Positions 1-43,452 of a DNA stretch of 43,452 bases are shown here, one piece after another (position 1 is the first letter of the stretch; every line of letters starts with the position of its first letter). The translations under genes and the position numbers were made by a program. This DNA is from a virus. Taxonomy: Duplodnaviria; Caudoviricetes. The stretch is from positions 1 to 43,452 of the IMG/VR virus record IMGVR_UViG_3300032272_000027. One strand, 5' to 3'. The notes beneath the pieces were generated by a model. That model was not told the origin of the DNA, searched no databases, and saw only the letters and a program-made list of their open reading frames with translations.

Positions 1-120
1 CCTTCGCCTACCCCTAAAATCATCTATACGCTCGCTTTCGTCTTTGCTTCCACAAGTTCAAGATCTCGGCGGCGGGTTCGGTTTCGCATAGCCGCGAGGA
101 TCCCCATACCAACAGCAGTA
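1..120. repeat. Direct terminal repeat copy 1 (identical to 43333-43452), most likely assembly overlap of a circular or permuted genome
   Basis: Bases 1-120 (ccttcgcctacccc...aacagcagta) match 43333-43452 exactly; ORFs continue across the junction. Confidence 0.95.
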
Positions 121-440
121 ATGCCAGCCTGCCCACCAAGCGACCCGGCTAGCCCGGACAGCCCACCGTCCTTGAGGGCCGACACTAGCGCCATAGCCTC
201 TTCAGTGCGCTTGGCGACGATCTCAACCCGATCCTCTACTTCACGATCGTAATCTTCCTGGGCGTCCTGGATCTCGGCCCTAGCCTGATCCTTCGTAATA
301 GACCGGTCCTCCAACCCCTCGAGCGTCTTAGTCACGCCCTCGGCATATCGCGCCTGGCTATCCCTCAACGAAGCGATATCCCCGGGCATTACGCATCCGG
401 AAATCAACGGAATCAGCAGCGCGATTGCAAATCTACTCAT
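24..440 (-). CDS. Lipoprotein with C-terminal hydrophobic segment; candidate unimolecular spanin
   Basis: Signal peptide with lipobox (LLIPLISG/C), helical charged middle, Gly-rich hydrophobic stretch (GITAVGMGILAAM) followed by RNRTRRR; AGGAGG-type RBS upstream; first gene of the late operon. Confidence 0.6.
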   Translation of the reverse strand: MSRFAIALLIPLISGCVMPGDIASLRDSQARYAEGVTKTLEGLEDRSITKDQARAEIQDAQEDYDREVEDRVEIVAKRTEEAMALVSALKDGGLSGLAGSLGGQAGITAVGMGILAAMRNRTRRRDLELVEAKTKASV

Positions 441-537
441 ATCTTCCTCCTTGGGTGGGCCTTATCTACCCTAGAACCACCCCACAGGACACGCGAACCC
501 GTGAAATGCACCGGGGAGAACCGTAAGGTAGGAGGCC

Positions 538-927
538 ATGAGCAACAAACGAAGAGGCGGGTTCTCCGAGGCGATCTTCACCGCAATCGCCCAGTACAAG
601 CACATACACGTTGCCTCACCAGTCACACCAGAGAAGTACGACTTCGTCATGCGAATGGATCAGAAGTGGTTCACTGTCCAAGTAAAGTCATTGACGCACG
701 ATAGGGGGCGAAGGTCGGCGTCAGTGCGGAGATCGGGCCATAAGGGGTACGAAATTGGGGATTTCGACTATCTGGCCATAATCGACCAAAAAAACCTTAC
801 TTCTTGGCTTATACCCTCGCATCTGGTCTCTGGCGGCGTGACCGTAAGCCCGTATCTCGGCAAATGGGACGAGTACCGATGGCATACCGGACACTTCGAC
901 CCGTCAATACCCGTAAAGAGCCGATAA
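538..927 (+). CDS. PD-(D/E)XK endonuclease (PDDEXK_5 / group I intron-associated type)
   Basis: G..SE ... YDFV ... VQVKS ... Y..GDFDYLAI ... WLIP motif pattern; GGAGG RBS. Confidence 0.75.
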   Translation: MSNKRRGGFSEAIFTAIAQYKHIHVASPVTPEKYDFVMRMDQKWFTVQVKSLTHDRGRRSASVRRSGHKGYEIGDFDYLAIIDQKNLTSWLIPSHLVSGGVTVSPYLGKWDEYRWHTGHFDPSIPVKSR

Positions 928-1406
928 TGGACAAATCGGACGCGCTGAACATAGCCCGGGAGGCGCTGGGTCCAATGCTTTCCGCCCTATCATTGACCCA
1001 CTGGACTATCAATCTCACGGCAGACAGCGAGGATGACCATGAGACCCTAGCCTCGGTCTCCTTCAATCACCTATACGCCTCCGCTACGATCAATATCGAC
1101 CCGAATAAGCTATCCAACCCCACGGCAATCCTCGCCAGCCTCCGCCACGAACTAATCCACCTCCTACTTTCCCCCTACGATATGCCAGAAACTCTATTAC
1201 CCGAATGCACCGAAGCGCCAATCACCCCCACCCTCCTAAAGTCACTCGAACACGCCAATGAGCTATCTATCCTCAACCTAGAAACCACCCTCGACGCACT
1301 CGGCCACACCGCATCCGCGCTTGCCCAGTACACGCAACCTCAGGTAAACTCCCCGTCCAAGAAATCCAGAACCAAAAAGCCACGAGGACGGAAAAAGACA
1401 ACGTGA
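927..1406 (+). CDS. HExxH zincin-like metallopeptidase (SprT/ImmA-like)
   Basis: SLRHELIHLLL with downstream Glu (EHANE); ATG at 927 overlaps the TAA of the upstream gene (track start 804 is probably too long). Confidence 0.6.
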   Translation: MDKSDALNIAREALGPMLSALSLTHWTINLTADSEDDHETLASVSFNHLYASATINIDPNKLSNPTAILASLRHELIHLLLSPYDMPETLLPECTEAPITPTLLKSLEHANELSILNLETTLDALGHTASALAQYTQPQVNSPSKKSRTKKPRGRKKTT

Positions 1407-1591
1407 CAGCAATCTCATTCCCGCGACATCAGCCAAAAATCAACGAATCAGTGATCTACCGAGGCAAAGATATCCGCAAAATCGAAGACGCAGAGGCTCT
1501 GAGGGCGATTATCGTAGAGCAGCAGAAGAGAATTGAGCAGTGGGCAGATACAGCAAGAGAGAGCTTGGAAGTGCGGCGGGTAGAGGTGTGA
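1403..1591 (+). CDS. Hypothetical small coiled-coil protein
   Basis: GTGA overlap with the upstream stop; 62 aa. Confidence 0.5.
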   Translation: MTAISFPRHQPKINESVIYRGKDIRKIEDAEALRAIIVEQQKRIEQWADTARESLEVRRVEV

Positions 1592-1809
1592 CAAAAGGTC
1601 ATCACTTATGCGTAACTGTCAACCATTCGACACTTTTCGCATAGGCGGCAAAAATTTCAGAGTGGATATATGGATAAAAATGACGCGCATCAATGGGGGG
1701 CCCACCCCGGCCGGGCCTCTCGAGCAACTCCAGAACAATGAGTGCACAATCCGACCCCTTCTCCCCCCCCCCATCCTTCTCCCTCTGCCCACCCCACAAT
1801 CGTTCTAGG

Positions 1810-1837
1810 TGTTCCGATAACGGTCCTTATGTTGCGT
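1810..1837 (+). other. dif-like XerC/XerD recombination site
   Basis: TGTTCCGATAA-CGGTCC-TTATGTTGCGT has the 11-6-11 layout of E. coli dif (GGTGCGCATAA-TGTATA-TTATGTTAAAT), with conserved ATAA and TTATGTT flanking a 6-bp spacer; intergenic. Confidence 0.75.
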
Positions 1838-1926
1838 GGACCACGAACGAGTGCAACGCTACCCAACCAATGTATAGGTACCTAGCACCCGGTGCCCATT
1901 GGGGTTATGTGATACGGTGACGAACC

Positions 1927-2187
1927 ATGCCAAGCGGACGGAAAAGGGATTGCGTTATTGGCAATAGTAAGTCGGCCCACCCCCTACGCTTATATCGTGA
2001 GATTAAAGGGTTGAGCCGACCACAGCTAGAACGTCTGTCCGGAGTGCCGACCACCTATCTAACCGACATAGAACTCCGAGACCTGTACCCTACCCCCAGG
2101 TACATTGACGCCCTAGAACGGGCCCTAGGTATCGACCCTGGGGTTTTGGCCCTAGGTTTTTACCGGCACTATCTAGCTACCAAATAA
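1927..2187 (+). CDS. XRE/Cro-like helix-turn-helix regulator
   Basis: LRLYREIKGLSRPQLERLSGVPTTYLTDIE...P....IDALERALGI fits the HTH_3 pattern. Confidence 0.85.
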   Translation: MPSGRKRDCVIGNSKSAHPLRLYREIKGLSRPQLERLSGVPTTYLTDIELRDLYPTPRYIDALERALGIDPGVLALGFYRHYLATK

Positions 2188-2261
2188 CGGGTTAGGTTTC
2201 CCGCTCAAGTTTCTTTCGGATTGGATCGATCCAGGGCCTTGTATTGAGGGTTACTAATAGA

Positions 2262-2285
2262 GAGCAGCGTTTAGGCTCGCTGCTC
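2262..2285 (+). promoter_or_regulatory. Perfect 8-bp hairpin in the leader of the early genes (loop TTTAGGCT)
   Basis: GAGCAGCG-tttaggct-CGCTGCTC, about 30 nt upstream of the ATG at 2318. Confidence 0.5.
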
Positions 2286-2317
2286 CGATCTAGGCTTCTA
2301 CGGAAAAGGACCACGCA

Positions 2318-2704
2318 ATGATCGAAATCGAAATCTCAGCACTGTTTTGCTTCGAAGATGGCGAAGTTTCTTGCGAAGGCGAGGCTATCGACCGTATTTT
2401 CAGCCTCCTGGAAACAGGAGAGCTTGGCCCCAACGATTTTCAAATCGATATCGGGCCGACGCAATCCCTGACTCCCCGAAAAGGAAGAACGATGACGATC
2501 TACCAAACACTGAGAGACATGGGAGCCACGATGGATTCGCATGAGTCCGATCTACACGTCGTGGCTACACCCGATATTCGTAGGGCCGTTCGCGAGGCTG
2601 GAATCCGGTGGACGGAGTTCCGAGACGAAACCACAGGGCGGATCAACCTTGAAATCCCATTCGCCTACGATCCATTCTGGGAGAACCGGAGACGCGATGC
2701 GTAA
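2318..2704 (+). CDS. Hypothetical early protein; probable second in-frame start at 2492 giving a conserved small phage protein
   Basis: AAGGA RBS before 2318 and AAGGAAG before the ATG at 2492; C-terminal half has the DSHESDLHV...EIPFAYDPFWE pattern I recall from phage early proteins. Confidence 0.6.
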   Translation: MIEIEISALFCFEDGEVSCEGEAIDRIFSLLETGELGPNDFQIDIGPTQSLTPRKGRTMTIYQTLRDMGATMDSHESDLHVVATPDIRRAVREAGIRWTEFRDETTGRINLEIPFAYDPFWENRRRDA

Positions 2705-2846
2705 CGAAAGTGCGAAACCCACAACCCTTCATGACGCAATCCGCCAAGCGGAACACTCTGACCCTTTGAGCGCGGCGCGCGGAATTCTCACGGCGGTAGG
2801 CTTCACCATCATCTTGGTTGCACTCTGGATTGGATTGGGACTATGA
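2697..2846 (+). CDS. Small membrane protein
   Basis: MRNESAK...ARGILTAVGFTIILVALWIGLGL, one C-terminal TM; overlaps both neighbours. Confidence 0.55.
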   Translation: MRNESAKPTTLHDAIRQAEHSDPLSAARGILTAVGFTIILVALWIGLGL

Positions 2847-3193
2847 ATATCGGAACCATCATTCGCGCCACCCACCGAGCAGAAGATCTTGTCCCAGCAT
2901 TCGTTTCGGTTCTCGAGGACCGAATCGACGAAGCTCCACTTGAAATGGCAAAGGGTGAAGAACTCGACATGGTTGCGAGGATCAAGACGGCAACCCTACT
3001 CCTCGCGAACATTGAGGGGGTTCAACGCGAAATGGGCGAAGAGTACTTCGGTTCTGAGGAGTGTTCTTTTGATCTTGAGTGCCTGTTCAACGCCCTAGAT
3101 TCACTCGCGCCGATCGGAACATATTTCGGGGCGCATGAAGGTGACGGATCCGACTTTGGATTCTGGGAAGATGAAGGGGACGACGTAAGATGA
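2843..3193 (+). CDS. Acidic conserved phage early protein
   Basis: GTIIRATHRAEDLVPAF...LFNALDSLAP.GTYFGAHEGDGSDFGFW motif; ATGA coupling. Confidence 0.75.
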   Translation: MNIGTIIRATHRAEDLVPAFVSVLEDRIDEAPLEMAKGEELDMVARIKTATLLLANIEGVQREMGEEYFGSEECSFDLECLFNALDSLAPIGTYFGAHEGDGSDFGFWEDEGDDVR

Positions 3194-3447
3194 GACTCTA
3201 CGAAATCAACCGTTTAAGCTACTCGGATACCGGAATTACCGATTGGACTTTTGAGGGCACTCAAATCAATGCCCTATCGTCTGACCCTTTTGTAGCCCTG
3301 CGCGAAATCCGTGGCCTTTTGATTATTGGCGAGAGAAAAGCGGCGGTCGTCAAGGACATGGAAACAGGAGAGTACTTTGAGTTAACCGAGTGGGTCGACC
3401 ACAAGAACCAAGGTGTCCACAAAATGCCAGAACCCTTCATGACTTAA
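3190..3447 (+). CDS. Hypothetical protein
   Basis: ATGA overlap within the early operon. Confidence 0.6.
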   Translation: MRLYEINRLSYSDTGITDWTFEGTQINALSSDPFVALREIRGLLIIGERKAAVVKDMETGEYFELTEWVDHKNQGVHKMPEPFMT

Positions 3448-3479
3448 AAACGTCGCCAACACGCTAGAAAGCCAGAGAC

Positions 3480-3674
3480 ATGCAAGATAAACCCGAAAAC
3501 ACCGAGCACTATTCCAAGTACAGAATCCACCTGACGCCACCCTGGCCAGACAAGCCAAGCCGTGAGTCCTGGACAGAATATGCTACGGATTCAGTACAGG
3601 CCCGGGAAGCGTTCTGTCGTCGTCGTGAGTACCCTCGCGATTGGGTTCAAGTAACATGGGTGGATTTCGTATGA
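3480..3674 (+). CDS. Hypothetical protein
   Basis: In operon; stop overlaps the next ATG. Confidence 0.5.
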   Translation: MQDKPENTEHYSKYRIHLTPPWPDKPSRESWTEYATDSVQAREAFCRRREYPRDWVQVTWVDFV

Positions 3675-3880
3675 ATACGATCATAGAAAACGCCCGTGAA
3701 GACGCAAAAGCTTCCCTAGTATCACTCAACAGGGTAGCGCGCAGAGTCCGTGAAAACCTCGAAGATCAACTATCCCGGGGGGAACCGTACAACCCGGGCA
3801 ATGCTTGGGAAAAGGCTTGGACGGTTGAAGCGACGTTGTGCTTGAACGTAATGGCGACGAAGGGTAGTAACGATGGATAA
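3671..3880 (+). CDS. Hypothetical protein
   Basis: ATG at 3671 in ATGA overlap (track start 3641). Confidence 0.5.
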   Translation: MNTIIENAREDAKASLVSLNRVARRVRENLEDQLSRGEPYNPGNAWEKAWTVEATLCLNVMATKGSNDG

Positions 3881-4235
3881 CTTCACAAAGGCTTACCTAG
3901 AATGTGCGTTGTGGGCTTCCCATATGTGGATTGAAGGCGAGGACAATCCCGACCCACTGGAGGATCATTTAGACATAGATGACTTGCCTACGGAAGTGAT
4001 CGAAGAGGCAAAGTCCGATTGTGACGGATTCCGGAAGCTGGTCGATTGGAACGAACTGGAAGATGCCGACGATACCCGCGGTGGCCACGACTTCTTTTTA
4101 ACCCGTGAAGGTCATGGGGCTGGATTCTGGGATGGCGATTGGCCGGAGCCTCTAGCCACGACACTGACCCAAGCCAGTAAAGCATTCGGGGGACACGACT
4201 GGCACGGTTGCGACATGGTATCGGCGAAAGACTAA
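3873..4235 (+). CDS. Acidic conserved phage early protein (GHDF.LTR.GHGAGFWD family)
   Basis: FTKAYLECALWAS ... GHDFFLTREGHGAGFWDGDWP motif; function unknown. Confidence 0.8.
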   Translation: MDNFTKAYLECALWASHMWIEGEDNPDPLEDHLDIDDLPTEVIEEAKSDCDGFRKLVDWNELEDADDTRGGHDFFLTREGHGAGFWDGDWPEPLATTLTQASKAFGGHDWHGCDMVSAKD

Positions 4236-4254
4236 GCTAAACTTTCGGCGAATC

Positions 4255-4290
4255 GGCCGATTGGGCAACGGTGCTCAATCGGCCTTTTTT
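4255..4290 (+). terminator. Rho-independent terminator of the early operon
   Basis: GGCCGATTGGGCA-acgg-TGCTCAATCGGCC (13-bp stem with one G-U) followed by TTTTTT. Confidence 0.85.
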
Positions 4291-4346
4291 CGTATCAACT
4301 CAAAAGTAAAGGGGTCAATATGGCCATCCATTGATTCCGGCACGGG

Positions 4347-5114
4347 TCATTGTGCAGCGGTGAACGTCCCGCCATTCGACGAAGCTAAATCCCGAAGCCA
4401 ATCCGCTCCGGAGCCGCCGGCGGCAATCCAAACGGTATCGATCGGAATATCGGACCAGTTCGCCCCGGTTATAGCGGTCGCTTGTGCAAGTGCGGTCCCG
4501 CAGCCCCCGGGCATACCGTCCGAAACGACGATCAACCGCTTCCTTCGCTTGTTACTAGCCTGCAATTGACTCAGGCCCGAAACGGCGCTGGGAGCAACGC
4601 ACGTCCCCCCGCCAGCTTGGAGCAGCCAAACCCATCCCAATCCAGCCATCTTATTGCCGCTATTAGCAGGACGAAGGGCCCCAGCCCATTCCAGATTGTT
4701 ATCCCCAAAAGCATTCATTCCAAAATGCGCTCGAGAGGAGAGCTGACCAACGGCCCCGGTCACTTCCTGTTTCAAAACCTCAAGCTGACCGCCCCATCCC
4801 ATAGAACAGGACTTATCCATCGTCCAGAAGAACGCGTCCCCCTCAAATGTCGACCCATAAAACATGATCGATTCCGGCGCATCCTCGTCTTCCCCGTCCC
4901 CATTTGCGCCCGGCACCGGAAGGTCCAGGGGACGATGGGCCCCGGTATCGCCCAGGTGTAGGGGCGTCATCGGACGAAGGGCCCCAATGGTTGCGGGAAG
5001 AAGGGCCCCGTTCACTAAATCCCCACCATTTCCAACCGGGGAAACCCCGAGGTTGGGGGAAACTACGGGAAGAAGGGCCCCAAGGGAGAATATCAGGCCA
5101 ACCAGCGACCTCAT
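4347..5114 (-). CDS. Secreted von Willebrand factor A domain protein (host-like moron)
   Basis: Hydrophobic N-terminal signal, acidic linker, MIDAS DKSCS, GGGT, IVVSDGMP, IPIDTV, LRDLASSNGGTF. Confidence 0.85.
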   Translation of the reverse strand: MRSLVGLIFSLGALLPVVSPNLGVSPVGNGGDLVNGALLPATIGALRPMTPLHLGDTGAHRPLDLPVPGANGDGEDEDAPESIMFYGSTFEGDAFFWTMDKSCSMGWGGQLEVLKQEVTGAVGQLSSRAHFGMNAFGDNNLEWAGALRPANSGNKMAGLGWVWLLQAGGGTCVAPSAVSGLSQLQASNKRRKRLIVVSDGMPGGCGTALAQATAITGANWSDIPIDTVWIAAGGSGADWLRDLASSNGGTFTAAQ

Positions 5115-5366
5115 ACAGACCCCTTAGCTTCGCCCGTACTGCGCTCTCGTTCTCCCGAATCTCCGAAGAGGCTAGAGAAGCCCGCGTCGATCCTAGCCCT
5201 ATCCACGGCTTCCAGGATGGACGCTACGGGCCCCGGGTCGTTTAGGGTCTCTTGGATCGCCGTGTATGATCGTCTCAAAGGGCTGCCTCTAACTAAGTAT
5301 GCGCTACCTAGATAAGTAGACGATGGGCCCCACGGTTCCCCGCGGTCAATTGCTAATTTTCAAGAA

Positions 5367-5774
5367 TTAGGCGTTCGTACAGCCCATATCAGCTCCAGTC
5401 CTGTTCGGGGGAGGAGGGGGAGGAGGCGTGGTAAGCGTCTCTCCGTACTTCTCGAGTATCCCCCTGTACGCTTCTGGGAGTAGGTTCCCGTCATATCCCA
5501 GCGTGTATGCCTTGAGGTCGCAGTCTTCACACCAGGTTGCGGTAAGAATGTGCCTTCGATTCTCGTCCTGGACTAGATCCCAACGGACACGCTCATGGGT
5601 GCAGGGCCCCGCCTCCTTCTTTTCTACCCACCACGTCTGTTTCGTCCCCTTCAGCTCGTAGCAAATGGCTATGTCGTCCACGGTGAGTTCGGGGTACGCC
5701 TTGAGGTAGGAGGAGATCAGAGCTTCCTGGAGACGGTGGGTGTTCGCTATGGAGGTGTCGATATGCTCGGTCAT
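5367..5774 (-). CDS. Hypothetical protein with CxH..CxxC and a poly-Pro tail
   Basis: ATG at 5774 overlaps the upstream TGA, with a GGAG RBS (track start 5840 is probably too long). Confidence 0.6.
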   Translation of the reverse strand: MTEHIDTSIANTHRLQEALISSYLKAYPELTVDDIAICYELKGTKQTWWVEKKEAGPCTHERVRWDLVQDENRRHILTATWCEDCDLKAYTLGYDGNLLPEAYRGILEKYGETLTTPPPPPPPNRTGADMGCTNA

Positions 5775-6610
5775 TCCGTCTCCCCCGGCGGTTCGGGCAG
5801 GGGTTGCCAGTGGGTGGCGGGGTAGCAAGAGAACTCCCACTCTTTGGTCTTGGCCGAGTATCTCTGAGATATGAGGTCGCCGGTCTCGTCGTACGTCAGG
5901 TACACCCCGCTATCCTCCGGCAACCGCTCGGTCACGGGGATCCAGGTGGGCTGGGGGGCGGCTTTCTCTCGGACCCAGACGTGATCCTCGTTGCCTTCGC
6001 AAATTACAGACTTGGTGTTCCCCGGATCGGTCATGGACTCGAGAAGCCGGATCGCCTGGTGAACCCACACACCCCCACGCTTTCGGATTTCTATGACGAC
6101 GTTTGGCGGGAGGGGAGAGCCTTCCCTGGTGTTCCAGGCGGCGATGGCCTCCTTGTCTCCGTTCCACGGTTCTCCCCAAAACTCAGCAACCCGGGCGGAG
6201 CAGTCACGGCAATGGATCTCCATGTCCCGGAGACCGGTGGGGCCTGAGTAGTAATCCTCGGGTCCGTCAGCTTCACCCCCGCAGAACGGGCAGGGTAGTA
6301 GTTCGGTCATAATTCCCTCATCCAAGCTCCCGGCTTGCGACTGTTCAATCTTCTCAATGGTGAGATCAATCAACGGGGCGACGACGTGCTTCTGGATGGA
6401 AGCCTGGAGCTTGTCCGACGCTGCCTTGCTCCTCCTCAAAGACTCTTCGGCACTGCGAGGAGATGGAGCGCGGGTGTTCCAGGCGCTAATCTGGTCTAGA
6501 AAACCACCTGGCCACTGAGCGTACACCTTGCAAGTATAGCAGTGGATCATGTCGTTCGCCTGACAGAAGCTCGGCTCGCCGCAGAACGGGCAGGGCAGTA
6601 GGGCGGTCAC
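5771..6610 (-). CDS. Tandem Lar-family (restriction alleviation) zinc-finger domains plus DUF551
   Basis: Two LLPCPFCG...CxxC...AWNTR units; C-terminal WIPVTERLPE...THWQPLPEPP; GTG start at 6610 in GTGA overlap; internal ATG with RBS at 6310. Confidence 0.8.
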   Translation of the reverse strand: MTALLPCPFCGEPSFCQANDMIHCYTCKVYAQWPGGFLDQISAWNTRAPSPRSAEESLRRSKAASDKLQASIQKHVVAPLIDLTIEKIEQSQAGSLDEGIMTELLPCPFCGGEADGPEDYYSGPTGLRDMEIHCRDCSARVAEFWGEPWNGDKEAIAAWNTREGSPLPPNVVIEIRKRGGVWVHQAIRLLESMTDPGNTKSVICEGNEDHVWVREKAAPQPTWIPVTERLPEDSGVYLTYDETGDLISQRYSAKTKEWEFSCYPATHWQPLPEPPGETE

Positions 6611-7110
6611 ACCCCCACCTCGTTCCCCCAGGTAATCCAACCCGGTCGTGTGTCTCTAGCGAACAGCTCCACTTTAGTCTCCCCTGGGAATGCGTTGTCG
6701 ATGTGATCGTGTAGGTCCACCGGTTTTACCGAGTGCCTACCACGTTTCCTGCGGATTACCGACGACCGGCGTGATTTCGGCGTAGGTGGTGAGTGCTTCC
6801 CCTTCGTCCCGATCAAAACGTGTTCATGTTGACCCCGAGCCCAGTACCCCATGCCGAGAAGTTCCTTATCCCACACCATGTTTGATTTGTAGGTGAACCC
6901 CCAGGCGTCCATGACGGTGAGTGCTTCGCGGAGCTTTGGGGCAGTGGCCCAGAGGTATAGCGCGGAGTTGTTCTCCAGCTCGGGAAACCCGGAGGTGCCT
7001 GGGAGGGCGCAGATTTCCGGGACGGTGAGTGTCGGGTATTGGTTCTCGATCTTATTGGCCTTCGAGAGGCTGAACGAGTATCTCCACGGCGGATCGGCGA
7101 TGATGATCAT
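6607..7110 (-). CDS. MT-A70 family N6-adenine methyltransferase
   Basis: IIADPPW, LYLWAT, WGFTYK..VWDK, GMGYW.RGQHE, HSVKP, ELFAR...GW..WGNE. Confidence 0.92.
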   Translation of the reverse strand: MIIIADPPWRYSFSLSKANKIENQYPTLTVPEICALPGTSGFPELENNSALYLWATAPKLREALTVMDAWGFTYKSNMVWDKELLGMGYWARGQHEHVLIGTKGKHSPPTPKSRRSSVIRRKRGRHSVKPVDLHDHIDNAFPGETKVELFARDTRPGWITWGNEVGV

Positions 7111-7141
7111 TCGTCCCCCGCCCGTTCCTCAACCAAAACCG

Positions 7142-7237
7142 TCATCCGTTCAACCTCCCCCTCAGCCATTCCGCATACCACGGGGCCATCCATGCCGTTC
7201 TCGAGCGAGGGTGCCCGAGGATAAAAAATGGTGTCAT
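7142..7237 (-). pseudogene. 31-aa remnant of a sulfotransferase-like gene (not in the ORF track)
   Basis: Manual translation MTPFFILGHPRSRTAWMAPWYAEWLRGRLNG*; FFILGxPRSRTAW resembles the N-terminal PAPS-binding loop; ATGA-coupled at both ends. Confidence 0.55.
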
Positions 7238-7710
7238 TCGTCCCCCTTGATTCGCCCGACTATCTCGTCGATCTGCTTGCCGGACTCTCCTTGATAGATT
7301 TTCTCATGGACGTATGCAATCGTGCGTAGGCACCGCTCCTTCATCTTGGCGACGGCGTCCTCCTTCGTCCGTTTACCCGCCCGCCACTCGGCGAGTTCCG
7401 ACTGGTCTAGGAGGTTCTGGTTCTGGTAAGCCTGGATGTCTCCGCACTTCCCGTCGACAACACCTTCCAACCGCTCGTTCTCCACCCGCAACCGTTCGAT
7501 TGCGTCATCGTATCTAGTTTTGTTCCGCTCCCGCTCCTCGGAGACGACTGCCTTGACCTCCCTTCGCAACTCATCGACCACGTCGGCGGCTGCGGTCAAA
7601 GCGTCCACAATCCTCCTCTGGTCCGACTCGCTTATATCGGAGAGTTGCGCGAGACGAAGCGCGTTCGCCTCGGTGCGTAGGTGGCGCGGTAGTTCGGTGT
7701 CCGGTGTCAT
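7234..7710 (-). CDS. Hypothetical coiled-coil protein (EERER module family)
   Basis: ATGA coupling; shares the 17-bp EERER junction with the next two genes. Confidence 0.7.
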   Translation of the reverse strand: MTPDTELPRHLRTEANALRLAQLSDISESDQRRIVDALTAAADVVDELRREVKAVVSEERERNKTRYDDAIERLRVENERLEGVVDGKCGDIQAYQNQNLLDQSELAEWRAGKRTKEDAVAKMKERCLRTIAYVHEKIYQGESGKQIDEIVGRIKGDE

Positions 7711-7952
7711 TCGTCCTCCTTCACCTTCTCGTACGCCGCCTTCAGCTCTAGGTACAAGTCGTATGGGTGTGTCTTCGATGGCATAGACACCATCTCTGGG
7801 ACATACCTATCAAGAACCCTCATCAACTCGCTCCACCGCTCCCGCTCCTCGGCAACGGCTTTGACGATGGCCTTGTGGATTAGATATAGGTCTTCTTCGG
7901 GAGCAATGCCGCCAACGACATCAAGGACTCGCTGTCGTTCCTCCGGTTTCAT
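7707..7952 (-). CDS. Hypothetical protein; C-terminal half paralogous to 7949-8224
   Basis: AEERERWSELMRVLDRYVPEMVSMPSKTHPYDLYLELK. Confidence 0.75.
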   Translation of the reverse strand: MKPEERQRVLDVVGGIAPEEDLYLIHKAIVKAVAEERERWSELMRVLDRYVPEMVSMPSKTHPYDLYLELKAAYEKVKEDE

Positions 7953-8224
7953 GAGGTCTCCCGTAGCTTCTCACGCTCCAACTTCAAATCGTTGTAAAGG
8001 TCCCACGGGTGTGTTTGAGACGGCAGGGTCACCATCTGCTCTAGGAATCGGTCTAGATGCTCCATCAATGGGCTGTACCGCTCCCGCTCCTCGGCGATGG
8101 AAGCGTTGGCATCGTCCAGCCTTACCCAATCTCCATGCTTATCGTCCTCCTTCATGTCCTCGAAGTATTCTCGCTCGCCACCCCATCCGACTTTCGACAT
8201 CGAGGTCAGTCGATAGCGTCTCAT
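7949..8224 (-). CDS. Hypothetical protein; C-terminal half paralogous to 7707-7952
   Basis: N-terminal GDWVRLDDA motif plus AEERERYSPLMEHLDRFLEQMVTLPSQTHPWDLYNDLK. Confidence 0.75.
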   Translation of the reverse strand: MRRYRLTSMSKVGWGGEREYFEDMKEDDKHGDWVRLDDANASIAEERERYSPLMEHLDRFLEQMVTLPSQTHPWDLYNDLKLEREKLRETS

Positions 8225-8538
8225 GCGTACTCCTTTTTGACCGGCTCAGGTAACGGCATCCAGTGCGAGGGCGGCGCGATTTCGCTATGGGTGTTGTAGC
8301 CGTACCAATAAACGGAATCATACTGCGGGGCCGCTACGAACATGCGACCAGTTGACTCGTACAGGCACAGGACGTGACGGAAATTCTCCGGCTTCTCACG
8401 GCTGATAGGGATCCACATGCGCCTTTCGGTATCCCTCCGCACTTTGGCCACACGCTCGTCCATGTCCGCCTGCGTGTAGATTTCTCTCGCTTGGTACTCG
8501 CGCTCGCGGTAGTCGTCCTCAGATTCCTCCGGGCTCAT
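8221..8538 (-). CDS. DUF551-like protein
   Basis: WIPISREKPE..RHVLC ... PSHWMPLPEP. Confidence 0.75.
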   Translation of the reverse strand: MSPEESEDDYREREYQAREIYTQADMDERVAKVRRDTERRMWIPISREKPENFRHVLCLYESTGRMFVAAPQYDSVYWYGYNTHSEIAPPSHWMPLPEPVKKEYA

Positions 8539-8798
8539 CCTCCCTCCCCTCTCACGATCTCGTCGAGTTCGGCATCAAGTGGGTCACAACACCACTCCGT
8601 ATTGTGCCCGGGGTCTAGGTCAACGAGGTCGTTCCTCTGCTCCTCCAACTTCTTCACAAGGGCGAGGAGGATCTCGATCTTGGGCCAGGGGGAGATCTCG
8701 TAGCCCTCCGGTCGTCCAACCTCCGCGAACTGATTCTTGGCCCACTCGACGTTTTCGGGGACTGTTCCAATGAAATGCTCGTAGCCGTCGAACTTCAT
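8535..8798 (-). CDS. Hypothetical protein
   Basis: GGAGGGG RBS before MKFDG (track start 8822); ATGA coupling downstream. Confidence 0.6.
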   Translation of the reverse strand: MKFDGYEHFIGTVPENVEWAKNQFAEVGRPEGYEISPWPKIEILLALVKKLEEQRNDLVDLDPGHNTEWCCDPLDAELDEIVRGEGG

Positions 8799-8831
8799 GC
8801 GTTCCCCTCCAGCGCCCGCCACTCGGCCACT

Positions 8832-9128
8832 CTAGACATTCCTAGCCATCCTCTTCGCATGGGCCGTCCGCTTCATTTCTCGCAGCTTCTCACTCTTTGC
8901 CCGGATCCCTCCGAGGAGGTCCGCCAACCATGAATTAAGTCTGTACGCTTCCCCGTCCTTTATCAAGGATCCCTTTTTGACGAGCGTTTCGGCTAGCTGG
9001 AGGGATTGGCGTTCACTGGCCGCCAACTTAAATTTTCCGCCCGGCGTCCACGGCCCCTTATCGGCGATCATGTGGAGGGCCCTCGTCTGGCGCGGGTAGT
9101 GCGCTCGAGAGAAGTTGTCGAGGCTCAT
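8832..9128 (-). CDS. Basic hypothetical protein, possible winged-helix
   Basis: LAETLVKKGSLIKDGEAYRLN resembles a wHTH wing; ATGA coupling. Confidence 0.5.
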   Translation of the reverse strand: MSLDNFSRAHYPRQTRALHMIADKGPWTPGGKFKLAASERQSLQLAETLVKKGSLIKDGEAYRLNSWLADLLGGIRAKSEKLREMKRTAHAKRMARNV

Positions 9129-9469
9129 AGGATCCCCAATGCAGCTTTATCGACCTCGGTCAATTTCGCCAGGGCCAGATCTCGTGGAGAGGGGGTGTGC
9201 TCAACTACAAGTAGTTTCTGCCTCCTATATCCACCCCTCATCGCTGCTGGCGGTTCTTCCTTCCACAACTTGAACCCAAGCGGGAGATCTTGTCCGGGGT
9301 ACCAGGAGGCCCAAACGGTGTGACGATAAGAGTCATAAACCGCTTCCGGTTTAGCTAGCTCGACAACTACACCCCCGGTTCCCGATGAGTTCCGATAATG
9401 CTCCGCCCCCAACCTGGATACGAATGGTCCGAAGTACCCCGAACGATCCCTCACGATCCAATTACTCAT
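9125..9469 (-). CDS. Hypothetical protein
   Basis: Likely start MSNWIVR (track start 9553); C-terminal ALAKLTEVDKAALGI is a common phage ending. Confidence 0.6.
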   Translation of the reverse strand: MSNWIVRDRSGYFGPFVSRLGAEHYRNSSGTGGVVVELAKPEAVYDSYRHTVWASWYPGQDLPLGFKLWKEEPPAAMRGGYRRQKLLVVEHTPSPRDLALAKLTEVDKAALGIL

Positions 9470-9704
9470 CTTCGCCCCCACCGTCCAAGATGGAGTTCGT
9501 AGGAACAACGACGAAAACCTGGTCTGCCCAGACTGCGATATTGTGGAGCGCACCCGAAAGCATCACATTAGGGATATTCTGATCCGCCGCCTTTCCGATC
9601 GCCGCCATAATTTCCTTGGTCATTTTCTCCACGACCTGAATTGATCGCTCGTTAAAAATTGCGTCCGTCATTTCGCTACCCTTTTCAAATTGTGCATTGC
9701 ACAT
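9462..9704 (-). CDS. Hypothetical protein
   Basis: Fills the operon and overlaps the next gene; start may be 9671. Confidence 0.5.
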   Translation of the reverse strand: MCNAQFEKGSEMTDAIFNERSIQVVEKMTKEIMAAIGKAADQNIPNVMLSGALHNIAVWADQVFVVVPTNSILDGGGEDE

Positions 9705-9847
9705 TCGGAACGTACTCCCCGGGAGAACCCCAGAGACCTAGAGGGAGAAGAACTCCCCGCCATTCGTAAAGAGCACCCGTTCGATTCTCTTATCCCACTC
9801 CTCCACAATCTTCTTAGCTCCCTCCCCGTCAGCCAGACATTCCTTCC

Positions 9848-10416
9848 CGGACATTCGAGCACTCTGGACCCCCCCTATAGGGGGGGGGTGTCCGTCCGGA
9901 TCGCTCTCGGGGGTTGTCGCGTGTCCGGCCGGTTGTCCGTTTGGTGTCCGGGCGTGTCCGTTTTGCATTATTGGGAACCCTTATTTCCACCGGGGTATTT
10001 CATTAGTGCCCGGGGTGTCAGCTTGACCGACCGCTTGCCCGTGCGCTCCAAACAACTATCGTCGACCATTGTAGTTACGGCCCTGCGGATCCTTCGTTTA
10101 GCGTTCTCAACTTCGGTCATTCCACCGTCAGGAATGATAGAATAAAGGTCGGAAACCTCGCACTCTGATCCGCCGGGGAATGTCCGGATGATGTCCGCCA
10201 GAGAATGACACAAGCGTTCGCCGTCCGGCAAGTGTCCGGAGCCCAAACGGACATCCTGCCCGGACATCTCAAGAGTAGCCGAAGTGATCGCTTCTCCCGT
10301 CTCGGGATCTCTAAGCCCGGTATCTACCGACACTAACGAGAAGACCATCGGCTTGAAGTTCTCCGTGTCCTTGGCTTTAGACGACGAAATCTCGACCGAT
10401 GTCCGGATGATGTCCG
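9848..10416. repeat. Putative replication origin: TGTCCG/CGGACA iterons with a C7-TATA-G9 palindrome
   Basis: Five TGTCCG in 9889-9960; GGACCCCCCCTATAGGGGGGGGGTGTCC at about 9866-9893; exact 18-bp repeat ATGTCCGGATGATGTCCG at 10180-10197 and 10399-10416. Confidence 0.65.
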
Positions 10417-11542
10417 TTTGGTCGCAACGTGTTGCTGCGCCTTTCTTTGCGATGATTTCAAAGTGTACGGCCCCAAGGAGAGAAGAGTGTCCGCGAGCCC
10501 CCCTCGTGGTGTCTTTTCCGGTGTGGTGGACGATCAAAACGACGCACCCGAACTCTTCGGATAGCTCCGTCGCGAAGGCATTGAAGACCCCCATGTCGGA
10601 GTCGTCGTTCTCGGATCCGCCCACAAGGCAGCGGTTGAGCGTGTCCAAAATTACCAACCCGAGGGGGATCCCAGGGTTGTGTTTGGCCGTCAGATACCGA
10701 AGATCTTCGCGGAATTGCTCCCGCTCGGTTGGCTCGAGCACTCTAACTGGGCGGTCCATGTAGTGGAAATTGCGGGCTGCGGTCAGTACTTCCAGCGCCT
10801 CACCCTCGATCGACCCGACGAAGTGGGCCCGGATACGCTGGTTGATCCCCCCCTGACCTTCCCCGAAGACGTAAAGAACTTGGTGCTGGGCGCTAGGTAG
10901 CTTGTGGCCGAACCATTCCGGATCCCCATTGGCCAAGGAAAGGGCGATAGAGAGCGCAACGAACGACTTGCCGCAACCTGGGGGGCCAACCAAGGTGCCA
11001 ACCTCCCCCCGCCGCATGAGATCCCCGCAGAGTCTTGGCGGAACAACCGCGTTCAGTGCGTCCGTGAGCGTCTTGAAGTTGGTCGACTCACCCTTGTCCT
11101 CAAGGGACTTGGATAGCGCCTCGATCCGCTTGGCGTAATTCTCCAGCAGGGACTTCGGGGTTAGCCCGTTCTTGGAATCCTCGGATAGCTCCTTAGCCAG
11201 ACTACGTATCGACCTCTTGGCATGCTCGTCCAGCAGCACCGCGAAAGCCTTATCAGCCTCGTGAGTGTGAACGCCCGACTCCACTAGATCCCAGACGAAG
11301 CCCTCCCCAGCCCTACGGCCTTCCGGGTCGATCTTCCCAATGTTGTCGATGACCTTAGTGACCGAAGCCTCTTCGGGCGACCACCCGCAATCGTAGACGA
11401 TGGCCTGGTGGGTTAGGAGGTGGTGATCGTTCTCCCAAAAACCCTCTTCTGGGACTCTGGTTAACAGGTCAAAGTTGCGCCCTAGCAGCCAGGCGCCTAT
11501 GACGGACTGCTCCAGCCGGATTCGGGAGTCAGAGCTAATCAT
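9968..11542 (-). CDS. Replicative SF4 helicase: DnaB-like N-terminal domain + RepA/AAA_25 ATPase + C-terminal wHTH
   Basis: LEQSVIGAWLL (DnaB_N-like), GPPGCGKS, LYVFGEG, ILDTLNR, ENDDSDM, IVHHTGK, RGHSSLLGA. Confidence 0.88.
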   Translation of the reverse strand: MISSDSRIRLEQSVIGAWLLGRNFDLLTRVPEEGFWENDHHLLTHQAIVYDCGWSPEEASVTKVIDNIGKIDPEGRRAGEGFVWDLVESGVHTHEADKAFAVLLDEHAKRSIRSLAKELSEDSKNGLTPKSLLENYAKRIEALSKSLEDKGESTNFKTLTDALNAVVPPRLCGDLMRRGEVGTLVGPPGCGKSFVALSIALSLANGDPEWFGHKLPSAQHQVLYVFGEGQGGINQRIRAHFVGSIEGEALEVLTAARNFHYMDRPVRVLEPTEREQFREDLRYLTAKHNPGIPLGLVILDTLNRCLVGGSENDDSDMGVFNAFATELSEEFGCVVLIVHHTGKDTTRGARGHSSLLGAVHFEIIAKKGAATRCDQTDIIRTSVEISSSKAKDTENFKPMVFSLVSVDTGLRDPETGEAITSATLEMSGQDVRLGSGHLPDGERLCHSLADIIRTFPGGSECEVSDLYSIIPDGGMTEVENAKRRIRRAVTTMVDDSCLERTGKRSVKLTPRALMKYPGGNKGSQ

Positions 11543-11883
11543 TGCAGTTTCTCCCAGTCCGACCGTATGGGGTTCTTGATAGGTATGTACTCCCTAGAAC
11601 GCTTTTGCTTCGGCTTGGCTTTCCTCTCCCCTGTGGCCACGGCGTCCCTGTATGTTTTGTTTTTGCAGCCCTCGCACATTCGGTACATCTTCGAGTGATA
11701 GAGCTTGCCGCATGAAGGGCAGTTAGCAAGGTCTCCAAGACTCTCGAGCTTGGTCCGTATCCTGAAAAGCGAGTCCAGGTACGCACTAACCTTTTCGTCG
11801 TTCGGCTCCGCCTGCCTTATCAACCACTCGATATCCTCGGGGGAGAACAAGGGCTCCGGATTCTCGGTCGAGTATTCAGCCAC
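11539..11883 (-). CDS. Zinc-finger protein
   Basis: CPSC-x10-CEGC; directly upstream of the helicase with overlap. Confidence 0.6.
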   Translation of the reverse strand: MAEYSTENPEPLFSPEDIEWLIRQAEPNDEKVSAYLDSLFRIRTKLESLGDLANCPSCGKLYHSKMYRMCEGCKNKTYRDAVATGERKAKPKQKRSREYIPIKNPIRSDWEKLQ

Positions 11884-11886
11884 TCC

Positions 11887-12105
11887 CTACCCCTCGATTT
11901 TGTCTAGCAACACTTCGACGTAAACAGCCGCGTCCATCAATTCTTCTTGGAGGTGGTGGAGCCAGCCAACTATGTCGATATTAGAGGCAGACGTTACGCA
12001 CCCGTACTTGGCCATACCGACAGCCGACCTACCGTTTAGCTTCTCAACCACCTTCTCAACGTTAGTGTCTAGCATTCTCGGATTCCTCGTAGAAGTAGTA
12101 ATCAA
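11887..12105 (-). CDS. Small all-alpha protein, MazG/nucleotide pyrophosphohydrolase-like
   Basis: RSAVGMAKYG ... WLHHLQEELMDAAVYVE; likely start 12075. Confidence 0.6.
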   Translation of the reverse strand: MITTSTRNPRMLDTNVEKVVEKLNGRSAVGMAKYGCVTSASNIDIVGWLHHLQEELMDAAVYVEVLLDKIEG

Positions 12106-12262
12106 TGGAAGCCTCGGGGAAGAAGTGTTTTCGCCCTAACCCTGAGCCCTCAACCAACAGCGCGAACGTTCCGTCCCTGTATCGGTGTGAGATCTTCACG
12201 TCATGGAGGTGGAGGCGGGCACCGGACTTTAGGTAAATCGTGAAATTGTAGAGCGATTCCAT
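12062..12262 (-). CDS. Hypothetical small beta protein
   Basis: GGAG RBS before MESLY (track start 12280). Confidence 0.5.
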   Translation of the reverse strand: MESLYNFTIYLKSGARLHLHDVKISHRYRDGTFALLVEGSGLGRKHFFPEASIDYYFYEESENARH

Positions 12263-12302
12263 TATTACTCCGGAAAGCAATCACCGTTAGCGATCAATGC
12301 CA

Positions 12303-12608
12303 TCATCCTTCGTTACTCAGCTTCATGGGGATAATATCGACGGAACACTCGGCGAGGTTGTTTCCAGCCTTCAATGCTTCCGCGAGCCCCGTGCCGAACC
12401 CTTCCGGGGTATCCCTTGGCCCTCCCCCCTGCCAGACAAAAACGGCTTCATTGTCAACGTACAGAACGGCGTCATATCGCCCGTTAGCATTCTTCGAGAC
12501 CTTAGCTTCTACGATCTTCGTCATCTCTGTCATCTCTGTCGTTCCCGTCTTCACTTCTAATGTAGTCGTAACATTTGGCGCAAAGGCCGTACTTAACAGC
12601 GTAATCAT
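12303..12608 (-). CDS. Hypothetical protein
   Basis: Fits the operon; true start may be MTEMTK near 12533. Confidence 0.5.
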   Translation of the reverse strand: MITLLSTAFAPNVTTTLEVKTGTTEMTEMTKIVEAKVSKNANGRYDAVLYVDNEAVFVWQGGGPRDTPEGFGTGLAEALKAGNNLAECSVDIIPMKLSNEG

Positions 12609-12635
12609 GCCCGCAAATTTCGCAAACTTCCTCTT

Positions 12636-12998
12636 CTACTTCGTCTTCCATTTCCCGCCCAATCTCCTCTGCTCAACGTCTAGCCCATGAGCGAAGGCTT
12701 CGTCAATTTCAAGCTGCATTCCCTCAGTGATTCCTAGATCAACGTAAGCAACGAACACGTCAGCAGCCTCTACCCAGTTCAGTCCGCACCCGACACCTTG
12801 CGCTCGAGCCTTGTCGCTCTCGGTCAGGAATTTGGTGTACATCGCGTGTGGGGCGAAGGGCGCTTCATGCTTCTTGATAGAGTCCTGCATGCAATCATGT
12901 AGATACGCCAGGTTCCGAACGTAACCCTCCAGGTCGTCGGCCCGATAGGGGGAGGCCAGGAAAACCAGTAGTCGGGGTTCGTATGACTTATCATTCAT
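12636..12998 (-). CDS. Nucleoside 2-deoxyribosyltransferase-like (DUF4406-type) protein
   Basis: VFLASPYRA ... PFAPHAMY ... GITEGMQLEI.EA pattern. Confidence 0.7.
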   Translation of the reverse strand: MNDKSYEPRLLVFLASPYRADDLEGYVRNLAYLHDCMQDSIKKHEAPFAPHAMYTKFLTESDKARAQGVGCGLNWVEAADVFVAYVDLGITEGMQLEIDEAFAHGLDVEQRRLGGKWKTK

Positions 12999-13260
12999 CT
13001 TCGCCGCTCCCTTCTAGGCCAGAAGTGCCAGATTGCGAGTCCTCCGGCGATACAACCTGCAATAACGAGTTCTGGAGGCATTCGACCTCCTCCGTCTTCT
13101 CCTTTAGGGCTAGCCGCAACGTGCTGATGGTGTCTTCTTGATCCTGGGCCAAGCAGTGGAGCCGATGGGTCTCGATCTCTAGGTTGCCCTTGTCGCGGTC
13201 ACACTGATCGAGCATGTCGCAAACGTCTCGGTACTCATGCTGGGGTAGTCGTTTAGTCAT
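12991..13260 (-). CDS. Coiled-coil hypothetical protein
   Basis: Heptad pattern; overlaps neighbours. Confidence 0.55.
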   Translation of the reverse strand: MTKRLPQHEYRDVCDMLDQCDRDKGNLEIETHRLHCLAQDQEDTISTLRLALKEKTEEVECLQNSLLQVVSPEDSQSGTSGLEGSGEDE

Positions 13261-13942
13261 TCTTTCGTTCCCACTTGTGCCGATCGTCTACCGTGCATTT
13301 GAACTTTTGACCAAAGCAAGACACAACTACACCCTCCGCCTTACCGCCTCCTCCAGCACCTCTCACTTGAGTACCATTATCCATAAGCTCATCCATAGCC
13401 TCTTGGATTACACTAAGGTTAAACGTTCTGTGATTTACGATTGTCGGCACGACATCCAGGCTGACCGTAGGGCAGATAACGGTTTGAATATTATACATTC
13501 GGTCCCTTGGGAATTGGTGGGTATTGAACAGGAAGAACCGTTTTTCCATTATGTCGTGTGGGTTCTTCTGGATACCAGGACCAGCCCACTCGCCGTAATG
13601 GCGACCTTCTCCCAGGGCCTCGATTAGCAATCTAGAGTTGTCTCTCACCCATGCCGCGAACCCGAAATTATCTGCTTCCGGTGTGATTGCACGTTTGCGG
13701 CTCTGGACTAGCACAACCTCGCCCCCACGGATAACGACGCAAGCATTAGTTCCGTCGATCTTCTCCGTAATCACCATTCGACTCTTGTGAATCCTAGGCA
13801 ATTTGCCGTACGGAACGAACTCCTCTACGCCCCGTGATACTTCCACCACTGCATCAGTCTCCGGTAGGCATACACTTCCGCCCATTCTCGCCCCCCCGGG
13901 AATTGTACTTCCGCTTTGTGTTTCGCTCCGAGAGTTATCCAT
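13253..13942 (-). CDS. RNA ligase (Rnl2-like nucleotidyltransferase domain)
   Basis: Motif I TEKIDGTN, QSRKR, YGEWAGPGIQ, FFLFN, AEGVVV, FK; true start probably GTG near 13849. Confidence 0.85.
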   Translation of the reverse strand: MDNSRSETQSGSTIPGGARMGGSVCLPETDAVVEVSRGVEEFVPYGKLPRIHKSRMVITEKIDGTNACVVIRGGEVVLVQSRKRAITPEADNFGFAAWVRDNSRLLIEALGEGRHYGEWAGPGIQKNPHDIMEKRFFLFNTHQFPRDRMYNIQTVICPTVSLDVVPTIVNHRTFNLSVIQEAMDELMDNGTQVRGAGGGGKAEGVVVSCFGQKFKCTVDDRHKWERKND

Positions 13943-14256
13943 TGGTTCGCTACCCCCTTCGGGTGTGCCCGGCTGTACTTGGGCGGGTGCATTATGAACT
14001 CGGGTAGGGTCGACTCGATAACGATCAGCGCAAGGTCGAATGATTCCATCCTTCCAAGCTCCCGTACGAATCGTTCCCTACCCTTACCCAGTGTTCCGTA
14101 AGCGTCCGAGAGTGACTTCCTCTCCACGCATACCCGGTCTTCAAATCCCTCTAGCGAATAGTCCCCCGTCTTCAACGTTCCGACGATTGAATCGTGCGGG
14201 AACGTCCAAGGTAATTGCTCTCGAGTATCGACAACAATCCTGGGGGAGTCCTTCAC
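13825..14256 (-). CDS. ERCC4/XPF-family nuclease (putative resolvase)
   Basis: IVVDTREQ, LKTGDYSL, VERKSLSD, RERFVREL. Confidence 0.9.
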   Translation of the reverse strand: MKDSPRIVVDTREQLPWTFPHDSIVGTLKTGDYSLEGFEDRVCVERKSLSDAYGTLGKGRERFVRELGRMESFDLALIVIESTLPEFIMHPPKYSRAHPKGVANQWITLGAKHKAEVQFPGGREWAEVYAYRRLMQWWKYHGA

Positions 14257-14646
14257 TTAGAAGGGCGCGTCCGAAACGTCACTGGGATCTGCGAGGCCGA
14301 ACTCTCCGGCGTCCAGGTAACCGTTATCGTTGCTGAAGACAGTCGCCCAGGCGCAACAGCCGACAAGAGCGGAAGCGTCAACCTCCTCATTGGAGTCGCT
14401 ACCGTGCTGGTGGTTGAAGGCTCCGCAAAGTTCCACAACCTTCGCGCTGTGCGTCGGGCTGTCAGGCTTCCAGAAGAACTTCTTGTAGACCGTCTTTCCG
14501 AGTTGGTCCCCCTTGTAGACGGTGAGTTTCATATCCCAGTACGGATTGCCGTTCTTGTCCGTCTTCTCTACGCCCTCGTCTACCCGAACCAGATTGCGAC
14601 TCGGCTCGATCATTTCAATCTCTCCAGTGCCGTTAAAGCTAACCAT
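14257..14646 (-). CDS. SSB-like OB-fold protein (DUF669-like)
   Basis: KTDKNGNPYWDMKL; acidic C-terminal DVSDAPF; follows the Sak4-like ATPase. Confidence 0.7.
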   Translation of the reverse strand: MVSFNGTGEIEMIEPSRNLVRVDEGVEKTDKNGNPYWDMKLTVYKGDQLGKTVYKKFFWKPDSPTHSAKVVELCGAFNHQHGSDSNEEVDASALVGCCAWATVFSNDNGYLDAGEFGLADPSDVSDAPF

Positions 14647-15373
14647 TCGCCTTTTCCTCTTCCTTCAGATCTACCACTTTATAGTGGCTGTTAATTACCC
14701 GGAAGGTGTCTTCCGGACCCTCTGACTTAAACTTCTTCTTTAGCTGACGGCTACGGTCTTGGTGGACGGTGATTCCGATCAGCCCATGATCGATAGACTG
14801 GCTCTCGATCTCAAGGTCTACGAGATAAGACACTGAGGGTTCACACGCTACCTCATTGATATCCGGACCCTCAAGGTCGAAGTGCTTCTTTGAGCGCCCG
14901 ACCAGAACTAGATGGCATCGTCGACTAAGCTCGATCAGCCGCCGCATGAATGTTCCGAACTCCTGCTTGACGGGTTGCCAATCCTGAACCTGGAGGGTGT
15001 AAGAGTCCCCGTTGTGTCCAGGCTTACCGATCCGCGTCTTGAAGTGCCTATCTGTATGCTTCTGCTTTAAAGTCTCCCAGTACAGGGTGATCGAATCGAC
15101 TATTACGCAATCATAATCGTGCTCGTCAGCAATCAAGGCCGACACTACGGCCATCGCTTCTTTCTCTTTGCTCACCGGGAACACGGCGTAATCATGCCCG
15201 TCCTCGTACCGGGTGCCGCTCTCGAAGTCGATAACCGCCGTCTTGAAGTGCTTCGAGAACTCCAGGGCCGTCAACGTCTTGGCGCTGGATTGGGCGCCCC
15301 AGATCAACACCTTGAGATTCCCGGGATCTTCAGCCGGTGATCTTGCCAAGGTCTCTAGAATCCCCATCGTCAC
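14639..15373 (-). CDS. Sak4-like / AAA_24 single-strand annealing ATPase
   Basis: LKVLIWGAQSSAKT, VIDFESG, CVIVDSIT, QDW. Confidence 0.8.
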   Translation of the reverse strand: MTMGILETLARSPAEDPGNLKVLIWGAQSSAKTLTALEFSKHFKTAVIDFESGTRYEDGHDYAVFPVSKEKEAMAVVSALIADEHDYDCVIVDSITLYWETLKQKHTDRHFKTRIGKPGHNGDSYTLQVQDWQPVKQEFGTFMRRLIELSRRCHLVLVGRSKKHFDLEGPDINEVACEPSVSYLVDLEIESQSIDHGLIGITVHQDRSRQLKKKFKSEGPEDTFRVINSHYKVVDLKEEEKANG

Positions 15374-16556
15374 CTTTCTTTTTGTTAGGGATTAGCATCG
15401 CTACTCCTTCGTTTCTTTTGACCGGGCCGCCAGCGCCTTCCGTCCTGTTTTGGAAGTCTTGTCGGATAGCCCTCTTTGTCTGCTTGTTGCCCTCTTTGAT
15501 AGAGGCGTTTTGGACCACTCGGACGTACTCCTTTTCAAGCTCACCGATCTTGACAGAGCATGTATCCATGAACTCTTGCTCACCGACCCCGCGCTCTCGG
15601 CAGAGTTCGTAGAGCTTGATCGGGTCCACGACCGATCGGCTTTGCTGGCTTCGCGTTGTCCAGCCCTCGACGCTGTCCGGGTCTTCTTTCAAGCAGCGGA
15701 GAACCGCGGCACGGGTGGCCCTAGCAAGGGGTTCGATCAAGTGGAGCGCGTCCGCGTACTGCTGGATAGCCTCCTTGTTGGCCATTAGGTATTCCCTGGC
15801 AACGATCTCAACCTCTTTGTTGGTCATTCCCTCTTGGATCCCTACGGGCATAGCCGCAACCTGCTTGAACCTCTTGCTAACCAGCGGGCACGTCAGCTTG
15901 CCATTGCAAAACCCGCAGTGTTCCCCCTCGTTATACTCCGGCTCCGGGTCTTTGCAGGCGTCCACGATTGACGCGACGATCTTGATCGCTGACGGGAGGT
16001 GATCGATCTCGTAAGTGTAGGTATCTTCAAGTCGGGGCTGATGGAGGTAGCCAAACCCTTCCGGCTTGTTAAAACTTTGCATAGCGGCAGCGACATAAGC
16101 ATTGATTTGCATGGCCGCCGTGACCTTCTCGAGCGGCTCGCGGTTGGACTTCCAATCTACTACGCGGACCCAGTCCTGTCCTACCAGCAGGAGGTCAGCC
16201 GTGCCCGACGTTAGGACTGCCCCGTCCTCGCCGTACAGGGCTAGGGGCGCTTCGATGTAGATGTCGACGCCTGGGCCAACCCATGATTTAGACTTCAGCC
16301 AGGCTATACAGCGGCGAGCCAGGTCATCGGCCGTATCATCCCAAATTGGAAGAGGCGGGGCCCACTCTTTCCCCTCTACTACATGCCGCCTCCAAACGTC
16401 TAGCATCCCCTCGCACTCTTTGTGCATTTCAGTACCGAACTCGGCGGCTTCTCCGGCCTCTACGATCTCCGGGACGCCCGCCTCTTCCTTATAGCTACCG
16501 GGGCATAGTCGTCGGCGCCCAAGGTTGCTAGGTGAATTTGGGTGGTGATAGCTCAA
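15330..16556 (-). CDS. DUF2800 / Cas4-like PD-(D/E)XK exonuclease
   Basis: SPS....LCPGS, AAEFGTEMH, GTADLL, VVDWK, QINAY, QPRL, GEHCGFC....CP (four-Cys cluster). Confidence 0.85.
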   Translation of the reverse strand: MSYHHPNSPSNLGRRRLCPGSYKEEAGVPEIVEAGEAAEFGTEMHKECEGMLDVWRRHVVEGKEWAPPLPIWDDTADDLARRCIAWLKSKSWVGPGVDIYIEAPLALYGEDGAVLTSGTADLLLVGQDWVRVVDWKSNREPLEKVTAAMQINAYVAAAMQSFNKPEGFGYLHQPRLEDTYTYEIDHLPSAIKIVASIVDACKDPEPEYNEGEHCGFCNGKLTCPLVSKRFKQVAAMPVGIQEGMTNKEVEIVAREYLMANKEAIQQYADALHLIEPLARATRAAVLRCLKEDPDSVEGWTTRSQQSRSVVDPIKLYELCRERGVGEQEFMDTCSVKIGELEKEYVRVVQNASIKEGNKQTKRAIRQDFQNRTEGAGGPVKRNEGVAMLIPNKKKGDDGDSRDLGKITG

Positions 16557-16572
16557 CGCTTGCCTCTCTTCT

Positions 16573-16794
16573 AAAAACCAAGACCCCAGGCGAACGCTAG
16601 CCCGTCGAGAAGGATTAGCAGAGCACTAGGGCCTTGGTCGGTCTATCAAAATGGCCAGACCCAGCCGCTAGTGGGGTGGGTACGAAAATGGTTAGGCTTG
16701 AAATGTTAGGCTTTGCCCGAACGGGCATTCGGCGGGAACCAGGTCTGGCCAAGTTTCTATCTGATTCCCGATTGCTGCCCTCTCAACGCCACTG
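16573..16794 (-). ncRNA. Structured leader / candidate C4- or CI-like antisense RNA region
   Basis: Two long stems (16652-16661 with 16742-16751; 16577-16589 with 16626-16638, fully paired only on the minus strand via G-U) plus internal complementarity of 16778-16788 with 16603-16613. Confidence 0.55.
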
Positions 16795-16800
16795 AGGGGG

Positions 16801-16829
16801 AGATTAAAGATCCGTCAACGGAATAGCAA
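16801..16829 (-). promoter_or_regulatory. Sigma70-like promoter for the replication/recombination operon
   Basis: TTGCTA-17 nt-TAATCT on the minus strand, immediately after the late terminator. Confidence 0.55.
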
Positions 16830-16833
16830 GAAT

Positions 16834-16867
16834 AAAAAACCCCCCAGACCTAAATTGGCCTGGGGGG
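16834..16867 (-). terminator. Rho-independent terminator ending the late operon
   Basis: Minus strand CCCCCCAGGCC-aattta-GGTCTGGGGGG followed by TTTTTT. Confidence 0.85.
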
Positions 16868-16901
16868 CAGGCGAAGGGGTAGCGAGTCCGTGTCACCGTG
16901 T

Positions 16902-17543
16902 CTAAATCGGCGCTCTGTGGAACTCTGAGTCCAACTCACGCACAAGCGTTCGGAACTTCATACGGGTTTCCCGGATGCACTCTTGCTGTCTCGATGTCAG
17001 ATCCTCTGCATGCGGGAAGTTGAACGACAGGTAGCACATAGCGGTCTCATTAGCGGCCAACCGGTACACCCATGCCTGGGCACACCCGTCCGCCTCGTAC
17101 AACGTCTTCAGGTCACCGGATTCCATAGCCTCTGTGACGAGATGCACCCCGCTATCCTGAGCCGTGAGCCTACCTAGCAACTCAGAATACTGGTGGTCCG
17201 GTCGAACCTTGTTCCACTTCCCTGCGAGGCTCCTGGTCTTCCCGTCCGTTGCGTCATAGAGCACGGTCACTGCGGTCGGGTTTGACATGCTAGGCACTCC
17301 ACCATTGTTTTCGCTCTTGATAATGAGCACCCGGCAAGCCCCGCTCTTTTGCACTGCATGACGTAAAGTATTGGTCGTGTCGATCATTCTCGACCATATA
17401 GACCGGATACGGCTAGCACGAGAGGCTTCCTCCCTGGATCGCCTCCGGTCAGACCTCGACTGGAGCCCCTTAACAACCAGCGTGGCCGCGCCTCCAGCAC
17501 CCAAGAGGGAGGTTAGTAACTTGACTACATTGTCGAAATCCAT
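16902..17543 (-). CDS. Membrane-anchored GAF-like protein; T4 holin T-like candidate
   Basis: Single N-terminal TM, then GACRVLIIKSENNGG...TVLYD...LYEADG...YLSFNF, which resembles the GAF-like fold of T-type holins; last gene of the late operon. Confidence 0.55.
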   Translation of the reverse strand: MDFDNVVKLLTSLLGAGGAATLVVKGLQSRSDRRRSREEASRASRIRSIWSRMIDTTNTLRHAVQKSGACRVLIIKSENNGGVPSMSNPTAVTVLYDATDGKTRSLAGKWNKVRPDHQYSELLGRLTAQDSGVHLVTEAMESGDLKTLYEADGCAQAWVYRLAANETAMCYLSFNFPHAEDLTSRQQECIRETRMKFRTLVRELDSEFHRAPI

Positions 17544-17558
17544 GTGACACCCAGAACC

Positions 17559-19562
17559 TTACACGTCGAACGTTTGAACAATCAACGTGCCTTCGCTGCG
17601 CCCAACGTTGACCGCGCCAGTATATGTACCGTGCCGCCTAGCACGGATTTCCCAGTAGTCGGAAGCCGACACGGTGCCCGAGTACATGATCGACGCACCA
17701 CCCAAATCCTGACCAGTGGCGCTGGTCGTGTGGCTGCCTTGCCACTTCCCGTTCGCCATCGTGCTCCCGTTTTTTCTGATTTCAAAGTACGGGACGTATG
17801 TTCCGGTGGAGTCGTACGAGATGTGGGCGTGGAGTATCACATCGCAGGCGTTCTGGAATACGATCTTCGATGTCGTCGTCCCGTCTATCGAAACCCCAGA
17901 GTCTCCGATCTCGTGCGCTATGCTTGTCTCCCATTTGACGTACTCCGTGGACGATGCATTTATGTCCTGACCGGACCCGTCTGACCTACATCGGTACGTA
18001 GGGATGCCACCGTAGACGACGGAGTCTTTGCAGGTGACCCCATCTATTTCCACCCCGTGAGCACTCGTCCTCTCAGAGATATCGTCAGTCTTTAAGCCCG
18101 CGGCAAACATCCACTGGCCGGTGAGGGTCTCGGCAACCTGGGCCGCAAGTAGCTGGATCGTCCCAACACCACTCGGGTATGCCAGGGTTGCATCGCTAGA
18201 GTCGGCGAACTGAAAGATCAGCTTGCCAACCCCCGACCCTTTGACCCGCATGCCTGCCGCCGTGAAGTCGCCCTCATGTTGGACCACGGATGATGAGGAG
18301 ATTCGGGCGTCTGCTAGCGTCCCCGACGTGATCTCGCTCGCTGCGTGGTTGTGCGCCGAAGGTGTGCGGGTGGCGCTAGAGTCGTCAAGGGTGGCGTCCG
18401 CAACTATCGCGTTCAGCTCGGCCAGCGTGTTAATATCCGCGCTCTTTAGGTACGCCTGGAGGTCGCTGATCTGCGACTCGGTGATAGACAGGGCCGCTTG
18501 GTGCTGAGTCACGTTGGACGAGGCTACCCGTGCGTCAGGTAGAGTGCCGCTGGTAATCTCGGTGGCTGCGTGGTTGTGGGTTGCGTCGGCGTAGCTCCCA
18601 AGGTCGGTGATCTCCGACTCCGTGTGGGTGTGACCCGTCGTCGAGTAGCTCCCGAGGTCTGTGATTTCACTCTCGGTGTGTGTGTGGGCAGTCGGTGTTC
18701 GTGCATCCGATAGCCTGCTATCCCCGGTGTCGATCAGTGTGGCGTCGGTGATTATCGCATTTACTTCAGCGAGCGTGTCAATGTCAGATGCTTCTAGGTA
18801 CGTCCCCAGGTCTGTTATCTCCGACTCAGTATGCGTGTGACCCGTGACGGAGTAGCTTCCAAGGTCCGTGATATCCGACTCGGTGTGCGTGTGCGCGGTA
18901 GGAGTTCGGGCGTCGGATAACCTGGAGTCCCCAGTGTCGATTAGTGTGGCATCCGTGATTACCGCGTTGATCTCAGCCAGCGTGTCGATGTCCCCAGCTT
19001 CGAGGTAAGTCCCAAGGTCGGTGATTTCACTCTCAGTGTGCGTGTGAGCTGTGGGCGTCCTAGCATCCGACAGTCGACTATCGCCCGTATCAATCAGGGT
19101 CGCATCGGTAACAATTGCATTCAACTCCGCAAGGGTATCGATGTCCGCCTCGCTGAGATCCCCGCCGCCGCTGACCACCTCCCATCCCGCATCCTTCCTG
19201 GCGTACTGGCTCCCGTCACTCGGTGCGTCGTCTTCCGATGCTAACGTCCCTGCATCTGTGATCGCTTGAAGCGCGTGGGAATGGCTCGCTGGTGGGCGGT
19301 TGGAGATATTGTTGTCCAACGTGGCGTTGGTGATAATGGCATTTAGCTTCTCGAGCGTGTCGATGTCCGCAGACTGTAGTGCCGTATTGACGCTAGCTAT
19401 TTCGTCAGTTAGAGCGTCACCCACCTTTTGTATCGCGTGGAGTATTTGGTTGATCGGGCTCGCGGATGCCGAAGAGGTGATGTTCTCCCCGCCGAATTCG
19501 CTGCCGACTCTGAGGATGGCTTTGGCGATCCTGCGGATGTCCACATCGGTTAGGGCTCTCAT
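17559..19562 (-). CDS. Tail fibre with foldon-like motif, HxH repeats and a C1q/TNF-like tip
   Basis: DAPSDGSQYARKDAGW; repeated DIDTLAE.NA..TDATLIDTGDSRLSDARTPTAHTHTESEITDLG; beta-rich C-terminal domain of about 145 aa. Confidence 0.8.
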   Translation of the reverse strand: MRALTDVDIRRIAKAILRVGSEFGGENITSSASASPINQILHAIQKVGDALTDEIASVNTALQSADIDTLEKLNAIITNATLDNNISNRPPASHSHALQAITDAGTLASEDDAPSDGSQYARKDAGWEVVSGGGDLSEADIDTLAELNAIVTDATLIDTGDSRLSDARTPTAHTHTESEITDLGTYLEAGDIDTLAEINAVITDATLIDTGDSRLSDARTPTAHTHTESDITDLGSYSVTGHTHTESEITDLGTYLEASDIDTLAEVNAIITDATLIDTGDSRLSDARTPTAHTHTESEITDLGSYSTTGHTHTESEITDLGSYADATHNHAATEITSGTLPDARVASSNVTQHQAALSITESQISDLQAYLKSADINTLAELNAIVADATLDDSSATRTPSAHNHAASEITSGTLADARISSSSVVQHEGDFTAAGMRVKGSGVGKLIFQFADSSDATLAYPSGVGTIQLLAAQVAETLTGQWMFAAGLKTDDISERTSAHGVEIDGVTCKDSVVYGGIPTYRCRSDGSGQDINASSTEYVKWETSIAHEIGDSGVSIDGTTTSKIVFQNACDVILHAHISYDSTGTYVPYFEIRKNGSTMANGKWQGSHTTSATGQDLGGASIMYSGTVSASDYWEIRARRHGTYTGAVNVGRSEGTLIVQTFDV

Positions 19563-22500
19563 CGATTGCTCTCAAAGTTGAAGTAGGCGTTAAAAGCGTC
19601 CTGGATGACATCATACAGCGGTCTTGCTGGAGTCCAGTTCTGCGTGGGCCACAGTCTCCGGGCTGAGTTGGTGGTCCCGGCATTCCACTCCCCTCGGAAG
19701 GTGTCTGAGATGAGGTTTAAGGTGTCCGCTCCTGTGCCGACCACTGGGCCAGCGATAGACTCAGCGGTACCTCTAGCCCTGAAGCGCGAAGCCCCTTCCC
19801 CACCCAAAAACCTGTGAACACCGATCCCAGTACCCTTCTCGAGCGCCCCTAGCCCGTTACCCAGGATTCCTAACATCCCGCTCTGATCGATAGCGTCCCA
19901 GATAAATGTTGCCGGGGCTTCCTTCCACCCCTTAAACATCTCTTCGGGCCTTCCGATGTCCCTGCCAACCTCGCGAAGACCAGCGACTACAGACCCCCAC
20001 AGTAAGCCGGTCAAAGCACCCTGGGCGGTTCTCGGGTCAAGTCCCCTGGATAGCGACCCCAAGACAATGTTGTCAGCGGCGACGATCCCAAAGCTAAGGA
20101 ACTGACCGAAGATCCGGACCAATCCTTCGTCCATGAAGAATGGGCGATCCCCGATCCTGGACGTGAACACCCCGCGCTGAGACTGACCGATGACTAGCTT
20201 ATGGAACTTCATGGCGAGAACGTCATCGTCCCACTTGTCCCAGTTGGATAGCTGGACACCAACCTTGCCGTCTGTCTCGCCACCGTGCTTCGCCCATGAG
20301 ACGTAGAATTCTTTGAGGTCTTGAGCACTCACACCCTCATCCGCCATCTCCCGTAGCATTGCCGGGGGTGGTGTTCCGCCGTCTATAAGTTTTCGACCTT
20401 GAGTGAGGATGTTGTCCGCAGCGCTGATCGTAGCGGCCCCCATGTTTACAGATGACACCTGGTTCAGCATTGTCCACTTCGAATAGCCATTCACTCGAAT
20501 ACGGCCCTTACCGGCGTCCTCAATGATCCCCAGAGCCTTTAGCGCCGGGTTATCCAGGGCGGCCAGCATCATCTTCCCGGTTGCCGTGTCGGTCGATACA
20601 TAAGTGCCACCCTTCATGGCGTTCGTGAACTCCGCTACAGACCCAGAACCAGCGACTTCGTTTAGGTCCATGAGCCGGGCGGTATTGGCAAGCTCTAGAA
20701 CCCTGGCACCTTTGGCGTCTAAGCCGTCAAGTAGCTTCCTGTTCTTAAGGATCGCATGCCAAGCGTTCATTGTCGGGCCGAGACCATGCGCGAAGGCTTG
20801 ACCAACCGGGTCCGCAAGAGCAGCAAGGGCGAACCCACCACCGATACGGAAATACTGCCAGTTCATTAGGAAATCAGTCACCTTGTTGTACCAAAGGTGA
20901 GGGTCTCTCAATGGCTCGTTGTACATTCCGGCCTTCAGGCGATCCAACCGCTTGTAATGCTTCTTGACCAGATCCGCCTTCTTCTCGGACGAGATATCCA
21001 TCTCGTGGATGTCTTCGTATACCTTACCTTTGAAGAGGGTGAGTTCCTCTGCCTCGGTTGCCCAGGCTCGATAAACATCGTCATACGACTTGACCACTTG
21101 GTCCATAAGTTCAGAAACGGCGTCTTCGTCAAAGGCATCCGTTCCGTACGATCCGATTCGCTCGGTGCCACCAGCCTTGAAGGTGAACCCGGGGTCTTCT
21201 TTGGCGGAGCCGGATACATCGCTGGTGACTTTCTGCCTGGTGCCCGTGATATCAGGCTTGTCGAACGTCGGGCGCTCGGTGGCTCCAGGTGGATCAATAG
21301 CCCGTGGAGCTTCAACAGGCTCGATACCGGCTGGTTTTGGACGACCGGGGGTATCTCCAGTCCTCACGTTCCTAACGCTGGTTCGACCAGTCATCTCGGT
21401 CGGCGCTGACCTTCTGGGGTCGAAGGTGGGGTTGGTGATCTCTTCGGCGTCGATCTTTTTTCTGACCGTCTTGCGGAAGTTGACTGTGGGAACTCCATCA
21501 ACCGGGTCTTTCTCTAAGATCCCAAGCCTAGCCCCCTGCTCTCGACGGTCTCTAAGCCTGTTGCGCACTTTGTCCAGCGCCTCTTCAGCTAGTCGGCCTC
21601 CCCCTTCTTCGCCCTTGTTGATCTTCTTTAGCAACTCCCTGCGAAGGTTGATGTCCCTTTGAATCTCCTGAGCCACCGAAGATACGCGGTTATTACCGTG
21701 GTACGAGAAGGCCACCTTTGATCTGTAGTCAAGAGCCTCTTCCCGCAGGATATCAAGCTCAAAAACCTCGTCCTCGTTGAGTCCCTTCTCTTTCCACTTG
21801 TCATACTTCTTACTCAGCTCCGGTCGTATGTTCCAGAACTCATCCCCTATCTGACTGCCGAACTTCTTAACGCTCTCGAGCCTAGACCCGACTTTTTGTT
21901 GTACATGTGAAAGCATATCGAGGGCATTTGTGTTGACCACGCCAAGGTCGACGAGTGACTTTAGGGAGATATACTCGATAAGCTCTCGCTCTTGCAGGAC
22001 ATTCACACTACCTGCACCCGTGCGTCTTCCCGAAGGAGTTCCATAGCCACGGATATTGGCCATGATCTTCTCTGCGATAGCGCGGGTAGTCTCTGCCTTA
22101 GCTGGGAAACCGAAAGTCGTGTCACTCTCGGTGCCGCCTCGGCCTCGACGGGTAATGATCGACATCGAGGGGTTGAGTCGAACCGCGTCCTCTATCATGT
22201 CGGTCAAGGTCATGACGCTCGGGTCTACCTTCGCCATGTCCTCAAGTTCGGCGATCCGCTTGAGGTTGTACATCAACGGGGCGTACCTGGTAGCGTCGTC
22301 AACCCCGTCAGCGGACAGCTTCGAGTGCATGGGCAAGACACCCCAGTCGCGTGACTCGCTGTCAATCTTGTCGATGAATGCGTTTACCCTAGCCGACGCG
22401 TTGGCAATGTCCTCCGGCGCACCCTCTGCCCCGAAGTGAGCTGCGTTACCAACAGCCTCGTAGAAGTCTTCATCTGTGGCGATATCTTTACCACGAAACG

Positions 22501-23788
22501 AAAGCGGCTCGTCCTTAGCTCGCCATGAGATAAAAGACTCTTGGACAGAGTTAGCAACAGAGGCGGATTCGAGGAACAAAGCCTCGTTGGAAACTTCCCA
22601 GGTGTCACCTAGCTTGGCCATGTCCAGGGAACCGCGCCGGGAAATCGTTTGCTTGAACAGCATCCTCGAAAGAAGTTGCTCGGAGGGGAGATCCGAAGTT
22701 GCGTACACGATCCGAGGGTTGCGCACGATGGTCCTAGCGAAGCGCCTGGTTGCCTTGTCGGCCACATCCTTCATCTTCCCCTCTCGGGTAATGAACCCCT
22801 GGACGATCGCCTTCCTCTGCGCTGGGTCTCCGCTCCTTAGCTCTTGATTGATAATATCTACAAGTGCCCGCTGGTAAGCTAGGAGCGGATCATCAATATC
22901 CTCGGTCTTCTGCCTCTCCCGAACTATGTCCGCAGCGTCGGAAACGAAGTCGTCTAACCCCTTGGCCGCTTGAGCCCCGACAGTGGAACCATCCTTATAA
23001 GGGCCGTGCATTAGCAACTCGGATGTGGCAAGACTACCCTGAAGATCTTTTTTGACTCGCTCGAGAACGACATCTGCCCCAGCCATCTCCATCTTCTTCA
23101 AGGCGCTATTCATGGAGGCACTACCGGCTATACCACCGAGTGCGAAGCCCATGATCCCGGCGGCGATAGTCCCCATCTCGGCTTGCTCATACGTCCTCAA
23201 GGGGTGAGCGGCTAGCGCGACAGCTTCACTTACAGCCTGCGAGCTACCAGAGATGAAGCCCGTCTCAATGGCCATCCCTAGCCCGGTTTGGGTGATCGAG
23301 ACGTTACGACCGGCCTTGATAGCAGACCGCATCCCCTTGACGCCCTTGGCAACGTTCAACCCAGGGATCAGGACTGTGGGGTCACCGAGGATACCCACAG
23401 AGAATCCGGACACCAAGTTAGCCCACAGCGGAGAGTTTGCCATTGTCAACTGGTCGTGCTCGTCTTCAGCCAACCGCGCAACCATCTGGTCGAACTGGTC
23501 TTTGTTCCGGGCCTTCGACAGATAGACCGAGTGTCGTTGCATCCCCGATTCTTCGATTGCTTGCGGAAGCCTGAACGTCGGGTCCGTATTGAACTGGTCC
23601 GAGTTACCCGGGTCTAGCCGTGCGATATTGATTACCGGGGACTCTTGCCTCCACATGGAGTACATAGTGTCGAAGAAATCAACGTCGTCCGGAGAGCCCT
23701 GCTTATGGTCGAACATTGTTCCACCACTGCGTCGAAGCTCTGCCTCTGCACGTTGCAGCTCCACCTTCGGGTCTAATGGGTTCGACAT
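19559..23788 (-). CDS. Large internal virion (ejection) protein, gp16-like position
   Basis: 1409 aa, helical, third gene after the nozzle; C-terminal hydrophobic segments (FGQFLSF, AIDQSGMLG, GPVVG, RRLWPTQN). Confidence 0.75.
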   Translation of the reverse strand: MSNPLDPKVELQRAEAELRRSGGTMFDHKQGSPDDVDFFDTMYSMWRQESPVINIARLDPGNSDQFNTDPTFRLPQAIEESGMQRHSVYLSKARNKDQFDQMVARLAEDEHDQLTMANSPLWANLVSGFSVGILGDPTVLIPGLNVAKGVKGMRSAIKAGRNVSITQTGLGMAIETGFISGSSQAVSEAVALAAHPLRTYEQAEMGTIAAGIMGFALGGIAGSASMNSALKKMEMAGADVVLERVKKDLQGSLATSELLMHGPYKDGSTVGAQAAKGLDDFVSDAADIVRERQKTEDIDDPLLAYQRALVDIINQELRSGDPAQRKAIVQGFITREGKMKDVADKATRRFARTIVRNPRIVYATSDLPSEQLLSRMLFKQTISRRGSLDMAKLGDTWEVSNEALFLESASVANSVQESFISWRAKDEPLSFRGKDIATDEDFYEAVGNAAHFGAEGAPEDIANASARVNAFIDKIDSESRDWGVLPMHSKLSADGVDDATRYAPLMYNLKRIAELEDMAKVDPSVMTLTDMIEDAVRLNPSMSIITRRGRGGTESDTTFGFPAKAETTRAIAEKIMANIRGYGTPSGRRTGAGSVNVLQERELIEYISLKSLVDLGVVNTNALDMLSHVQQKVGSRLESVKKFGSQIGDEFWNIRPELSKKYDKWKEKGLNEDEVFELDILREEALDYRSKVAFSYHGNNRVSSVAQEIQRDINLRRELLKKINKGEEGGGRLAEEALDKVRNRLRDRREQGARLGILEKDPVDGVPTVNFRKTVRKKIDAEEITNPTFDPRRSAPTEMTGRTSVRNVRTGDTPGRPKPAGIEPVEAPRAIDPPGATERPTFDKPDITGTRQKVTSDVSGSAKEDPGFTFKAGGTERIGSYGTDAFDEDAVSELMDQVVKSYDDVYRAWATEAEELTLFKGKVYEDIHEMDISSEKKADLVKKHYKRLDRLKAGMYNEPLRDPHLWYNKVTDFLMNWQYFRIGGGFALAALADPVGQAFAHGLGPTMNAWHAILKNRKLLDGLDAKGARVLELANTARLMDLNEVAGSGSVAEFTNAMKGGTYVSTDTATGKMMLAALDNPALKALGIIEDAGKGRIRVNGYSKWTMLNQVSSVNMGAATISAADNILTQGRKLIDGGTPPPAMLREMADEGVSAQDLKEFYVSWAKHGGETDGKVGVQLSNWDKWDDDVLAMKFHKLVIGQSQRGVFTSRIGDRPFFMDEGLVRIFGQFLSFGIVAADNIVLGSLSRGLDPRTAQGALTGLLWGSVVAGLREVGRDIGRPEEMFKGWKEAPATFIWDAIDQSGMLGILGNGLGALEKGTGIGVHRFLGGEGASRFRARGTAESIAGPVVGTGADTLNLISDTFRGEWNAGTTNSARRLWPTQNWTPARPLYDVIQDAFNAYFNFESNR

Positions 23789-23789
23789 T

Positions 23790-26216
23790 TTAAATACTGT
23801 ATTTCAAAGTGTCGGAGATCAAGTCTTCGATGTACTTGAGCGGCGGGGTGGTCTTCGGCTGCTTCTCCGGTGGCAGAGGTTTCTTCCCTCCAGCCTCGTC
23901 GATCTTTTGCCCCCAGTATTTAACCGTCTTAGCTTCTTCGTCTGCGAGGTATAGGGAGGTCTTGGACATGGGGGAACCGGGGTCTATGGAGGCTTGGCGT
24001 CGGTAGTCGAGCATTCTCGTTTCAGCATCGACGTACTGTTTGTTCTGGTAGCTGGGAAGCTCGCTCTCCTCAAGGGTAATCAGACCCAGGAATCTTTGAG
24101 TAGGCAGCCCGTCCCAGCCAAAGAAGTTCTCAGGAATGATCCTCTCTCGAACCTCCCAGGTGGGCTTCCCCCCGACGCTCTCGTTGCTCTTGATATAGAA
24201 CAGGTTCTCCTGGCCTACTGCTCTGCCGATCGTCCCTTTTCCTTCTTGAACCATATTTCCGAGAGGGCCTAGGTCGACATTCTTCAAAGAGATGCCATCG
24301 TGTCCCGATAGAATTGGCCCCCGTGGACCATCGAAGCCCTTCAGCATCTTCGCGTCTACGAGCTTCTTGGCGATAACGCTGTACACCTCAGTCTCCGGAT
24401 AGCTCGAGTACACACTTCCAGGCGTATCAAGGTTGACCATATCTTGGACCCCGAACCCATACGGGGGGATCTTCGAACGGGAAGAGACAGCGTGGATGGC
24501 GTCCGTGGTTGCGAACTGCTCGCTACCGATCTTGGAGATGCTGGCGTTATATGCCTCCATTGCGATCACCATAGTTTGTGATCCGATCTCCGGCTCGCCC
24601 AGAATCTCCTTGTCGAAGTGGTCAACCAGGGAGGTCTTCAAGGCGTCCAGAACCTTGCCCCTAGCCGCGCCCATAGACCCAACCGCCCTGGGTGCCGTGG
24701 CGTCGGTATTACCCCCGAAGATAGACTTGAGGTCCGAAGCCGTGAAGCTCTCCTTGAGACCCTTATAGACGGCCTCGGACGTTCTCTTCTCCTCGTTGTC
24801 TGGCCCTGAGAATGCCGCGAGGTACCTGGAGTGAATGTCACGAACCGCAGCCTTAGCGGTTGCGCGCTCCTCGTTGGTGCCCAGGTCAATCATTTTTGAA
24901 AGAGTAGTCATAGACCCCGGGGCAACCTTCCCCGTAGTCCGCGCAACGGAGTAGATACGTCCGATATACGAAGGCACATCCCCGTTGATCTGGCCAACCC
25001 AGGCGTCCATTGAAGCCATCACCCTTGGGGAGAACCCGCCCATGTACTTACCGCCGGACTCCAGGGCCAGGTTCAGCGTCTCGATGTTCTGCAATTCGCC
25101 GGTTGTGCGGGTTATGAAGTCCTTGGCCCTGCCGACAGCCTCGGAGATAGCTTTGGGGTCTCCACTTAGTCCGGAGAAACTTTGAGGGTCGGCTAGGATC
25201 TCTTGAACGATCCGGATGGAGTCTTTCTGTAGTGCAATAGCACCTTCTGGGTCAGACCTGAACTTCTCCTCGGGGATTCTGAACTTAGACAGTCCTTCCT
25301 CTGAGAACATATACTCGGATTCAGTCCTGCGCTGGAACTCACGCTTTCCCCTGGACGATTCCCAGCTCTTCTGGAACTTGTTCACCTCTTCGAGAGATAG
25401 TCCGCTCCCAGGCAAACCGTCACTGACGTAGCTCTCTGCGGCTTTCGGGTCTTGCTCCCAGGCTAGAGGTAGTGCCGTCTCAATAGCCAGTAGCACCTTC
25501 TCGTCCGCAAACCTCTCCTTGGCAACAGCATCCCCCGGGTGGCCGTTCATCACCATATTACGAATCTCGGGGATAGCGTTCACCAAGCCTAGCTTCGGGT
25601 CTTCTATTAACCCGGTGTCAATATCATCGACCAGGCTAATACGCTCGTCCGCCCTGGCACCCACGTCCTCGAGCATGGCGGCTTCCTGGAGCTTCGCCGC
25701 GTTCTCCTTGACCCGTACAAGGTAGTCGTTATGTACCTTCCCCAGCTTGTTACGGAGAGCGATCTGGTGCTTAGTAGGTAGGTCACTGTTCTCCTCGCCG
25801 ATCTGCCCGATGAATCCCTGACTGTTACCGTTCGCGTCGGATACAGCCTTGTTCACAAACTCGGGGTGGAGGATCTCCCCTAAGCTATACTCGGCAAACT
25901 GGTCCTCGATCGTCTCGTCAGTCGTGTTGAGGTCATAGCTATCCGTGGACCGGTCAACCCTCGCTCCGTTGTGTTGGTCGGTAACCTTGTCAATGGCCGC
26001 TTGGTCAGCTTTGTCCGCCTTCAGCTCAGCCAGGCGTTCCCGCTCCTTGGCGCTGACGATGGCTTTACCCGCACCCAGAACACTCCCCGTAATATCGGTG
26101 ATTGCCCGACCTAGAGCGTTGCCCGTACGCTCCATAGCATCCCCAACACCACCAGGTAGCTGAGTGACCGGGGGAGCCTGGTCGACCTTGTTGATTCTAG
26201 GGATACGGATAGGCAT
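23790..26216 (-). CDS. Internal virion (ejection) protein, gp15-like position
   Basis: 808 aa helical; MPIRIP start and GNALGRAI pattern; synteny. Confidence 0.7.
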   Translation of the reverse strand: MPIRIPRINKVDQAPPVTQLPGGVGDAMERTGNALGRAITDITGSVLGAGKAIVSAKERERLAELKADKADQAAIDKVTDQHNGARVDRSTDSYDLNTTDETIEDQFAEYSLGEILHPEFVNKAVSDANGNSQGFIGQIGEENSDLPTKHQIALRNKLGKVHNDYLVRVKENAAKLQEAAMLEDVGARADERISLVDDIDTGLIEDPKLGLVNAIPEIRNMVMNGHPGDAVAKERFADEKVLLAIETALPLAWEQDPKAAESYVSDGLPGSGLSLEEVNKFQKSWESSRGKREFQRRTESEYMFSEEGLSKFRIPEEKFRSDPEGAIALQKDSIRIVQEILADPQSFSGLSGDPKAISEAVGRAKDFITRTTGELQNIETLNLALESGGKYMGGFSPRVMASMDAWVGQINGDVPSYIGRIYSVARTTGKVAPGSMTTLSKMIDLGTNEERATAKAAVRDIHSRYLAAFSGPDNEEKRTSEAVYKGLKESFTASDLKSIFGGNTDATAPRAVGSMGAARGKVLDALKTSLVDHFDKEILGEPEIGSQTMVIAMEAYNASISKIGSEQFATTDAIHAVSSRSKIPPYGFGVQDMVNLDTPGSVYSSYPETEVYSVIAKKLVDAKMLKGFDGPRGPILSGHDGISLKNVDLGPLGNMVQEGKGTIGRAVGQENLFYIKSNESVGGKPTWEVRERIIPENFFGWDGLPTQRFLGLITLEESELPSYQNKQYVDAETRMLDYRRQASIDPGSPMSKTSLYLADEEAKTVKYWGQKIDEAGGKKPLPPEKQPKTTPPLKYIEDLISDTLKYSI

Positions 26217-26227
26217 AGGTGGTTACC

Positions 26228-26791
26228 TTATTGAATCGTTGTGAGAGCTTGGCTGCCGCCGGTAATCGGGGTTCCAGATGTCGCGGTAACGCCACCACCA
26301 GAGGTCGAACCAGGAGCAGCAGATTTTGGAGCAGATCCACCCAGTCCGCCACCGAATCCGGTAGTGACACCGCTAGAGACGGCTCCGGTGATGTCAGAGA
26401 CAAGTTGCATGCTCGCCTGCTTCCTTTCCTCGGCAGCTATTTGGCTTGCTGCTCGGAGTTCTTCTCGGCCCTGGGTCAATGCACTCTGAATAGTCAACTC
26501 TTGCTGTAGAATTGCCTCGAACATCGTTTCGCCCTGGATCTCAGATCCAGACCCTGACGACCCTTTGATGCCAGCCGCGGCGAACGCGGCAACCTGAGTG
26601 CTTCGAATACTCTCGGCTTTCCTGCCGGTGAGCTTCGCTTGCTCTCGAGATTTTTCCATCAACAAAAGTGCCTGACGACGCTTTCGCCGCTTCCTTCGGT
26701 TAGACCCCTTGATAGAACTCGAATACTTACCAATCGCGTGGACAATACCACCGACAACTAGAGCAACACCGAATATTGCCGCGATTACCAT
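26228..26791 (-). CDS. Internal virion (ejection) protein, gp14-like
   Basis: Hydrophobic N-terminus, STQVAAFAAAGIKGSSGS motif, Gly/Ser-rich C-terminus; directly after the nozzle. Confidence 0.75.
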   Translation of the reverse strand: MVIAAIFGVALVVGGIVHAIGKYSSSIKGSNRRKRRKRRQALLLMEKSREQAKLTGRKAESIRSTQVAAFAAAGIKGSSGSGSEIQGETMFEAILQQELTIQSALTQGREELRAASQIAAEERKQASMQLVSDITGAVSSGVTTGFGGGLGGSAPKSAAPGSTSGGGVTATSGTPITGGSQALTTIQ

Positions 26792-29238
26792 TAGCGCCCT
26801 CTCGTTCCAGATTCACCGACCACGGCAAGGATCTCGACGCCAAGCGGGTGGTTGCACTCGATTGGTATTGATGTCTTAACGTCAAAAGACCCGTGACCGA
26901 CCTCGTACCAACCTTCATTCCCGCGCATCTTCTCCTTGACCCGGAAGCCGCCAACCGTCAAGTCCCCGTTATACCCGGCAAGGTTCAAGAATACGTTAGC
27001 CACATTCTTCCCACGCCCCATCGTTGCGCCGATATTATCTTGATACTCTACCAATAGAGGATCAACACGCATGGAGACAGGGAGACCGACACAGACGGTA
27101 GAGGAGGGTGCGCTGCCGAGATCCAGAACACCGTTCCCCGGGACGACCGAAGATGTCCTACTGAGATTGGTTTTGTCATAGGTCGTCACCGTCTGCCCTG
27201 CAAGGTGTTGAAGGTTGACGGAGCTTGAAGCCGTCTCTACCCATGAGTCTAGTTTCATTTCAGTCGTGTATCGCTCGACAGACCAGCCATCCGCGCGCTG
27301 GACACAGACCCAGCAATCATCATTGTCTTCACCAGGCATGGACGCGACCGACGAAGCTAGAATCCCAGTCCAGTTCGACCAAGCAAAGTGGTTGGAATTC
27401 CTTCGAATAGTACAGCCCCACACCGATCCATCTTCGAGTAGGGTCACGAGTGTTGAATCCGGCTCTCTCACCCAGGCCATCTCTTTGATTCTGGATGAAC
27501 TGAATGGGTCAGCGTGGGCCGCAACGTCTAGGAAGCCTTCAACGTCACGGAAGAATCTCATGTCGTAGAGGCTTGTCCCAGCGTATTGGGCAAACAGTAG
27601 CCCCGTCTCAGCCGATGTCGGTTGCACTGGCCTTGACCCGTAACTACTCATTTTCTGTACACCAACAGTGCTAGGTGTCAATGGCAGACCTGTTACGGAG
27701 TATTCAGCCTCGTCCGTCCCAACTGCCAGGATCTGGCTACCGCGCTCGGACACGTCAGACGCTGATTCGATCCAGCGGATTTTGTCTACATCGTTACCCG
27801 TGAACTCGTAAGCAACAGCGTCATTATCGGCTGGCCCAAGGGTGAAGTCGCGATACTTACCAGTGACAGAGCCCCACACCGTTCTTTGGATATCTCGAAT
27901 CCCACCAAGCCAGAGCCGATCTTGATGTATCCCGCAGGTGGTCGGGTAACCGGTAGCGTCCGACCATGAAAGCCCCCAGGTGCTGTCAGAGTGCCTGGCC
28001 AACAGGGGGTCCGTTACAGTTGCCGTCACCTCGTGTTCACTGACAAAACCGGTAACCTCGACAACGCCACCATTTAAAGTCAGAGACAATCCAACAAAGT
28101 CAGCGTTAAACACAGGCTTGTTGGAGTAGACAGATATATTACCGGTTGAGTCGCTAGGCTGTAGCGCCCGATTGTCTGTGTCCCGCTCCTGTGGGTCGTA
28201 AAACCTAGCACCGACAAAGGGGCTTCCAACAGTTCCAGGAAAAGAGCTGCCACCTTCGACCCTAACCGCGTAACCAGCAGCCCCAGCACCAGACTCGCGC
28301 ACGTCGAATAGGTAGAATACTCTTCGGCCATCGCCGTTGAGGTCTATCAAAGACCCCATCCATTCGGGCTTGAAGTAACCGGGGACAGGGTTGTCATCAT
28401 CGTCTATTGCACGGATGGTCTCCACTTCTCCAGGCTCGAACGAATTATCGTTGATAAACCTCAAGGTCTCTATATTCTGACGGCGTACAAACGGACCCTG
28501 CCAGTTAGAGGTCGCAACAGTGTGCCTCGGGGTAACGTCAAGCCGATCGCTTTGGACCTGCTCGGAGTTCGTGAACTCAATGATCTTCGACCAGCCGCCG
28601 AAGTAGTCTTCCCTGGCTACCTCTATTTCGTTGTAACCGTCACTACCGATTCTGAAGTATGACTGAACATCATCCTGAGAGAAGTATGGGACTTCCTCAA
28701 ACTGAGCACCCGTGTAGATAGCGTAATCTAGATCGAACGCCTCAAACTCGGTGCGAAGTAGAATGTCTTTGAACTCAGTGTTAAGTGCTGGGCCGGGACC
28801 AAGCGACTCCAGCGTCCAGGTAGAGCCCACGAGTGTCAACACCTGCGGTTCCACGTCACCTTGGGTCAGGAACAGCAGATCATCACTTGACTTGTAATGG
28901 ATCTCCAGCGCCTGACTAATAGTCCACGGTGCCGACATTGTTGATCCGGGCTCAACCTCGAGCGTCGTCGAATTCCAAGCCCTGAGTCCACCGTCTGTGA
29001 TCTCAATTATGTAGCTGCCACTATTCTTAGTTCTGTAAGGGATGAGCCTGGCTCTCTCACCCCCATACGTCATCCCAAGCCTCTGAAGTCCACCCCTAGT
29101 CTTACAGGAAGAGGTCTTCGTGGCTACGGCATTCTGGAACACCTTGCTCCCCTCGCGGTACCTCTCGGTATCCGCTCTAGCCAGCATGCTAGGGCTTAGA
29201 TATCCCCCTCCAAAGGTGTTTTGCAGTAAGTACGGCAA
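26791..29238 (-). CDS. Tail tubular protein B / nozzle (T7 gp12, P22 gp10-like)
   Basis: QNTFGGGYLSP, RLIPY, WSDATGYPTT...HQDRLWLGG, VWGSVTGKYRDF, SSYGS, FAWS. Confidence 0.9.
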   Translation of the reverse strand: MPYLLQNTFGGGYLSPSMLARADTERYREGSKVFQNAVATKTSSCKTRGGLQRLGMTYGGERARLIPYRTKNSGSYIIEITDGGLRAWNSTTLEVEPGSTMSAPWTISQALEIHYKSSDDLLFLTQGDVEPQVLTLVGSTWTLESLGPGPALNTEFKDILLRTEFEAFDLDYAIYTGAQFEEVPYFSQDDVQSYFRIGSDGYNEIEVAREDYFGGWSKIIEFTNSEQVQSDRLDVTPRHTVATSNWQGPFVRRQNIETLRFINDNSFEPGEVETIRAIDDDDNPVPGYFKPEWMGSLIDLNGDGRRVFYLFDVRESGAGAAGYAVRVEGGSSFPGTVGSPFVGARFYDPQERDTDNRALQPSDSTGNISVYSNKPVFNADFVGLSLTLNGGVVEVTGFVSEHEVTATVTDPLLARHSDSTWGLSWSDATGYPTTCGIHQDRLWLGGIRDIQRTVWGSVTGKYRDFTLGPADNDAVAYEFTGNDVDKIRWIESASDVSERGSQILAVGTDEAEYSVTGLPLTPSTVGVQKMSSYGSRPVQPTSAETGLLFAQYAGTSLYDMRFFRDVEGFLDVAAHADPFSSSRIKEMAWVREPDSTLVTLLEDGSVWGCTIRRNSNHFAWSNWTGILASSVASMPGEDNDDCWVCVQRADGWSVERYTTEMKLDSWVETASSSVNLQHLAGQTVTTYDKTNLSRTSSVVPGNGVLDLGSAPSSTVCVGLPVSMRVDPLLVEYQDNIGATMGRGKNVANVFLNLAGYNGDLTVGGFRVKEKMRGNEGWYEVGHGSFDVKTSIPIECNHPLGVEILAVVGESGTRGR

Positions 29239-29240
29239 CC

Positions 29241-32200
29241 CTAGTTCCTTGCGTCCAAGAGTGACGTGTCGCCGAACGATTGTGGGTATTGCTCCATTGC
29301 GTCGATCGATCTGGCTGACCGGACCTCGGCCTCGTAAAGCTCTTTGATCTGGTCAATTTCACCAACGGATCTGCCGAAGCGTCTCGCTAACTGGAGTGCC
29401 ATTGCGTACCCAAGGGCCTTTTGAGCGGAACTATCCAACTGGCTAACGTTGGTAACATCTGTGATATATACACAGTAGACCTCAGCTTCGTCAGTGTAGA
29501 GCACACGGATTCTACCGTCAGCGTCTAGCTCAATTTCCCACTTGTCAGTGCCGGGCTTACACTCCTCTTCATTGACCCCGAGAATGCGAACCCAGCAACT
29601 AGGCAATTCGTAAGCGTAGCTCCACCTTTTAGAGTGGTCAGCGCCACCCTCGATCTGTGTAAGTTGCTCGGTCCTTTTCGCACCGTTCCACCCGGTCTCT
29701 CTCAGGAAGTCCCGGCGCACAACGGGCCACACAGCGCGGCAAAGATCAGCCTCTGGCGAAACCTCATCGTCGCTAGCGATCAAGGCTTGCCCAAGCTCAA
29801 CAAGGCCAATATTCCAGATATCCGAGACGCATACGATATTGCACCGGTCGTCGATCGTCCCGCAATCCTCAAGCGTACCCACGGTAGCGGAAGAGTTGGT
29901 CATAGACGGGCTATCTACATCAATGTCCTGCCCGATCGGGACAACCGTCGCCGAACTCGCGGAGCCTGAAACGCTAACGTTCTGGTTAGGAAGGATCAGC
30001 GGGAAATAGGCAAGCGTAAACGACACTGCCGCAGCGGACCCTGTAGAAGATCCCGAAGCTCCAGAACCTCCAGCCCCAGATGATCCACCAATGCTTAACA
30101 TGAACGGCGCGGCGTAGGCCGAAACAGTAGCAACCGAGTCCGAGAAACTCCGAGAACTCGGAACCGGGAAGAGCGGGGTGTCTGGGCCGCCCGTGTAGAC
30201 AACTTGGGCTTCGCTGCTCGTCACACTACGCGACTGGCTGCTCATGTTGTCAAACAGGTAGCCGTCATAGGTGTAGAACATATTGGTAACAAACCCGGAA
30301 GTGGTGCTGCCGCTCTGGAACGAGAAGCCCCCACCGCTCGGGTACAACGATTGGATGTAAGCTACGTTGGCCGGATCGATTGCAACCTCGTCATACATCC
30401 AGCGGTTAACGTACCCCTGCCATGTTGCGTCACCCACTTTATCGAGGATACCGAGGACTTTACCCATGAGGTAGAACCCACCCATCCAGGTGTGCCCGTT
30501 GATCCTACGGTAAGCCTCTTTTTGGTAGCCAGTCTGGCTAGTCCCAGCGGCTTGCAACTTATTCCACTCGGTCGGATGCAGGTGTTCGTGCTCCTGGGTG
30601 CTGCCAACGTCGGCGCGGAAGTAATACGGACTTCCCGTCCAGGTCTGACCAACAGGGACGACAAAGCATGCTGGGGTAGCTGACTGGGTAGCCACTCCAC
30701 CGTAAGTCCCGCATGTACTAGGAATGGTGCTGGTGATCTGGTCCGAGGTGTAAGTAAACCTCGTGTGGCGGGCGTACCCATAGTTGAAATCAAGTATCGA
30801 CGAGTCCTCGAGCATGTACCCGGCAAACTTGACGACCCCGTGGTGGTAAGCCCTATCGGTCGCAAACGTGATCGGACCTCCAGACTCACCGGTTAGAGAG
30901 TCTTTGGCGGCATGGTAAAGGTCCAAGCCAATCTGTACGAGACCGTGGACCATATCTTCCTTATCGGAAGCGGTACCGCCAAGTGACGTTGGATCGCAAA
31001 GCGCCATTGTTAGGCATTCATCTAGGCACTCATACACCTGCTCGTGATAAGCTGGCATGTTATCCGTGGGATGGTGGTACCTTGCAATCGCGTCCCGGAG
31101 GTGTTGGATCCAGGGCTGGGTTACGAAAGTTGCATATCTAGCAATCAGGTTAGATACGCCCCCTCCGTCAGACTTAACGTTCGTATTGTTAGGTGTAAGG
31201 TTCGGCAGTCGGTTCATGTCGATAGAACTGGCGCTATACGTCGTCTTGGCTGAACCTGAAGTACCGATAAACGTAGGCCGGTAAGTCTCAGCACTGACAA
31301 AAATGTCATAGCCGTAAGGGAGAACTGTGAGAACCTGGGCCTTCTTTAGCGGGGCATTGTTGTCTTGCCCGAAGTACGCTTCTGACCACGGGGCGCTAGT
31401 GGTTTGGCTCTGCGTGGACACCAGGGAGTCCCACGGGCTAAGAACCGCCGGGTAGCTCAGCGCCGCGCCACTGTTATACGTCGGGGTACGGTTGTCATAA
31501 CCACAGATGTTATCCCCGCCGCTCGGGTTTTTCATCGTCCCGTTACGTCCAGTTGTCGGTGTCGGGGTCACGGATGTTACTGTGATCGTTCCGTTGTCTG
31601 TTGTGTCAGACTTTTCCGGGAAGACACCCCAATCTCCATTCTTGAACTGCATGACGCGGTATGCCTGGTCGAAGTCCCAGCGGATCCCCTCCTTCTCGAC
31701 AAAGTCTTGGTAGGTTCCGAGAGTCGGCTCACTCACGATCGTCATAGTTACCGGGGCAGATTCAACCCCATCATATGTTGCAGTCACAACAGTAGTGCCA
31801 GGGCTGCCGGTATCTATGGCGGTGAACACTGCCGGGCTCTGTCCGCTAGTGATCGTCATTAGCGAACCGGCCGTCTGCGAGAACGTAGCTTGGGAGGTGA
31901 CATCCACGGTGCCCGACTGAGGAGTCGTCGCGGTCACCGTCACGTTGACGCTCTCAAGGCTGGGGGAATACTGCAACAGCGTGTCTGATACGTTGATCTC
32001 TACAACCAAAGAGTTCGGAAGCGGGACAGGGACACCATTGACCGAGAAATCCGCCCACGCTTTAACCCCAGGGTCTCCAGACCATACACCGATCTTGCCT
32101 ACCGTGTAGCGAGAGCTAGTGGGGTCATACACATCAGCTTGCCAAGCTGCGGGCTCGGTAGATCCAACCTCCCACACCTTCGCACGGATTCTAGTGGCAG

Positions 32201-35200
32201 CCGAACCACTAACTGGCTCAGTAGTGTCCTCGACGTAGACCCGAAACTCATACCACTGGCCAATGGTAGGGACTACACCGGTATCCCGGTTCCCAACCGC
32301 TCCGACAAACGGGCCTGTTCCGCCGCCACCGAACGTAGACCACTTTGAAATCGTGAACGCTTGGCCTCCTGGGTTCTCGGTGCGCCGCAAACGATAATAT
32401 TTACCAGCGCCGCCAAACCCGAATTGACTCAGGAACGTTACGCCAGAGCCGCCAATTTCGGAGCCTTCATCACCAGCCTGCGGCAAGATTTTCCCGCGGT
32501 AGTCAACATCCGCCGACGTGGTGTCCCATGAACCTGTAAGGCTAGTAGACCCGAGGAAATGGGAATGAATGTTTGCCGTTGGGTCGGTTGTCTTGAGGGC
32601 TAGATACCCGTCAACGTCTTCCACCGTGAAAAGATCGTCGTCTTCCTCGAAGTAACTCGTCCCAGTAGTATCAGACCACACGCCAGTCTCCGTACTTACA
32701 TCCCAGGTTACGTTAGCGAGTGAATTAGACGACGTAGAAGAAGAGTTAGAAAGAAGGTCCGTGTCTAGGGCAAAGCCGCTTACGTCACAGGTGGATACCG
32801 AAACGCTACTCGACTCGCCTCCGCCAGTAACCGTAAAGAAGTTATTTTCTACGACGACGTTGGACGGCAACGAGATATTCTCGTCATTGGTGGAGCCGCC
32901 CCAGATATGAGGAGACTTGACTGGCGTGTTCATCCAATCCCAAGCCCACGGACCCTCCCAGGAATCCGAAGTCAGGGTACCTGTGAACTCACAGTTAACG
33001 CCAGGGTCGGAAATACTCTGAGTCACCGCGTAGATCATCGGCTGGAATATAGTGACGTATAGCCGGTATCTCCCGTCCGGGTCTTGAGCAACGTGGTGCG
33101 GAGTGATCGACCCACCATTGAGCGGGGACACCGTCTTACCCGACCCGCCCCCGCTACTGATACCGACCACTTGGTGATAAAGCTCAAGCTCAGTACCGCT
33201 AGCTGGAACGCTTCTGATTCTAGAAATACCATAGTCATTCAAGTCGCTAACGCTGTTGCGAATGACAACGGTCTGGTCTACCTCGAAGGGTACGGTGTCA
33301 CTCAACCCACCAATGGTAGACCCAGAAACAATGCTATAGCTACGGGCCGACCCAGCGCCAGGCGACACCACTGGGAAGGAACTCGGAGTCCAGATAACAC
33401 CGTCAGAACTGGTCGCGAACCCGACAGACCAACCGACCGGGTTCTGGAATGCTCCGAGTCGCCTCGAGTATCCCGAGAAATACATCTGCCACTCGGACCC
33501 ACTCCAACGGACAACAGGATCAGCGGATCCGTGGTTCCTAAAGTTGGTTGGGTCGCTAGTCTCACCGAGGCAAGAACCGTCAGGTCCGGAACCGGGCAGT
33601 TTGGTCCACAGCGGCGTACTATTGTTGCTGCCCCACGGGCTAGACCCGCCGAAACAGAAGATCCTATGAACGTCCGTACTATTGCCGTCAATTACAATCG
33701 TACGCTTGCCGGTTAGATAGAGCTTGTACGGGTAACTTGTGTCCCGCTTATCGCGAACCATCCACATCTGCGAAACAAGCTCATACGTCGACCCCACACC
33801 AGACAGAGAGGTAATCGGGAATACTGGGTTTGGCGGGGCATTTGGGTTGTCCTGCCACGGAAGCCCCTGGCTTGCCCGCCACTTCATGCCAATATCGCCG
33901 TCAGACCAAAAACTAGAGTCGGTGTTGAACCCCTCGTAGAATAAGTATTGGGCTCCGTCGTCGTCCTCGAAGATATGCTTCTTGCGGTAACCCTTGTCGT
34001 CCCATGCACCAGGGGTGGGGGTCAAGACTTCGGTATCACCGCGGTCTTTGGGTTGAATGACTCCACCATACGAGACTCCCTCGCGGAGTTGGTAAATCTC
34101 ACTACCAGAAACATTGAGGGCGTCACTCTGGTTGGTGATCGCATAGCCAGATATTTCCCTGGAGTTGAGAACGACCCGCGCAACCTCCCAAGATCCACTA
34201 TAAGCATCCGTATATCGGTCACCTATAGTCATGAACAGGCTGTCCGTAGACCCAACGTCTCCGAAGTCAATCCAGTCAGACATTGCGACCATCCGCAACC
34301 CCTGATCCTTGTCCGAGTAACTAGATCCTACAGCGTTAATACCAGAGAATCGGACACGGCTAGTATTGAACTCGACCCTGATCTCGTACCAATCGCCAGC
34401 CGAACCAGTTCTGATAGGCCCCTGGGCTCCAGTCTGCAATGCGGTCCAGGACGAACCATTCCAATAAAGCGGCGATCCTCCAGGGGTGTAGTATTTGTAT
34501 TCAAAGCCAGACGGGCTGATACCAACAGAGAACCGTCGCTCGCCAGAAATGGAAGCCGACACATCAGCCGTTGGTGTGCTAGCTGTATCCCAAAAGGTAA
34601 TCAAGTCTGGGTGGCTGTTGTTCGTTAGCGACCTAAGCAGGATCGACCAACATTGCTCACGGCCCGTATCGATTGGCGAGTTAAAGTGAACCAGTGCGGC
34701 GTCACCGATATCTGGCGACGACAAGAGGAAGCCGCCATTTGACAGGTTCTCGGTCAGCGCCCCATTCCCGGACACGGACGAACCAAAGTTATCACCAAGC
34801 GAATCAGTGAAGTCCTCGACGAACGACACGTTGTAGGTGACAACACAAGAGCTAGAGCTAACCGCGGCACTAGATAGAGACTCAAGGGCACCGTAAAAGG
34901 TCTGAACGTCGCACGTCGAGCCGAACACGCTCCGGCTTATCCCGATAACACTGTTACCGATCGTTACCGAAGAGGCGGATATCGTCGGCGAGTCAGTAGT
35001 TCCGATTGAGGCGTAAACAAGCTCGCCGTTGACATCGCAACTCGCACCGGAAACGGTCGGGCTCGAGACAGAACCTAGCGAGGTAGTCGTATCGACGAAC
35101 TCAATAGCCCAGCCGATCCACTGCTTGGCCGCTCCGTCCACAGCGGAGTAGTTGATCTCTACGCCTAGGCCGTCCTCGATGATCCCGCCAGAAGCATTAG

Positions 35201-36311
35201 CCCCCTCGAAGTACCCCGTGCCAGCCGTTCCGTCATGCAGTTTAAGGTAGGCCGGTGAGTTAGTGATATAGCTCTCGCCGTCCTCGTCAGCGGTACCGTC
35301 TTCCTCTGCTAGTGAAATCGCCCACTGTTCGTCACTCGTAATTGTCCAAACACCGAATGCACCACCGTCGCCGGAGGTTATCGCAGCGTTTTTCGTCTCG
35401 ACATGCGAGGCTATGATTTCCATAACGCTCGGGGTGAACCCTGGCTCGCTGTGCGAATGGTCGCCGGTAACTGTTGGAGAGGTTGTGAAACCACCCCAGA
35501 AACTACTATTGTCACAATCTAGAGCCGCGTACAGCACCTGCTTATCAACGTCGCCAGTCTCGTCAACCACCTCGAATTCAAACGAAGTCGAGCTAACATA
35601 GTTGATGCCGATACCCTCGTACGTTGTGCCCTCGTATAGATTCCTGTGCACCACGCGATCGTCAACAATGGCGAACACTTTGGCCGAGGTGTTATCGTCA
35701 GACCCGCGGTTGTACGAGAAGTTGTCGTACGTTGTTCCGTTGCGAACGGCGATACCCTTAGAGATATAGCCGTCGTCGGATACCGTTCCGTCAATCGTCC
35801 CCTGGTGCCCAGATACCGTAAAGATGAGGTCGGACTCTTTGGACGTGGTGATCGTGTCGTTGGCGGCTTGTGTTGGGTTGCCGAAGCCGACCTTTGCCGA
35901 ACCACTACCAGTAAACAGGGTGATCCTGAGACGGTAAGCGTTCCCATCAACGGCGCGCCAAGTTACACGGATACCATCAGTGATAGCTACGGGGGTATCA
36001 CAGTACGCATTCCATGAACCGTCAGTGAACGACATGCACCCAGCTAGTACGGTGCTATCGGTCTTTCTCTTGGTGTCGGTAGCCGAACCGATGTTGTTGT
36101 TACTAAACGCAACACAACCCTGGTTAGTAAAGTCTGTCCAGCCTTCGGCGTACACCACTGAATAAGAAGCGGTGTCATCTGCCGTGGCGTTAATAACCTC
36201 GAGGCGGGCCAGGATCGGAGTCCCGAAGCCTGAGATTGTGTAATCTTCAGTAAAAGGAGTAGAGCCCGAGGTGGGCACCGCCGTTTTAATCACACCTGTT
36301 TCGATGGCCAT
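29241..36311 (-). CDS. Giant multidomain virion protein: beta-rich, GH-propeller, lectin and Ig domains fused to a C-terminal gp11-like tail adaptor
   Basis: Last ~200 aa (SDIWNIGLVELG...EADLC...RRDFLRETGWNGAKR...WSYAYELPSCWVRI...LYTD...ALGYAMALQLA...ARSIDAMEQ) match the tail tubular protein A pattern; sits immediately before the nozzle. Confidence 0.85.
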   Translation of the reverse strand: MAIETGVIKTAVPTSGSTPFTEDYTISGFGTPILARLEVINATADDTASYSVVYAEGWTDFTNQGCVAFSNNNIGSATDTKRKTDSTVLAGCMSFTDGSWNAYCDTPVAITDGIRVTWRAVDGNAYRLRITLFTGSGSAKVGFGNPTQAANDTITTSKESDLIFTVSGHQGTIDGTVSDDGYISKGIAVRNGTTYDNFSYNRGSDDNTSAKVFAIVDDRVVHRNLYEGTTYEGIGINYVSSTSFEFEVVDETGDVDKQVLYAALDCDNSSFWGGFTTSPTVTGDHSHSEPGFTPSVMEIIASHVETKNAAITSGDGGAFGVWTITSDEQWAISLAEEDGTADEDGESYITNSPAYLKLHDGTAGTGYFEGANASGGIIEDGLGVEINYSAVDGAAKQWIGWAIEFVDTTTSLGSVSSPTVSGASCDVNGELVYASIGTTDSPTISASSVTIGNSVIGISRSVFGSTCDVQTFYGALESLSSAAVSSSSCVVTYNVSFVEDFTDSLGDNFGSSVSGNGALTENLSNGGFLLSSPDIGDAALVHFNSPIDTGREQCWSILLRSLTNNSHPDLITFWDTASTPTADVSASISGERRFSVGISPSGFEYKYYTPGGSPLYWNGSSWTALQTGAQGPIRTGSAGDWYEIRVEFNTSRVRFSGINAVGSSYSDKDQGLRMVAMSDWIDFGDVGSTDSLFMTIGDRYTDAYSGSWEVARVVLNSREISGYAITNQSDALNVSGSEIYQLREGVSYGGVIQPKDRGDTEVLTPTPGAWDDKGYRKKHIFEDDDGAQYLFYEGFNTDSSFWSDGDIGMKWRASQGLPWQDNPNAPPNPVFPITSLSGVGSTYELVSQMWMVRDKRDTSYPYKLYLTGKRTIVIDGNSTDVHRIFCFGGSSPWGSNNSTPLWTKLPGSGPDGSCLGETSDPTNFRNHGSADPVVRWSGSEWQMYFSGYSRRLGAFQNPVGWSVGFATSSDGVIWTPSSFPVVSPGAGSARSYSIVSGSTIGGLSDTVPFEVDQTVVIRNSVSDLNDYGISRIRSVPASGTELELYHQVVGISSGGGSGKTVSPLNGGSITPHHVAQDPDGRYRLYVTIFQPMIYAVTQSISDPGVNCEFTGTLTSDSWEGPWAWDWMNTPVKSPHIWGGSTNDENISLPSNVVVENNFFTVTGGGESSSVSVSTCDVSGFALDTDLLSNSSSTSSNSLANVTWDVSTETGVWSDTTGTSYFEEDDDLFTVEDVDGYLALKTTDPTANIHSHFLGSTSLTGSWDTTSADVDYRGKILPQAGDEGSEIGGSGVTFLSQFGFGGAGKYYRLRRTENPGGQAFTISKWSTFGGGGTGPFVGAVGNRDTGVVPTIGQWYEFRVYVEDTTEPVSGSAATRIRAKVWEVGSTEPAAWQADVYDPTSSRYTVGKIGVWSGDPGVKAWADFSVNGVPVPLPNSLVVEINVSDTLLQYSPSLESVNVTVTATTPQSGTVDVTSQATFSQTAGSLMTITSGQSPAVFTAIDTGSPGTTVVTATYDGVESAPVTMTIVSEPTLGTYQDFVEKEGIRWDFDQAYRVMQFKNGDWGVFPEKSDTTDNGTITVTSVTPTPTTGRNGTMKNPSGGDNICGYDNRTPTYNSGAALSYPAVLSPWDSLVSTQSQTTSAPWSEAYFGQDNNAPLKKAQVLTVLPYGYDIFVSAETYRPTFIGTSGSAKTTYSASSIDMNRLPNLTPNNTNVKSDGGGVSNLIARYATFVTQPWIQHLRDAIARYHHPTDNMPAYHEQVYECLDECLTMALCDPTSLGGTASDKEDMVHGLVQIGLDLYHAAKDSLTGESGGPITFATDRAYHHGVVKFAGYMLEDSSILDFNYGYARHTRFTYTSDQITSTIPSTCGTYGGVATQSATPACFVVPVGQTWTGSPYYFRADVGSTQEHEHLHPTEWNKLQAAGTSQTGYQKEAYRRINGHTWMGGFYLMGKVLGILDKVGDATWQGYVNRWMYDEVAIDPANVAYIQSLYPSGGGFSFQSGSTTSGFVTNMFYTYDGYLFDNMSSQSRSVTSSEAQVVYTGGPDTPLFPVPSSRSFSDSVATVSAYAAPFMLSIGGSSGAGGSGASGSSTGSAAAVSFTLAYFPLILPNQNVSVSGSASSATVVPIGQDIDVDSPSMTNSSATVGTLEDCGTIDDRCNIVCVSDIWNIGLVELGQALIASDDEVSPEADLCRAVWPVVRRDFLRETGWNGAKRTEQLTQIEGGADHSKRWSYAYELPSCWVRILGVNEEECKPGTDKWEIELDADGRIRVLYTDEAEVYCVYITDVTNVSQLDSSAQKALGYAMALQLARRFGRSVGEIDQIKELYEAEVRSARSIDAMEQYPQSFGDTSLLDARN

Positions 36312-36359
36312 TTACAGCGTTGCCTCTCTCGGGCTCTTAGATTAAATCGATCAGAAAAA

Positions 36360-36773
36360 CTAGTCGGTCGCGTCGAGCGAGATCGTCCAGTTGTTTGCGG
36401 GAATTTGCGGGACTTGGCCAGAGGGAATGCTCGCAGTGGGATTGTCAGTCCAGAACATGCGAACGCCCAGAGTCAAGGCGTTCCAAATCTCCGCGCCCTC
36501 AACTGCTGTAACTTGGTCAGTAGTCGTAAAGTTGATATCCGTCAAGTTCTTGACTTGGTAATAGTCAGACGAGACAAGTTCAACCGTCCAGGTAATGCCG
36601 TCCACTTGGATTCTTGGAGCGGCAGCACCGTCTACGGCAGTACCAGCAGTAGCGTCGGTCGGGTCGGTTTTAGTTAGAGCCGCATAGAACGACGAAATCG
36701 TCGGCAATGCAGTCGCGTTGAAAACGTAGTCCAAGATGTCCTGAGAGAACTCCTGGGTAATTCCTCCAGCCAA
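36360..36773 (-). CDS. Small virion fibre/appendage subunit (conserved phage structural family)
   Basis: ILDYVF...YAAL.KTDPTD...RIQV...N..DINF...IWNALTLG...ISLD pattern; between the capsid genes and the giant protein. Confidence 0.7.
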   Translation of the reverse strand: MAGGITQEFSQDILDYVFNATALPTISSFYAALTKTDPTDATAGTAVDGAAAPRIQVDGITWTVELVSSDYYQVKNLTDINFTTTDQVTAVEGAEIWNALTLGVRMFWTDNPTASIPSGQVPQIPANNWTISLDATD

Positions 36774-36785
36774 GTTCCAGCCTTA

Positions 36786-37220
36786 CTAAGACACGAAGTC
36801 TGCTTGTGGGGAGCGCACAGCAACCAAGGACGCCCAGATCTGGGCCCCCGCAGTCAACGTCGCGCCAGATGTGGTTAGAGTTCCAGTAACAACAGTAGCG
36901 GTAGAGGCCGGGGCAACAGTGCCCTCGAACACCTCGCCACCAGCGGTTTTGAGATCTTGGGCGGTTACGAACGCGGTCGCCGTAGTCCCGTCTCCAAGGC
37001 TCATGGCAATAGTCGTGCCAGTGCCGCCGACCTCCCATGCGAGAGAACCGGCTACAGCAATATACTCAGCGGGCAACTCAAAGAATTGCACGGTATCGCC
37101 AGTAGATTCAGTCCCAAGCAAGGTGTACTTTGCGGAGAAGACCTCAGAGTCTACTTGGCTCCCCAGGACTACCGGGGACGCCGTTTGATTAGTGTACTGT
37201 TCACTTTTCAAAGTGGCCAT
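36786..37220 (-). CDS. Capsid decoration/cement-like protein
   Basis: 144 aa beta-rich, GDTVQFFELPA, directly downstream of the major capsid gene. Confidence 0.65.
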   Translation of the reverse strand: MATLKSEQYTNQTASPVVLGSQVDSEVFSAKYTLLGTESTGDTVQFFELPAEYIAVAGSLAWEVGGTGTTIAMSLGDGTTATAFVTAQDLKTAGGEVFEGTVAPASTATVVTGTLTTSGATLTAGAQIWASLVAVRSPQADFVS

Positions 37221-37236
37221 AAGTCAATCTCCTTTC

Positions 37237-38085
37237 TTAGACAGCGCAATCAATGCGCACGATTTTGTTTTCGTAGTACCGAGTAGCCGCAAAGGTCGCA
37301 TAGACAGCCAGCTGGAGTGCGTGACCGCGCTCGCTCTGAACGTCAAAGTTCACGTCGATGTCGCCCTCGTGACCGAAGATCATTGCATCCGGGCTATAAA
37401 GGTAGAAGTTGCCGTCAGTGATTTCGGTAGTCCAAACGAAGTCAATACCCATGAAGCTGGTGATATCACCATCAGCAAGGGCTTTAACGTGACTATAGTC
37501 GGCGTTCGTCACTGCGGTCTGACCGAGGAGGTCGTCGAGTTGGTCAGGGTGACCAGCGCCGAATAGTTTCCCCTTGACGTTATTCGCTCGAAGGATCTTT
37601 CGACCCGCACGAAGTTTGTCAGTCGTCAAGAAACTCTCAGAGTTATGGGCGACATCCTGGTCCGTATCAAACTCAACGGGAGTAGAGCCAGACTTGTCCG
37701 AATACGCAGAAGCCGTAAAGGCTTCGAAGATGACGTTATCCTTCTTGCGGTTGAACGCACCAATGACAGCTTCCATGAAGAGTCCATCCGGCTCAAGCGC
37801 CCGAAGGGTCCGTCCACGATCTCGCTGGTCAAAGAGTTCGGGGTAATCAAAGAAGCGCGGGGAGATCATACGTCTCTCTCGCGGCATTTCTTTATAGCTG
37901 TTCATTGCATTGCGGGTGAGTCGTTCCCCCACAGCAACCTGGCCGTAGCCGTCGAAGAACGTTTTTTCGCCTTCGAGCATTTCGTTGATACAGGTACGCT
38001 GGAGTTCAGTCGTAGTCTGCTGGGCAGCAAGTCGCATCTTATCTGCGAAAGCTACCTTATAATGAGTCTCGATCTGAGCAACCAT
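37237..38085 (-). CDS. Major capsid protein (BPP-1-like family)
   Basis: LAAQQTTTELQ, GEKTFFD, RRMI, AFNRKKD, LDDLL...VTNADY..VKALADG.I.SFMGIDF, ATRYYENKIVRIDC. Confidence 0.9.
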   Translation of the reverse strand: MVAQIETHYKVAFADKMRLAAQQTTTELQRTCINEMLEGEKTFFDGYGQVAVGERLTRNAMNSYKEMPRERRMISPRFFDYPELFDQRDRGRTLRALEPDGLFMEAVIGAFNRKKDNVIFEAFTASAYSDKSGSTPVEFDTDQDVAHNSESFLTTDKLRAGRKILRANNVKGKLFGAGHPDQLDDLLGQTAVTNADYSHVKALADGDITSFMGIDFVWTTEITDGNFYLYSPDAMIFGHEGDIDVNFDVQSERGHALQLAVYATFAATRYYENKIVRIDCAV

Positions 38086-38109
38086 GATGGTGCCCCCGTT
38101 TCAAATCTC

Positions 38110-38260
38110 CGTTTCAGGTGTGTTAACGGGGGGTATCCGGCTTCCGGGGCCCCTAGCTCTAGTCGCGAGCGTTTGCGGTAGCTTCTGCTACATATCCCCG
38201 GGGCCGGACTTACAGGGGTGTCCAGGGCGAAGGGATTAGACCTTACGCCCTGGAAAATAT
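38110..38260 (-). promoter_or_regulatory. Structured leader upstream of the major capsid gene
   Basis: Inverted repeat TCCAGGGCG-AAGG..CCTT-A-CGCCCTGGA (38221-38254); two GGA(C/T)ACCCC motifs on the minus strand. Confidence 0.5.
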
Positions 38261-38275
38261 CACGGGATTCTTGAC

Positions 38276-39076
38276 TTACGGCTGGAGACGTGAGTCATGG
38301 ATGCCTTCGAAGCCAGCCTCAAGGAGATCTTTTGTCATATTTAGGTAGTCAGCTTTGGCTTTCTTGTGGAGCGGGTGGGCTCGGTCCTTGTACTCCTCAG
38401 AGGCAAAGAGGCCACGGATCTTATTGGCGAGGTCAGTGCCGCGTTCTTCTGGGCTCGAATCTCCACTACCGGCCGGAATGTTATCGTCAGACACTAGGCT
38501 AGACACTTTCTGCATGAGTTTCAGGACAATAGGGTTGTTCCCATTGCCGTTCTCTTTGAGGAAGTCGCCCAATTCCGGGATATCCTCTTTAAGCGCTTCA
38601 ATCACACGTTCAGACTTAACGACTACGGCGTCATACTCGACACCGAACTCATCCCTGGCGGCGGCCTCCAAGGCGGCAACCTTACCCTCATGGTCTTCCG
38701 GAACCTTGAGGGAGGTAGATACCTTGCTAACCAACCTCTCCCACGCCTTGACGGTGACGCCGTCTTCGAGGGCTGAGGATCGGAGTTCTTTGAGGACGGA
38801 GGCCGTACGATCGTCAACCCCCTCGGGCAGCGCGTACCCCTCGGCCGTATCCGGGGCTCCAATCTTCTGGTAGAAGCCGCTTCGCTCCTCGGAGGTAGAT
38901 CCGTCATGGGGGATAGAGATCATTCCCCCCATTTTGCTACGCTGCTCCAAGAAGCTCTTGGCCATACTCTCGATACTTTTGTACCGATTTAGCGTTGGGT
39001 CACCCTGTAAATCGTCAGGTAGGCTCGAGGTCCAACTCTCCGAAGTCTGGGGATCCGCTACATTCTCTTCGCTCAA
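38276..39076 (-). CDS. Capsid scaffolding/assembly protein
   Basis: WTSSLPDDL...YKSIESMAKSF...G..ISIP...FYQKIGAPDTAEGY; GNGNNP; Y.DRAHPLH. Confidence 0.85.
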   Translation of the reverse strand: MSEENVADPQTSESWTSSLPDDLQGDPTLNRYKSIESMAKSFLEQRSKMGGMISIPHDGSTSEERSGFYQKIGAPDTAEGYALPEGVDDRTASVLKELRSSALEDGVTVKAWERLVSKVSTSLKVPEDHEGKVAALEAAARDEFGVEYDAVVVKSERVIEALKEDIPELGDFLKENGNGNNPIVLKLMQKVSSLVSDDNIPAGSGDSSPEERGTDLANKIRGLFASEEYKDRAHPLHKKAKADYLNMTKDLLEAGFEGIHDSRLQP

Positions 39077-39084
39077 AATCGTCC

Positions 39085-39363
39085 CTACTTTCTAAGTGTG
39101 TTTGCATGCCTGATCCATGTAACAATCTGGTTGTACGCCGCCCGCTTACCCTGTCTCTTGGCAAACGCGAGGGGGTCAATCGGCCTCCCCTGTTGCTCCT
39201 CTGGCTCCTGGGTCCAGACGACTCCGAAATCTCCCTCCAATTGCTTGAGGACGGTCTCCCCGTCTGGCGTACCGAACAGGCGCTCAAAAGCACACGCAAT
39301 GGGATAGGCAGCTTCGCCAAGTTTCTCCATTCTCTTTTCTGGAGTTTCTTCGCCTTCACTCAA
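39085..39363 (-). CDS. Small conserved protein between portal and scaffold (Bbp19-like)
   Basis: RLFGTPDGETVLKQL ... DPLAFAKRQGKR. Confidence 0.75.
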   Translation of the reverse strand: MSEGEETPEKRMEKLGEAAYPIACAFERLFGTPDGETVLKQLEGDFGVVWTQEPEEQQGRPIDPLAFAKRQGKRAAYNQIVTWIRHANTLRK

Positions 39364-40994
39364 ATTGACGGTCCCGCTCTATCAATGGGGACTTGCCCCT
39401 GGGTTTTGCTTTGCATCTCGGCGGTTCGCTCCATAGCGTTCGCCTCTGCCCGCTTCTCTCGGCGAGCCCTAACCTCTTCTGGCTTGAAGAAGATCTCTGA
39501 CGGAACGCTGGACAGTTGGCGGTCGATCTTGCTCAAGGCGTCCGGGTCGATATCGTCCAAATATCGAGGGTCTTGAGTGGCTTGGAAAATGGCCAATCGG
39601 CGCTCCATGAAGGCATACATGCCGATAGCTGAACTCTCGCGCTGGGAGCGGAAGAACGGGGAGACATGCTGGTAGCTGAGGAAGCCTTCCCCGATCTTGG
39701 CCATAGCCTCATCAAGCTCTGGGAGTTGCTTGGCCTTTTGCATGAAGCGGATAGTGGCGTCAAGGATCGGATTGAGTAGTTCAACAGCTACCGTCTCGCT
39801 GGGGGCGGAGAGTCTTTGGAGGCTACGGGCCATTCGCTGGCGGCTCTCCTCTGCACTGCGGGGCTGGGTGTCCGGGTCTCTAAGGGCCTCAGTCATAAAG
39901 CCGCGCTCAATCTGCTCGCGGTCACTACGAGCTAGACCGAGGACAAGGTCGTATCGACTATTAGCCTGTAGATAACGGGGGTCTTGGGTGCCCTCCTTCA
40001 TGATGCTAATGCCGTTAGGACCGCTATTAAGCTGAAGGTGCGAATCCTCATTAAGAATAAGCGGGGGGTTCATATCTCTAGGGGCAGCCATGAGGAACTG
40101 ACGCTGGAGTTCATTGAGTCCTTTGGCGTCTGGACGAACCAGGTGTCCACGACCACGACCGTACCACTCGCCATCAACTACCTGCCAGCGACTGACAATA
40201 TAGGGGTTGAAGTCGAAACCACTCCGGCGGACCACTTCGGGTTTCTTGCCGATCGAGACCCAGTCAGAAGAGATCGCCTTCTCTGTAGCTGGGACCAAAC
40301 CCTTCTTCCCAGGCTTATACAACTTGTTGGGATATACAAACTGGAGATACTTAACCATGCCCATCGGGTCTTTGTCCAGGATCTCCCGGCCGTCCACACC
40401 CATGTCCTTGAGGCCGAAGAACTCCGCAGCGTCAACCGCTGGCATCTCCACTTCACGGACGTAGAACGTTACTTTCCCGCCCCGACCGCACATCCACCAA
40501 GAATCAGTCGTCGGGACAGTCTCGTACGACAACCCCCCAAACTGACTATTAGTCTCAAAGTCGTCGTCCTCTTCCACCGACATAACGGAGTTCCCAATGG
40601 TGGAAAAGTCAGCGAGGGCGGAACTGGACTGGACGTAGAAGTTAGATACAGCAAGGGCTCTAAGAACACGGTTGCGCGTATCATCAAGGAGGCCGCGAAC
40701 CTCTAGGTCATCGTCCCAACCATAAGGGGGGAGGATAGAGAACCACTGAGAATCAGAGCTAGGGAAGAGAGCGCCTTTGAGGAAGTTAACGAAGGTGTCT
40801 CGAGCATTCATTGCCGTTGAGTCGAACACCCCCGAGACGCGCTTCTGGCCCGCACTCCGCTTGGTGTTGATATCACCACGGAACGGGCTCATTAGGTCCA
40901 CGATCTCTTGCCAAGTGCCCTCATGCTCGTAACGGCGACTTTTAAGGAGTCCCCAGCGATCCATGAGGTTCTTGGCGAGTTTGTCCTCTGCCAT
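39360..40994 (-). CDS. Portal (head-tail connector) protein
   Basis: WQEIVDLMSPFR, FDSTA, SNFY, PYIVSRW....GEWYGRG, NPPL, SAEES; T7/BPP-1-like. Confidence 0.92.
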   Translation of the reverse strand: MAEDKLAKNLMDRWGLLKSRRYEHEGTWQEIVDLMSPFRGDINTKRSAGQKRVSGVFDSTAMNARDTFVNFLKGALFPSSDSQWFSILPPYGWDDDLEVRGLLDDTRNRVLRALAVSNFYVQSSSALADFSTIGNSVMSVEEDDDFETNSQFGGLSYETVPTTDSWWMCGRGGKVTFYVREVEMPAVDAAEFFGLKDMGVDGREILDKDPMGMVKYLQFVYPNKLYKPGKKGLVPATEKAISSDWVSIGKKPEVVRRSGFDFNPYIVSRWQVVDGEWYGRGRGHLVRPDAKGLNELQRQFLMAAPRDMNPPLILNEDSHLQLNSGPNGISIMKEGTQDPRYLQANSRYDLVLGLARSDREQIERGFMTEALRDPDTQPRSAEESRQRMARSLQRLSAPSETVAVELLNPILDATIRFMQKAKQLPELDEAMAKIGEGFLSYQHVSPFFRSQRESSAIGMYAFMERRLAIFQATQDPRYLDDIDPDALSKIDRQLSSVPSEIFFKPEEVRARREKRAEANAMERTAEMQSKTQGQVPIDRAGPSI

Positions 40995-42514
40995 CAGAAC
41001 ACCTCGTATTCATTGCTCGTTGGAGCGTATGAGAATCCTTCGCCGGGACTCTTTGCAAATCGCATCATCATCCACCCCTTGAACAGTGCGTCCATAAGGT
41101 GGTCGTCTTGGCCTTTGACAGGCTTGTCACCCTCGGCTCTATAGGTACGAAACTCTCGTAGTATCTTCTCGCAAGTATCGAAGATCTTCAGCTTGCGGTC
41201 GCTCAGGAGGTCAAAGATCCCCTGGATGATATAGTCGACACTGTTTGTCTTCTGGTAGCCGCCGCCAGTCTTCGGACGGAGGGCATATGCAGCCTCATGG
41301 CACATATCTAGGCCATAGCCAGCGTATATGTCTTTGAGCTTCTGGCCGTCGTGGGCTCGTCCTGCGTCATGGGGCCAGGCGCATTTCGTCTTATCCCCGC
41401 CCATCTTCTTAACAGCGTGTCCATGTTGGGCCGAGTGGGTAGGGATAGACTCACCCTTAAGGTCGGTGTTCTTGTACTCAGAGACAATCCACACCTCGTC
41501 CTTGTCGGGGGAGATCGCTAATTTGACGGCCCCGAACACGCCATTGGTAGTGTGGGGGAAGTCCATTCCAATGATCGTCTTCCAGGTGTCTGGTACCTGG
41601 CGCGGCGGGATAGTCACTTCCTCCATGTCGAAGGGGAAGATAATCCCAGAACCGTAAGTAGGCTCGCCATAGGCTCGAGTGCGCTCCATATGGGATCCAC
41701 GGTACTTATCGCGAATACTCTGCTTCCACTCCTCCGTTTGGTGGTCGGCGTCGTCAACCGTGTAAACGATAATGTCTCGCTGGCGGCGGTCCTTGCACTC
41801 CTTGAAATGCTGGTAAAGCTCCGTGTACCCCTTTAGCGGAGTCTCCGAGATCTTCATAACGCCCTGAGTAGCGTTCAGGCGGGCACTAAGCTCGGTGTAG
41901 ACTTCGAACGGCGGCTCTTCGTCGATATATACTCTGTGGATCGTGTAACCCTGTGCGCGCTCCCAACCCTTTGAGTAAGCAAACACCTTGAACCAAGTTT
42001 TAAAGTCAGGGTGTCCATTTGAGTCGAAGTGCTGGATTGAGAAGTAATCAACTTGACCGCGCACACCCCCGGTCTTGAGGATAATATCCTTCTCGTCAAT
42101 GCACCATGAGGGGATAAGGCCGCTCCCGCGCTCACCCATTCGGCCTAGAAGCTTGTCGCACAGTAGATCTCGGGTCGTCTCGGCCGTCTCACCGCCAAGC
42201 ATAAAGTTCAAGCCCTTGAGACCGTCCGGGTAACGGGGGCCCTTATACCACGGGAACAAGTCGTAGAGGCCGGTAGAGTGGATTACGATATCAAGAAGAA
42301 GGGCTGTAGACTTCCCGCCCTGGTTGAGACCGGAGAGCATAACTTCGAAGGCCAAAGAGCAGATAAATGCGATCTGCTTGGCGTTCGGGATAATCTCGTG
42401 AATGGATCGATCTAGGTCCAGGCTCTCCGAGAGCGACTCGAACTCGTCAAGCATCTCGGGGGTAACTGTCACCTCCTGGTCGATATCGTCGAAGCGGTTA
42501 CTCAACCTCGCCAC
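40994..42514 (-). CDS. terL: Terminase large subunit
   Basis: Walker A GLNQGGKST, Walker B VYIDEEPP, C-motif SETP, RNase H-like IGMDF...WPHD...DDHLMDA; start possibly TTG at 42505. Confidence 0.93.
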   Translation of the reverse strand: MARLSNRFDDIDQEVTVTPEMLDEFESLSESLDLDRSIHEIIPNAKQIAFICSLAFEVMLSGLNQGGKSTALLLDIVIHSTGLYDLFPWYKGPRYPDGLKGLNFMLGGETAETTRDLLCDKLLGRMGERGSGLIPSWCIDEKDIILKTGGVRGQVDYFSIQHFDSNGHPDFKTWFKVFAYSKGWERAQGYTIHRVYIDEEPPFEVYTELSARLNATQGVMKISETPLKGYTELYQHFKECKDRRQRDIIVYTVDDADHQTEEWKQSIRDKYRGSHMERTRAYGEPTYGSGIIFPFDMEEVTIPPRQVPDTWKTIIGMDFPHTTNGVFGAVKLAISPDKDEVWIVSEYKNTDLKGESIPTHSAQHGHAVKKMGGDKTKCAWPHDAGRAHDGQKLKDIYAGYGLDMCHEAAYALRPKTGGGYQKTNSVDYIIQGIFDLLSDRKLKIFDTCEKILREFRTYRAEGDKPVKGQDDHLMDALFKGWMMMRFAKSPGEGFSYAPTSNEYEVF

Positions 42515-43061
42515 CGTCGATATCTAGCGGCGGGTTCTCGATAGCCAACTTCTGGGCGAGGATCCGCAGGCGCTTGCGCTTCGCCTCATAATCAAGATCT
42601 TCCGTCGCGTCATGGTTAACGTTCTCGTTCAAGTTATGAGAAACGCTCTCCTTGCCCATCATGCTGGCGTAAACCTTCAGTACGCTAAGTCCCCAATTGG
42701 CCTCCTTGGTATCGTCCCAGTCTAGCCGATCGCATTTGTCCATGAGGGAGGGAAGGAAGGAAGTTTTCTCTATCCCATACATGAAGGAGAGTTTGCTTTC
42801 GAAACTCTTAAACTGGTTGTTGTAGACCTTGATATCTTCGTTACGGGTAGATATCGCCGTCGTCCAAGCGCGGTTGAATTCCTCGTCCTTGGCGGAGGCT
42901 TCTACAACTTGCTCGTGCTTGATCTTCAGCGCACGGCAGACATCGATACTGTCACCGTCCATAGACTTTAGACGACGCAAGAAGGCGGCCTTCTGCTTAT
43001 CGCTTAGCTCTACAAGGTCGGGCTTAATGCCGTCTTTGAATCTTCCGTCCGGTTTGGGCAT
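42498..43061 (-). CDS. Probable terminase small subunit
   Basis: N-terminal HTH-like segment (KAAFLRRL...DVCRALKI...DEEFNRAW); immediately upstream of terL. Confidence 0.65.
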   Translation of the reverse strand: MPKPDGRFKDGIKPDLVELSDKQKAAFLRRLKSMDGDSIDVCRALKIKHEQVVEASAKDEEFNRAWTTAISTRNEDIKVYNNQFKSFESKLSFMYGIEKTSFLPSLMDKCDRLDWDDTKEANWGLSVLKVYASMMGKESVSHNLNENVNHDATEDLDYEAKRKRLRILAQKLAIENPPLDIDGGEVE

Positions 43062-43355
43062 TCAGTCCCTATCGCCAGGGTCAGCAGCGACTACTTTAGC
43101 TGAACTTTTATAGGTTCTATCCTTGCCAGCGTTAACCACCCAACTGGGCGGCATATCATGCTTTTTAGCCTCCAAGGTGATGTAGTCGTTCCTCGGGTCA
43201 ACCGTGCAGTGAATCCAATACTCTTCCTCACGCATGTGCATCGGCAAATCTGAATGGTTGATTTGGACCTTTCCGCCGCCTGTACGCCAGATCAAAGCCC
43301 ACAGCGCGGCCTTGTCCATGTTCCTAGGAAGCCCTTCGCCTACCCCTAAAATCAT
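43062..43355 (-). CDS. Hypothetical protein
   Basis: Abuts the lipoprotein gene across the circular junction and terS. Confidence 0.6.
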   Translation of the reverse strand: MILGVGEGLPRNMDKAALWALIWRTGGGKVQINHSDLPMHMREEEYWIHCTVDPRNDYITLEAKKHDMPPSWVVNAGKDRTYKSSAKVVAADPGDRD

Positions 43356-43452
43356 CTATACGCTCGCTTTCGTCTTTGCTTCCACAAGTTCAAGATCTCG
43401 GCGGCGGGTTCGGTTTCGCATAGCCGCGAGGATCCCCATACCAACAGCAGTA
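43333..43452. repeat. Direct terminal repeat copy 2
   Basis: Identical to 1-120. Confidence 0.95.

Follow-up and report, generated by a model that had tools for sequence, protein, structure and literature searches.

A Planctomycetota-like dif site in a podovirus genome without a recombinase gene, and its possible use by host XerCD on phage DNA

The analysed stretch of DNA (hereafter the window) is a viral genome of 43,452 nt, which carries at positions 1810-1837 the sequence TGTTCCGATAA CGGTCC TTATGTTGCGT. This 28-bp site has an 11-6-11 layout with an inner dyad and a 6-bp centre, and the features around it are collected in Table 1, where the arms are presumptively labelled XerC- and XerD-type according to the E. 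coli convention. A preliminary description had placed a dif-like site in a non-coding gap upstream of an XRE regulator gene; the sequence proved to be as described, with 89 nt between the end of the site and the XRE open reading frame (ORF). The gap (1592-1926) harbours only short overlapping ORFs, for instance 1693-1920 (+, 75 aa), and the XRE gene is the first of a series of small, early-like genes on the + strand. An ORF with an HEXXH motif (927-1406) was considered as an anti-repressor gene and could not be identified as such, its nearest clusters being unnamed viral proteins. The core ATAA-N6-TTATGT has a single match in the window and was seen in two of 100 shuffled sequences. With one mismatch allowed, a looser dif pattern appeared in 38 of 100 shuffles; taken by itself, the local chance test is thus weak, and it is hosts and relatives that carry the case. 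Only one site is present, and a pdif module (a pair of sites flanking a gene) was not found in the window. Nine KOPS motifs point toward the site and four away from it, a count that is confounded by gene strand.

The window has identical ends of 120 nt, is classed as DTR and 100% complete, and represents a circularly assembled podovirus of 43 kb. Its virion module is T7/BPP-1-like and its TerL belongs to the P22 family. In addition, a helicase, a Sak4-like annealase and an exonuclease are encoded; relatives have RecT and YqaJ in place of the latter two, which would be expected to produce multimers via homologous recombination. The lack of a tyrosine or serine recombinase, noted earlier, was borne out by six-frame searches of this complete genome with PF00589, PF00239 and PF07508, all of which came back empty. 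Among the 54 ORFs of the window, no match to an integrase, transposase, partition or plasmid Rep family was obtained in PHROGs and Pfam, and ParA and ParB (PF13614, PF02195) were found in none of five records, namely the window and its relatives G345, G346, G379 and G420.

Three further observations were made in the window. An ORF of 2356 aa (29241-36311, -) matches a tail tubular protein (phrog_394) with its final 190 aa, and no PHROGs or Pfam family matched its N-terminal 2160 aa. A perfect 19-bp inverted repeat lies within coding sequence (7801-7819 and 11570-11588, 3.75 kb apart), for which no inversion joint was found in the source run. Finally, the words GTGTCCG and ATGTCCG recur at about 9600-10500, near the end of the helicase gene, and mark a possible replication origin, some 8 kb away from the dif-like site.

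Table 1. Coordinates of the site and of associated features in the window
Feature	Position	Strand	Evidence or remark
G-run/C-run tract before the XerC arm	1695..1809	+	Candidate genome-end/packaging region
XerC-type arm TGTTCCGATAA	1810..1820	+	Exact left-arm sequence at 10 of 26 kept dif loci in the class of G213
6-bp central region CGGTCC	1821..1826	+	1/6 vs GGTATA, the spacer of G304 and G274, the hosts with the best arm match
XerD-type arm TTATGTTGCGT	1827..1837	+	10/11 vs G304 and G274; 11/11 vs G002, G001, G005, G048 and G067
XRE-family HTH protein	1927..2187	+	PF01381 and PF13560 above cut-off; 86 aa, HTH domain only
VWA-domain protein, host-derived	4347..5114	-	Nearest Atlas clusters mostly Planctomycetota; independent host marker
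Sak4-like annealase and exonuclease	14639..16556	-	phrog_124, phrog_69
terL and terS	40994..43061	-	PF03237, phrog_2, phrog_4044; synteny anchor; distance to the site over the circular junction about 2.6 kb

It had been proposed to search bacterial genomes for a matching dif at the GC-skew terminus, and this search led to Planctomycetota lineages with matching arms (G002, G159 and G001). The core CCGATAA-N6-TTATGTTGCGT was found at no fewer than 120 GTDB loci, at least 95 of them titled Planctomycetota; among the matches listed, 25 of 120 had another or no phylum title. The pattern CSNATAA-N6-TTATG gave a single match in each of the genomes G001, G002 and G004. In Kolteria novifilia (G002), KOPS polarity switches at the dif site (7+/1- in the 20 kb to the left, 1+/8- in the 20 kb to the right). 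The GC skew of G001 changes sign within 200 kb of the dif-like site, and that of G159 flips around it (six of seven samples positive before, nine of nine negative after). G159 belongs to the Planctomycetota class that includes genome G213 (hereafter the G213 class). Around 20 dif loci of this class KOPS were not polar (25 toward, 20 away), and in the class that includes genome G005 (the G005 class) 114 pointed toward dif and 12 away. At the dif-like site of G004 the terminus signal is noisy, and in G003 the site lies 50 kb from dnaA; the position of dnaA was rejected as an unreliable guide to the terminus. The phage site is a copy of a Planctomycetota dif, which is placed at the replication terminus in three genomes.

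Of 201 Planctomycetota genomes, 152 contained a loose dif pattern, usually a single time, and some control hits were also obtained; the left arm in these matches is mostly ACGTC(C/T)GATAA. In the survey of Kono et al. 2011 (PMC3025954), dif could not be predicted in the one Planctomycetota genome included. A usable pattern can now be given for this phylum, for which that survey could predict none; our literature search, with most subscription journals outside its scope, found no published work on Planctomycetota dif. In eight Planctomycetota MAGs (L002, L007, L011, L028, L042, L045, L074 and L093) we observed many dif-like sites, arranged on several contigs as inverted pairs about 230-255 nt apart and in this resembling pdif modules. 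The plasmid pSINAC02 of Singulisphaera acidiphila (L102) has the same core with a spacer of its own.

The host of the phage is very probably a member of the Planctomycetota and probably of the G213 class. Among 301 Planctomycetota genomes, all 19 in which the VWA ORF reached a best E-value below 1e-40 belong to this class, with a best identity of 46-49%. The dif pattern was found in 30 of 59 genomes of the class; from the arm and spacer counts, with 26 loci kept, L468, L475, L478 and L481 were left out as not dif-like. The closest sites of the class, those of G304 and G274, read TGTTCCGATAA GGTATA TTATGATGCGT and agree with the window at 21 of 22 arm bases. Seven arm-matched host loci have the common spacer GGTACA, and none of the 26 spacers of the class starts with C or ends in CC. 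The G005 class is the second candidate: the pattern was matched by 17 of its 18 genomes, the exact XerD arm by three (G005, G048 and G067), and 11 of 17 spacers end in CC. The lone match at all 22 arm bases, among the matches listed, came from an Oscillospiraceae MAG (L096). Xer-sized tyrosine recombinases are encoded by the candidate hosts.

The XerD arm had been put forward as non-canonical and as a help in identifying the host. The site as a whole does identify the phylum, but TTATGTTGCGT turned out to be ordinary as a XerD arm: several lineages of Planctomycetota have it, as do a few further phyla, and it therefore locates the host poorly. As a host tag it was rejected, since it matches 21 of 301 Planctomycetota genomes versus nine with control hits. 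In the sequences compared, the XerC arm TGTTCCGATAA is the more diagnostic of the two. For uncultured Planctomycetota phages, the arms serve as a tag of the host lineage.

Relatives of the phage were found by TerL profile search and alignments, while TerL or capsid as single queries returned no close relative. In four of them, G345, G346, G379 and G420 (two found via TerL and two via the motif), the site is found right after a G-run/C-run tract, at 1.8-2.0 kb upstream of terL, and its strand agrees with that in the window. Their TerL proteins are 41-43% alike to that of the window and 82-89% among themselves. Pairwise, the arms of these four are alike at 9-11 of 11 positions and the spacers at 0-3 of 6, the 6-bp spacing being exact, and the arms resemble the dif of the G213 class. 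No PF00589 match was obtained in any of the four, three of which are 94-100% complete. Judged from these alignments, selection would act on the arms and not on the spacer. At the final two positions of the spacer, G345, G346, G379 and L354 agree with some arm-matched host; the whole spacer of G420 (GGTATA) equals that of five host loci in the G213 class.

Conservation in related phages was thus seen in part: the site is syntenic in the four relatives and in L354, and most TerL relatives are without it. It was flagged in eight of 45 non-redundant TerL rows, of which two had been added for the motif and many were short of upstream DNA. In L266 and L370 it lies elsewhere, and L287 has both a site and an integrase of its own. 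The complete relatives G349 and G350 carry neither site nor integrase, so the site is dispensable. An XRE gene next to the site was not seen in the relatives scanned. In a quick TerL tree the branch of the window is long and has no support. Relatives in culture are only distantly related (TerL 32-34%, portal 25-28%), and no convincing site was found in HTVC203P or ctVRi840.

Across viral sequences, TGTTCCGATAA-N6-TTATG was found in 49 stretches versus 10 for the same pattern with 7 nt, and several of the complete records among them are without PF00589. The spacing geometry matters across phages. In a post hoc count, to which no weight was given, 12 of the 49 lie within 600 nt of a contig end, where 4.2 were expected. 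A clade of 60-kb gut phages with the same core was set aside as not comparable, as 15 of 40 records have an integrase of their own; in this clade (the L123 group, 55-62 kb) the core lies within the open frame of the tyrosine integrase (e.g. G326:995-1022). The core also occurs in low-GC (27-35%) viral contigs (L122, L128, L131, L132, L137, L140, L143, L145, L147, L148, L150, L156, L165, L166 and L174); of these, the record G312 is 87% complete and has no PF00589 match. Planctomycetota-like cores without PF00589 were likewise seen in unrelated viral records (G309 (L125), G332 (L154), G338 (L162), G375 and G377), G338 having three dif-like sites.

Many relatives, whether the site is present or not, have a tract similar to that in the window, at a distance of 1.4-2.4 kb upstream of terL. 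A G6 run was found in the last 250 nt of 17 of 61 upstream contig ends, compared to 87 of 898 background windows and two of 58 downstream ends, related contigs not being independent. Contigs of the source run break at 1763-1776 of the window. These breaks fit a genome end or pac region, and G-run sequencing dropout explains them equally well. A literature search on the termini of HTVC010P found nothing relevant.

In a sister clade, tandem XerC-type arms lie directly after the same kind of G/C tract. G351/L260 has 18 arms, L263 17, L364 16 and L366 nine, spaced by 14-19 nt and without any XerD arm; the array of G351 is at L510:18870-19235. The arrays are oriented opposite to the full site, and their arm variants GGGGCCGATAA and TGTTCCGATAA are also found in dif of the G213 class. 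No published XerC half-site array in phages was found in our literature search, which left most subscription journals outside its scope. The presence of a full site or a half-site array at one locus makes a direct comparison of binding, self-recombination and integration possible.

The reading that fits these data best, and to which we give an even chance, is that the phage has its own DNA resolved or circularised by host XerCD, and is not inserted into the chromosome by it. The site would bind host XerC and XerD, and two copies of it would recombine after activation of XerD by FtsK or an accessory factor, so that circular multimers are resolved or the incoming genome is closed. The G/C tract would then lie near the packaged genome end. 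Xer exchange between unlike sites needs homology of the central region next to the acting recombinase, as described for VGJ, TLC and GGI (PMC5357621). A spacer that has to match only itself would be the mark of self-recombination. The arms track the host while the spacer drifts, a behaviour like that of a site which recombines with itself or only binds. Against this reading stand the spacer of G420, equal to the host spacer at five loci of the G213 class, and the half-site arrays without an XerD arm, which self-recombination does not explain. The CC end of the spacer and the XerD arm of the window match the G005 class and would allow a XerD-side exchange with such a host, and gokushovirus dif motifs are reported to integrate though their spacers vary (PMC7062461). 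Moreover, the phage annealase could circularise the genome without Xer. The earlier proposal that multimers are resolved via host Xer agrees with the data better than lysogeny does; its phage-plasmid part, a stable plasmid state, is unsupported, as no ParA/ParB was found. The literature search, again with most subscription journals outside its scope, found no published tailed phage that puts host dif to use on its own DNA.

Integration as an IMEX, with the site as the attP through which host XerCD would insert the phage at dif of the chromosome, as in LME-1, gokushoviruses and VGJ/TLC, is in our opinion doubtful; it would possibly proceed by a single XerD-side strand exchange, completed by replication. 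Such a lifestyle agrees with the missing recombinase gene, the arms shared with G304 and G274, the XRE gene beside the site, the G420 spacer and the two-base XerD-side spacer matches of several relatives, and the podophage LME-1 is described as integrating at dif (PMC9765430, PMC12407071). Several host contigs also end within about 110 nt of dif. However, spacers are random among close relatives, and the attP sites of VGJ, TLC, GGI and LME-1 are described as having the host central region wholly or partly (PMC5357621, PMC9765430), whereas that of the window agrees at one base of six. At 20 and 16 dif loci of the two candidate classes, no phage genes adjoin dif. A search for host-phage chimeric reads breaking at 1821-1826 had been proposed; among the contigs of the single source run, which was covered to 67%, no junction or loose end at 1810-1837 was found. 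No weight was given to a depth difference in this run (15.9 vs 19.1), since a related phage shares the branch that forms the second break. A related phage is seen in the run as a low-depth contig about 87% alike to window 7581-7708.

Searches with the TerL profile recovered a prophage in none of 59 genomes of the G213 class and none of 18 of the G005 class, and in one (G270) of 401 Planctomycetota genomes; these samples overlap, are small and consist mostly of incomplete MAGs. The G270 podovirus prophage (G270:C34:2168001-2202467; L623, L624) is a distant relative, whose TerL, portal and capsid are 27% alike to those of the window. A canonical-type dif site lies 1.95 kb upstream of terL, between primase and terS, with the phage primase and iteron-like repeats on its other side. 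The virion genes and the visible prophage end adjoin tRNA-Arg(CCT), the left end not being in view, and no intact tyrosine integrase is listed near the prophage. The simplest reading is a prophage integrated at a tRNA gene, with the site retained in its interior. Since the assembly has no other canonical site, this one could also be the chromosomal dif of the host, lying between two elements. A match resembling the XerC arm at the right prophage end was rejected as a junction, since it lies inside a small coding gene. The lysogeny at host dif that had been suggested is made less likely by the diverged spacers, by the half-site arrays and by the prophage of G270.

A role of Xer loading without recombination is unlikely. 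In this reading the site or arrays would bring XerC(D) to the part of the phage DNA that enters first, lies near the origin or forms the end, there to act as decoy or roadblock or to offer a handle through which FtsK, Topo IV or SMC is controlled. Topo IV acts at dif, and SMC unloading depends on XerD. Arrays of 9-18 XerC-type arms after the same kind of tract, with arm variants present in the candidate host class, speak for loading, and a free spacer is expected if binding alone matters. Yet the window and four relatives keep both arms at the exact 6-bp spacing, a geometry five-fold over 7 nt, which cooperative binding of XerC and XerD could likewise demand. In addition, the arrays could consist of iterons that serve a phage protein, and they are oriented opposite to the full site. 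A chance match or a neutral relic of captured host DNA, in line with the shuffles, the many TerL relatives without a site and the sole complete arm match in an Oscillospiraceae MAG, is very improbable: syntenic, same-strand sites in four relatives, with arms kept and spacers and flanks diverged, largely refute chance, and arms and VWA gene independently point to the same host class.

A broader proposal, which we regard as plausible though short of an even chance, is that podoviruses of Planctomycetota reserve one Xer-recruiting spot at the head of the early genes, by the likely genome end. There, a dif with a private spacer or an array of up to 18 half-sites would let host XerC(D) close, unlink or shield lytic DNA, or would titrate it off the chromosome. 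If true, Xer would be used on lytic phage DNA, which is neither IMEX integration nor plasmid maintenance, and host Xer would have a role on phage DNA beyond integration. A dif mimic in an integrase-less tailed phage would then alone be no mark of lysogeny.

Compared to chromosomal dif with XerC, XerD and FtsK, the site has the same 28-bp 11-6-11 layout, with arms almost identical to those of G304 and G274. Host sites lie at a skew or KOPS switch, whereas that of the window lies on a 43-kb phage with a GC-rich spacer and no clear KOPS polarity. A tailed-phage IMEX is already known in Legionella phage LME-1, described as a T7-like podophage (PMC12407071) that integrates at dif through a 22-bp att identical to that of the host (PMC9765430). 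Both are short-tailed dsDNA phages with a host dif mimic. In contrast to LME-1, which was found integrated with an identical att, the window has a differing spacer and no prophage at dif was found in the genomes searched; LME-1 is an IMEX of the XerL/dif system, while the host system of the window is apparently a two-arm XerC/XerD one. VGJphi, TLCphi, GGI, gokushoviruses and DJR phages are likewise integrase-less elements with one dif-like site. VGJ attP is described as keeping XerC-side spacer homology, and TLC and GGI as keeping the spacer and degrading the XerD arm (PMC5357621, PMC9226527), whereas both arms of the window are canonical and its spacer is free; gokushovirus spacers vary too. 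XafT (PMC9226527), gokushoviruses (PMC7062461) and dif-type DJR phages (PMC12715192) are described as IMEXs. No activator gene common to IMEXs was seen beside the site of the window.

In phage P1, loxP has a circularising role. Among plasmids, Xer resolution sites include cer, psi and the FtsK-dependent xrs of large plasmids (bioRxiv 10.1101/2024.04.05.588136). In cer and psi, the XerC arm is flanked by an accessory sequence of about 200 bp with ArgR/ArcA/PepA sites. Unlike these replicons, the window is without ParA, ParB, a plasmid Rep match or a phage-encoded Cre. Like them, it has one site per replicon that would recombine with itself, and, as in cer and psi, a conserved non-coding stretch, here the G/C tract, lies by the XerC arm, where the accessory sequences of plasmids are found.

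Follow-up and report, generated by a model that had tools for sequence, protein, structure and literature searches.

The giant gene and its surroundings

The window, by which we mean the whole 43,452-nt stretch of DNA analysed, is a complete virus record, free of N and with terminal repeats of 120 nt; its source is a podophage with a complete, circular genome of 43 kb. Its late genes run from terminase through portal, a scaffold-position gene, capsid, a 144-aa unknown and a 137-aa gene to a giant ORF, followed by nozzle, internal virion proteins and a repeat-rich tail protein. Reading-frame translation of the window gives 2356 aa with no internal stop for the giant ORF, which takes up 16% of the genome and whose product, P0001, has a computed mass of 252 kDa for the full chain. 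The original prediction had proposed the single uninterrupted frame, a size of about 250 kDa and a position just before the nozzle gene; all three agree with what we found, and its domain boundaries were about right (Table 1). A Pfam scan of P0001 returned no family match.

Table 1. Features of the giant gene and of neighbouring late genes, in window coordinates
Feature	Residues	Coordinates	Strand	Remarks
Whole gene, adaptor-rope-cargo fusion P0001		29241..36311	-	Single ORF; SD-like site at ATG, -6.0 kcal/mol
N-terminal region	1-404	35100..36311	-	Common to P0007/P0158 (E 1e-9); aligned with P0011
Linker 1	405-497	34821..35099	-	Ser-rich degenerate repeats from ~aa 410, 434, 453, 474 (putative rope)
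Domain earlier labelled lectin I	498-735	34107..34820	-	Found together with propeller
Five-bladed beta-propeller, GH117/GH43 fold type	736-1150	32862..34106	-	Six-sequence profile
Linker 2	1151-1205	32697..32861	-	Two rope-like units
All-beta domain earlier labelled lectin II	1206-1432	32016..32696	-	Matches in Planctomycetia MAG G001
Big_2-like Ig domain	1433-1533	31713..32015	-	Fold search of 816-aa model
D480 domain	1534-2015	30267..31712	-	Beta subdomain and helical body
Linker 3	2016-2148	29868..30266	-	Ser/Gly-rich, weaker rope-like units beside adaptor
Cys-rich junction		29826..29867	-	C2150, C2157, C2161, plus C2239 inside adaptor
Head-tail adaptor domain (tail tubular protein A type)	2163-2356	29244..29825	-	phrog_394; 8CK1_E
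Nozzle (tail tubular protein B position)		26791..29238	-	phrog_376, E 4e-91
gp80-type fibre-dimer protein		36360..36773	-	PF23140, E 2e-12, 48 bits versus cut-off 27
Major capsid protein		37237..38085	-	PF19821, E 8e-45
Portal		39360..40994	-	PF12236, E 1e-72

Elsewhere in the window, a tail protein of 667 aa is encoded at 17559-19562(-). It contains His-rich repeats (PF12789, phrog_21962), and the families listed for it include no T7 gp17-type adaptor-docking N-terminus. A 255-aa ORF with a hydrophobic start (4347-5114(-)) has no Pfam or PHROG match and looks vWA-like. Positions 5771-7110 and 13253-13942(-) hold a protein with two Lar-like stretches and DUF551, and an RNA ligase (PF09414); the ORF adjoining the former carries a DPPW motif, which suggests an adenine methyltransferase.

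The adaptor domain

That the last ~200 aa are a tail tubular protein A was well founded: of the 190 positions of phrog_394 (tail protein), 5-189 align with residues 2163-2356 (E 7e-33), and residues 1-206 of PDB entry 8CK1_E are matched by a profile built from 46 related adaptor domains (E 3e-34). The same profile matches 9EFK orf17 (E 9e-12) and, more weakly, the 9VVR adaptor and the 7Y1C tail tubular protein A; T7 gp11 and P22 gp4 are not named among the eight PDB rows listed. The original assignment to a T7 gp11/P22 gp4 type therefore stands as to adaptor identity, with the closest solved relative being Carin-1 gp46 instead of those two, which are presumably more distant relatives. The gene is single copy and lies between the capsid module and the nozzle gene. 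As the original prediction had it, there is no other adaptor: a six-frame profile search of the circularised genome found no second one, the next E value being 0.52.

Known podophage adaptors are ~190-220 aa long and dock separately encoded fibres or collars. P0001 is like them (Carin-1 gp46, phrog_394, HTVC010P-like pelagiphage TTPA) in domain sequence, in copy number and in its place directly before the nozzle gene, but as a 2356-aa ORF it far exceeds the stand-alone ~200-aa size, with ~2160 aa ahead of helix 1 and an additional Cys-rich junction. The four junction and adaptor cysteines are invariant in all seven sequences of alignment A4, and the three-Cys motif is present in 9/9 proteins printed. 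The motif before helix 1, together with the fourth Cys within the adaptor in this seven-row group, suggests a structured junction, possibly a metal or disulphide clamp. According to PMC13730344, 8CK1 is the Carin-1 adaptor gp46, and adaptors of the TTPA/Carin-1 gp46 type form a 12-mer ring between portal and nozzle.

Domains carried ahead of the adaptor

N-terminal region and sandwich domains. Residues 1-404 are probably three ~135-aa repeats, with a weak repeat signal (hhalign of the first versus the third unit, E 9e-4). The domain at aa 498-735 is collinear with the propeller in P0007, P0011, P0154 and P0155, and partially so in P0156. The all-beta domain at aa 1206-1432 is matched eight times, at identities of 40-46%, within a single Planctomycetia MAG (G001); its beta strands fall in a low-confidence part of the AlphaFold2 model. 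For neither of these two putative lectins was a ConA-like or LamG match found in Pfam, PHROG or PDB; several other fused adaptors carry PF13385. An AlphaFold2 model of aa 1-1200, built with no alignment, reached a pLDDT of 30 and was discarded.

Propeller. P0001 shows the sequence pattern of a five-bladed propeller in profile search. The six-sequence profile matches the GH117 structure 3P2N (E 2.5e-6) and GH43 entries (E 0.07), and 13 of its 14 PDB rows are carbohydrate-active or GH117-type entries; PF04616 is found in four of five homologues (best E 2e-5), and the P0001 propeller itself has no Pfam match at E up to 1. The fold class that had been proposed, a GH43/GH130-like five-bladed propeller, is supported, the nearest family being GH117 and then GH43. 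The label 'glycosidase' is tentative. GH43, GH117 and GH32 enzymes have acidic catalytic residues in Asp-Pro-type blade motifs. The P0001 type has the blade sequence pattern in common with them but differs in an invariant Arg in the first blade motif (R776), with Asp-Pro (D931-P) in only 4/6 sequences, so that the usual motifs are not conserved; in their place are invariant R, FQP, NxE and EN motifs. E793, E1108 and E1144 are invariant and lie outside Asp-Pro motifs, and no clear catalytic motif was found in the propeller sequences. The cassette stands alone in P0154-P0156. Among named clusters of the ESM Atlas nothing usable was returned for the propeller.

Ig-like domain. The 816-aa model was compared with solved structures, and an Ig domain, as originally proposed, was its only match.

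D480. The region of ~480 aa first described as 'unknown' is a widespread bacterial domain without a name. Judged by its members' sequences, D480 is a family of bacterial and phage proteins most of which look secreted. A pattern search of GTDB genomes gave 526 matches, 481 of which were confirmed; 10 viral loci were found, and phrog_34846 matches at E 9e-18. The AlphaFold2 model has a pLDDT of mostly 80-97; two unnamed proteins match it among predicted viral structures, and the ESM Atlas gave only unnamed clusters, its recognition value being too low to be useful. The family, for which there is no Pfam model, has invariant Y, R, Q and D residues; several of its conserved polar positions are changed in P0001, e.g. 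H1819D and E1856S. From the secondary structure and the invariant Tyr/Arg/Asp one might guess at a lyase-like helical barrel. Among the GTDB loci (L035-L114) several tandem paralogues often occur (L068, L074, L079, L112). A viral ORF that runs open at 3319 aa (L032:3-9962) has beta-helix-like stretches and D480 near its end.

The fusion in relatives

The last 219 aa of P0001 were searched against 1.84 billion representatives. The best non-self match, P0007 (2390 aa, 45% identity), has its adaptor at the C-terminus, as do P0011 (1501 aa), near the top of the same search, and P0014, P0056, P0059, P0073 and P0121 (1305-1766 aa). Residues ~500-1150 of P0001 are common to P0007 (E 5e-60) and P0011 (E 8e-41), and P0007 also has a counterpart of aa 22-405. 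In P0158 (2569 aa), a cluster mate of P0007, D480 lies at aa 143-628 and not beside the adaptor, which indicates that modules are shuffled.

The best 150 adaptor relatives and two others made up a set of 152 proteins, 126 of which have one adaptor domain; of these 126, 49 (P0001 included) have more than 350 aa upstream of it, 14 have 50-350 aa and 63 are plain. The remaining 26 carry tandem adaptors, with 2-6 domains per chain (P0008, P0009, P0013, P0015, P0017, P0019 and 20 more). FastTree places P0001 with P0007 and P0011 (support 92) within the seven-row group (94); most other fusions fall in a 55-row clade (98), which holds six plain adaptors that may have been truncated in gene calling or may truly be unfused.

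A search with the fused-adaptor alignment gave 21 viral loci, a set that over-represents fusions because the search patterns came from fused proteins. Each has one adaptor ORF, with a nozzle match directly after it in 18/21; the frame is closed in 11, with 617-918 aa before the adaptor, and runs open off the contig in 10. Four loci have a ~370-aa ORF directly before the rope-adaptor gene (L012:6171-7286, L018:2315-3436, L022:6494-7621, L023:6753-7859), with no Pfam match above cut-off; the window has no gene in that position. Locus scans with single-sequence queries gave no matches. The sandwich-propeller alignment hit no viral contigs, and in metagenomes it gave only the window's own record (L034).

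Cargo differs among other fused adaptors, where LamG (PF13385), DUF2341, weak malectin and weak alginate-lyase matches occur (P0158 at aa ~870-1200; P0073; P0056, P0059, P0066, P0077, P0086, P0121 and P0129); the P0158 stretch resembles a glycoside-hydrolase barrel. A minimal form, P0012 (346 aa), has about four TN[TA]xLT[GA]xL repeats (period ~21) fused directly to the adaptor, keeps the Cys junction and lacks large cargo.

At the sequence level, then, the adaptor fusion is confirmed as real and as common to a large uncultured lineage with N-terminal extensions of 600-2300 aa. It is by these comparisons a lineage trait, in that two other lineages (2390/2569 aa and 1501 aa) join the same modules, partly reordered. 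No GenBank phage record covers 80% of P0001 or of P0046, whose repeats are cleaner, the matches being to plain adaptors or D480. Nor did a search of full text find a published adaptor fused to rope or cargo, subscription literature being mostly outside its reach. The original remark that no podovirus of this architecture was known agrees with the descriptions found, but the gene is no one-off, with 49/126 single-adaptor relatives fused.

Rope repeats and the gp80-type protein

The earlier reading of the arm overlooked both its Ser-rich repeats, which are rope-like, and the gp80-type gene next door; together these point to a known chain-like fibre mechanism. PF23140 is the family of podophage GP4 fibre I gp80, and its representative here is single copy and directly upstream of the giant ORF. 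In linker 1 the best internal pair scores 42 versus 23+/-5 for shuffled sequence, reached by 1/150 shuffles. Against a profile of three linker-1 units chosen by eye, and with composition-matched shuffles, linker 2 scores 41 versus 18+/-6 (p=0.001) and linker 3 is marginal (p=0.04). The linkers are of low complexity and likely to be exposed.

The rope is clear in relatives and appears degenerate in P0001. The relatives' extensions are mostly Ser/Thr/Ala repeat with a 20-23-aa period; in the viral loci this period or its double is the strongest in 18/18 extensions longer than 150 aa. A gp80-like gene is found in 9/9 loci with more than 3 kb upstream, a count that includes two pairs of near-duplicates and five loci that were in the counting profile; PF23140 itself matches three of five candidates tested. 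A ~186-aa ORF with no family match follows the gp80-like gene in three loci (L004:1980-2543, L016:3335-3892, L018:297-857); one guess would be a second fibre-dimer type as in A1002.

PMC13730344 describes ropes to which gp80-like dimers attach in a row, by beta-sheet augmentation. The rope of GP4 is a separate protein with five dimers, and for the chain-like fibre of VP1 that text identifies no anchoring protein. In A1002 the rope is the N-terminal part of the nozzle-rope gp39, with gp40/gp41 dimers; residues 243-468, 3-32 and 96-107 (268 fibre-dock residues) hold 11 gp80-like dimers, and arithmetic on these figures gives a spacing of ~20-24 aa per dimer (PMC13730344). P0001 resembles A1002 gp39, as described there: both are structural tail proteins with an Ig-like domain, gp39 has a rope in its N-terminal part and P0001 a putative one ahead of the adaptor, and both genomes have gp80-type genes; with GP4 fibre I and VP1 it has the gp80 family (PF23140) in common, but the GP4 rope is separately encoded. 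The A1002 rope sits on a 6-fold split nozzle of 620 aa with no large cargo (PMC13730344), whereas the putative rope of P0001 sits on an adaptor, 12-fold by family, and is interrupted by domains of 240-480 aa, its dimer binding being predicted. By analogy, P0001 is likely to function as the A1002 nozzle-rope does, except that the rope would be on the adaptor and large cargo is inserted, and the gp80-type protein is the likely partner of the repeats. A predicted complex of two gp80-type chains with a linker-1 peptide (aa 426-461) scored 0.11 and 0.23, against a mark of 0.32, which weighs neither for nor against binding.

The arms might also stay on the ring with the Ser-rich stretches as plain flexible linkers, the gp80-type protein binding elsewhere or decorating the head. 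The repeats of P0001 are, after all, degenerate and few, and the gp80-type gene weakly matches the head-labelled phrog_240 (E 7e-4) and follows the capsid gene in relatives. We think this unlikely, since the period found in the relatives matches the A1002 spacing (PMC13730344), every informative locus has a gp80-like gene, and the linker units are alike beyond composition.

Proposed arrangement

On balance we favour an uncleaved adaptor-rope-cargo chain built into a 12-mer neck ring, with gp80-type dimers clamping the linkers and the globular domains binding glycans as beads. The sole adaptor of the phage follows ~2150 residues made up of linkers and globular domains, and the full chain would assemble uncleaved into a 12-membered ring with one arm trailing from each subunit. 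Up to 12 arms are expected because the family is a 12-mer, provided the chain is uncleaved; staying attached, they would place ~3 MDa around the neck. Some 8-11 repeat units of ~20-24 aa would each take one gp80-type dimer by beta-sheet augmentation, in the manner of the A1002 nozzle-rope, and this clamping would stiffen the linkers over those stretches. The cargo domains may have been drawn from the pool of secreted bacterial proteins and swapped between phages. The arms probably bind host surface glycans, and the beads could serve a first, reversible attachment to the outer polysaccharide, or its clearing, before the nozzle engages.

Twelve arms of 252 kDa would be bulky, which makes one consider a polyprotein: the chain would be cut in a linker, the small adaptor would build the ring, and the cargo would be released or attached elsewhere. 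Low-complexity, probably exposed linkers would suit such a cut, and the scaffold-position gene weakly matches phrog_458, a PHROG labelled protease (E 7e-9). Yet many relatives have an extension of mostly repeat rope and one distal domain, an odd product to release, and what precedes the adaptor is the conserved Cys junction instead of a conserved cleavage motif. We consider cleavage improbable.

A ring of uncleaved chains could still be mixed, if an internal start supplied a short adaptor to most of the 12 positions and left few long subunits. P0001 has in-frame ATG/GTG codons at aa 2137 and 2144, and six short forms are nested in the fused clade. The two codons lack an SD (-0.3 and +1.9 kcal/mol versus -6.0 at the ORF start), none was found at the in-frame starts of linker 3, and the relatives conserve no Met ahead of the adaptor. 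Absence of an SD is not decisive, because some real genes here also lack one (e.g. 42514, 23788); even so, an internal start near the adaptor, which the original prediction had named as a possible refutation, is very improbable. That a fibre gene was joined to the adaptor gene by misassembly or by a private read-through deserves next to no credence: the 90% cluster of P0001 is one member on one contig, but P0007, P0158, P0011 and P0159 have the same modules joined to their adaptors, no exact 18-mer repeat in the genome touches the ORF, and GC and GC3 are even across the junction.

Possible source of the cargo, and host

Two Planctomycetia proteins align collinearly with residues 1204-1872 of P0001 (E 1e-54, 1e-59). 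Adaptor matches were found in 11/401 genomes of the phylum of G001 and are distant (22-31% identity); judged by frame length, none of these 11 has a rope fusion. One long adaptor frame checked in that phylum proved a spurious match. The sandwich-propeller gave two marginal matches in 301 genomes. Because the adaptor matches include no rope fusion and the sandwich-propeller matches are marginal, a Planctomycetota host is unsupported beyond the cargo similarity.

Implications

What is likely to be new here is the rope-dimer fibre design on an adaptor, with exchangeable cargo, across an uncultured lineage. More tentatively, the lineage as a whole may share a dodecameric display scaffold: twelve ropes of up to 2,300 residues, ~100 gp80-type dimers and exchangeable domains of secreted bacterial type, including a propeller of non-standard chemistry and the D480 enzyme family, acting on host polysaccharide.

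The fusion would explain long Ser/Thr/Ala repeat ORFs that are left blank in annotation, and a 20-23-aa period next to a gp80 gene provides a sequence rule for ropes. Two uncharacterised domain families are highlighted: the atypical propeller and D480, which has hundreds of members in bacteria. The rope-and-dimer design, known from three cryo-EM structures, would gain a new anchor. The usual picture of a podophage adaptor is a small, conserved ring to which separate fibres dock; if the ring subunit itself carries a receptor-binding arm, this would shift where host-range genes are sought in uncultured podophages.
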